Assembly: GCA_964035545.1 (NCBI GenBank)
Contig: OZ037771.1
Span: 1,127,628-1,191,627 of the forward strand
Direction: 5' to 3'
DNA length: 64,000 bases
Origin: Bugula neritina
Lineage: Eukaryota; Animalia; Bryozoa
How positions within the stretch are numbered: the stretch's first letter is position 1; the number at the start of each line of letters is the position of its first letter. Positions 1 to 64,000 of the stretch are shown here, one piece after another. The notes under the pieces were generated by a model. The model was not told where the DNA came from and did not search any database. It saw only the letters and a list, made by a program, of their open reading frames with translations. The position numbers and the translations under genes were made by a program.

Positions 1-997
1 TATAGGACCATTTGCCATGCATCGCCCTATGGGTTAAATAAGTGAAGAAGTTCTTTGCAATCTTTGCTACTAGCTTAATGAAAATATTCATGGTGGTACA
101 TTCAGGGAGTGTGTTTCCAGCAGTCTACCAATGCAGTTTCATAGCACCCAATTCCAAAATGTTGTAAGTGACTTGCATCTACCATGCAGTTATAATATAT
201 AGACATATAGCCTATGCTATAGCAACATTGTAACATTTCATCAACATGCAATTTTACACACAGCTATCTAAGATAATGAGTAGGTACTATGATGAAGATC
301 TTTGATTTATTGTTTATATTATAATCAACTTCAATACTAATCAATAAATATTAATAAAAAAAAGTAAAAAATTACTAGCAACTCTACAAAAACGAAACTC
401 TGATTATAGTTGAAAAAGAAATATAAATGCAAGAGAAGCTAGCAGCAAGTTAAATATCAGTCAAATCGTTGTACAGAATCAGGGATTTGATCTTCAGAAA
501 GTGTAAGATAACCAGAAACGAAGAGTATGAACATGCTGTACAAGAAAACATCAAAATACTCCTAATAACAGTTCAGATGAAAATAATAATCAACAAAATA
601 TATACTAATTGCTTATTCAGAAGAAGTGGTGAACATTAGACAATGCAAAATCCTGGTTAAATAAGAGGCATGCATCAACGTCTGCATCAACGTCTGCATC
701 AACGTCAGCACCAATGTCTGCAGTGACATCCTTATGATATGTAGTAGGCTGTAGGTACATCGTACACACAAGTGAACCTAATTAAATGAATATTCATCTT
801 AAACTAAGTAAGCTATGTACAATAACAAGTCCAAACACTATGTTGAAGCATTACTTAAAATGTATCATCATTTTCAGCAGTCAACTGTCCATAAAGCTCT
901 GCAGAGGAATTATGACTGATTGTGTAACGAGTAATGTGATTGGCTGTGTCAAATTTGATGTCATGGGTAGACCGTGCAATTGGCTACACCAGTTTGA

Positions 998-3900
998 TTA
1001 ACGGTGATGAGATGTTGCAGATGTGCTGTTCATCACAGCGCTGTAAGCATTCCTTATAAGGACATAGGGAAAGCACGACTCCAACAAGTCCATGCTCAGC
1101 ACCTACAAGGAGAGGATTATATTACTATGTTTCTATATTACTATATTATATTACTGCATCATCATATTACATTTCTATATTACTATATTATACTACTGTA
1201 TCAACATACTATATTTTTATATTACTATATTATACTACTGTATCAACATACTATATTTCTATATTACTATACTATTATAGAACTGCAGTACATACATTTG
1301 ACTCCTGTACAATAATATAGAGGAGTAGATAGACAGACTCTCTTGTTCGAATAGCCTCTTTTTCATTCTCCTGGCCAAGTCGCAGCAAACTAGAAGAGGC
1401 CAAGGCTAGAAACTCTTTCAGTCTCTCCTCCACATCATTGTCTCTTGAGTGAACGAGAAACAGAGCCTGTGCAAGCTGGTTGATAGCTCGGGCTACAGAT
1501 ATACAACATCCTAGTGATGTACCCGCTGTTGCAGCATGTGGTGGTGCAGATACCCACCCATACAGTGAGTGTTACAGTTCTGAGGCTAACAGATACTCAC
1601 CCATACAGTGAGTGTTGTTGGCGTGACCCTGGAGACTTGGTTCAAATGCCGAGTTCCCCGTAGCGGCACGTCTAGGAATGATGACGGCAACAAACACCAT
1701 GAGGAGACAGGCCAGAGTGTACTGGTCCTCTCCCCCCTCCGGTTTCTGGTTGCGTATGGCTGCCACGAGCAGCGGGTCAACAGAACATTCGAACCCTACA
1801 GATACGATGACATGAATACTACAAGATATATAAATACTACACGTGATGTAATATGACACAACTGGACAGGTGAGTTACACAGTATAATATGACACAACTA
1901 GACAGGTGAGTTACACAGTATACTATGACATAACTGGACAGGCACACAAAGAGAAGCCCACCTGCTGAGCCTGCCATCTCCGTCACGTATATACTGTCAG
2001 ATCCTGCTGGCACGTTGTCAGAGAAATCCTTAATAGAGGAGATGAGGAACGGGGCATGATCCAGCATGGCGTCATGGAGCACATTTTGTAGCATGTGTCG
2101 GAATGACAGCAGTACGCCGATGATAGTCAGTCTACATGAAGACAGCAAACTGTTACTAGCCAATGAGAGTCAGTCTACGTGTTACTAGCCAATGGGAGTC
2201 AGTCTACGTGTTACTAGCCAATGGGAGTCAGTCTACGTGTTACTAGCCAATGAGAGTCAGTCTACGTGTTACTAGCCAATGGGAGTCAGTCTACGTGTTA
2301 CTAGCCAATGAGAGTCAGTCTACGTGTTACTAGCCAATGAGAGTCAGTCTACGTGTTACTAGCCAATGAGAGTCAGTCTACGTGTTACTAGCCAATGAGA
2401 GTCAGTCTACGTGTTACTAGCCAATGAGAGTCAGTCTACGTGTTACTAGCCAATGAGAGTCAGTCTACGTGTTACTAGCCAATGAGAGTCAGTCTACGTG
2501 TTACTAGCCAATGAGAGTCAGTCAGTTTACATACTCATAGCTTACTTTCACACCAACCACGTATTCACTTGCCTTTGGAGAACATTTTCCGGATTCTCTA
2601 ACTTTTTTGCCAGTTCAACCATAACGTCAGGTTTGTCAAAGCTGGTTCGAAGCTGAATCAGCGTTTCTTTGTTGCTAATGACAACCTGTTTAAGTTCGTT
2701 GACATAAAGAGCCACCCTGTACATGAGCTGCTCGCCTGCAATAACACACTCCACATGGGGTCAAGGCCGCATACGACAGCAAGGAGTCTATTCAATCATA
2801 GTTGAATGCAACCTTTGTAATGAAGATACCCATCAGCATTTGCGGCAGCAAATAGTAGGAAATGTAAGCAACAGTTATAAGTATTGACAAAGAATATGTA
2901 GTTATCCCCCTCCCCGCTATTCAACTGTGGAAACATACTAGAATACTGAACAAGGTAGATTGTTGACCAGCATAGAAAGGAAGTAACTCCTAATTCCTTT
3001 GCAATGCAGTAAACTTTAGCATCAAGATTGTAAATGGCCTAAAGTAGTGACAGCAGATGGAATATTTACATTAGCCACGTGGAGTTACCTACCCATGTAT
3101 CTCATGCCATAAGGCCCGAGCAGCTCGGCCAATGCCCTCAGCTCTTTCACATCGGAGAATTCCTCCGCACTGAACGGTAGTTTCTCTTCAGATGAGAGGC
3201 TGACAAATGCTTTCTGGAGAGGAGAGTATATGATGTGACCTTGTGACACGTGACGTAGTAGTACTTCCAGGTACCAGTTGGTGTATTTCTACAGTGACAT
3301 GTGAACATGTGTGGTATATATGACTACAATACATACAAGAGTAGTATATATGAGTATAGTACATACAAGAGTAGTATATATGAGTATAGTACATACATGA
3401 GTAATAGTATGTTCCCCAGTCAACCCATCTACTGGCTGTGTCTGGTAAAGCAGCACGTTGTTGAACACCCTGGATATATCTATGTGGATGTAATTCTCCA
3501 GTGACTGAAGGACATCCATCATCGCTTTTACTCCGGACAAAACTTCTGAAGGTTTTGCTATTACTTCACCAGCTGGATTGTGCATTAGCATTCCTGTGTG
3601 TATAGTATAGTACAGTATATTATATAGTATAGTACAGTATATTATATAGTATAGTACAGTATATTATATAGTATATTACAGTATATTATATAGTATATTA
3701 CAGTATATTATATAGTATAGTACAGTATATTATATAGTATAGTACAGTATATTATACAGTATATTACAGTATATTATATAGTATATTACAGTATATTATA
3801 TAGTATAGTACAGTATATTATACAGTATATTACAGTATATTATATAGTATATTACAGTATATTATATAGTATAGTACAGTATATTATATAGTATAGTACA

Positions 3901-6900
3901 GTATATTACATAGTATAGTACATATATTATATAGTACATATATAAAAGTACAGTGTAGCATAGTATAGTAGAGTACAATCAACAGAACAAAGTTACTTGA
4001 TGGTGAATATAGACTAAGGTCCATTACCTGCAAGAGCTTTGTTGAACCTGCCCTCAAGGTTATGCATGAAGAAGTCGCGAGGTACGAAGCCGTGTCCCCA
4101 GACCTGTATGACGGAGCAGTAGTTGAGGGCGTAGCTGAGCTCTGTCAGCGCCATGTGCAGCTTGTCTAGCTTCGTGAAGTCCTCTCTCTGTTTGCGCTGA
4201 CTCTCTTCTCCTGGATTCCTGAATGCTTGGGGTCTACGATTCTTATTCTTTCCTGGAAACAGAAGCATGTCCATGAGATACCAGCAGCAGTATATAGGTG
4301 TAACACTGTTAGACCACAGCTAGATGACATAGATGTAATACTGTTAGACCACAGCTAGATGAAGTAGGTGTAACACTGTTACACCACAGCTAGATGACGT
4401 AGATGTAACACTGTTAGACCACAGCTAGATGACATAGGTGTAACACTGTTAGATCACAGCTAGATGATATAGATGCAACATTGTATGGCAACTCCTCACC
4501 TTGACCGACTCGCTTAGTGTCGAGTTGAATTTTATGCACGCAGTGTTTGGGGAGAACGCCGTCATTCAGCAACACCTGCTCCTCGCATATTGTGGTGATT
4601 ACTTGGTTCAACTGCAACACAACGTTACGCAACTGCAGGCCATGGTTACAGCACACAGCACTCAATACAACAACCACACATATACTGGAGTTATGCACTC
4701 TCAACGCATTGACTAGAAGCAAAGAGCACACGATGTTGGCCAACACACCTCATCTGACATCTCTTTCAGGAACCAGTTACAGTACTGGACGCTCGTCTGG
4801 CCAATAGAATGTCGCTCCTCCGGGCACAGACTCGGGTGAACGGCAGTCAGGAAGTGGGCACAGATGAGTGGAAAGGCAACGCTAAACCTACGAGTAAATT
4901 GCACTGAATGGTATCAAACATGGCAGATTGTTATTCCCAGAGACGAGTTTAACGCAGATTTTGTGTCACCAGTCACTACTACACGCTACGAATACACACA
5001 TAGACGCCCAATCACAAACAGCTTTACAAAGTGATACAACCAATGACAAGAAACGTTACCTATGTTGTGCAGGGAATTCCATGCACTGCCTGAATTGTTG
5101 TTCAAATAAAGTGGTGTGAAAGCAGTAGATGCTGAGGTCTGATACCTCATCCACCAGGTCGTCCAGGAAGTCCACCATCTTGGTGTGGAAGATGATGGTG
5201 TTCATGAGTTTAGCCAGGGTTCTGTGGTCTTGTAGACGGAGGGTGGTGTTGTGAATACTAGTGTACGCCTGCGTTATTATATGTTCTTATATACTAGATT
5301 TACAACTATCCCTAGAAGTTGCAATATAATTCTGATCCGTAATGATCGTTATAGATTCATCTTAGCACAGATGTGACATATTAAGTATAAATAAGTAAAG
5401 ATGACGTAGCTATGTCCATTCACAAAACCTAGAGATTGCTCACTGTCTTCATACACAGTGTCAACAATGAAGTAACAGCAGCTATTACACATGCTACAGA
5501 TGTTTCTACGTAGACAATCGCCACCACAGTATTACTACTATGAATACTACAGACAATACAACAGTAAGTACACGCACTACAATAGTAAACGCAAATGCTT
5601 CAGCTCTAACTACATATACTACAGCAGTGACTACAACAGTAACTACATTATAACTACATGTACTACAGAAGTGACTACAGCAGACACTCACTTGCAGCCT
5701 GACCCAGTCTAATCTTATGCCATCAAACTCAAAGTTCTGCGTCTCCTCTATCTGTCTGAGAGAGAGGTCGTCTATGGAGCGTTTCATAGACGTGACGATA
5801 CCAGACAACTCGTCTGACAGCGGGGGCATGCCAAGGAGAACCTGCTGCAGCTCGGCTACGTCAAACCCCTTGAGATACTGCACGTAATACCTCTGCAGCA
5901 CCTGACTGTACTTCTTCACCAAACCTGCAAGTGAGAGAGAAGAGAGCTGGTCATAGTCACAAGACGAGTAGAAGGAAGAGAATACCGTATAGAGTATTAG
6001 CAGTGGTTACAGCCGTGTTGAGTTTACCTCTCAGTTCTTCAATGTAGAACAGTAGCTCAGGGAGTTGTCGGTCATTCAGGTCATCAGGGTTGGTCTTGAC
6101 CTTGCCCTTAGTCTGGGGGAGATTGTTGGCGTGTCTGAGCAGCCACTCCACCTCGTCTCTCGCGTGACTCAGCATCATGAACGCAAACATAGCCTTGGGC
6201 CCGAGCAGACCCGGCTGGTCAGCAAACAACAGGTTCATCTAGAACACAGGCTATGCATGATGTCTTCTATATACTAACCCACATTAGGTTGCAATACATA
6301 CTGGAATGTGCAGTGATCAGATGCAGTCCACTAGTCAATAGAAAACAATGCAATGATGAGTTGAAAAATAAAGCTAGAAAACATAAAAAGAATTGAGACT
6401 GGTTTGCTGCACTTTGTCTTGACTTGTATTGAATAGTAACAATAGACTGTGCTATAGATAGAGCGTATATAACAGGCAAGAGAATAGCATTATGAAAAGA
6501 TATTCTACACTGATGTGACTCGCTGAAAATGAAATTATTAACAGCATTTTTATGATAAAATTTATTGCACCTTTGTAAGAAATTTGAATGCGAAATATGC
6601 CTTTGATAGTAACACATGTAGAGAGTTACTACTCTGTGGTAACACATGTAGAGAGATACTACTCTGCGGTGACACATGTAGAGTGTTGCTACTCTGCGGT
6701 GACACATGTAGAGAGATACTACTCTGCGGTGACACATGTAGAAAGACACACCAACATGGCTCACCTCCTTCATAGCCATTCTCAGGTATTTCCGGCGATC
6801 TTTGTGAAGGATTGGAGCATCTTGTAGTGCTTTTTGGTGACATTCTTTCACCTCCCGAAGCCGTTTCTCATATCCTACAGATAGTAGCCAACAGTTAGTT

Positions 6901-9561
6901 GCAATACTACAGACTGTATACTACAGACTGTATACTACAGTCTGTATACTACAACACAGACTAGCCTAAATGAATGTCATGTAATTGAACTGCCAGAAGT
7001 TGACAGGAGCAGATATACAGTCTGCCATTACCATCAACTGACTAACTCTTATCTAGAGAGAGTGGTATTATCAATTAGAGAGTTCAACTAGGAAGTCACG
7101 CCTTACATACATACTAGCTCCACCCTCACCCCGCCTACCCACAAACTCTACTGCATTACTCATTAGTAGACATTTTATATTGGAACAAGACCCAGTGACT
7201 TGATTCTCTTCTATCACGGTCTACTTCTTTTTGGAATAAGTTCATATACTGACAAGTTCACAGTGGCTAACTAATATACGCCGTGTCCATCACTTCAGAC
7301 ATCCTGCTCTACCCTAAGGAGAAGTGCTCTTACTATACACAGCTATAATTAGCTCAGCTGCTCTGATAAAGTTTATGTCAAGTTGAGTCATGAAGAGTAT
7401 CGAGTTACTGTGAAGTATGCGGGCTGGCAGCAAGTAACAGGGAAGGACCCACCAACCAGCAACATACCTTTTAGTCTCTCAAAGTACTTCTCTATGATGA
7501 CATGGACATGCAGCACTTCATCTCTCCACAGTTGTATGACCCAGGTGGTTGACAGTGCTTGCTTCCATAACTCTAGGGCAGTGGGTTCTGCTAGCTGTGT
7601 GGTTATAATATGTGTATATATTAAGTGCTATACCATATATACATAGTATAACACAGTATAACATAGTATAACATGGTATAACATAGTATAACATAATATA
7701 TATGCTGTATATAAACCATAGTCTACATCTCAAACAAACTTCATAACATCTGAAAATTCAGTAAGCTGTATGAAAGGGTATCAAATTACTAAAATTATAA
7801 CACAAACCAGAGAAAGTGCGTGCAAAGTTAGCTCAGTGTAAACATATCTGTAAGTTATAACAGTTGCTGCAAATGTTGATAAGAGAGGTTGAGAATATTT
7901 ATAGTCAAAAAAGTACAATTGATAGGAAATTTCAAAAATACAATCACAAGGATTAACTCTTCATCCTTTCACCTAACAGCACTCCCCCATTTCGAATGAT
8001 TTGTTATAGAAACACAGCTAGTCCTGCTAGAGCACCCAAATATCCCACACATTATCTGCATATAAATAGTGACTTTAAAACCTGTCAACTCAGGAGTCAA
8101 ATCAGGTCAGTTCCTCATATGCTAATGAATTCAGATGAGGGACACTTGCAAACTTCTTTAAACTCATTTAAAGTTTAGAGTGAGTTTCTACGAATCTAAT
8201 AATTCAATGGAAGGGGATGAGAGTACATGTCCAACCTGTTGGTGTATAAGCAGGAAACCCAGCACCACCCACTTCTGCATCAAATCTAAGGACAGGTATT
8301 CACAAGGTACAGTCTCACTCCTTGCAGGTTCCATCAATTTATTGGACTCTGATATTATACTGAGGTACTGGTTTGACCGCCATTGATCTGCAGAGAGGTC
8401 TCTTCTTTGATATATCAGCTGTAAGTGTAGAAGCCAAGTAAATGAAATACTAGTTTATATGAAGAGGTCATGGAAGTAGTTACATATTCATATTGATTTA
8501 CGAGCCAAAGATAAATAAATATCTATTATTTATCAATAAAAAAGTGTTTAGGTAAATTTAACAAGTGATTCAGTTTTAATGAATCACTCAACTACTTTGG
8601 ATAGAAACGAATAGTTGAAATTATAAGAAAAAAAAACAGTTTAGACCACAATATGAACATGTTGCTACTAGTATAATGACTACTACTAGTAGTAGTAGTA
8701 GTAGTAGTAGTAGTATGACTACTACTACTACTATTACTACTAGTAGACCCTACTGGCTACTACTACTAGTGCTACTACTACTAATAGTAGTTGTAGTAGT
8801 AGCAGCACTAGCAGTAGTAGGGTCTAATAATGAACTAGTACTACTAATAGTAATTCAAACCGCATATAATAATTATTATAAACATATCTATTCTTATTCT
8901 AGTTGCTTAAAATCTTAACACCTACCTTCAAAGACAACAATGCGAATGTCAATTGCTTAACATGAGGCACAAACTCTTCACACATCTTTTTAATAGGAGC
9001 CTCATGGTAATCGATCATCATTTGGGCTAGACGAGGAAATGAGGTTTCTTGGTTCCCATGCTGCATTTCATGAGCAATGTTATACAATCCAAGTAATGCA
9101 CGTTTGTCTTCAATTTTTGAAACTATTAGCATCATAGACACATAAGTTACAACAAGATCTAAATATTTCTTTGTCAAGTCAAAGTTAATAGATATGTCGA
9201 AATGAATTTGGCTAGCATCGATGATCACAAGCAACTCTCCAACATGGTCTTTGAATTCAATCATATCCACCATGGTGAAATAATGTTGATTTAGAGATTT
9301 CAGTATGTCATTTTTAACATTTGCATTAATGGAGCTTCCGTAGGTTTGACTACTGCAGCTATTAGGATTGAACTTTCTGCTATCCATTGCTTTGATTACT
9401 CCTTCCAAACTTCTCTCACCGAAAACTGATGGACGAGTTTCGGCATTACTTAGAGTCTTTTTCATATCATACAGCCGCGTTAGTAAACCAACTCCACGAT
9501 CATTTAGAATCGTCAATTTTTCAGCCACCCTAGCTTGCCTAACTTGGCCTGCTGGGGCCAT
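998..9561 (-). CDS. NCKAP1: Nck-associated protein 1 (Nap1/Hem, WAVE regulatory complex subunit), 17 coding exons, ~1135 aa
   Basis: Exons in transcript order: 9561-8926, 8418-8236, 7594-7468, 6874-6765, 6238-6028, 5924-5692, 5268-5060, 4887-4749, 4611-4500, 4252-4028, 3593-3397, 3288-3093, 2735-2573, 2131-1962, 1795-1601, 1492-1296, 1102-998. Sum is 3408 nt with consistent phases. Recognised motifs: [99 protein letters not shown]. Confidence 0.97.
1115..1280. repeat. ~42-bp minisatellite, ~4 copies (NCKAP1 last intron)
   Basis: Unit ATATTACTATATTATACTACTGTATCAACATACTATATTTCT. Confidence 0.85.
2152..2524. repeat. 29-bp minisatellite, ~13 copies (NCKAP1 intron 13)
   Basis: Unit GTTACTAGCCAATGAGAGTCAGTCTACGT, near-perfect copies. 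Confidence 0.97.
3601..3970. repeat. 20-bp AT-rich minisatellite
   Basis: Unit TATAGTATAGTACAGTATAT with variants. Confidence 0.92.
4299..4478. repeat. 35-bp minisatellite, ~5 copies
   Basis: Unit GTAACACTGTTAGACCACAGCTAGATGACATAGAT. Confidence 0.92.
6609..6742. repeat. 30-bp minisatellite, ~4 copies
   Basis: Unit GTGACACATGTAGAGAGATACTACTCTGCG. Confidence 0.9.
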
Positions 9562-9841
9562 CGTAGTATGATTCTTTTTAATTTTAGTTTAGCAGTAACC
9601 AGGAAAAGAGAAGCTGAAGCGAAACATCCTTCTTTGACCCAATTGTACCGGATATAGAAATACTTCCTTTCAAATTTGCGCGAAAACGTGCGCTTTGACA
9701 TAAGTGCGCACGCTGTTTCTAAGGAAGTTCTGTGTAAACAAATAGAATTACTTTAGTTGAAGTAATAGCTAATCTTTATCTAGTTTTGCATGAACGACTA
9801 TCACCAGAATATTATTAGGATATGAGCGAATAATAATACAA
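9562..9841. promoter_or_regulatory. Short bidirectional promoter region between NCKAP1 and IQCG
   Basis: Only 280 bp separate the divergent ATGs (9561 minus, 9842 plus). There is a local CpG cluster (TTTGCGCGAAAACGTGCGC, GTGCGCACGC) in otherwise CpG-poor DNA. Confidence 0.75.
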
Positions 9842-12800
9842 ATGGCTACCCCAGAAAGCAGATCTAATCATAGATCACAAAATTCTATTAGAGCAAGTGG
9901 AAGTAAGAAAAGTGCAGCATTAGCTACACTTAAAGCTTATGAATCAGTATGTATAGCTTCAGTTCTTGAAGATTGTGCAGATCAATTGGCTATTTTGGGA
10001 GCCATAATGCCAGGTAGTTATGAAGCCAGAAAAGATGCTAAGCAGGTAACTAAAGTTTTAAAACTGTTATGTTTTGTTATACAAAAAATCTCACGTGAGC
10101 ATAGTGATAGACTAGCAATAACTAGATAATATGCATCTAATACGACTTTCACTTTCAGTCTTTGTCACCAAATCACCTTTTATTTTATTTTAATTTTAGT
10201 CTTACTCTCAATCAGTTTTAGTGCAACATTTATACCTTTGTGCTTTATAATAATCTAAAATGAAAAACTTTGTTCACCACATCATGAAATGCCCTGTAGA
10301 GAAAACCTGTGGCTATCATCTTAGAATGTCTTACATAATTTGATTCTAAGCTTTGTCTGTCTGGTGTTGTCATAATTAGAATGATTGGTTTAGATAGTAA
10401 AAGATGAAATAGGCTCTCTAGTAGATGAACAAAAAAAGCTGGAGGGAGCATATGAAGACGTGATGACTGACAGAGTAGCGGGTCAAGGTGAAGCAGGGTT
10501 AGCTACTAAACAGGCTAGCCATGGTAAAGCTCAACAGGCAGGCAAAGAGTTGACAAACTCTACTAATGTTATGTTGAGAAGTTTGAAGCAAAATCCATTA
10601 ACAATGGACAATCTAAGCAAAGTTCAAGATGACAGGTATGAGTGTTAGATAGTTTGCAGCTTGCTTATGTGTGCTGTGTTATCTCCCATTACATAATAAG
10701 AACTTCATGTAATTTAGATCAAACCCGTGACACTACAAAAAAGTCATTCTAATTCTACATGTATTGGACAGCCTTGCTTATTTTAGAAATATTAGTTTTA
10801 ATTGATTAAAGCTGTGAGCCTTTATTACTCAATATAACAGTATGAGTACCTACTTACTTACTACAGTATGAGTACCTACTTACTTACTACAGTATGAGTA
10901 CCTACTTACTTACTACAGTATGAGTACCTACTTACTTACTACAGTATGAGTGCCTACTTACTTACTACAGTATGAGTACCTACTTACTTACTACAGTATG
11001 AGTACCTACTTACTTACTGCAGTATGATTACCTACTTACTTACTACAGTATGAGTACCTACTTACTTACTACAGTATGAGTGCCTACTTACTTACTACAG
11101 TATGAGTATCTACTTACTTACTACAGTATGAGTATCTACTTCTCCTGAAATATTCTCTGCATTTATATGATGTGATTTAATTCAACAGAAGCTTGTTTTG
11201 AGCTTAGCTTATGCTTGCAGCTGGTATATTATATTTCTATTATTTTATTATTTGCTTTGTTCATTTTTCTTTTTTCTTTGCTTGCTTGATTTTGTATTGT
11301 GAATCTTGTTTTGTGATTCTGTCACTCAGTAGTAATATTTCTAGTTATTTGTTTTATTGTTCCCTTTTATTGTTGCATATGAGTCATATATAAGTTATTG
11401 AAATACAACGTGTGTTGATCATTGTCTATAATATAATAAATATATGTATGTTTTTGCAGAGGATTTCTAGAGAGCGTTGTCATTCAGAGTATACACGAAC
11501 TGAAAGACAAGAATACTTACCACTCCCTAGTTGAAGCTGTCAAAACTGAAAAAATTCGAAAACAGCGACTTCAAGATACAATAAAAAAGTAAGTTTAGAC
11601 TATTCTATTCTTTATATTTAATTATATAATGAGTGTTTGAAACTTTCCTTTAAACTTTCAAACAATGTATCATTCATGCACTAAAATGTTTTTTTTTGTT
11701 ACAGGGAAGAGGAAGGTCGCAAGTACATAAAGAACTTACGAGAGCAACTCATTAATGTTGGCAGAGATAAAGAGTCTGAGGTATAAAACTTATTAAATAA
11801 TTATCTTTTAAATTTAATCTTTATTTATTTCAAAACATGGTCAATTATTGGATATTATTTCTGTAGGTTAATTCAAAATGATTAAACTTCTCAATTGGCA
11901 GTGAAAATGGTACATGCAGTAAAGAGGTGAATGACCATGCTGGTCTATAATTTAGCCTGTTATTTTAGCAGATATAAATATTTGTTAGGTAATTTCTATG
12001 TTTTCCTATTGACCATTTTTGACTAATTCTTATATTGATCAGTACCCTTATATAACTTTATAGTAAATATGCAATTAATATATTATAACTTAATAGTAAA
12101 TATGCAATTAATATATTATAACTTAATAGTAAATATGCAATTAATATATTATAACTTAATAGTAAATATGCAATTAATATATTATAACTTAATAGTGAAT
12201 ATGCAATTAATATATTATAACTTAATAGTAAATATGCAATTAATATATTATAACTTAATAGTAAATATGCAATTAATATATTATAACTTAATAGTGAATA
12301 TGCAATTAATATATTATAACTTAATAGTAAATATACAATTAATATATTATAACTTAAAAGTAAATATACAATCAATATGCAGATACAAATGAGAATGGAG
12401 ATGATCGCCCACCTCAAGGATCAGCTACAGGAAATGAAGGCTAAGACTAGTATGGAAAAGAAGTACATTAAGAAAGTCTGCAACGTCTCAGTATTGCAAA
12501 CACAAAAGATGTGTAATTTAGGAGAAAAAGATTTGAAGGATCAAATAGACGTGAGGGGTTTATGGTATTTTATGCAAGTTGTGGGAGTAATTATTCCTTT
12601 CATTTGTAGTCTGTAGTCTGAGAAAGGTTATGGGATGATATACTGTTTTATGACAAAGCTTACCTGCATTACCCTTGTAAGCTCACTGTTTAGATTGCTC
12701 TTTTTGCAGCACATCTACATAGTTTAGTAGAATTGGTAGTAATACACCACATTGCTAAGTAACATGTTGCCGTCAAACCTCAAACTTCTTCTGTGCTATC

Positions 12801-13551
12801 TAAAAATATATTGTGATGGTTGTATTATGTTATAATAAATTACATTGTTTTGTATTCTATTACATTATGTGGCGTTATATCGCATTGTACTTTATTGCAT
12901 TGTATTGCGTTATATTTGTGCATTTCGGCTGTTTTAGAGGATAAGATCTAAACTGGACGAAGAAACTCGATGCCATGAAGACATCTGCCAATACTTGATG
13001 ACGCACCAAGGGTTACTTGAGACTAAGCTTGAGTACTGGATCGCCAAGTACGAGAAGGACACGGAGGAGAAAGCTAGGGAACTTGATGTACTTAAATCAT
13101 CTAAAGCCAAAGACTTGGAGAGGCTGCAGGAGCTTACGAAACTGGTGTGTTGTCAATCTTGCGTCTTTCTTTTTGCTTCAATTTGCATTAAACTTTACTT
13201 TGGAAATACAATTAAAGTAACTGTAAAATTCCAATTAATATATTATTCTAAAATGTTTACACTGTGTAGTTATACAGTAACAGCTATATGCGCTACATTC
13301 TATTTTTAAATTATTATATATTTCGTTGCTTTGATTAGTATGCGGAGTATGAGCAAGTGGTGGTTGAAGACAGAATTGAGAAGGAAAAGGTGCGAAGGAA
13401 ACACGAGCAGGAAGCTATAGAGTTAAAGGCAGCCATTAGACTTGAAGCGTGGTGGCGTGGTGTCATGGTGAGAAAGGGTCTTGGACCATTCAAAAAGGGA
13501 AAGAAGAAAAAAGGAAAGGGAAAGAAATCTGGAAAGAAGAAGAAGAAATAG
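9842..13551 (+). CDS. IQCG: Dynein regulatory complex protein 9 / IQ motif-containing G, 7 exons, ~412 aa
   Basis: Exons 9842-10045, 10394-10635, 11460-11588, 11705-11780, 12383-12550, 12938-13144, 13339-13551 (1239 nt, GT-AG, phases consistent). Motifs: [47 protein letters not shown], the IQ motif [19 protein letters not shown] and a Lys-rich tail. Confidence 0.93.
10838..11141. repeat. 26-bp minisatellite, ~12 copies (IQCG intron 2)
   Basis: Unit ACAGTATGAGTACCTACTTACTTACT. Confidence 0.96.
12060..12378. repeat. 33-bp minisatellite, ~9-10 copies, abutting the IQCG exon 5 acceptor
   Basis: Unit ATAGTAAATATGCAATTAATATATTATAACTTA. Confidence 0.96.
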
Positions 13552-13968
13552 ACAGCAAAGCCATATTATAGTGTTTATGTTATTTATTCTCATGCGTAAA
13601 CTAAGTGAACAAGTTAGCTTTGATCTGTTTATATGTATAAATTTTAGATAATTCCAAAATAAACTTTAAAAAATGCTTATGCCATAATTTATGATTTTCA
13701 TCAATAATAACTCTGATATACTCTATGTTGCTGTAAGAAACTGGCAAGCAACAAACATCAAATAGGTGAAACAAACTTTCTTCCTATAAACAAGTAGACA
13801 GGTTGACCTACAAAAGCTGCCAGTAAATTAATTAATTAAATAATTGCTATTTAATGATCACATGGTTGTGCAAGGGCTGGGCTAAGATGACCTTCATTGC
13901 ATTGTGCTTTACAGCATGCAATAACAGAGAGCTGTTGGTTTATATTTTAAAACTAAATACTAGCTGCT

Positions 13969-16900
13969 ATGAATATGATGTTTCAACTTTGTATGATGGT
14001 TGTTACGTTCCTAGAAATGTGTGGCAGTAGTACAATTGATAAAAATAACAGCCAAGGTACAGTGACTATTTTTAATTTTGAGAATGTTGATCATCCATTA
14101 ATTTTCAATAATTAAAAGACTATAAGTATAAATTTAGTATAGTTATAGCCATAGATCAATCTAAATAGTATAACTAACTTTAAGTGACCAAACTATAACT
14201 ATCAATCTTACCTGCTTGCTAAGTACCGAACATGTCAGGCACCCATGCAGGACGGATCAATCAATTGTTTGATTCTAGTTTCAATTGAGTTGAAGAATTC
14301 TGAACTTAGTTTGAAAATTATACAAAGTAGTATAACTTTACAAAAGATTCTAGAAAAGAAACAATTCTATGAACACTGTAGTTAGGTATAAAACATATTA
14401 TGATGAAGTTTAGGAATGAATGAAGCTGACAAAATAGTACATTGCAACAATCTCTTAGAGATCAATTTCTCATGGAAAGTTCAACTCCAAGTTTTACAAG
14501 AAGAATTATTCTGTATTTTATGAAACCGTTTTAGACACCCTGTTGCTACAAGCACTTTACAATTCAGGTAAAAGCTAACAGTATATTACAATTCAGGTAA
14601 AAGCTAACAGTACTTCTGGTAACAAAAACTAATATAACATTTGCCACTATTTAGAGTTGCCTGAGAACACAAACAGAACCAAGAGATCTGTGATCAAAGC
14701 TGAATCCTTTGACAGAAGTTCTGAATCCAGTTGTAGAATGCACTTGAATACTATTGCAGGCATGTGACCATAGTTACCATATGGTTACCATAGTTACCAT
14801 ATGGTTACCATATCAAATTTATTATGCAATCTATAAACAACTTAGTTATATAATGAATAGATGTGTAGAATCTTAAAGTTAAAAACCCGGAAATGGTAGC
14901 AAAAGTTGCCCATTGTTTGATTCTGGTGACATTATGAGTCTATGAATTTATTACCCAGGATCACAGCGAGAAGGAAGGCAGGTTATCTTCGCCAACAGGG
15001 GAGATCAAGTTATTCTAGGCTGTCCAATATGTGACGAGAATATTCGCTATTCTAAGTGGTATAAAGTTGCAAAGAAGCATGCTATAGAGAAAGGCGTGAG
15101 TTACGCTAACCTCTACGTGAGTATACTTGTTGGCAGAGTTCTATAAGCATAGTGCAATGTAGTGTAGTGTAGTGTATTATATATAGTGCAATGCAGTGTC
15201 CATATAACGTGTTATATACTTTCCAATCACAGCAACATGCTGAAGAACTTGACATAGACACTGATAGGAGGGCGAGTCTGAATGGGCTGCATCTGAACGA
15301 AAACTTTGAACTCGTCATTCAGTCAGTGACCGGCAGCGACGCAGGTAACGGCAGCTAAGCTATTCAACAGAATTTCTTGCTCTGTATGCACATCATTACA
15401 ATGCAAAGTTGATGCAATGCATGTATGTAACAAGTATGTAACATATAATATGTAACATGTATGTAACAAGTATGTAACATATAATATGTAGATAATCTTT
15501 GAGTAGTCAGAAATAATATGCCTTTAGTCTATGTTTTGTACTTCTATAATTTATATTTCTTTGATAATACCTCTATAATACTTTTACCTGCTAATACCTT
15601 TATAATACTTTTACCTGCTAATACTTCTATAATACTTTTACCTGGTAATACCTCTATACTACTTTTACCTGCTAATATCTCTATAATACTTTACCTGCTA
15701 ATACCTCTATAATACTTTACCTGCTAATACCTCTATAATACTTTTACCTGCTAATACCTCTATAATATTTTTACCTGCTAATACCTCTATACTACTTTTA
15801 CCTTCTAGGATTGCTATATCTACAAGCATATAAATAGATAGATAGATACATATTATATAATAGATAATGTAATATATTGTGTTTTATATTCAAACAGGTC
15901 AGTACTTTTGCCAACAATACATACGAAATACGCAAGAAATATATCAACAAGTTCAAGCTTCATGCTTCCCATCAACAAATGCACAGACTTGTAGAGGTGA
16001 GGCTAACTTTTGTATGTCAATCTATGACATTGACTCTGCAGATTGTATTAGAACATGTTACTAAGTTATGCTGTTGTACCACACTAATTATACTACAGAC
16101 AACAATGAGTTAAGTACCAGGTGAGGTATATACATAATATTACTAGTATGGCCAGTGGCTGGTAGAGGTACATTGTGTGGCCAGATAGTAACAACTTGAC
16201 AAACACAAATCAGCAAGTAAATGGTACTATTTTTATAGATTCTCCCTAGAATGATGTAAATTTTGCATCATATTTTGATTTACTGTACACTAGAATGTAG
16301 AATGAACATTCACATCACATATAATATGTCTTCATAATTCATATACCATGCATATGCCTACATAATACTTCTTCATAATATACTAACATGATGTTGCCTC
16401 TCTGATGTCTACTGCAGAAAAGCTCCGTGACTTAGAGCTCAATTTAAGCAAACGCCCTCTCTCCTCCACCAGTCTAAACAGCTTCACTCTGATTTACCTG
16501 CTGGAGGTGTACCTTCCATCACCTGTGGTTGTAAAGGTACGTGCCTGGCTAGTCCGTCACATGACATGTACGTGATATAGGTACTGAACTGTTGTTACTA
16601 ATACTGTCACACTGTCACACTCTGCTGTCACACTCTGCTGTCACACTCTGCTGTCACACTCTGCTGTCACACTCTGCTGTCACACTCTGCTGTCACCCTC
16701 TGCTGTCACACTATGCTGTCACACTCTGCTGCCACACTCTGCTGTCACCCTCTGCTGTCAAACTGTCACTGCTACAGCTACCATTGCCTTCTCTCACGCT
16801 TAGAATTGGTCAGCCATGTTGGAAGGAGACAACACTTTGCTACCAATGTCATGTTTGATGTTGCAGGTGAGTACATACGGTGGTGCGGTACGGCCCCACC

Positions 16901-19900
16901 TGACGGAGCTGCCAGACTACAAGCTGGTGGGATACTCTCATTGGGCTAGCTGGTCTCCCTGTAACTCTAGCTGCAATGCTCCAGGCTACAGAAGAAGACA
17001 CGGTACGAGAGTTGTGCTCTCAGTCTAACTTCCTGTCCTCTATGTTTCCTCTACCCATTCTATTATTAAATATTAGCTGTCATAGTTGTATAAGGTAATG
17101 CTTCCTATTTCTCCCGAAAAAGTTGGCCTCCAACTGTAGACTGGGGTCCATGTGGTAGAGTGAGCCCTCATCAACTTTCTAAAGGTTGGGTTGATGCACT
17201 TTGATCTAGTTTCACTGATATAATATTATACCTGCTATATACTTGGGAAAGTTATGTGCATGTCATAGGAAGGTGTTATGTGCCTGTCTTAGGGAGGTGT
17301 TATGTGAAAAGCTTAGAGAACGAGCAACCGAGGCCACAGATTCTTCGAGACGTGATCGCCATATCTGGGCAGCGTCTGCTGCCGTGTCACAGCACTCTCT
17401 TCCAGTTTGCGAATCCAGTTTTCAGTCTGCCCGAAGAAGAAGAGATATCCAGGTGTGTTCGCGAGTGCAGACTGGAAGGTAAGTCCACTTCAGAGCATGT
17501 GACTGTCACAACTCAGGCTTCACAACTCGAACTTTGAAAGATAATGAAAATTAATTTGCCATCACTGGCAGCTGTAGGCAGATCAACATACTTTTAGCTC
17601 TTCATACAACTAAAAAATGTATCGTTTTTGTTTAAATATCAAATAAATTGAATAATTGGACTATTTAAAAGAAGTTATCTTTAAAAACTATTATAGACTC
17701 TACAATATTAAATTACGTATATATTAGGTCATGAGTTTATAGAGTTGTCTGCCCATATGCAGATGAAATAGCAGCTGTGCATGGGGCACAATAGAAGTTT
17801 GCTAGTCATATTAAGCATTATTATATTTCATACATGTAAACTTGAACAAAACCTCACGCTATGAGAATCATTACCTGGTCTGTGCAGCCTCCACCCTACC
17901 TTCAACTACTGAGAGGTTTGAAGTATTTGGGGCTACAACAGAGAGTATCCTTATCAAGCACACACTCTACCCTAAGGTTGGAGCCAGGCTGGTCTTGAGG
18001 TGTTACGGAGCCCAACTGAACCGCACAGTTAGGTGGTTCAACGGCACTAAACTAATACTGTGAGTACTAGCTAGTACTAAACTAATACTGTGAGTACTGG
18101 CTAGTACTAAACTGGTACTGTGAGTACTAGCTAGTACTAAACTAATACTGTGAGTACTAGCTAGTACTAAACTAATACTGTGAGTACTAGCTACTACTAA
18201 ACTAATATTGTGAGTACTGGCTAGTACTAAACTAATACTGTGAGTACTGGCTAGTACTAAACTAATACTGTGAGTACTAGCTAGTACTAAACTGGTACTG
18301 TGAGTACTAGCTAGTACTACTACTAAACTAGCACTGCAAAATAAGAATGAAATGTGTTCAATAGATAGCTAAACCTTGATAGCTGAGATCCACAAGCTCT
18401 GCTAAACAGCTGCCATTAGGCATATACTTTTCTTTTAAAAATAGATGAGTATTAGGCAGGTTTTAAGTGCATGTGCTAAGTTGATGTGTGCTAGAACTGT
18501 ACTAGATAAGAGCTAGGTAAATGCGAGTTTTGTTTTGGAATTGATAAAAGCATTTCTTTACAAGTGACTTTTAATATTATCTCTGAAAAATCCAATTTCA
18601 GTATTTTTGTGAACGATGATCAATAAGTAGATCACAAGAAAATTGGTAGTGTAGAACTTTGACACTTTAAATAAGCTTGCATTGTGTCCTTAAAGAATCA
18701 CTACCTACCTGCTTGTTTTAGAGTTGATGTTTTCGGTGAAGATGAGACCAGAAATGCCGAAGACGACGCCGCATCATCAAACCAAACGGCAACCAATACG
18801 AGCAGACGAGTTGAGATCTCTAAGACGGGAGAGCTAATTATTGACCCAGTAACTAACTATGATAACCAAAGATTCGCCTGTTGGGTTGCCAGGAAAAATA
18901 CAGTAGCATACGTTTTAGGTGAGGCGTAGGTGCTATGGCCAAGTTGGCTATAATCCAACACACAATGAACTTCTTTGTGTAGTTATTGTATACTGCCTGT
19001 CCAACTGGTAGTTTCTACAGTTAATAATAGGTCAGCTGGGCTGACTTGAATTTATTTAGATCTAAAGATGACATCATGCAATACTCAACACTTACTTAAA
19101 ATCAAACTGTAACTCCCCTAGCATCTTTGCAATTATTATAAGTACCATTAAACACAACCGCTGCTACCTTCATATTTATGTTTAACAAGCAAGACAAAAC
19201 ACACGGTCCATTGTGTGCTGAATTGATCCATACTACCCCTTTCAATTGTTCAGCCGCATGCATCAGATGCGTAGCAAGCAGAATATATATAAACTTCACT
19301 GAAATTGCGTTTGATTGTGTATAACAGTAAAATTATTGCAGTTCCTAGTGTATTACATTCAATTTTTGCATTTGTTTTTATAAACTGCAGTAAAATTGTT
19401 GCATTTATTAGTGTACTACAGTAATCTTTACCACAGTCAGGAAGAAAAGCTTTTGACTGAATGGGATAGTGTCTGGTAGTGTGAGTTTTAAATCTCTATT
19501 CAGTTTAAAATCTTTGTTATTGCAGACATAGATGGAATAAAAACTATAGAATACGGACAGTATTTGCTCTATGCAAAATACATGCTAATCTTTCAAGGTG
19601 TCTTTTTCCTAGTCTTCTGCATATATTTAATTATCCAACACATTTGGTTTAAAAGGCATCAACCCCAGGTGAGTTTAGCTGTTTTAAATAATTGTGTAAA
19701 GAGCATTGTCTTATAAATTATACAATATTATTGTATATATAAGATAACAGGATATACATAAATTCAGTAATTATGTAAATAAATAATATTCTTAGTTGAA
19801 ACATGGTGCCCTAGAGGTTCAGGCACACTGCTTACTTGTTTTGGGGGTATTGAGTTGTATTTATTTAGTAGTAATACCATGCTTAATAATTTAATTGATA

Positions 19901-20312
19901 AATTTATTAACTATAATTTGTATTTAATAAACCATTACATGAAATATCCAATTGATGTGTCGAACAGACAGACGAAGAGAGAGAAGGAGAGTATTACGCT
20001 GTGGACTATGAGAAGTATGGGTACTATACTGATGACTATTACGCCCAGGATTACTACTACAACGGGAACTACTACGACTACAGTGATGGGCAGTACGAGG
20101 GAGACAACTACTATAACACCGACTACGCGTACAGCTATGATGACTCAGCTGCAGAAGAGAGGAAGAGGAAACTGGCTGCTCCGGGCAGACGAATCCCGAC
20201 TTTGCTGAGATATGAGAGACTTGTGTTGGGCGAGAACAGCAACCCAACCAAGTTGAGTGAAACACCTCTGAAAACCAAAATAAAGGTTAAAAGTAAAGCA
20301 AAGAATAGCTAA
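13969..20312 (+). CDS. FAM187A-like type I membrane protein (signal peptide, Ig domain, TSP1-like Cys module, second Ig domain, TM helix, Tyr/Asp-rich tail)
   Basis: Exons 13969-14056 (signal peptide), 14535-14567, 14655-14759 (RTKR), 14959-15095 (VILGCPIC...W), 15233-15344, 15898-15996 (DAGQYFC across the junction), 16418-16536, 16867-17002 (WASWSPCNSSCNAPGYRRR), 17293-17478 (GRCY...C...C...C), 17888-18059 (LVLRCYGA...VRW), 18722-18918 (LIIDPV...D...FACW), 19526-19668 (TM), 19968-20312. Domain order and Cys/Trp pattern match what I recall of FAM187A. The first three exons are less certain. Confidence 0.78.
15565..15803. repeat. 27-bp minisatellite, ~9 copies
   Basis: Unit TAATACCTCTATAATACTTTTACCTGC. 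Confidence 0.93.
16604..16762. repeat. 13-bp minisatellite
   Basis: Unit CTGTCACACTCTG. Confidence 0.92.
18046..18330. repeat. 30-bp minisatellite, ~9 copies, beginning inside an exon
   Basis: Unit ACTAAACTAATACTGTGAGTACTAGCTAGT; the first copy spans the exon/intron boundary at 18059/18060. Confidence 0.96.
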
Positions 20313-21700
20313 TAGGCCTGAAGCTTAGCCTGGGGTGCAGCCCGAGGTATAGATAAAGACCTGAGATGTAGTCTGAGGCACAGACCCGCATGAGGTGTGG
20401 CCTGAGATGTTATAGACCTGTGGTAAAGATACACCTTTCAAGATAATCAAAATAAACATGGCCTATATTAGACACACAACTATAGTATTCTTAGAGGTAG
20501 TTGTGTTTATAATTTTATATGATTGACTATAATATAATACATTCCATCATACATCTACTCTGTCAGTTTATGAAATATATGTTATGATGAAATAAAGATT
20601 TATTCTACATAATGTAACACAACTACTATGTAGAAAATAATTCAAATAAGTACAGCACAAAGTTTGATGTTTATTAAAGCATTCAACCATTGGTGGAAAG
20701 ATCTTCTACATGTATATACAATAATTTTAATAAAGTTTAAAGAAACGTATAGCATTTTTCTAACATTTAGTATTGTATTGATTGCATTTTTCAACAATCT
20801 AACATTTTGATTAAAAAATATGTACAAAAAACAAACAGTTTGGTAATTTTAGCACCATTTGTAAAATATATACATATACAAGTAATGATTTAGTCAGTGT
20901 CAAACAACATGAGCTAAAATCTCTGTGTTCCTGATGGATGAGATATATAAAGGTATACTATCGTATGATAATAATGTATTTACATGATGTATTACATAAT
21001 ATATTAGTATATTTACAGATATTTGGTGAGAGTGTAGGTTAATTTTCCTAAAGCTGCCTATTTTCTAACTGTTTGCTTGATGAGAAGTTAATAGAGCTCA
21101 CTAGTCTAGCAGTAAATATCACTTGTTACGCACTAACAGATAATTATTAATTGTTTATAATTAATTCTTTGAATTAAAGCATTAGTTTGTCTCAATTGAG
21201 AAACTCAAATGATAAATTTTCACTAAAAAAGAAAATAAAAAGTCTAAAATATCTCTTTTGGCAGTCAAACCTTCTTGTATACTAAGCGGTGTTCTAGTAA
21301 CTTTTGACTCGTTGCTCTGAAGTAACTAATAAACTTGACTTTCAGCTCAGTAACTTGACCTCACGATAAATTTCTAATCTAGGGGTTTTGTACACCCCCA
21401 CCCCTTCCCAATCACTACTCAGATCCTTGAAACAGGCCTATTGAATGACTCACGATAAAATAAGTCACCAGTCCGCCATTTCCTCTAAACATCGTCTGAA
21501 GTTCCTTTCAACAGCATCTTTTGGAAGTTATCTGTCCCACAATATCTGTGATACCATGCGATGTACCTGTAACATAATAAATATAAATTCATTGAACCAT
21601 TTTGAAAAAAAAGAGAAAAACTTAAAATAACATTTGCAGATCATCATGTAATAAAAGTATAGCCAGATAGCCATAGTACCTGTAGTTGTTTGTGTCCAGT

Positions 21701-24361
21701 CTACAGATCTGGGTGGGTCTTCAGATGCACCGTGTAGCTACTCTTGTACATTGTATTAAAAAGACATTTTGAGCAAACATACATCTGCCTCCCTCTGGAA
21801 TGTAGACGGATGTGTTTAGGCATGCTGCTTGGATTGGCTGATCGGAATGGACATATCGGACATTGGTAAGGCTTTTCTCCAGTGTGACTTCTCAGGTGTA
21901 TCTTGAAGTTGTCTGCTCGTACAACCTGAACATACCGGTGCCGGCTCATATAGGTATAGACACCTCAAGTGATTGTATTTGTTAAATAGCAAATGAGTTT
22001 GTACCACAAGTTTACATTTAACCCAAAAAATCTTTAAATTGAAGTCAATTCCAAGTTTTTAATTATCATGATTGATATTGTGCGCTGTAAATGTATAAAT
22101 TATAAGAGATGTCAAACCTTTGAGCATACGTGGCATTTGATTGGTCGCTTGGAAGGAAATATGGAAATGACATCATCTGGCGTGCATGCATTTACACCTT
22201 TAGACGAATACCCAGCTTTACTTTTGCTTCCTTTAAAGCAGTGACTTGTATCTCTGTGTTTTATTTGTTTCTATCCAATTGAACCAAAAGTACAACAAGT
22301 TTACTAATCCTTCTACATATCTAATCTATGAAACTTACACATCATATGGTACACTATCCGAACTGTAGTAGTATACATATTATATGGTACACTATCCTAA
22401 CTGTAGTAGTATACATATTATATGGTACACTATCCTAACTGTAGTAGTATACATATTATCTGGTACACTATCCTAACTGTAGTAGTATACATATTATATG
22501 GTACACTATCCAAACTGTAGTAGTATACATATTATATGGTACACTATCCTAACTGTAGTAGTATACATATTATATGGTACACTATCCTAACTGTAATAGT
22601 ATACACATCATATGGTACACTATCCAAACTGTAGTAGTATACATATTATATGGTACACTATCCTAACTGTAGTAGTATACATATTATATGGTACACTATC
22701 CAAACTGTAGTAGTATACATATTATATGGTACACTATCCTAACTGTAGTAGTATACATATTATATGGCACACTATCCAAACTGTAGTAGTATACATATCA
22801 TATGGTACACTATCCTAACTGTAGTAGTATACATATTATATGGTACACTATCCAAACTGTAGTAGTATACATATTATATGGTACACTATCCTAACTGTAG
22901 TAGTATACATATTATATGGTACACTATCCAAACTGTAGTAGTATACAGATTAGACCTAAAAGCGTGACTTAGTGTATACAACGTACCTTTAGATTGGGAG
23001 ATGTTTGCTGTAAGATTATAGGTCTAGTAGAGAGATTCAGAGGTGCTGCCTGAGAGGTGCATTCGCTGCTGACAAGAAAAATAATGTAAACAAGTATGCT
23101 TGGGTTGTGGAGGATGCGAATATTGTTCTGTAATAAACATATAGACAGCTCTGTTATTATATTATTATTATATTATTAATCATATTATTGTATTATTATA
23201 TTATTAAATTCTTATATTGCCTATAGTGCTACTGTATTAATATATTATTATAGTATTCTTCTATCATATTATTGTATTATTATATTATTGTATTATATTG
23301 TTATTTTATCCTAGAATTACAATACAACTTTTACTCACTTGTCTATAGCGTAGGTGTAAGCCTGTCTCTTGACTCTCTCTATGCTATGTACAGAGTCGAT
23401 GTGTGACTGTCAACAGAATAGATGGAGATATGAGTACTAAAGCACCTTCTGCGTCTGCTTGTATTATACTCATAGTTACTTGAGCTCTAGTCTTGTTATT
23501 TAAACAAACAGTTATCATAATTGAGAAGAAGCAGCAACACAGCTTAGTGTAGTAGTAGTAGTGCTCACCTCTGGGTCTGTCTCAGAGACCAGGCTGCTCT
23601 TTAGTGACAAATCAATGGCCGCCATATTGGGTAGGAGAGAGTTACAATCGTCATCTGACACACTTTTCACTCTCACCTGCATTGAGTGAAAGAAACACCC
23701 AACTTGGTTTTGTAAGATTTATAATAAAATCACCTTGGAAAATACGTAAGCACTTAAAAATTATACTTTATACATAATAAAACATGCAATTATATATTAT
23801 ATAATATATGAAATTTATAAATTATACAGTTATATATTATACAATTGTGTAATATACATTTAGAAATTATACATACAATTACACAATCTGCCTCATACAA
23901 GTATACTCTGTAGAAGTTTTATTGGAAGTGACTGTAGAGATTACAGATGACGCTGTGATTTTATTTCACCAGCTCCTTACCTACCGAAGAATTGAAGGAT
24001 ATTGGTTCGGTAGACGCTGCAACAGGAGATGGAATAAATGACGTGATAGGTAAGCTATGCTGGTGGACAGTTTGGTGAGGAGGAAATGAGTCAGAAGCAT
24101 ACGTTGAGTTTGCAGACTGGGTCAACGGGGTCAGTAGAACATTTCTCATACAGACCACCAGCTCCTCTACTGCTAGCACAGCACTGACTATAGTCTGTAT
24201 ATGTCTGGTCTGCATTGCCTCTATTAGCAGTATGCTGTCGCTTTCAGCCAATAGTTGTCTTCCACTGATTCCGTCAGCCAACGGCTGTTGTCTACAGTTT
24301 TCATAGCTTATTAGGTGTCTTCCATTCATATCGGCAATGCTTTTGCTTCTGGGTAGGCCAA
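21701..24361 (-). CDS. C2H2 zinc-finger protein with three C-terminal fingers and CtBP-type motifs; 5' end uncertain
   Basis: Exons 24361-23985 (in-frame ATG at 24329), 23676-23569 (AIDLS), 23406-23339, 23068-22987 (PLNLS), 22270-22118, 21925-21701. Fingers: CHVC...HLRSH, a TGEKPY linker, CPIC...HIRLH, CSKC...HLKTH. Confidence 0.82.
22338..22947. repeat. 38-bp minisatellite, ~16 copies (zinc-finger gene intron)
   Basis: Unit TATATGGTACACTATCCTAACTGTAGTAGTATACATAT. Confidence 0.97.
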
Positions 24362-26780
24362 CTAAAAAAACATATAATGGGTTGTTGATCTATAAACAGG
24401 AGCTGCGGTAGAAGAATAAACTTGTTAAAATAAATGTTAGGGGGGGGGGAGGGGGTGAAAGTCTAGGGCGGGTCTTTACTAAAACATTAATTTCATGTCT
24501 TTTTATGGCTCAAACTTTGCATGCTCAAGTGACCAGTTCTAACGATGGTTGGTGATGTCACAAAGTGAACCAATTTCATTGCAAATTAAATAAGAATTTC
24601 ACAGGCATGAATTTATTACATCTCCAGTCAAAGTGTTACTGTAAATAATGGCCAGCAGACTGCTTTGCTGGTGGTGAGAGAGAGGTAACACTGTCATATA
24701 ATCATACTCTGATGGCTTGTCATCTGCATATAGAAATAACTCATCCAGGCAAACCGCATGTCAAGAAATAGCTGCAGTAGCTCACTGATGATGCAAACAA
24801 ATTCCTATCATCTATTAATATTCCAGAAGAAAACCTAGGATTGGAAATTAATTTGCATAAATGTCAGTGAGAGAATAATATGTGGTATAAAACAGATTGC
24901 TAAAATTGGTTTGACAGGGAGGGGGTTTGAGTTGACAGGTCCATATGTTTCAAGACAAATGACACCATAGCCCCAGTGTATAGTATCATATTGGATATAT
25001 AGTGCAACTATACATTGCTTATATAATACAAATGTCTATAGTTGTTCTACATATCTCGTATTATGGAGGACTTATTTTATATACTTTATCATTAACGTAA
25101 ATTCTGCCCATTTAAAACTTTGTATTAGCCAAATTGGTTTGGCTGTTATATGTCATCACCATTATAGAAATACTCCACAGCAATGCATTTTTAATCCACA
25201 TGCTGTTTTGTGATGCAGACTAAATAGTGGAGTTTACCATGGCAACAACCTTATCGCCTACGGTTACTTGACTCCATATTCTTTACACTTAAATGAAGCA
25301 CAGAGTTGTGGTGAATAAATGACTGCAGATTAATTATACTACACTGAGCTACTTAATTATGCTACCAGAGGACAGCCTATCGGTTGTCACGTGGTCACTG
25401 GGCAAGGGCTGAGCACAGGCTGTCAGTGAGGGCACGTATGAGAAGTAGAGCATGGTATGAAAGTAGGACATTCTAGGTTTAGTAAGTATCACTCACTGCT
25501 GGAACCAGTTTTGTGATGTATATATGTGATATAAGGTATATACTGAGTCACACCAGCATTATATATATATTATATAGCAATGTATAGAGTGTTCAGTCCA
25601 AATATGAAACAATACACTGTTATTATTAGATGTGCTCCCAAACTGAAGTTTGAATTGACTTTTAAATATTAATATCTGAAATTTAGACTAGAATTTTTGT
25701 ACATCAGTTTAGGTTTTGGGCAACAGTTGACCTCCGAACCTTCAACTAATCAGTTTTTTAATAAATAATGTATGATGTTTTGTAGTATATAGTATGTCTA
25801 GCAGTTGTACTGCACCTAGTATGGAGCAGTGTAGACAGTGTAGATATCAAGACATTTAGATAAAAGGTCAAGCCTTGCAAACAATAGTTCCAGTTCTGCC
25901 AGCTGCAGACCTAAGTTGGGGGAGTGCCTTAGACCCACCACCATCTAGTGTCTGGAGCACAGTCTACAGGACAGTCACCATGCCAATTGACCTGGAAATA
26001 GCAACAGCACGGCTGGTTGGAATAACTAAAGTAGAATTCAAGCTCATTGGCATTAAATCCAAGATTAGCATGGGCAATAAATCATCCAGTGCCAAGAAAT
26101 AACTCCACGTTAAGGTTCACTGGTCTCAATCCAACTACGATAAATTTTAATACATTATTTCATAGAACAATTTATTTCAGTTTGTCGGACCCCTCCCTCC
26201 CTCCCTCCCTCTTATCCAGAGGATTGCCAGCTAGACAACCAATCATATTTAACAGTCTCTGACACATTGTGATAAATGGTATAGGTTTAAGGACTAAAAT
26301 TGAAGGCAAGGCTGTTTAAAACTAGAAAATATTTTAGCTTACATAAGTTGGCACATGTAGCACATGCGCACTGCAGTACACTTGATGCTGGCACTTGGTA
26401 TTGTTAGTACAAGTGCTTAGATTCGAACTGCCAACTGCAGTACGTCTTTCTCCTTCATCAGCTGATACAGTTCTAAAGATATATTTATAAGCACTACATC
26501 AACACAGCAGATTACCTTAGCTTTGTGTGCTGCACCATACCTATGCCAACTAGGCAAGTCATGCTGCCTAATAAAAGTAGCAGTTTGTGTATTTTTTCAA
26601 TTACTCCTTCCTCAAGAACTTAAGGCAGCTTTGTTACAACATGACATATTTACATAATGCTGTGTTAACAATTCTCAGGAAATGAAAGTGGGTAGCTATG
26701 GCTATACCATTGCAAAATTATCTCAAGCATCAGCTATGTTCAATAAAAAAGTTTTGTTTCTAGAACAGATTATTATTGAA

Positions 26781-26960
26781 GCAGCAGTAGTCTAGAGGTT
26801 AGAGCACTGATTTAGTAACCTCAAGGTCAGCCGTTTCAATCTGAGTAAAGGCCACTGGTGTTACTAGGAAAAACATCCGGTCATAATTGCTCTTGTGCCA
26901 AAATAGAAAACAGGTTATTGCCTGGTTAAAAGACCCTTTCCATCCGGGTTCTCACAGGAA
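26781..26960 (+). mobile_element. tRNA-derived SINE, degenerate copy
   Basis: tRNA-like head (GCAGTAGTCTAGAGGTTAGAGCA, degenerate B box) followed by a body AAAGGCCACTGGTG...AGGAA...CATCCGGTCATAATT...TGTGCCA that is shared with the copy at 31575-31742. Confidence 0.75.
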
Positions 26961-27924
26961 TGACGGCTATAATTCCACCTAAGTTTCACCAATAGTGAAG
27001 TTTAGTTTAAGAAAGACAATGTGAAGCTCAGGTAGACAAGAGAGCTGTACTCAGCTCAGTATCTGGGTGACATTGGCAGGGGTCAGCTGATGGTAAATCA
27101 TCCATTGTCAGTTTCTGGTACAAACTATCTATCAAATGTTGATGTTCCTGTTTGTGAAGTTTTGTGGTAAAATGCTGCAGAGTCTACTATATGAGCTGCA
27201 GCATTTATTATGAGTTTTATGGGTGCTTTAATGAGCTGAGACCTGGAAGGTTAGAGGTATCTAGGGCAAGTCTTGTCTGTTGATTAACCTTGAATTGATG
27301 ACTAGTAGATCATTATTTCTAGAAATTCTCTACTGAAAAACCAGTGTTTCAACTAAAATTTAGTTCTTATAACTAAACATCAATTTAAAACATTGTGAAA
27401 ACAACTGTTCTTAGAAGTATAGTCAGACTTAATATTAGGAAACATATTTACGGGCCTCTCCCTAGTTCCCCGACTCTAAAATGTAGTAACCACATTCTAA
27501 ACCCAAATATTCTTTGAACTGTGAGAAACTCTGATAGAAAAGGGTGTTTGGACTCGTTATTACTAGGCCAACACTCCAGCCCCTACACTACAACTGCTCC
27601 TACCATTCTAGACCCAAATACTCAATCAAAACCTCCAAGTACATCTGTGCACCCAGAAGAGAGAGTTGAAAGGTGAGGTACCAGCATAAAACTTGTAGCT
27701 CTTCTTTCCAGATTTTAAGTACCACCTCACAGCAAGTTAGCAATATACGTAGAATATATATGCTCATATGTATATATGTTATACTAATACTATATACACT
27801 CATATATACACAAAATGGTACAAATTAGATAAAAACTCAAAATTGAACGTGCAGTATTTTGTAAACCATGTTTTTCACACAGAAAATGATTCCAGCCTAA
27901 ATTAGCGAAATAGAAAATGATTCA

Positions 27925-28170
27925 ACTTACGCCTCCGAGTTCCGAGAAGCGGTAACTGCTGCAGGTGTTGTAACAATGGCGCCCGCAGTGAGCGGACCTA
28001 CAGACTAACCGACTTGCACTTATAGACTGTGTACCTTTAGTGAAGAATAACGCGACTGTAGTAGCCTATAGCAGGAGAGAATCACTGGACAGGAGGCTTT
28101 GTGACACGCCTACATATTAGTATTGGAAGTAGGACAATCGCTGAGAAAGTAGAGCAATCGCCGTGCCAAG
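27925..28170. promoter_or_regulatory. Probable promoter / non-coding first exon of the zinc-finger gene
   Basis: Isolated CpG-rich patch, a minus-strand donor GGC|GTAAGT at ~27930, and a YY1-like ACAATGGCGCC on plus at ~27973. Assignment to the zinc-finger gene is inferred. Confidence 0.45.
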
Positions 28171-30841
28171 TTAATTTGTGTAACCACAATATTTTACTTG
28201 TTGTTTAAATTGCATATTGCAACTGTTTTTTTAGAGATGCTGATCATATTATGAAAACAAACCAATGACTACAGCCTTGTATATTGAAGTAAACTATATA
28301 ACAAAGCTGTTGCCAAGGCTCTCACTTCAATGCAATCACTCTGTAAACAAATTATAACTTGTGATGAGCATCTAAAAAGTAAGAAAACAAAGCATTTAAA
28401 TTGAAATAAGATTTTCCATTATTATAAAAAGAGCTGCAAATGCTTATTTTATTTCAATGAGTTGAAAACCATGTTCTGTCTCATTGAATAAGATGTTGAG
28501 ATTAAATATCTTCATTCTAATTAACCTTGATGCAGCTGTTAGCATTTTATAGCCTTAAACCTTGTATAAGCACTACTGTACTGTAGAAATTTTTTATGAT
28601 GCTATATAACCATTGTTATAGTATTATTATAATATTTGAGTGTTGCACAAATTACTCTATGCTGAAACAATGTGTAAAACATTGTCTGATTCAAAGTTGT
28701 CTTCTCTTGTCAACTGTAATAATTGTATTGAGAGATAAGAGTTGTCCTCTCTTTGCTATAACGATAAAGCTATAAACATACTGAGTACATTCATTTATTG
28801 CAAGCTGCAATTCTATTAATACTTTTTTCATCTAATGTACTTGTAGTATGAAGCAGGGTACCATCTTCTCAGAGTTAAACAGAGAGACTGGTTGACATGC
28901 AATTACTTTTATTTTGGGATGTTTATGCTTTTACCATACACATGCAAATGTTGAATATAATATAATGGTGATGAATTTACATAATAAATATTTCTGTGAG
29001 CAGTTTGTTGAATGCAATGGTGTTGGATTTCAGAACTCTACGTATTCATTACTGGCATGCACTTTTAGTTTTATCATTAGTTTGAAGATTAAAATAATTA
29101 AATCTGCCTTTAGAATTTTTATTACAGGTTAAAAATATGGGAGACCTGTTGTGCATCCTGTTGAAGAAAATACCCACTTTACATAAGCAGTGTTTCTTAG
29201 ATAACTTTAATACTAAGATATTAAAGTATATATTTGGTTAAGTTTTCTAGTAAAATTAGCACATGCAGGTAGAAACTATACCATTCTATGCTACTGTAAT
29301 TCATAGCATTCCTAGCAATAGGTTATTGAGAACAAGCTCTAAGTTCTTACCTCTGATAAACAAGCTACAGGTGCAGATCATTTCAATATGAATATGGTTT
29401 AAAAATTATTTAGCAGCTGTTCAACTATGGGAAAATAACAACTCTTGATTCTAGTAAAATGATTAACTTGATATTTACACTTGCATTATAATTACTCTAG
29501 ACTTACTCTTTAAATAATTTAATTTTTGACAGCAAAGTATTTAGGATTGATTTGCTAATGTGAACACTACTAGCCCATGGGTGCCAATTCACTTTTATCT
29601 GAGTAAACTACAACTATGTTAAAAAATTATATAAATTATTATGTTTAATATAATGCGCATAATATATTGCAATACGTGTTGTGATACAGTTTGATATAAA
29701 TTGATATCTTACATAACATATGTGCAGGCAGATCTTGAACATACTACTTACTAGTAGTAATACTTATACTAATAGACTTAGAGTATAGTATTAGTAGTTA
29801 CTAGTTAATAGTTAGTGTTACTAGTTGATAGTTAGCTAATAGTAACTAATAGCTAGTAACTAATAACTAGGAACTAGTAGTATTACTATTAGTAATACTG
29901 CATTAGTCTTACTATTACTATTAGTTACTAATACTAGTAACTACTAACTGCTAGTACTACCACTAGTAGTTAGTAATAGCTAGTAACTAGTAGCTATAGT
30001 TGCTATTGGCTATCACATGGGCATTCTGCAGCTAAGACAATCAGCTAGCTAGTACCGTATGACAATCATGGCCAGTCAAATGCTGGCATTGAGTGATGTT
30101 TTTAATTTATATCAAAGCGAGCGGGTAGTCTCTAATTTACTACAGAGCTCCTTTCTTTTGAATAGTTTGCTGCATACTCATGCTGTATCTCGTGTTAGTT
30201 GTCCACAAACTTCCTTTCTTTTTTAATGCCCTCAGAATTTTGAGAAGACAACTTCTCTTGGACTATATAAGTACGTATTTGGCACGGTCGCATGCTAAAG
30301 ACCTATTATAAAGATTAGCAGTCAATTAAAACTGTTAATTATCTGCATTTGAGTGTGATAGCATGTGTTTCATAATACCGCAACTATATGTGAGTTCAAA
30401 ATTTTATTTTAACTTTACGAAGTGGAAGAATCAACCTAATGCTTCAGTTTAAAACTAGTGACAGAAATAAGAATGTATCCGGATGTAAAATAATATAACA
30501 ATATAAGCATATCATGCAATATAAGCATACCATACAATACATGCTTACAGCGTATTATATGCATACCATACAATATGTGATTCTCACACAATATATAAAA
30601 GTCATACAATATGAACCAGAATTATAATTCAAATCAAATCACAGTATGGGTTTTTGAAAAATAGACATGGCTACAAAAATAAACAACTTTATTTTTGTTG
30701 AAGGCACAAAAGGAAAAACAACTCCTCTGAAAAGTCGACACTAATGATACAAATTACAATATTTTGCAGCTCACAATGTGAAATGGTGCATAGCTTTCAT
30801 TTCCTACTACTGGTTTCAACTTACACTGTAAGCAAGAATAG

Positions 30842-30850
30842 AATAAATAA
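30842..30850 (-). promoter_or_regulatory. AU-rich element nonamer UUAUUUAUU in the 3' UTR of the orphan gene
   Basis: Plus AATAAATAA reads TTATTTATT on minus, ~140 nt after the stop. A candidate AATAAA lies on minus at 30688-30693. Such motifs also arise by chance in AT-rich DNA. Confidence 0.4.
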
Positions 30851-30987
30851 TGCTAATAGCACACAACTGACTTTGTATTTTGTATTGCACAAACTGAAGG
30901 GAATGAAAGCATATTGTAATATACTGTGTTTAACTGATACTATTTTTGCTTGTCCTAGACTGTACGTAGCAATGAGCTCTAGAGTTG

Positions 30988-33562
30988 TCACTGTCTACCT
31001 CCATGCAAACACCAAAATAAGTTTCTCGTTTTGAGCAAAATCTCCTGGTGGTCATGAGGCACGCGGGTGATTTCAGACGTGGGTATTGTCTCATTCTGAA
31101 ACATCAAAAAGTTTAATTAACACAGAAATAAGTTTTTCAAGTAAAATTCAAACTTGATATTTTTCTATCATAGTTGCTCTTAGCATACTAAACGGTAAAA
31201 TTAAAATGCCAAATGTTTCTGTTGGCTAATATTAATAATAAGAGCGCTACAATGTGAAATTAGTAGTTATGTGCTCTTGGATCATTGGGGAATTTACTCA
31301 CAGTTAACATTAGGTTCCTGATGAATACTGTGAATATTATTACAATACCAAATAAAAAATATCTTGAAATAAAATTGTTTTATTTATACGCAGAGCATCA
31401 TGTCATGTCTTGATATGACTCTATTATAGGATTTGGTACTCCACTAAATAATATTACATAATAATGCAATATTATTTAATACAGCAATGCAACACTGTAA
31501 TACAGCATGATGGGCTGCTTGCACATAAAAAAGTCTTACAAGTTTATAGTGACTATCCCTGTGAGAAACCCCTAATGTGTAGGGTCTCTGTTAAATCAGG
31601 CTAAAAGTTTATTTATATGTGGCACAGGAGAAATTATGACTGAATGCTCTTCCTAACATCACCAATGGCCTTTATTAGGAATCGAACCCAGGACTGCAGG
31701 TTCACTAAGCCAAACACTCTAACCCCTAGACCACAGCTGCTCTTACGACTTACATGTGCAGTTGGCATATAAGTAACTATCTCACTCACCACACAACTAA
31801 GGGCTGCTCCACAATCCACCATTATGGCACATGCGACACTGCTCAGTTGAGACTGAAATCTTTGAATCACTATTGGATGATTCACCGTAACTTTTGCTGC
31901 CAGATGGGTTTCATTAGACGACAAATGGCAGTATGTGCGACGCAACGTAGAGTGTATTTCCTCTCTTGCCTCCTGCAAAAAAGAACAAAGATAAGCAATT
32001 TGTGGGACACAAGAATATTTGCAATTTTGATATAGGGAGATGTGTAGATAAAAAGTGACCTATAGTGAATAAGCAACTCTGAAATACTGCATCCATCCTG
32101 AAATAGTCATGACCTAGCATTTGTTTGTAACCATAGCAACAGCTTGTTTAGGGCATTGACACTATTAAATTTGAATTATGTTTTTTTAAATAGAGAAAGT
32201 AAACAAATATAGGCCTCAGAATGGTATTGATAAAACAATTAAGAGTGACCCAGTGGTAAATATTATAATTAGGTGTGGGTGTAGCTGCATATTCCATAAA
32301 TAATATTACATCATAGTCTGTAATATATATGTGAATATATTATAGCCTACATAATATTACATATTCTGCAATATATATGTGAATATATCATACATAATAT
32401 TACATAGTCTGTAATATATATGTGAATGTATTATATATAATATTCCATAGTCTGTAATATATATGGGAATATATTATACACACTATTACATATTATACAC
32501 TATAAGTAAATAGACTATACATAATATTACGTACTCAGTAATATGCAAGATTACTTACTCTGTCAGTTGTTGGATCAAACCGTTCTCTACACCTTTGAGT
32601 TCTGCTAGACATTCCTCGAGTTAACGTTATTTCACTATTCGCTTCACTCTACAATAAAAAAAAAGGAAAGTTGAAAGACTTTGACCAAGAAAACCATTTT
32701 AGTTGACATCTTTTGCAAATTCTTAGTTTCTAAAATACAAGTACCTTTAAAAACCAAACCTTTCTACTTAATATATAATTTTCGATGTTTGGTTTTATCT
32801 TTTATATATTATAAAAAATATACTATTTGATAACGTTAAAAAGTTGGTATTTTATTTAAACCATTTTAAATAGCTTTTATTCTAATGTATTCATATGTTC
32901 AATAGAAACTGAGTTTGTATACAGTATATGAAAGTACAGTCTATACAGTCTATAAGATTAGCTGTTTAATCTGGTGATGTGTACTGCTAGCTAACATATT
33001 ATAATGGTCAACTAGCAATTTGGTATATGAAGAGTTGTCACACTTACGTATAGACGAATAATATTATCCAGAGAGACCACAGCACTGTTGATATGTCTCC
33101 TCAATGTGTTATAGTTGATACCAGATAGTCTCCTAAATGGTGCAGATGTAGCCGTTAACATTCCTGAGCTTTGAGGCTGGGTGTGACCATGCCCCACAAT
33201 TATATCCCCAGAGCTGGGAGAGCCGTGGTCTGATTGTACAGTCTGAAGAGGGGAATTACTCCACTGCTGTGGCATATGTCCAGAGTTGTTTCTACCCAAT
33301 AAGTTTAACCATACTTTTGGGAGAAAAACCACCAGTAGTATCACAGTGTGAACGTTATCTGTAAATATTAAGAATAGGTCAACATCCTTGCATAAAATAG
33401 TATGATTGTCGCTGTGCAGTAGAACACAAAGAGGTTTCAAAAACAAATTTTTTAGCCAACTTTTTGCAATAAAATAAAAAGCAGATTCTCTAGCCTTTTA
33501 CAGGAAGATAATAAAAACTAATTTCATATATAAAAACACTTACATGCAAAATAAAGATTCAT
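30988..33562 (-). CDS. Orphan secreted protein, 248 aa, 5 exons; candidate long-chain four-helix (IL-6/G-CSF/GH-type) cytokine
   Basis: Exons 33562-33544 (19 nt), 33358-33048, 32648-32559, 31972-31754, 31095-30988. All four donors are GTAAGT, acceptors are pyrimidine-rich, phases are 1-0-0-0, and the 747-nt frame is uninterrupted. Exons 3 and 4 are open only in the frame used. N-terminal hydrophobic stretch VILLVVFLPKVWL. The gene model is well supported; the family assignment is inference. Confidence 0.75.
31575..31742 (-). mobile_element. tRNA-derived SINE in intron 4 of the orphan gene
   Basis: Minus strand: GCAGCTGTGGTCTAGGGGTTAGAG (A box) ... GGTTCGATTCC (B box, 31678-31688), then a non-tRNA body matching the 26781 copy. 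Confidence 0.8.
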
Positions 33563-33680
33563 GTCGTAGTTGCAGCTAATGTTATACTATGTTGTACTAT
33601 TATACAATAGACAAAGAGACAAACAGACTTGGCTTGACGAGAACACTGCTGAGAGTTTCTGTGTAGAACTCACCTTTGCC

Positions 33681-33930
33681 TTTTATATACCGACACTCCA
33701 GCCAATGGGTGGGTGCTCTGAGCAGGGAAATCCAAAATTATTCTTCGATGACTTTGCTACGATGAAAAAGAAAACCTCAGAGCACATGCAAACTGTTTAA
33801 CATAATTACCAGCTTATTGCACAAGTGTGAATTTATTGTTCATCCAATAATCTAGTTTTAGATCCATAGTGGGTCTTGCGTCTATTGAGAGAAAGAACAA
33901 AGGCAATGCCGGTTGCCATGGCAGCCTGGA
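33681..33930 (-). promoter_or_regulatory. Promoter of the orphan secreted-protein gene: TATA, CCAAT, kB-like, C/EBP-like and X-box motifs
   Basis: TATATAAAA on minus at 33681-33689 (~120 bp above the ATG); CCAAT 33702-33706; GGGAAATCC 33725-33733; ATTGCACAA 33816-33824; GTTGCCATGGCAGC 33912-33925. Confidence 0.65.
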
Positions 33931-34454
33931 CACAAGACCTAGCGCTGCTCCACACTAATTTCCTGTGCACTTTTCCTTGTTTATTGATAATCAGTTGATT
34001 TAAACTGAAGTGAAAGTTTCCCTACAGTTGTAAAGAAATCATGGTTTTTAAATAATCGATTTGAATTTCTACAATAAAACAGTATATACTACATAATGTG
34101 GCACCTGGTATGATCTGACAATATTAATTATATAAAATTATAACTATAAAAATATTCCAACATTGTTGTGGCACGTTACCATGAAAAACTTTACTCTGTT
34201 TACAATTACTTGATGACTTGGATGCTGTACTACAATATAGCTAGTGAACATGTTTCGACATGAAAATAGGCAAAATTAACCAAACCCAATAAATAAACTC
34301 TGCTCTAATTTGATATGAAACACTCTATCAGGTTTTGGTTGACAAGAGATAATGCAGACAGACATATAGACATATAAAGGCAGATAAACATATAAGCATA
34401 CACGCCTAGTACATATATATGTACATACAGGCTTATGACATAATATAGGCCTAC

Positions 34455-34662
34455 ACACATGCATACATACAAACAGACAAGCGTGTAGAAATGCATACAG
34501 ACATACATATAAACATACATGCGTGCATACACGCATACACGCATACACACAGACAGACACACAGACAGACACACAGATACACAGACAGACACACAGACAC
34601 ACAGACACGCAGAAAGACACACAGACACGCAGAAAGACACACACAACATATACAGCACATAC
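34455..34662. repeat. Compound (CA/CAGA/CATA) microsatellite
   Basis: Imperfect ACAC/ACAG/ACAT runs. Confidence 0.85.
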
Positions 34663-36247
34663 AAAAAATATAATTAAAAGTTCAGTCACTCTTGCGTATA
34701 AATTTTACATGGTACTTTATGAATAAGCATTTATATCTAAATAAAACTGAAGATCATCTGAAAATAGTGTCAGTTTGCTATAGAACAGGTTATTATTAGA
34801 TTGTAGCATTGATTTGGAGGTGTATGCTAGATAATTGAAGGAGCGCGTGTCAGTGTCAGCCATGCACTTAGTATCAAGGATGTTGCTATACCCATTTACC
34901 ATCATTTCCACAATTAAATTTGTGTAAGATCTTGTTATTTTCCTGCCTTCTGGTCTGCGAGAGTGATAAATACCATTCACGCTCCTGCCGTAGTAACATC
35001 GCAAATTTCAAATTAATAAACTCAGGAAGTAGCGAGTGTAGTTCTTCCAATAGCAGACAAGATACGAAGGGTTGTACAATTTGTTAATTCTTAACTATTC
35101 CACTTGGACGGTACTCGAGGGAGCTTCTCGCAATAGCCAATTAGAAAATCAGTTAATTAGGATCACCTAGACTTATGTTGTCATACATCATATTCCTTAA
35201 ATGAAATTAATATTTTCAGGATGTAAATGTATTATTATATATGTAATTCTCCTCTTCCTGCCATTTACCTCTCCTCCAACTCCAACCATCCTCCAGACCT
35301 TTGAGCCTTGCACATCGAGTTAGGCATAGTTATACAGCATGCAGTCTATGATATGATGCTTTATATTATGCATATTATACACACACTTAACACAATGACA
35401 CTGCAAATTATGCCCGGTGATAATATTAATAATTAAAAATGCGTAGCATAGACGATAATTTTGCCCTTAAACACATAATATGTTGTTATATCGTTACAGT
35501 AGTTGCTAGTATCTAAGCAAGTCAGTTTTGATTATGGCAGTAAATTATATTCTTATGCAAACATAGAAATCAAATGTAAAAAAATTGAGCATTATAAAAA
35601 AATTCACCTTGCTAAAAACAATTTTATAGAACATAAAAATCGGGAACTTCCAAAAACCCTTTTCTACAAGTTAACAACCCAGCATTATATTTTGGTATTT
35701 GACTGTTGGCATTTTACATGCATTATGTATAATGGCATTATTATTGGTGCATTATCATTGATATGCACAAAATTACTTATAGTAAGATTAACTTGAAGTT
35801 TGCATGCTTTTTAAAATTTGTTTTTTATACTTTATTCATTTACAATTTTTACATCATAAAGTTGAAAATTAAACTGTACTTTTTCGTGTTAACTCTTTTT
35901 CGCTTTCTTTTGTGGAGAAGAATTTACTTTTGAAATTTTAAAAATTGCAGTTTTAATAAAGTTGTTTTTAATGCTACATTATATTATATTATTATCATAC
36001 AATAAATTTATTCAGACATCAATGCGGCCATCAATAACTTACAAAATAGAATGAAGACTGAAAATAAAAAGTTTGATTAAAAAATAAAATATAGACCCAA
36101 AAAGAATACATTCTTCAAAACGCATATTATGCCAACATTCTACAAATTTTAAAGGTACATAACATTACAATAATTAGCATATATATATAAATATAAGCAC
36201 ATATATAAATATAGAAACACATAAATATGAATATATATATTTTAAAT

Positions 36248-36400
36248 GTATCTTTATGGGCTAGCAATTTAATTATGAATAGGTATCCGCGAAACGTTCT
36301 GGTTTTATTACTTTATTAAATAAAGTAATTAACTAATATTTTTGGCACCAATGTGCCCATCTTCAAGTTAACAATGAATGATAAAAATTCAAAAAGTTAT
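36248..36400 (-). mobile_element. Penelope-like pLTR / minimal hammerhead-containing repeat, copy 1
   Basis: Minus strand: TTAAC-TTGAAGA-TGGGCAC-ATTG-GTGCC-AAAAA-TATTA-GTTAA ... AATAAAGTAATAAA ... GCTAGCCCATAAAGATA, followed by a TA-rich tract. Confidence 0.6.
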
Positions 36401-36643
36401 GACATCGCGTTAAACTCCATGCACGACATAAAGTATAGAGAGTGGCACTTATTTTAAATTATTTAAACCGAGGGAGATAATCTTATTTTTTATATTTCAT
36501 GAGTAAACATTATTCTGATTCCTTTGCATAAAAATGAATAAGAGTTGAAGAAAAATAAATATCTGTATATAAAAACAACATGGATTTGTGAAAATAAATA
36601 AATAAAATAAATGCCAATAAATTTTACACTACTCAACTTCCAC

Positions 36644-36750
36644 AAACTTTGAATTTTCATCCTTCATTGTTACTCTGAAGATGGGCACAGTGGTGCCCAA
36701 AATATTAGTTAATTATTTTTTTTAATAAAGTAGTAAAACCAAAATGTTTC
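36644..36750 (+). mobile_element. Penelope-like pLTR / minimal hammerhead-containing repeat, copy 2 (inverted relative to copy 1)
   Basis: CTGAAGA-TGGGCAC-AGTG-GTGCCC-AAAA-TATTAGTTAA ... AATAAAGTAGTAAAACC; about 105 bp of inverted match to copy 1. Confidence 0.6.
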
Positions 36751-37222
36751 ATGATTATATATATCAACCTGCCAACACTCAAAAAAATTCTTACTGTGCA
36801 ACCATAAAATCTAGAGACTTTGTATTTTATATTTTATGTACTATAGTATATAGTAAATAATATCCAACTACCTACAGGGTAAGGCCACCCAACAACAACT
36901 ATATCTGCTATAAATTGTGTGTTTACATTATGTTTTTTATATATTTAAAAATATTTGCAAACCTATATAACACCAAAGGCACTATTATGTTTGCGTTATG
37001 TTTTACGTTGTGCTTAAGCATGTTGATTTTCTTAATGTAAAAATTTGAATTCAATATTGTGCCTGAGGAGTGCTGAAGAGGCATGAAACTAATAGTAGCA
37101 CAATAAAATAACATTTAATTAAATTGCTCTTTTTTGATAATATATATATAATATATATATTATCAACAAATATAATATATATATAATATATATATAATAT
37201 ATATATATATATATTATATATA

Positions 37223-37345
37223 CATTGCTACACTGAAGATGGGTACAGTGGTACCCGAAATATCAGTGTAATTACTTTACCTAATAAAGTAATAAATAAC
37301 AATGTTTCTCGTATACCTATTTATAATCAAATTGCTAGCTCGTAA

Positions 37346-37348
<3 letters not shown>
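37223..37348 (+). mobile_element. Penelope-like pLTR / minimal hammerhead-containing repeat, copy 3, embedded in (TA)n
   Basis: CTGAAGA (37233-37239), stem GGGTAC-AGTG-GTACCC, GAAA (37257-37260), TATCAGTGTA, a downstream AATAAA, and the same 3' end as copy 1. Flanked by TA repeats on both sides. Confidence 0.65.

Positions 37349-37442
<94 letters not shown>
37348..37442. repeat. (TA)n microsatellite, ~47 units
   Basis: Perfect TA run. Confidence 0.98.
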
Positions 37443-37444
<2 letters not shown>

Positions 37445-38856
37445 TTCTATTTTATAAAGCTATTATTTATCATCTCGAAAATGGTTCACAGTGTCACAAG
37501 TAAACTTTTCAACCAAACTAGATTGAACAAACCTGTTTCACTTTACTTGGAAGAGATGGTAAATATGGCAGTATTATGATGTAGAGTTTGAGATTATAGC
37601 AGATGTATCACCTTACACTTCCTCCTTGTTTGCAGTATCAGTGAAAAAGAGTAGAAGTCACTCAATTTGGAGATGCTATCAAATGATAAAGGATTAAAAT
37701 AATATTTTGGTTGAATTTAATGCTGTACAGTTCTTCTTAAAATAAAAATACGCTGAATACTTTTGGAGAGCCAAAAATATTGGTTTTTATTTTATTCCTT
37801 TTAGTCTATTCTATTGATAAAACTGCAATGCCATACGATGAAAAAAACAATCCTTTTTTATTTTAGCTTTTAAACTGTATTTTCACAATTTTAATTACTA
37901 CTGCTACTACTATAAATGTCACTATTATTATCACTGTTTTTGTTGCCTATATTGCGATTATTGTTTTCCCACAATACTTTTATACTTTAGTTATTATAGA
38001 CTAATGAAGGAAGTTAGTGAGAGCAAAGATACATGTGCTTTTAGAATAAAAGGATGAAATAGCAGCTGTTTTGTAATATGACGTAGTGGAAAGAGCTGCA
38101 TGCACGTGCTGTTCAGTAAAAATGCATGTTGCATGATTGTTCAATAAAAGCTGTCTCAAGTTTAAAATCAATTTTAATTGTACTTGTTCATATTTTAGTT
38201 TTCCTTAGTGACATAGGGTTAGACACACATCCTTTTGCTGCCCTAAAAATACTGCAGAAATAGCAGCAAACAAGGAAAAGTTTTGTAATATGTTTTGAAG
38301 CTTTTGGATTTTTACGCTTGACCAAGTTTGTTCAAATTAAACTTCTGATTAAAATTTTAGAAACTAATTGTAACAACAGGAATTGGATCTTCAATCTTTG
38401 CGAAATGCATTCATACTTCTGTAATCTGTTTAGCAATATCCTTCCCAGGTATAAATTGCTAATTTTTGCCGTCTTTTCAATCCAAGTTACTCAAGTTATA
38501 AAAGCTACATGTAGCTATCAGTTTTGCACCATGGATATTACGTATTACATTTAATAACAAAGTAGATGTGAACACAAACAGCTGAAAAAAACTGAGTTAC
38601 CCCATAAACTTATTACTTCAAATACCTATTTTACAAAAGTGTGATTTTGTGTGCAACCAGCTGCAGAGGGTTCCAGTTTAGATTATCTCTTTAAAATTTT
38701 GTACTATCTGCAAAACCCAAAACTAGTTCTAAGGAAAAGATTAGGCTATAAGTTGCCGATGAGACATGTCATTCTTTATTAGATGAACTATGTTATTTGC
38801 TCAAGATCTGTTGTAAATAGCTGGTTAATATATAGTCAGCATCTAGTGAGTAATTA

Positions 38857-39149
38857 GTCAGTATACAGTCAGTATACAGTCAGTATACTGTCAGTGTATA
38901 GTCAGTATATAGTCAGTATACAGTCAGTATACTGTCAGTATATAGTCAGTATATAGTCAGTGTATAGTCAGTATACAGTCAGTATATAGTCAGTATACAG
39001 TCAGTATGCAGTCAGTATACAGTCAGTATACTGTCAGTATATAGTCAGTGTATAGTCAGTATATAGTCAGTATACAGTCAGTATACAGTCAGCATATAGT
39101 CAGTATGCAGTCAGTATACAGTCAGTATACTGTCAGTATATAGTCAGTA
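38857..39149. repeat. 11-bp minisatellite
   Basis: Unit GTCAGTATACA / GTCAGTATATA. Confidence 0.95.
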
Positions 39150-41275
39150 GTTACCGAATAGCTAGTCAACAGTTACGGAGTTGCTAGAAAAAACCTTTAA
39201 CCTCAGCATGAGGCAGGCCTGTAGCCTGCAGCTGTACGTGAAGGTAGAGTACAATGTTGCTTCATCTCGTAATTCCTGGTTGACTGAACATATCAAGAAA
39301 TTCCCCTTTTTTTCACCAACAGGCAGACTTGAATAACAATAAAACCAATTTATCTGAAAGAAGGTAGGCAACACTTATTCCATAAGGAAAGTTAATCATA
39401 ATTACTGCAGTTATGTAATGGCACCATTAGGAATAAGGTTTGCATCAGCAAGTGTGTTGTATTGTCAATAGTAATCATCTAATTGGAAGAAGCCTTAGAT
39501 CATGATGAATATAGTAAGAATTAAATGAAAGTGGGACAGAAATACTTCCCTAGGGAATAGATATATTGGCTAGCTGTAAATTTTTTACTTAACTTTTGAA
39601 TCAGATTAAAACAAAATAGCCAATTCGTTGTTTAATATTCCAAAAATCGTGTTAGAAATTAGGATTTGACCTGCTGGCAGTTGTTGTGTACGAGGCCCAA
39701 ATAGGTGGAGCTGACACACCTAACCCCTGATGTTTATAGCTAAAACTGTTATAGGATAGATAGATAACAGAATATTTCTCAGAGTCTTTAACTCTGTATT
39801 CAATATCTGCAGCATATTAACCAACATCGGGAAAAATAATCTGCCATCATTATGGCTTAGCACAAGCAAACCTCTCTATATAATCATACAAACAAAAGGC
39901 AACATTGATAAGTTTCCAACAATGATTGATTAAGACTCATTACTTATTGCACTTCTCATAGGTTGAAACTAATAAAAAAAATGTATTGACATTAATATAA
40001 TTTTCTTTCAAAGTGGGCGACATTCAACATGGCAATGGAATTGTGTTGTATTCTTGTCTCTCTGAAGTGTGAACAGTTTGTTTATATCAAGTCAAAATAC
40101 TTATTGAGTTTAGACATCGATGTTATATGTCATTTAGAAAGAAACTGATAGTTTCAATTGTAACGAGCTATTGAAATGTAAAATGAAGTTGAAAGGTCAT
40201 TTGATCACGAAAAGGACACATGCATTAAATTGTGTACTGTTTATTGAAAAGGAATTATTTAAATTATGACAGGAGAGGTTTGAGCTGGCAGGTGGGATAA
40301 TAACAAACCTGTTCACAGTTTTAGCCTTACTTATTAGCCTTTGGATAATCCATAGCTTTCTTAAATTCTGCCATTAGCTTTATTTTTACAGCCTGAATTA
40401 TTTGCAATTCCAAATGTTGCAAATGTTACTTGTCTGCGTTGAAATTAAGATGAAACACCAAAGATATATATTATATGCATGTAAAGTTTAAAGCTATATA
40501 AATTGATGAAGTTTTAGCTGCAAGTTTGTTAATATTAGTAAAAAAAGTACATGCGTAGATAGATGGGACAAAATATGCTGTATTTTAAAATTCTTAATTT
40601 AGTGACAAAAACTATTTATAGAAATACGGACTACATATATAGAGATTATACTGGAAAAATAAAACAATATATTATAAAAACACTTGATAAAAAAAACATA
40701 AAATATACAGCTTGTAAAGGCATAATAGATGAAAACAAAATAAGAATAACCTTTACTAGTAGCACAACAATATAGATCCCATAAAAACTTATCGTCAATG
40801 GTGAAACAATCTAAGTATAAAAATAACATAGCTATATTTTTATACAGCTGTTATTACCACTATTATAGTAACTATGTACAAAAATATATACAAATATATA
40901 TATATATATATAAGGTATTGTACCAAAAAGTCAATGCGATAAAATATTTTGTTTCAAGACAACTTCCTCAATGGAGTTGGTTATGATAGGGAAAGGGGGT
41001 AAGGGTCATGACTAGCATATGCTGACAGACAGCGTAACTATATTTAACATAACAAGCCGGTCTACTGATAAGTAGCCATCTAAACATGATTGACATGTGC
41101 TTATATACACTAATACGTATCTGCACAGTCCTACACTGTAACACATCTAATTGATGCTCAGACTTCAACTTAATCACTTAATCAAGCCTCTTCCACTTTT
41201 GGGCCACAAACGTCTTCGCTTTCACTAGCAGTATTTAGAGTATAGTCTATATCGTGCGTATATAATATTGTATGC

Positions 41276-41435
41276 AGTATGACTGTATATAGTATGACTG
41301 TAGATAGTATGACTGTAGATAGTATGACTGTATATAGTATGACTGTATATAGTATGACTGTATAGAGTATGACTGTGTATAGTATGACTGTGTATAGTAT
41401 GACTGTATATAGTATGACTGTATATAGTATGACTG
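41276..41435. repeat. 15-bp minisatellite in the angiomotin 3' UTR
   Basis: Unit AGTATGACTGTATAT; starts ~30 nt after the stop codon. Confidence 0.93.
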
Positions 41436-41463
41436 CTTATTGTAGTACAGTCTAAAGTCAAGG

Positions 41464-44400
41464 TCAAACTTGCCATGTCTGCACTTCTAAATTGTCTACT
41501 GAATCTTTAGCAGCTGTCTTGATGCTTTCCATGGAGAGTGAAGGGAGAGTTGAAGAGTGACCTTGAGAAGGGGCAGATATCCGTCTGCTATGCTGTGAGA
41601 CTACAATTATAAACATTAGCCATGTGATGGATGCAGAGATGTTGATAGGCTGGCGGACAGACCACCTGCTGGAAACAACTTTTGAAAATGTGAGATTAAA
41701 CAAGTACTTGCCAGGTGGAAGTCGGGGAGATGTATGCCCTCTCCCACTGAGATTGCATCTTTGTCTGCGTTGTAGAACCTGGACTATGGCATCTTTCTCA
41801 GCACACAATGCTTCTAATGCTTTTAACCTAAACCAGGATAACACAATATCAGATGAAGTTATGGAACTGTCAGTTTAAATAAGAGGTTATACAAGCAAAA
41901 GTCTGACAACCGGACTAGAAAAAGTTCACGTACAATTATACAAGATTAATTCTAGCTGCAGTGTGTCTATACTACAGTCTGCAGTGTGTCTGTACTACAG
42001 TCTGCAGTGACCAATTACAGCTGCACACATTACAAAACATGCACAAGTTTATTTTTATCAACAATTCCTAGGAGAAATTTCTACATTGAGGGTGTATTTC
42101 TGTGGGCTTTGCCGCAAACTATACCACTTTCTAATTCTATAGTGCAATAGAGCCTCTGGTCAGATGACTTTCCTGTACTCATTGCAGACTGAAAAGGAAT
42201 CGGGCCGGGTTCTTTCACAACTCTGTCTCGCGGCCATACATGCTCCTTTGGCATACTTTTATGTAAAAATAGATGCTGGACAATCCAAATTGTCACGGCT
42301 GATTACCCGATTAATATGATTAATTAATTCCTAACTTCTTCTCTTCTAATGATAGAAAATCATTCAAGTACTGTTACCTTCTTTGAAACTCAAAATATGA
42401 TTATTGCAGCTTCAGTTGAATATGAAAAGAAATAAAATTGGGTCTGGTAACAGCATCTAAGAGAGGGAACAAAGAGAAGGGTACTAGAAGAGGAGATGAA
42501 GAGGGGGACAAACAAAGGGGGACTAGAACGGGGAGGGGGACCAGAAGAAGGGGGCGGTGAAGAGAGGGGACTAGAAGGGGAAGGGGTCTGGAAGAAGGGG
42601 GCTGGGAGAAGGGGGGGGGGTACTGAAAGAGGCCACAAAGGATTTGCAAATAGTTGCAGACAAGAACATCCATCATAGCTGGTAGCTGCTGTCACAACAA
42701 GACATGATTGACCTATCAAATAACCTATAAGTTCACACGGAAGGAAAAATTAAACAGAATGAGGATGACTGCATGTCAGAAAGCCGTAGAGGTAGACATT
42801 AAGAAATACTTAAACTATAATAACTGTTTGTTATAGGGCACCATGTCAGGTTAGAGGGTGAAAATAACCTCAGCTCCTTACTTGGCCTCTAAGTGAGCGA
42901 CTCTTTTGTATGCCTGATGGGCCTCATCCATGTATCTCAACTTCTCCGCCTGTTCTTCAAGCAGAATTCTTTCCGATTCTTTGATGTTTTGAGACAAGGC
43001 GGCCATTTTAACTTCCGACTCCTCCTCAATAGTGGCCGAGGCATTAGACTAGACAATAGTATACCAGTAATATAATAATATACGTATATATACCACTAAC
43101 ATAGTAATATATGTATATACCAGTAATATAAAATTATACGTATATATATCAGTAACATAACAATATACATATATGTAGTGTATATAGAAACCTACAATAT
43201 AATAACATATATTTGGACATATAATATTACGCGATAAACTTACTTATTTAAAAGTATGTATATATTCATACCTTTGTCATATTGCATATTCAACGTTCTA
43301 CATTAAACCTTCTATCAACTGTAAAACTCTCTTTAAAAATTATCCTGGTTTTACAACATTTATTCTTGTATACATATACTTATATACTTTATACATATAC
43401 TTATATACTTTATACATATACTTATATACTTTATACACAGACTTATATACTTTATACATAAACTCATATACTTTATACACAGACTTATATACTTTATACA
43501 TATACTTATATACTTTATACATAAACTTATATACTTTATACATAAACTCATATACTTTATACATATACTTATATACTTTATACATATACTTATATACTTT
43601 ATACATATACTTATATACTTTATACATATACTTATATACTTTATACATAAACTTATATACTTTATACATATACTTATATACTTTATACATATACTTATAT
43701 ACTTTATACATATACTTATATACTTTATACATAAACTTATATACTTTATACATATACTTATATACTTTATACACAGACTTATATACTTTATACATATACT
43801 TATATACTTTATACATATACTTATATACTTTATACATATACTTATATACTTTACACAAATATTTATATTGGCTATATAATGCCAAAATACTATCCAATAT
43901 TTACATAAATTTGTCTACTGCACGTTAGTGTGTCCAGGTAACTCAATATACCCATCAAAATAAATGCATTGTACGAAACTTTAATTAAGATGGTATTCCT
44001 AGATGTGTATTATTATATATCAACAAGTATCCTGGAGGCCTGTAGAAGGTAATAAAATATATCAACAAGTACCCTGTAGGCCTGTAGAAGGTAATAAAAT
44101 ATATCAACAAGTACCCTGTAGGCCTGTAGAAGGTAATAAAATATATCAACAAGTACCCTGTAGGCCGCAAGCTCCTCTGCCAACAATTTAGACTCAGATT
44201 TTTCTGACTCCAATTCTTTTTTCAACGCTTGTACTTTAATCTGATGAGAGCTGATTGTCTCCTTTTGTTCTGAGGCTAAAAAATCAAACACAGTTAAACT
44301 GACCGACCTGAAAGAGGAGCCTTAGACCATGTTATCATGACCTAAGGCTAAATATTCATATTCCCAGACAATCAATTCTAAGTCATCCTTGAGCCAATGT

Positions 44401-47400
44401 AGCCATGCTGCCAGAGAAGTAAAACCTTAGACTTACTCAATGAAGTCAGTTGGCGAATCGTCTCCTCGTGTTTGTTGATGAGCATGCTCATGTCACTCAG
44501 CATTGACGACTGGTCTGACACCGTCTTCTCCAGCACCACTGCTTTCTCTGCAACAGCCAATCAAATGGTGACAATTGTCCACCAACTATAATTGCAAGTA
44601 ATAAACCCTTTCTAGCTGTAAAAAATATACAGAGTATACAGAGTATACAGAGTATACAGAGTATACAGAGTATACAGAGTATACAGAGTATACAGAGTAT
44701 ACAGAGTATACAGAGTATACAGAGTATACAGAGTATACAGAGTATACAGAGTATACAGAGTATACAGAGTATACAGAGTATAGAGAGTATACAGAGTATA
44801 GAGAGTATAGAGAGTATACAGAGTAGACAGAGTATAGAGAGTAGACAGAGTATAGAGAGTATACAGAGTATACTCTGTATATACTGTATACTCTGTATAC
44901 AGAGTTGAAGAAAAAAGCCTTGGCTGAGGTCGATAACACCAAGTTTGGTTTCTATTGTTTTGGTTGTAAAGTTTATTGGCAGTTCATAAACAGTGTTTTC
45001 ATAACTTTATCTTGAGGCTATATATTAAGTAATATTCATATTAAGTAATTAACACACCAATTATTTACAGTAACGCAACCTACATCCTGATAGGGTGGAA
45101 AGTTATATAAGCTTGAAACCTGGAAACTATGACATCAAACTTTATTAATTATAAAACAATTTTAGACTGAACTTTAAAGAGTTGTGAATCTAAGGTTCAA
45201 ACAATAGAACTGTTGAGAAATGTGTTTGAACACTTTTAATTTATTTTGGTCCTTTTTAAATTACAAATACAACATGCCTAAATATATTAGAACTCATTGG
45301 TAAACAAGTCTTCATCGAGAGGTTACTAGTTTGGTGCACACTTGCTTTTACTTCCAGCAAGTCTTTTATTGCTACTGAAGCCGTGTTGGAGCTAGCTTAT
45401 TCTTCAAACACTGCAATAGTCTGCTATACTTTAATATGTATCTAACGCTTTCTCCTGCAGCTATTGTTATATTAGCTCACAAAGCTAGATTCTGAAAGAT
45501 GTAATTCATCAAGTCAATGCTTCATGTAATGCAGTTAGTTCATCTACCTTGAATTTAATGTACAAGAACAGGGCAATTGTGTTCTTTCTTCTTATATGCA
45601 TTGGCTGGTGTAATTATAAAAACAAAAAGAACAGAAGTTTGCTAGAATTTTTCTTGAGGTTTATGCAGCCAAGTAAATAAAGGAAAATAGTCGCAATGAA
45701 GTCAAAGGCAAGAAAACTAGTACCTGTTTATTACAATGAATTGCATGCAGTAAAGTACTGTCAAAGGCTTGCGGCGTACAAGTGGTCAAAAAGAGTGTAC
45801 TTAAATAGATGGCCAACTGAATGCAAATCTCTTGTGGGACATCAATGTGAAGGTGGCAGAGTGAATGCATTGTGATTTGACTAGTTAGGGGCATTTCCTG
45901 ACATGTCACAGTATTTATTGACCAGGAAACCATTAAATCTGAACATAAAAAGGAAGGAAGAAATTATATTATAAAACAGGAAGGTTAATTATTAATCTAT
46001 AGAGAAAATTGGGCAGTAACATCTCCACCTCCACTAAACGGCTTTTATTAGATCTTGAAAAGAAATCTTCAAGCACTTTTCAGCATAAAATATTGGTTAT
46101 AAAACGGCCCAAGAATTTATATAAAGTTGCAAAATGTATAATTGTGCAGGACAAGGTATGTTCTTGCATATATAATTAGCAGCAATGATACCATGAATTA
46201 TAAAGAATCCAGGTAAGTGAGCAAAGCTAAATATATTGGCTAAAGTAGATCCACCCTAGCCCTAAGGGCTATACAGAGCCCCCCACCTGTAGGGTGAGAA
46301 ATTGAGACACAAAATGGTCTGGGATTAACTTATTTTTACAACAATCTGAGTCTATGCCGTTTATTTTTACACAAAGTTTTAAATCAAATAAAATTAAAAA
46401 AATTGTAATGAAAAGACAGCCCTGTGACAAAAGAGGCCTAAGCTTATTAGAAGAATAACAATTTTGATCGGTCAATGATTCATAAAGTGATTAAGTAGAG
46501 CTAATAAAATTCCCTGACGTAAGTTTAGTAGCCATGTGAGAATACCACCCCAGGGTGAGACCTGAGAAATAAGTTACACAACAGCTTGCAGTCCAGATGA
46601 TCCCCCACTTGAAGCACAACGCTCTCTTATCCTTTCTCAAATAGAAGCCCTGTCAACAAGGCCTGGTGAGGTGGGGTGCAGCTTTGATGGTGTTAAATTT
46701 ATCTCATATTATAGCAGTTAGAAGTAGAAGAACAACCGCAACCCAAACTGGAAATTATAAACCTAAGCAAATAGAAAATGTATGGCGTAGTGCATGTTCT
46801 ACGCAAGTGAACTAATAGAGGGTAGGTAGGCTAGAACATGACTTCATAATATCTACTAATTTAAAAGATTTTAATAAGTTTGGTAGTTCTAAAAATAAGG
46901 CAATTAATAATATTGTTTCCTTAAAATGTCGTGCCAGCAAGTCCTGGTTACTTGATCCTGAAAGACTGGATGATTATTACAATATAGACCTACATGAAGA
47001 CAAAATTAAAAAAAAAAGAAAAACAATCGATGCTTCATGTAGGGCTGAAAGAGAAAGTTTCGAAATTTTACCATGGAGGAGGTAAAATTTTGTAACACTA
47101 GTGTTTGGAAAATGCCAAAACATGGTAACCAAGTGGTGATCACGGCTACCTTTGTTGGATAACAGTTATTGTGAGCAACAGACAAAGATGTGTCTACTGG
47201 CCTATCTCTTAGGGGAACAATTAAACTGGTTATTTAAGATAAACATTAAAGTATTTTAAGAAAAGAATACATAACATTGCCACCTCCAAGGCTATTGGAG
47301 ACAATATATCACGGATATAGCCCACTAGTTAGATGACAAACAAAAATAGAAACATAGTAGGAGCCAAAGTATTGACAATGAGTAGGATGTGCTTAGTTCA

Positions 47401-50400
47401 ACAATGATCAGTATGAAGGAGTAGCTAAGTCAATGATTTGGAAGTTAGTTCTTTTTGACTTTCTAGAAGAATACAGACAGCCATGTTCAGATTGTGTAGC
47501 CATGGCATTTAAATTATATATAAAATTCTTTCAGATTCTTCAAATACAATAATTTTTGTTGCCTCAATGTCGCCAAAACTAGGTTAAGCAAAACTTAGGA
47601 TATTAGCAATATTTCCAAATTGATAGATACATGTTTATTATTGATGTTGACTTGTTTTTATTTATTTCCAAATCTGACAAATTTACAGAAAAATTAAAAC
47701 AGAAAACAAATTAAGGTAGCAGCAATCTTTCAAGTGCATCCTGAACCATTAGTCCCTTGCAAAGGTTTAATGAGTGCCTAGCATATGGTTAATTTATATT
47801 TATATTTAGTTAATGTTTTCAGGAGTTAAATTTTAGTTACACAACAGCTGTAATGACCTTGAGTGCTCAATTTCAATGCCATTGCAATGACATAAAAATA
47901 AACCAAATCCATAAAAAGTGTGATGTACAGCACATCAAAACCTTCTGTAATTATCCTACTACTATAGCTACAGTCTATTACCAATCATTTACCAGCAATG
48001 ATCAATTAGCAGTTGTTAATTTGGAACTAAATTAATCACACAAATTCTGAATGCAGTAATTAAACTATGTTCTATTAAACTCAGCTGATTGCGTAATTGA
48101 AAAGTTATGAAACAATTATACTTTAACATCTTTGGAATCACAAAATGTTGCAACAATGAAAGACTTGGCATGGAAACCATGAATAGAGTTAGAAAATGAA
48201 GGCATCTTCTGTCATTGTGACATGAATTTCATACAAACTACACATCCTCTTTCTTAATATCAAAAGCAGCTGCTGAAATCTGTCCAAAATAAAGTTATTA
48301 GCTGAAAAATAAACTAAACCACCAATGTGTGAACAGTGCCATTTGTCACGAGTTTTAAAAGACATTCAAGTTACCAGCAAGTACTAAAGTACTAAAGCCC
48401 GCCACTACTCAACCGAATACTAGAATTTTTAAAATCCTTCTCAGTCAAATGGCTAAACTAAACTAGAATGAAATTAACGCTGCAGTTAAAAACTTGCTTC
48501 AGTAGCAAAATAGAACTAGAACTTTACATCTTGTAATAGTTTAGGGGTGGGGGACTCTAGCCCCTTACAATTACCATGATTCTGGTGATTTGAAGCCTCC
48601 AGATTCTTAATATTGAGATCCTGTCGCATCCTGATGGCGTTGGAGAGACCCTCCTTCTTCACAGAAGACTTCACCAGACTGTTGTGAGCTTCGTGCACCT
48701 TCTGCAGCTCACACTCAATCTAAACATTCCTCCGTCAAATTAATGTCCGTCACAAAATCTCAACTCACTTGATTAGAACAATCAGATCATTATAGACAGC
48801 ATGATGAGCAATGTAGAGTGAACAAAAAAGTATGGTGTGAAGGAATTGATAAAGATGTAAGCTACAGAAGACTACAGGAAATACAATGCCGAAGAGAGCT
48901 TCTGCAGCTGCATGTCTGAGGGCAACATTGCAGGGAGAGAAGAACTTGTAGAGAGCTAAGGGTACTACTGATAAGGGTGACAGTGTGAGCAGGAGCTAAG
49001 GCTACTACTGAGAGGGGTGACAGTGTGAGCAGGAGCTAAGTAAAGCAACCCGGAAGAACAGATACACAGGGAAGTACCAATTACCAGGCAGCAATAACAA
49101 TTACCTCACAGATAGACTAGACTGCTAAATATAACTCCAGGAAGTTGTGAAACCAAATAAAACGACTAAATATCTGTTATCTAACAACTACACAAGTACG
49201 GCAAGCAGGTATGTAAGACAGAGTGGTGGTGTGTAAGACAGAGTGGTAGTGTGTAAGACAGAGTGGTGGTATGTAAGACAGAGTGGTGGTGTGTAAGACA
49301 GAGTGGTGGTATGTAAGATAGAGTGGTGGTGTGTAAGATAGAGTGGTGGTGTGTAAGACAGAGTGGTGGTATGTAAGACAGAGTGGTGGTATGTAAGACA
49401 GAGTGGTGTGTAAGACAGAGTGGTGGTATGTAAGACAGAGTGGTGGTGTGTAAGACAGAGCGGTGGTATGTAAGATAGAGTGGTGGTGTGTAAGATAGAG
49501 TGGTGGCGTGTAAGACAGAGTGGTGGTATGTAAGACAGAGTGGTGGTTTGTAAGATAGAGTGGTGGTGTGTAAGACAGAGTAGTAGTGTGTAAGACAGAG
49601 TGGTATGTAAGACAGAGTGGTGGTGTGTAAGACAGAGTGGTGGTATGTAAGACAGAGTGGTGGTGTGTAAGACAGAGTGGTGGTGTGTAAGACAGAGTGG
49701 TGGTGTGTAAGACAGAGTGGTGGTATGTAAGACAGAGTGGTGGTATGTAAGACAGAGTGGTGGTGTGTAAGACAGAGTGGTGGTATGTAAGACAGAGTAG
49801 TAGTATGTAAGATAGAGTGGTAGTATGTAAGATAGAGTGGTGGTGTGTAAGATGGAATATCAGATAGAGGGACACACCTTGTGGAGACGAGAAGCCTTCT
49901 TGTAGTAACCTTCCAACTCATTTCTAAGACCCTTATTTTCTTCTGAGAGTATTTCTACCATCTGCGAAGCCCGAGTGGCCAGAGCAGCGAAATCTTGTTG
50001 TTGTTCAGAATCCAACAAACGAGAAGATCTGCAACATTCAATGCAGACGTCACATAGATAATGAGTGCAGACGTGACAACCTCAGCGCAGACGTGACACA
50101 GATAATGAGTGCAGACGTGACACAGATAATCAGCGGAGACGTGACACAGATACTGAGTACAGACTTGACAAACTCAGCGCAGACGTGACACAAAATACAG
50201 ACATCACACATAGATACTGAATGCAGTGTAAACTAACATTATAGGCAAAATGAGTTCTCAGACTATTAAACTCACAAGAATGTTGTGTTTTTGAGACAGA
50301 AGTGTGGAAAGAGGATGAAATGAGGAGACAACCACTCACTTGTATGACTGAGATGAGTAGTGACTAGATTGGTGAGATGCAAAAGGCAACTGAGCCCCAG

Positions 50401-53400
50401 CAGCAGACGGCATTGACTGACTCAAGTCTGGATGACTGGATGATTGAGGGACAGCAGATTCTGAATGATGTAATGAAGCTCCATCCAGCACTTCATACGA
50501 TCTCCGTACGTCTTCCTTATTGCCTGGATACTCTGGTGGTGGAGGTAGTAATTGATCACCACCCTAAATAATACAACCGACCAATGAGCACTATTTACCA
50601 TGTAATGTGGCCAAGTACGCATTAAAAATACAAACCACACGTAAACAATGAAACCAGATATGAGAAAGCAAGCAGTGCTACACAACATGAGAGAACATAA
50701 CTCCTATCTATATAAAACTGACATAGTACCTGGTTATAAACTGATATGAGGTGAACTGCACTCTTAGCAGGATGTGCCTGTTGAGTGGCAACGTTACCAC
50801 CGGACGTCTGTGTGGCTCCAGTGAAGTTTCCATAGTTGGGAAGATGCCAATACTGCGGGGGCTGTCCACAGTGAGCCTTGCTATCTAAGAAAACCCACAG
50901 GCTAAGGTTATAGCTAGACACATTCAATTCATGTGCATTGCACAGACAGACACCAGTTACTTACCTAGTGCCGCAGACAGACAGACACCTGTTACTTACC
51001 TAGTAGCACAGACAGACAGACACCAGTTACTTACCTAGTAGCACAGACAGACAGACAGACACCAGTTACTTACCTAGTAGCACAGACAGACAGACAGACA
51101 GACAGACACCAGTTACTTACCTAGTAGCACAGACAGACAGACAGACATCAGTTACTTACCTAGTGACGCAGACGTCGAAGAGTCCAGACTCCTGCTCTGC
51201 TGTGTATTCACCGTGTGCTGTATCAACTGACTAGACTGAGATGGCATTGAGTTAGACTGAGGTTTATGACGTTTAGATGTGGGCGCGACCTTCACCTCTG
51301 ACGCAACTGGTCGTCCTTCAGCTCCTCCTAGTTGCCTATAATGACAGGAGGGTTTCAGCTTGGTAATCGCAAGGAAAAGGCCACAAAGATCATGCCATAC
51401 CATAACCAAGTGAGTTACTCCACTTGCATCACAGATCATAGTGGGAAACAGCACCATGACTACAGGTTCTTGCAGGAAATTATTAAAGAAAATGTGATAC
51501 ATCCTGTTATTGCTAGCTGACAGCGAACCTAATATAAGAATAGATGACCACCAATTTAAGACATGAAAGATAAAAAAAAATAAAAATTAACAACAAAATG
51601 AGAAACTTTACGAGTCACATATGAAGGAGTGAACTGGAGTGAGTACAACCGAACTTAGCAACTTCTCTCATAGGATGAGACAACTCATTCAAACAATATC
51701 TCACAAGACAACTAACAATTACTGATATAATAAACTGAAAATACCTTCCAACTAGTGACTGATCTTCACAGAGAACTCGAGAAGACTGACTATGCCTGAG
51801 AAAGGTGTTCCTAAAACTACTCGCAGACACCCGGACTCGACACCATAGTGACTGTATGAAGGCAACGAGTTGATTAGCACAAGTAGATCTGCTACTAGAG
51901 GAGTGAGTGTGGTGGTCTCTACACATTGTCATACAACTAACTGTATGTCTTGTACCACTATAAACTTCACATTCCATAGTTGATCACCACTCATTGGCTA
52001 TAAGACACACTGCATCAATATGCTGGCGGGTGAAACTAGCCAATGTCAACTGACCAATGGCATGAAAGATAACATAAAAATGCTTTAAAAGTTGCCTTAG
52101 ACTACCGTGTATAAGAATAGGACGCAAAGAATCTGGATAACCTTGTTTGAATGCAAAAATTGAAAGAAGACCTGCAACATACAACTCACAATAACAGGAG
52201 AGGACAAATAAAAAAATATTGGACTCTATATGCAACTTATTCACATCTTCTACGTAGAACACCAGTTGCCACAACTCGCTCATCTCTCTACTACAGTTAC
52301 TACTACATATAGTCATTTAGAATTAAGAAATATTTACTGACACCTGATGAAGCTACTTATTGAGGGTTATCCTCTCTTTAAAAAAACATTTATAGGGGAG
52401 ACAACTCTTTAGTAGACAGAAACTGCTAAAAAGGCATTAACAATTATTATTTATCAAATGAGACTATTTTGAAAATTAAAGCAGTATTTTAACTACATAA
52501 TTCCACAATGAAATAATATATTGAATGGGATACCAGAAGTGTTCTATGATATTCATAAAATTGTTGCATTGTGAAGAAATCTAAAGTTGCGTTTATACCT
52601 CTGCTGAAAAAAGTACCGCGTTTCAGTTAATAACACCCCTTTATAGTTTAACTGAAACTCGGTGAAATCATATTGATGCGGAAGCTTACTTTCTAATAGT
52701 AAAATATTTGATGCTCTTTGAAAAGGCTGTGAATTAGTAAAGTTGACAGCATAAAAGCGATAGTTGAGAAAGCGTATAGTCGATGATATAATTATTAACA
52801 TATAAGTACTTCATCTAATCGACAAAATCATAATTAAATAACAATATTTACAAGGAGTTATTACTTCTTTTGATTATTATTCTTAACTTGATTAAGTTAT
52901 CACAGTACAAAAATTTCAACTCGGCCAAATTGAATTTCTGATTGAAAATCGTGAAGGTATAACCGCAACTTAGGACTTTGGTATCTAAATCTACTTGATG
53001 CAAAATTCTACTCCAAAGTGAAGCAGTGAATATCACAAACAGAGAGGTCTGGAGTTATTGGAAACTGTTCAAATGATAAAGTGCACAAAACTGAAGCTAA
53101 ACTGTGGAACTAATGGCAATCATAATAAAGTCAACCAGAGAAGAAAGAGTGATGTTGTATTACTGCTACTGCTAAATCAAGTGATGTTATGTAATGCTAT
53201 ATCTTAATGTTATACCATAATGTTATGTCTTAGTGTCACAGTATTATTTAGCTGACTACAAGCTGATGCGCAAGCAGGCCAGAATATTTCATGATACAAT
53301 ATTTTGACATCTGTGAAATTTATTTCTCCATCTATAACCTGTAATATGAGCAGTATAAGCATCTTTTGTCATTTGTTATACTCTGAAGGAAGAAAGTTGA

Positions 53401-55927
53401 AAGCTAAATAAACTAAATTGGTGCCACATGTGTAGTAACTAAGGCTATGTATTCACTGATACTGTGTAGTAACTGAGAGCGTATAGTCACTGAGAGTGTG
53501 TAGTGACTGAGACTGTGTGCTCACTAAGACTACGTAGTCACTAAGAGTGTGTAGTGAGAGTTAAGAACTGTGCAATATGAAAGAAGCAGAAGAAAACAGG
53601 TACTGACCATTCACTGGTATATTACATGCTGCAACACCTTTCCAAAGTAAAATAAAACAATACATTATATAATAATAGGCTATATCTACACTAACATTAT
53701 ATAACATATCTACACTAACATTATATAATATATCTACACTAACATTATATAATATATCTACACTAACATTATATAATATATCTACACTAACATTACATAA
53801 TATATCTACACTAACATTATATAATATATCTACACTAACATTATATAATATATCTACACTAACATTATATAATATATTTACACTAACATTATATAATATA
53901 TCTACACTAACATTATATAACATATCTACACTAACATTATATAACATATCTACACTAACATTATATAATATATCTACACTAACATTATATAATATATCTA
54001 CACTAACATTATATAATATATCTACACTATATCTTACAGCCAGCTAGGATACTGAGGTAGGATACTGAGCTAGAATACTGAGGTAGGGTACCGAGCTAGG
54101 ATACCGAGGTAGGATACTGAGGTAGGATACTGAGGTAGGATACTGAGCTAGGATACTGAGGTAGGATACTGAGGTAGGATACTGAGCTAGGATACTGAGC
54201 TAGGATACCGAGGTAGGATACCGAGCTAGGATACCGAGGTAGGATACTGAGGTAGGATACTGAGGTAGGGTACCGAGCTAGGATACTGAGGTAGGATACT
54301 GAGGTAGGATACTGAGGTAGGATACTGAGCTAGGATACTGAGCTAGGATACCGAGGTAGGATACCGAGCTAGGATACCGAGGTAGGATACTGAGGTAGGA
54401 TACTGAGGTAGGATACTGAGCTAGGATACTGAGGTAGGGTACTGAGGTAGGGTACTGAGGTAGGGTACTGAGGTAGGATACTGAGGTAGGATACTGAGGT
54501 AGGATACTGAGGTAGGATACTGAGGTAGGATACTGAGCTAGGGTACTGAGCTAGGATACTGAGGTAGGATACTGAGGTAGGATACTGAGGTAGGTTAGTA
54601 GCTGACATACAAGTCATTCCTCAAGCAGGTAAATAAAGCCAGTATTCTAGCCTAGTTGCTACTGGCAGTCTATTCTGCACATTCCACACATAGTATGAGC
54701 TCTCAGGATAGTGCACACCGGGTAGGCACTATGGAGGCTCAGGTGAGTGGAACAGTGAGAACACAGGCTAAACACACTTCCGACATAGTCACATATAAGA
54801 TTTAAGGAATTTGTTGTATTAGAATGTGAAATCACTGTTCTGACTGATTGTACACTCAAGGCAGCATCTAGGCAGCATCTAGGCATCACGCTGCTGCACA
54901 ACACACTAGTACAACCCATATATCTAATCACTAGCATACATTCCAGGCATAGCAGCACATAGCAGGCATTAGTTACACATTGCACATGACATAACCATGT
55001 TTACTGTTTACAATTTAAACAGCCACTAGTGCTGATACACAGCATCACTAAACACACTGCTGCCAGCTGCCAGCCCATTACACGTGGCAGCCACTGACAG
55101 GTGTACTTTGTATGATGTTGAGATATTCAGCACCTCATTGAAGTATGACAGCTACACTAATATCAGCCTCAATATACTTACATGTTCTGATATGTACACT
55201 GCTGCTGCTGCCGCTGGTGCTCTTCCTGTCTAGACTCTTCACCTTGCGGGTCTTGTCTGGGGGTCAGCCTTCCCTCCCCTTCTACTTTCTGAGACACTGT
55301 ACCTGTGGATATACCACAATGCATCATCTCACCACGCTGACAGACACAACACAAAGCAGCATGTTCTCAACAACCTACACCCAGACCACATATCGTCTTC
55401 ACAACACTGCTGACTTTCACTTGCATGAATACAACAACGGAGAATGTTACAAGGCAGCAAATGTCTGCTTGGCTTTTTGTAAGAGCTAAGCTTATTGGTC
55501 AGCTTAGAAAATGATTTGAAACCTTAGAATGGACTTCACAAAACACTTGCATTATGGGCTAATATCCTGGAATACAATATTCATGGAAAAAGATTCTCCA
55601 GAAAGTTGAGGAAGTTCACATAAACTCCCAGTATAATTATATACAGCTTGTGAGAGCTAAATATCTATTGGGGAGTTGTCCCCTTTTATAGAACTAGAAT
55701 AACACAACATTTGCAATACAGAAATGCCAGCAATGCACATACTTTGTTTACAAATTATTGTTAATTAGTATGAATACTGCACTAAGTGACGCCAGATATT
55801 CCAATCCCATGAGCTTACCTGATGAGGAATTTGAAATGTTAGCCTGCGGACTATGAGACATATGAGGGTAAGGGGGAGGTGGGGGCTCCTGACAGTACAT
55901 TCCACCTTCTGTGTGGGGTGAGGGCAT
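41464..55927 (-). CDS. AMOT: Angiomotin-family protein (PPxY motifs, coiled coil, C-terminal PDZ-binding motif); 5' exons incompletely resolved
   Basis: Exons: ~55959-55819 (PPPPPY), 55302-55182 (RQDPQGEE), ~51328-51160, 50884-50730 (PPQY, LPNY), 50563-50340 (PPPPEYP), 50028-49878 (RASQMVEILSEENKGLRNELEGYY), 48719-48575 (AHNSLVKSSVKKEGL), 44547-44437, 44275-44157, 43048-42882, 41827-41712 (EKDAIVQVLQRR), 41600-41464 (ends TWQV*). Phase is not resolved between 55182 and 51328. A further upstream exon ending ATG|GTGAGT lies at ~57250. Confidence 0.9.
43368..43856. repeat. 21-bp minisatellite, ~23 copies
   Basis: Unit ATACATATACTTATATACTTT. Confidence 0.96.
44016..44166. repeat. 42-bp repeat, ~3.5 copies, overlapping an angiomotin donor site
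   Basis: Minus-strand unit GCCTACAGG-GTACTTGTTGATATATTTTATTACCTTCTACAG. Confidence 0.95.
44626..44904. repeat. 9-bp minisatellite
   Basis: Unit TATACAGAG, with a short inverted portion at the right end. Confidence 0.96.
49208..49853. repeat. 20-bp minisatellite, ~32 copies
   Basis: Unit GTAAGACAGAGTGGTGGT(A/G)T. Confidence 0.97.
50940..51165. repeat. Variable-length (35-47 bp) repeat carrying donor-site copies
   Basis: Unit (CAGA)n-CACCAGTTACTTACCTAGTAGCA, ~6 copies; the last copy is the real donor at 51160/51159. Confidence 0.93.
53681..54029. repeat. 24-bp minisatellite, ~14 copies
   Basis: Unit TATATCTACACTAACATTATATAA. Confidence 0.96.
54044..54595. repeat. 13-bp minisatellite, ~42 copies
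   Basis: Unit TAGGATACTGAG(G/C). Confidence 0.97.
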
Positions 55928-56344
55928 TACCCACCCAAACAAGGTCGCTGGCCAATTATCTTCAACAAACAACATATTTCAACGGTTATGCTGTCCACAA
56001 AGCATTTCCATAGAGGCAGGGAATATTGGTGTGGGTTATAGGAACCGGTGTTAACCAATGCTGAATGCAAACAGCAGTAGCAAAGACCTGCATGTGAAGA
56101 GACTCTGGATTGGCAATAGAACTTTGTGATACAACTGCAAGGCATCTATCTAATAATCAATTGTTTAGGCAGCTAATCTAGTGAAGTGATGATTGGTGCT
56201 GCACTATTGATCTGCTGCATCATCATTAGTCTAATACTTGAACACAAGTTTTTAATAGAAGAACAAAGCAGAAACCCATTAGCATAATGTCTTTAGTGAA
56301 CTTTCAAACACAAACCATTGAAGTACACCATAAGCGACCTACTA

Positions 56345-56790
56345 TACTTATATAAGCACTGACCTATATCATGTGATATACTATATACACTGACCTACAT
56401 CATGTGGTATATTATATAAACTGACCTATATCATGTAATTTACTTACTTATATACACTGACCTACAACTTATCTACATTACCTATATCATGTAATATACT
56501 ATATAGTATATACACTGACCTACCTCATGTGATATACTATATACCCTGACTTACCTCATGTGATATACTATATACCCTGACCTACCTCATGTGATATACT
56601 ATATACACTGACCTACATCATGCAATATATCATATACACTGAGCTACACTATGTAATATACTATATATATACTATATATACTACATACACTGACCTGAAT
56701 CATGTGATATACTATATACTCTGACCTACATCATGTAATATACTTACTTATATACACTGAACTACAACTTACCTACATTGACCTATATCA
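56345..56790. repeat. Degenerate ~34-bp minisatellite
   Basis: Unit approximately CACTGACCTACATCATGTGATATACTATATA. Confidence 0.85.
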
Positions 56791-58369
56791 ATCGACGATC
56801 ACTGACTTCATGGCAACGTTATCTGAGTTGGTAATGCTATCAGTGAATTAAACTGTATGCTATAAGTTAGACTTTATACTAACTATGGGTAAGACTGTAT
56901 ACTTACTAAAAATGTGACTGGATACTTATAGTTATACTAATCACAACTATGAGCGAAACTGCAAGTGTATACTAATGAGTAATTACGTTAACTCATTTGG
57001 TTTAGGAAACCGAACTACTAACAGTAACAGCATAAACAACTGAACATACATAGTTTCAGTTTGTTTAAAGTTAAACTACTAACAGTGACAACATCAACAG
57101 ATGGCTAAACAACAAAAATACTTATTATAATTAGAAGTTTCATCACCAGTTGTCATAATGATAAGTTAAATCTGACATTAATTTTAAATTATAAAATTAA
57201 ATAAACACAAGTAAACTTTTCACAATATGAATAACAGATAGTCACTCACCATTTATCTGATATATCCTCTGCAGAAGATTAGTACATTAACATAAGTCAA
57301 TTAAATGAGCCTTTATAATTATTAGTAAAGTTAGACTGAAACTAGAAGTAGATGCTCCCTTTAGCTTCAAGCTCACTAATCATACAGTTTGACTTACAGT
57401 TACACTAAGTCTAACACAGTGTGAGTGTCAGTGTGAGTCAGAGTGACAGGTTGAGGTTACTAAATCAAAATCCTGAAAGTGAAAATGTAATCTCAATCTG
57501 GGATGCGCGGGAGAGTTTTTACTACGTCTACGACTAATGTCACTTGCTTTATTAGTGAAGTTAAACTACTAACTTTAAATAATCTTCTGGTACTGTCAGT
57601 CCTAGTTTTTAGTCCAATGCTATCCAGTTTGACTACTTTTCGTATTGCTTTTACTTTTACATTTTAGACAAAGGTGACAATAAAACTATAGTAGTTGCAC
57701 CTGAAACTTTAATTCAGCCTAAAATCACCGATTTATTGCTAGCGGCCCTATCTTTCAGCTTCGGACAAAATTCGCAAATTTTGGCTACGCTTGTTTAAAC
57801 ATTTTTCATTGGGTTATGCAAAAGTGGTGCGCCTTTGAAAATGTAACCTTAGCAAAAAAGGAACATAAATAATCGGAGCCTCTACAACAAAATAGCTTGT
57901 AAAATATAATAATTATGTAGTGTTGAGTACGAAAGAAGAAGATGAATATACTTTCGAGTACCCGTTGATATACTGAAACACACTCATAATTTTGGTTGAG
58001 ATTTAAGGCTACAGTCACGTTGGAATTTGCTAAAACTCGCTAGAAACAGCATCAAGTTGAAAGTGACTGAGTACAGTTATACTATTTGTATAGCAGTATA
58101 CAAATTGTTGTACGAACTCCAATGTGAAAACTCGAACCATTGCACTTAACGACCACCAACGTGTTGCTGCTTCAAATGATATCTGGAATTATTATAGTTG
58201 AGAAAATCTATCAAGTTCATAATATTTCATTGATTTTAATAATTCATTATCATTATGATACTCATAATAATAATGTATTAGTAGTAATTATTAGTATTAC
58301 TATTACTTCAGTATTACTATTAGTACTAGTATAACTAGATCATTATCATATGCAATTATAGAACAAAAT

Positions 58370-58549
58370 TTTTTCACACCTTTCACACCTATACGGTCGT
58401 AGTCCTGTACGGGTGACCGGTCTGCAGGTTTCCAATCTCTATCAGCGTCTGCCATCTTTCCCGGTCTTCTGCATCCTCTGGTTTAAGATCCCATCGCTTC
58501 ATGTCATCTCCTATCGTGTCTATCCATCTTCGTTTGGGTCGTCCTCTCT
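58370..58549 (-). mobile_element. 5'-truncated RTE-clade LINE (3' end) with 11-bp target-site duplication
   Basis: Minus-strand translation RGRPKRRWIDTIGDDMKRWDLKPEDAEDRERWQTLI...TV*, then a (GGTGTGAAA)2 tail. The direct repeat TAGAACAAAAT flanks it at 58359-58369 and 58550-58560. Confidence 0.92.
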
Positions 58550-59349
58550 TAGAACAAAATGATACTGATCAATTTATATTTCATACTAAATTAAATAATA
58601 TTACTTATTTATATTATTTATTACTTATAGTATTAGTTATAGTTATTACTATCACTATCACTATGACTATGAGCATCAGTATGAGTATGACATTGACTAT
58701 CACTATGAGTATGGGTATGAGTATCACTATCAGTATGATCAGGCTGAGACTATGACTATGAGTATGACTACCAGTATTACTATTACTATGATTGACTATC
58801 AATCTATGAGTATGGTATTCATATAATATGGGTTGTAATTTACAACCTAATGTAAATCTTAAAACTTATTATAAGTAATACTAAGTCTAATAGTAATAGT
58901 ATCAGATGTGAGATTGGGCAATATAGCATCTTTAAATTATGAGTTAAATTCTTTAACTCAGACTTTTTAGCACTTCATTTAACACTTCAATATAATGTGC
59001 AATTTCCCCACACATAACACAACGCGAAGAAATTTGAAATGTGGTATTATCATAAATATTGATATAATGCATTTTTGTTGATAGTTTTAACAAACATGGA
59101 AACTTACCTTAGGTTTTATTACCATGATATAATGTTCTGTAAATTTTTGTAATGTAATATTGATAATTAAGTTATATATTTGTATAAATAATAATAATAA
59201 ACGCATTTAATAATATAAATAGATTTCTGTAGAATCATTGAATTTGATTGCCGGTCTCATCATAACTGAAAATGCAAGTCATATAATTAAAATTAAAAAG
59301 CTGACAACCAATGAAATGTTATGGACGGTATTTTTTTAGAGGAACGACA

Positions 59350-61137
59350 ATGGATCAAACTGCTGTTACTACAGAAGCTTTGAGACTGGCTAGACAGTTG
59401 AAAGATGAGGGCAAGCATGGACAAGCTTTGGCTTACTTTCTCATTGCTTTTCACTCAGATAAAGAGTTGAAGGTCAGTTTTACAGTTGAATGGTGTTGAC
59501 CCTAAAATATTTTGAATGTTTCAGTTTTTGCATGTATTACTAAAATTAGAAAAAAAACTTTACGCTAGTAAAATGGCAAGTTTAGAGCTGTCAAGTACTT
59601 GAATTGTTTTGCCAAATCTACTTGATTAAGTTTATCTACTCAAGTTGTTTACAAGGGTTTTTAGTATTAGAAGAAATTACTGTTTTTGTTTTTTTGGCAT
59701 GTAATACCATTGCTTTTCTATTTCAATGCTTGAAGCCAGGTAGACTGGTGGTGGTAGGCGGTGAAAATTGGTGAAAATCGGTGAAAATCGACAAGGGCTT
59801 CAAGAAAGTCAGTAAATTGAAGTAACCTTTTTTTTCTAAAGCCTTTCTTCTATTCATGGACAGTCTGCATGACATATCACAAACTGTAATAATATGCATG
59901 TTTCTTGTAGGACCACACGGTGGTTGTGGACGAATTTGTAGACGTGTTTTGTGTTGGCTGTGATGCGTTGCTACAGAAAAATGATACTGAAAACCTATTT
60001 GAATGCTTTGCTCAGGCACTAGAAGCTTGCCCCAACTGTGCCAGACTCTACAGCCACATGGGTACAATATATTACAGGTGATCATACAATATATTACAGG
60101 TGATCATATTATATATTACAGGCAATAATATGATATATTACAGGTGATAATACAATATATTACTTTACCATTTATCATAATTTAATGATGTGGTATACAA
60201 TTGCATTTATTTCGACTATGTGTTATGCAATGTTACACAATGAAATAATATAATGTAAATTATACCACGAGTGCTAAATGCAGTGATGTGTACTACACAG
60301 CATACTACCACAAGTGCATGTTAGAACCTACGATACTTTACATCCTAATCTACACTGAAATGTATGTCAGAAGTAGAAACTTGTGTTTCTTTTGCAAGGC
60401 TGGGCTATTACACGAAATCCATGGATAGTTTCACTCAGGCTCTCCATTACAATCCCCACTGCGCTAGCACTATTGAAAATGTAGACAATCTAAAGTGTCG
60501 GGTGGTGGACCGGTGGCACTTCAGAATGTTGAATGATCAGCTAAGAAACAAGGCTTTCTACAAGGCTATCAGACATGCCAGCACGCTTGGCTTTACCAAT
60601 CTTCTCGATATTGGATGTGGGAGCTCCTTGCTGAGGTATTGTCAAATTTCTACTCTAGAAAGTTTCCTTTCTTGATTGAGAGCTGAAGGCAGAGGGAAAT
60701 AAGACAAGAAAGCTCAACATAGCTAGTGTTTGCTCCATTACTTGATAGTATGCTATAAATATAGTGTGATAATTTGCTGATCTGCTCATTTCTATGGCTA
60801 ATTCTCAATAGATTCCCAACTCTGAGGTGGTTTGTAGAAGGTTCTGGTGAATAGTTCTTACTTGATTGCAATATAATCCACAGTTATGAGTTCTACTATA
60901 TCTAATGGTATTACTGCTAAGTAGTTAAAGAGCCCAGTTAAACTTCTACTTAGTTATCTATATATTATAGTTTATTGACAAGTAAGCCTCAGCTTGCAGG
61001 AGTTATGCTCACTTTATATTTAGTATATTCTAATTCACTAACATAACCTGTAGAGTCTGAGGAGTTGTGTGCACCTAGCATTCAGTATATTTCTACTCAC
61101 TAATATACTACCTGTAGAGTATAAGGAGTTGTGTGCA

Positions 61138-61200
<63 letters not shown>

Positions 61201-63668
61201 TGGTTTCAGTATGATGGCGTTGCGATCGAAGTTTGCCAGTGTGTCAGCTTGTGATGAAAATCCAATCATGTTGAATATCAGCAAAGAGGTTATATCGGCA
61301 AACTGCTTACCTGGAGAGGTCAATTTAATAGCAAAAAACTCCACTGATGTCTTAACTCATGGCTCTTCTAGAGACTTGAACGAGAAGGTTGATGTTATTG
61401 TCACGGAAACAGTTGACTGTGGTAAGTGTAGTGTAGACCCTGCAAATACTGCATCATCTTTACTGTACTGTACTATACTATACTATACTACGCTACCTTA
61501 CACTATATATACTACACTATATATACTATCTACCCTATAGTACACTATGCTATACTATATTAAATACTATATATACTGTACTATGTGGGAAGATTTTGCC
61601 ATACTTTTCTTTGTGTCTTTTGACATGGCATTTTATACATTCAATATACGACACCTGTTATTCTCACATTCTAACCAAATTGTTTTGCAAAGTTGCACTT
61701 ATATAACCACACCTTCATGCTAACCATACTTGATGTTATTGAGGCACTGTCTTGTGTATTTAATAGGCTTGTTTGGAGAACGCATCTTGTCCACTTTGTC
61801 TCATGCATGGAAGAGTTTGCTGTCTAGAGAAAGTCCCCCCTGTCTAGTAATACCTGGCCGGGCTGAGCTCTACTGTACACTCATTGAGTGTGAAGAGATT
61901 CGTAGACATCATGTGTATGTTTCGGCTTGTCCTCTAATATACTCTACACATTGCTTTTACCTTTAGCAGTGTTTGTATTTCCTTTAGAAATAGTTTTTAG
62001 GCTGACATTATGACAACCAATTGAGTTTCAAACCTACTTAAAAAGTGTAGCCTGTAAACTATGCTTAATAATTGTATTTAGATGTTTCGCACCAGGTACC
62101 ACTCTAGGAGACTTGGCTCTGTTGACTTGTCGGGCTATAAGTTTGTTGATGTGACCTCCCACCCTAGAGAAGTTCTACCAAACCCTGAGGACTATGACCC
62201 GTACACGACATACGACCTCCGCAAGGTCAGGGGAGGTTACCGCTCTCTCACACACGCTCTCAAGTGTCTCAAGGTCAACTTCAATAGCGAGCAGGTTAGA
62301 GATTTACAAATGATTAACTGCGAACCTTTCATATCCTGTGATGTGGTGTTCTTCTAGCACGTGCTGGTATATTCTTTCTCTAATGTGAGTGTAAAAGTGA
62401 TGTCACTAGAGCTGCTGCCTGTACTAGAGTACTGCTGTTATGGCTGCTATATCTATTAGTTCAAGTAATAGTAGTATAATACTATTATTATTACTTGTGA
62501 CACCATTAGTACTACTACTAGTTGTACAAGTCTAGTACTTGTGTGACCACTGCTGCTAGTACTACAGTACGGCTACTAGTGCTACTACTACTAGTATTAC
62601 AGTACTGCTACTAGTACTACTACTACTAGTACTACAGTACTGCTACTAGTACTACTACTACTAGTACTACAGGGCGGTTACTAGTACTACAGTGTGGTTA
62701 CTAGTAGTATATGATAATTTCGGGATTATGTATGCTGCCACATTCACTGACTCTTCACCTGATGCCGTTATGTAGAATATTGACTACTTGCTGTCTGGAC
62801 ACAAAGAAGTAATTGAGTTGGAGGTGAAGCTATCTGGGAAGGCTGACGCAGTGGCTGTCTGGTAGATACACACATATACTTCGTAGTCATACTCACAGTT
62901 TCATAATATTCTATCATATTATCTGCATTTGGTAAACTTATTTCCTATGTGAAAAACAGAATATATATCATAAAGTGATGTGGTTAAGATTTAGATAGTA
63001 TTTCAAAGTTGTTATGGTGAACTCAATCTATGTTGAGAGAATTGTCAGGATTGTTAGGATATTGTTTATTAGTACTTCAGAATCCAAGAGTGTTTTAAAT
63101 GTGTGTATAGATTGTAAAGTGGAGCTTCTTTCAGCATCATTACTTGAATGAACATTTCGTAGTATAACACTTGGTAGTATATTACTCACGCGTGTCTAGT
63201 CATTATCTTCATCACAGAACTCTGCCATTTATTTGCTCCAGTGTGTGTCATACTATAAAGAAACAATCCACCAGAGTTTTCTCAGCTGGAGTTGTCTGCC
63301 CTCAGACTCTAATAGATATATATAGCAACACTAACTCTAATCTCTATGCTGTGTTTACTGCTCTGGTGATGTGAGATGTTGTATTCCAGGTTTGACCTGT
63401 ATGTGGATGAGAATAACATGATTAGCTCGAATCCTGAGGTTGATAACACTAGTTGTTGGGACGTGGCTGTGTTCCCCGTAACAGACGCATACTTCTTGAA
63501 TGCCAACAACCGTGTGTCTTTAGAGATGATTTCTGTTGACGACCACCTAGAGTTTAACCTACTTTCTACTGGCAATGCTTTGTCACATTGTACAGTAGGT
63601 CCACAGGCTAAAACTACATTGGAAGACAGGCTACAATTAATCTACCTTCACACTGAGGATATATACAG
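59350..63668 (+). CDS. PRMT9: Protein arginine N-methyltransferase 9 (TPR + methyltransferase), 5' part; continues beyond the window
   Basis: Exons 59350-59472, 59911-60077, 60399-60635, 61210-61421, 61767-61914, 62096-62294, 62776-62861, 63390-~63668. TPR-like N-terminus, VDRWHFRMLND, SAM motif LLDIGCGSSLLS, double-E loop VTETVDCGLFGE, AVAVWFDL, SCWDVAVFP. Confidence 0.92.
60064..60163. repeat. 22-bp repeat carrying PRMT9 exon-2 donor copies
   Basis: Unit ACAATATATTACAGGTGATCAT, ~4.5 copies; the first copy spans the junction 60077/60078. Confidence 0.9.
61140..61199. repeat. (TA)30 microsatellite just upstream of the PRMT9 exon-4 acceptor
   Basis: Perfect TA run ending 10 nt before the exon start at 61210. 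Confidence 0.97.
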
Positions 63669-64000
63669 GTATAATCAACTGCTTACCTGTAGGTCATTAT
63701 ATATAGCTTTATGTCATCACTAATAAATGGTTGCCTTGTGCCCCTCCCCAGCGTTACTCACCTCTGTACTTAACTGTACTCTACTGTCGTTGGTGAATAC
63801 ATAATGTCATGACGCTGTGCTGTTACCTCTTACACTGGCCACTAATATGCAATCAATAAACAGTTATTAATAAAATGTTTTACTGTCGTGTATGCTTCAT
63901 GTGATATGTAAAAGTTCTCTATGTTGTTATGAAATAAGTTGAAATATAGGAGTCAACCCAACTCGAATATCTTATCACAAGATGCACTTTACTATTTAGT

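Follow-up and report, generated by a model that had tools for sequence, protein, structure and literature searches.

The DNA that we analyzed, referred to here as the window, is a 64,000-nt stretch of the genome of the bryozoan Bugula neritina (assembly GCA_964035545.1, contig OZ037771.1, positions 1,127,628 to 1,191,627). Near its middle, on the minus strand, lies a five-exon gene that stands by itself, with ~7 kb above it and 6.5 kb below it containing no evident genes. Elsewhere in the window, we observed the following genes and gene-like stretches.

3000-9561, minus strand: NCKAP1 gene (Pfam E 3e-73)
~13 kb: dynein-regulatory-complex-like exon, seen by eye
~16-19 kb: Ig-like-looking exons, upstream of the Tyr/Asp-rich frame
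19855-20312, plus strand: open frame rich in Tyr and Asp, then a basic stretch; no Pfam match
21700-24330, minus strand: C2H2 zinc-finger gene
41460-48000, minus strand: coiled-coil gene, one stretch of which is Angiomotin_C-like (E 0.002)
60364-64000, plus strand: arginine methyltransferase-like gene with TPR motifs, resembling PRMT9 by eye

The five exons of the isolated gene (19, 311, 90, 219, and 108 nt) join in frame to give 248 codons and a stop, with intron phases 1-0-0-0. A sequence-only reading of the window had proposed exactly this minus-strand model, and the splice sites bear it out, with GTAAG at all four donors and AG at all four acceptors. The in-frame joining also confirms its proposal that exon 1 codes for only 19 nt and that a phase-1 intron splits the predicted signal peptide. 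The six cysteines and the dibasic RR that it had listed fall at residues 130, 155, 188, 194, 200, and 242 and at residues 82-83, respectively. The features of the transcribed region are given below.

33544-33562, minus strand: coding part of exon 1, 19 nt; start of the predicted signal peptide and phase-1 donor; identical in a diverged relative
33048-33358, minus strand: exon 2, 311 nt; remainder of the predicted signal peptide (to ~aa 28), spacer, RR, and helix A; phase-0 donor
Within exon 2, minus strand: disordered S/G/H/Q/P spacer, aa 33-81
33129-33134, minus strand: dibasic RR, aa 82-83; putative convertase site, also present in the relative
33048-33113, minus strand: predicted helix A, aa 89-110; amphipathic, fast-evolving; AlphaFold pLDDT ~80
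32559-32648, minus strand: exon 3, 90 nt; 30-aa AB loop, polar and carrying Cys130; phase 0
31754-31972, minus strand: exon 4, 219 nt (183 nt with the donor at 31790); predicted helices B and C with Cys155, Cys188, Cys194, and Cys200; phase 0
31540-31742, no strand assigned: high-copy interspersed repeat (SINE-like) in intron 4; very high contig depth
30988-31095, minus strand: exon 5, 108 nt; Pro-containing CD loop, putative short helix D (~aa 228-244, from its residue pattern), Cys242, and stop

The exons have a GC content of 41 to 45%, compared with 26 to 33% for the introns. By a generic score, the donors used rank 3, 4, 5, and 11 among the 219 GT sites of the region, and the acceptors rank 1, 2, 5, and 15 among its 196 AG sites, the weakest being that of exon 5. 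A second in-frame donor within exon 4 at 31790 (minus) outscores the donor of the original model; its use shortens exon 4 to 183 nt and the protein to 236 aa, removing the 12 residues after Cys200-Val201. In the presumed 3′ UTR, a strong acceptor at 30893 (minus) opens a hydrophobic 25-aa frame with one cysteine (30893-30816, minus) that may be a possible alternative last exon or a product of chance in AT-rich DNA. The highest scoring donor of the region, AAG/GTGAGT at 33674 (minus), lies between the TATA box and the likely start and is conserved in the relative; given an upstream promoter, it could join exon 2 and thereby bypass the start of the signal peptide.

We identified the diverged relative as a 1457-nt contig from two public Logan runs (SRR4020080/83) that covers exons 1 and 2 together with the promoter. 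It retains the CCAAT and TATA boxes, the ATG, exon 1 (0 of 19 positions changed), exon 2, and three splice sites, whereas its intron 1 carries indels that would break any reading frame, a combination which argues that the gene is real. Divergence is highest far upstream (14%) and lower in intron 1 (9%), and it drops to 0% in exon 1 and to 4% over the signal and spacer portion of exon 2; this lower divergence of the exons relative to intron 1 and the upstream DNA further indicates that the gene is both real and constrained. On these grounds, the five-exon orphan is a real, uncatalogued gene, with exons 3 to 5 known from one sequence.

We also considered an error in the 3′ part of the model, or a protein that is membrane anchored or not expressed. 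The low rank of the exon 5 acceptor beside the stronger one at 30893, with its hydrophobic 25-aa end, would fit such an error, as would the atypically hydrophobic c-region of the predicted signal peptide. In addition, no RNA run containing the locus was found among the public runs searched, one run examined at the locus being genomic DNA with signal only from the intron 4 repeat, and the full-length product is absent from the protein databases searched. However, exon 5 has an exon-like GC content (45%) and provides the sixth cysteine, stops and frameshifts are absent, and the promoter and exons 1 and 2 exceed their flanks in conservation (4% and 0% versus 9-14% divergence), making this explanation very unlikely. 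Searches for Rfam and tRNA features at the locus found none.

The relative also informs the regulatory DNA around the gene, in which we noted the following elements.

33912-33925, minus strand: RFX X-box-like palindrome by motif match; one mismatch here, perfect in the relative
33816-33824, minus strand: C/EBP-like site, identical in the relative; weak, being present in 24-47% of background 500-nt windows
33725-33733, minus strand: NF-kB-like site GGATTTCCC (GGATTTTCC in the relative); present in 5% of background windows
33702-33706, minus strand: inverted CCAAT box, conserved in the relative
33681-33687, minus strand: TATA box, 125 nt above the ATG; retained in the relative
30843-30850, minus strand: one AU-rich element core, TTATTTAT, within the 3′ UTR; weak in an AT-rich genome
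30688-30693, minus strand: AATAAA polyadenylation signal, ~295 nt below the stop

The NF-kB-like 9-mer sits 46 nt above the TATA box. The NF-kB-like, C/EBP-like, and X-box-like sites are all retained in the relative and, having been picked from among 12 motifs tried, are weak indicators. By eye, we also saw a second X-box-like element below the gene (25234-25250) and another NF-kB-like element, GGGGAATTTC, ~5.7 kb above it (39300-39312).

For the protein itself, we predicted structures exon by exon with AlphaFold, modeling exons 2 and 4 separately. The exon 2 model has a helix over the signal region, where a hydrophobic helix spanning residues 9 to 28 forms the predicted signal peptide, followed by disorder over residues 33 to 88 and a helix from residue 89 to 109 or 110 with a pLDDT of ~80. 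The exon 4 model consists of two helices, residues 142-171 and 173-207 (exon residues 2-31 and 33-67), which break at a turn at Pro174; its mean pLDDT is 50, and fold searches with this hairpin return only generic hairpins. Both models contain helices alone and no strands, and the orphan is probably a secreted, all-helical protein as modeled. Exon 3 contributes a polar 30-aa stretch with one cysteine. Exon 5 starts with a Pro-containing stretch of 14 residues and continues with a hydrophobic-rich segment of 15 to 17 residues that holds the last cysteine.

The sequence-only reading had described all four putative helices as amphipathic. When helical moment was tested against shuffled sequences, A (p 0.002) and C (p 0.02-0.04) bore this out and B (p 0.13) and D (p 0.52) did not, so that of the four amphipathic helices of ~20 to 30 residues typical of class I cytokines, the protein offers two that pass and two that fail, D also being short at 15 to 17 residues. 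An up-up-down-down four-helix bundle requires long, short, and long connections, and here the predicted lengths are 30 residues for AB, ~3 to 4 for BC at Pro174, and 20 to 34 for CD, with A modeled confidently and B-C at low confidence. These predicted connections, with a proline in the CD loop, fit such a cytokine bundle. Cys155 and Cys188 oppose each other across the B-C hairpin; the four remaining cysteines can pair under either bundle topology, and cysteine geometry therefore does not discriminate between topologies.

Alternatively, the protein could be a prohormone or the precursor of neuropeptides, with cleavage at several dibasic sites releasing smaller peptides. It has a predicted signal peptide, a spacer, a Gly-Arg close to the C terminus, and dibasic pairs at residues 82-83, at 93-94 (KR in the relative), and at 151-152. 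We regard this as the least probable of the explanations considered, since the sites at 93-94 and 151-152 lie inside predicted helices, repeated peptides and Gly-Lys/Arg-Arg amidation sites are lacking, and the cysteine spacing is unlike that of insulin, CHH, cystine-knot, or saposin proteins, with no Pfam match.

To place the protein among known families, we searched it exon by exon. No Pfam cytokine or hormone family was matched at E up to 10 in this low-power, exon-wise search; the families checked for a match near the gathering score were IL6, IL11, GCSF, Hormone_1, LIF_OSM, Leptin, EPO_TPO, Unpaired, IL10, and Interferon. Queries with exons 2, 4, and 5 against 5.8 billion proteins (matches limited to 0.55-1.75 times the query length) returned nothing beyond one near relative. 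PDB sequences searched by exon gave no accepted match, the JGI metagenomes searched were blank, and an Atlas search gave only matches below 0.85. Three matches were rejected: a 53-aa tandem-repeat artifact, which was the sole HMMER match of exon 4 among 1.84 billion representative proteins, and, as chance, a Pfam DX match below cut-off (E 0.008) and a designed-protein match (E 0.13). An exon search of the 216-Mb genome assembly found no paralog, making the gene single copy, and no look-alike genes or tandem array occur within 100 kb on each side. Because exon queries are short and of low power, these searches establish only the absence of close kin on record. Within that scope, the protein is the orphan it was claimed to be, with no relative bar the near one, no paralog, and no Pfam family, and the exon-wise searches gave no confident match to an unrelated known family.

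The near relative differs most in helix A, where 10 of the 15 amino acid changes fall within one 20-codon window (p 0.00025), giving a pN of 0.22 compared with 0.03 elsewhere in exon 2 (Fisher p 0.00015). This stretch also carries a one-codon indel, and its hydrophobic positions remain hydrophobic. From the two sequences, the pattern looks like a partner-binding surface under diversifying pressure. However, the synonymous rate is raised as well (0.23), and pN exceeds the noncoding rate only marginally (p 0.05), so gene conversion or a mutation cluster is possible at helix A.

Such clustered, rapid change between close lineages is also what a secreted all-helical recognition or defense effector might display, for example a lysin-type gamete or self-recognition protein or an antimicrobial helical protein. 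The upstream X-box-like palindrome, typical of ciliated or sperm cells, would suit an effector of this kind, as would the orphan status of the protein and a phase pattern that is not rare. Its single copy, with no tandem array within 100 kb on either side, and the conservation of the NF-kB-like and C/EBP-like sites speak against it, and long-short-long loops would be unexpected for simple up-down bundles; we consider a noncytokine effector unlikely.

The architecture of the gene resembles that of cytokine genes. Vertebrate class I cytokine genes have intron phases 1-0-0-0. Like the long-chain members of this class (IL-6, IL-11, G-CSF, GH/PRL, EPO, and leptin), the orphan has five exons, a predicted signal peptide, these same phases, and a tiny first exon, which codes for 19 nt in human IL6 as well; the predicted helical core of ~165 aa and the short third exon holding a long AB loop are also shared. 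As judged from the gene and exon models, it differs from them in having no sequence similarity, a different cysteine pattern, a 50-aa disordered spacer and RR ahead of helix A, and a helix D of ~16 rather than ~25 residues. The exons of human IL6 code for 19, 191, 114, 147, and 168 nt, against which the orphan has a longer exon 4 and a shorter exon 5, sizes nearer to those of IL10 or IFNG. The claim that helices A to D map onto exons as in class I genes stands for A to C and the loop pattern but not for the short helix D or the deviating sizes of exons 4 and 5. In both fish and mammals, IL-6 has five exons, and in fish IL-11, the first intron lies 7 nt past the ATG (PMC3271213). The orphan likewise combines five exons and phases 1-0-0-0 with an early first intron in the predicted signal peptide, and its first two junctions are kept in the relative.

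How much weight the phases deserve can be estimated. Intron phases occur at ~5:3:2 (PMC7259759), from which 1-0-0-0 would arise in ~4% of five-exon genes and more often among secreted ones. Introns are reported to be depleted within signal peptide coding regions (PMC7259759), and an intron after codon 6 is therefore more telling than a phase-1 intron past the cleavage site. In a published lamprey screen, the target phases occurred in 132 genes, of which 14 were small and had a signal peptide and one was a helical cytokine, implying that phases act as a filter and that the fold decides.

Exon sizes bring class II cytokines into consideration as well. Human IL10 exons 3 and 4 together code for 219 nt and its last exon for 93, and the corresponding IFNG exons measure 183 and 135 nt. 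Like class II genes (the IL-10 family, IFN-gamma, and lamprey and lancelet interferons), the orphan has phase-0 introns in three places, behind helix A, behind the loop exon, and ahead of the last helix, and its last exon is short, closer to that of IL10 than of IL6. On this reading, exon 2 would hold helix A, exon 3 the loop, exon 4 helices C, D, and E, and exon 5 the last helix, F, and the signal peptide would contain one intron more than in class II genes. Breaks at Pro174 and Gly195 allow exon 4 to be divided into three helices, and its alternative sizes of 219 and 183 nt equal IL10 exons 3 plus 4 and IFNG exon 3. However, a published structure screen describes class II helical cytokine genes as having introns all of phase 0, unlike the extra phase-1 first intron here, and the IFN fold as absent outside chordates. 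The last helix also lacks the IL-10/IFN signature motif, and neither Pfam nor the PDB gave a match, so we judge a class II cytokine quite unlikely. A class II-type cytokine has been claimed in oyster, CgIFNLP (PMC9756803).

The known protostome ligands of this kind offer a further comparison. Drosophila Unpaired 1 to 3, the ligands of Domeless, resemble the orphan in being secreted and in carrying an N-terminal extension ahead of a predicted cytokine-type helical domain; the orphan is smaller, comes from a different phylum, and matches the Pfam Unpaired profile in none of its exons. Long-chain class I cytokines act via WSXWS receptors and JAK-STAT. The genome holds STAT-binding domains at two loci (G000:C4:3714168-3714910 and C5:11198359-11198481) and a JAK-type FERM F2 domain at one (C1:14547879-14548130), all over Pfam cut-offs. 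A sub-threshold Lep_receptor_Ig match (E 0.037; G000:C5:1441810-1442031, minus) marks a candidate cytokine receptor exon. Genome profile searches for IL6Ra-bind, LIFR_D4, and Jak1_Phl were blank, and a WSXWS pattern search was too loose for use. The ancestor of Domeless-like receptors predates the protostome-deuterostome split (PMC12284397).

Taken together, we somewhat favor the view that the orphan encodes a helical cytokine of class I or II. The narrower reading, in which the gene is intact, single copy, and restricted to its lineage and its product is a secreted helical cytokine of class I type, has in our estimate just under an even chance. It draws on the 1-0-0-0 phases and the very short first exon within the predicted signal peptide, on models with helices alone and long-short-long loops, on a helix A that diverges fast yet keeps its hydrophobic face, and on the presence of STAT and JAK domains in the genome and the absence of matches to unrelated families. 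A class II layout or a noncytokine helical effector explains the orphan almost as well. Of the IL-6/G-CSF/GH-class architecture originally proposed, the orphan status, secretion-type N terminus, phases, helices A to C, and loops hold up, but the class-specific assignment is weakened by helix D, the exon 4 and 5 sizes, and the ~4% base rate. With no profile match, a short helix D, and a putative fold and receptor, the protein cannot be filed under the IL-6/G-CSF/GH family.

If the class I-type reading is correct, the signal peptide would be cut near Gly28, and the disordered spacer might be carried along or removed at RR82-83. Residues 84 to 248 would fold as an up-up-down-down bundle composed of A (89-110), a long AB loop, B (142-170), a tight turn, C (175-194) and, after it, a short additional helix, a CD loop, and D (228-244). 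Three disulfides may hold the bundle, with Cys155-Cys188 across the B-C hairpin the best supported. The TATA box, NF-kB-like and C/EBP-like sites, and AU-rich element would suit an inducible immune or injury signal, in which helix A could bind a Domeless/gp130-type receptor and thereby activate JAK-STAT.

Leptin and cytokines of the IL-6 family are reported from jawed vertebrates only and are absent from lamprey, tunicate, and amphioxus annotations (PMC12284397), so confirmation of the orphan would matter. A review of annelid and bivalve mediators includes no class I ligand in its list and expects hidden cytokines (PMC9756803). More doubtful, in our view, is that the orphan is a spiralian ligand of the true IL-6/leptin class, acting on a Domeless/gp130-type receptor, with no sequence relationship to Unpaired and with the vertebrate 1-0-0-0 layout kept; if it is, it would date this architecture to the bilaterian ancestor and form part of a hidden, unannotated bryozoan cytokine repertoire. 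Should its shape be confirmed, the orphan would be a candidate switch for JAK-STAT in the bryozoan branch of animals. With a defined gene and a protein that can be tested, the question of what activates spiralian JAK-STAT becomes open to direct test. Phase and fold screens that found interferons in lamprey and lancelet provide a precedent for the approach.

A second secreted-type gene lies 862 kb away on the same contig (G000:C7, ~2053939-2055762, plus), with exons of 43, 116, 81, 148, and 65 nt that encode 150 aa with four cysteines in phases 1-0-0-1. Like the orphan, it has five exons, a phase-1 intron that splits the predicted signal peptide, and a cysteine in the third exon. An exon-by-exon alignment of the two was no better than shuffles (p 0.54). 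Its C terminus, aromatic-Cys-Leu-x-x-Gly-x-x-stop, resembles that of the orphan; as a sign of kinship, we rejected this motif, as the DNA pattern had eight matches versus eight in the control and the other in-frame match was not an exon. In the DNA around this second gene, we also saw by eye an element similar to the SINE-like repeat of intron 4.
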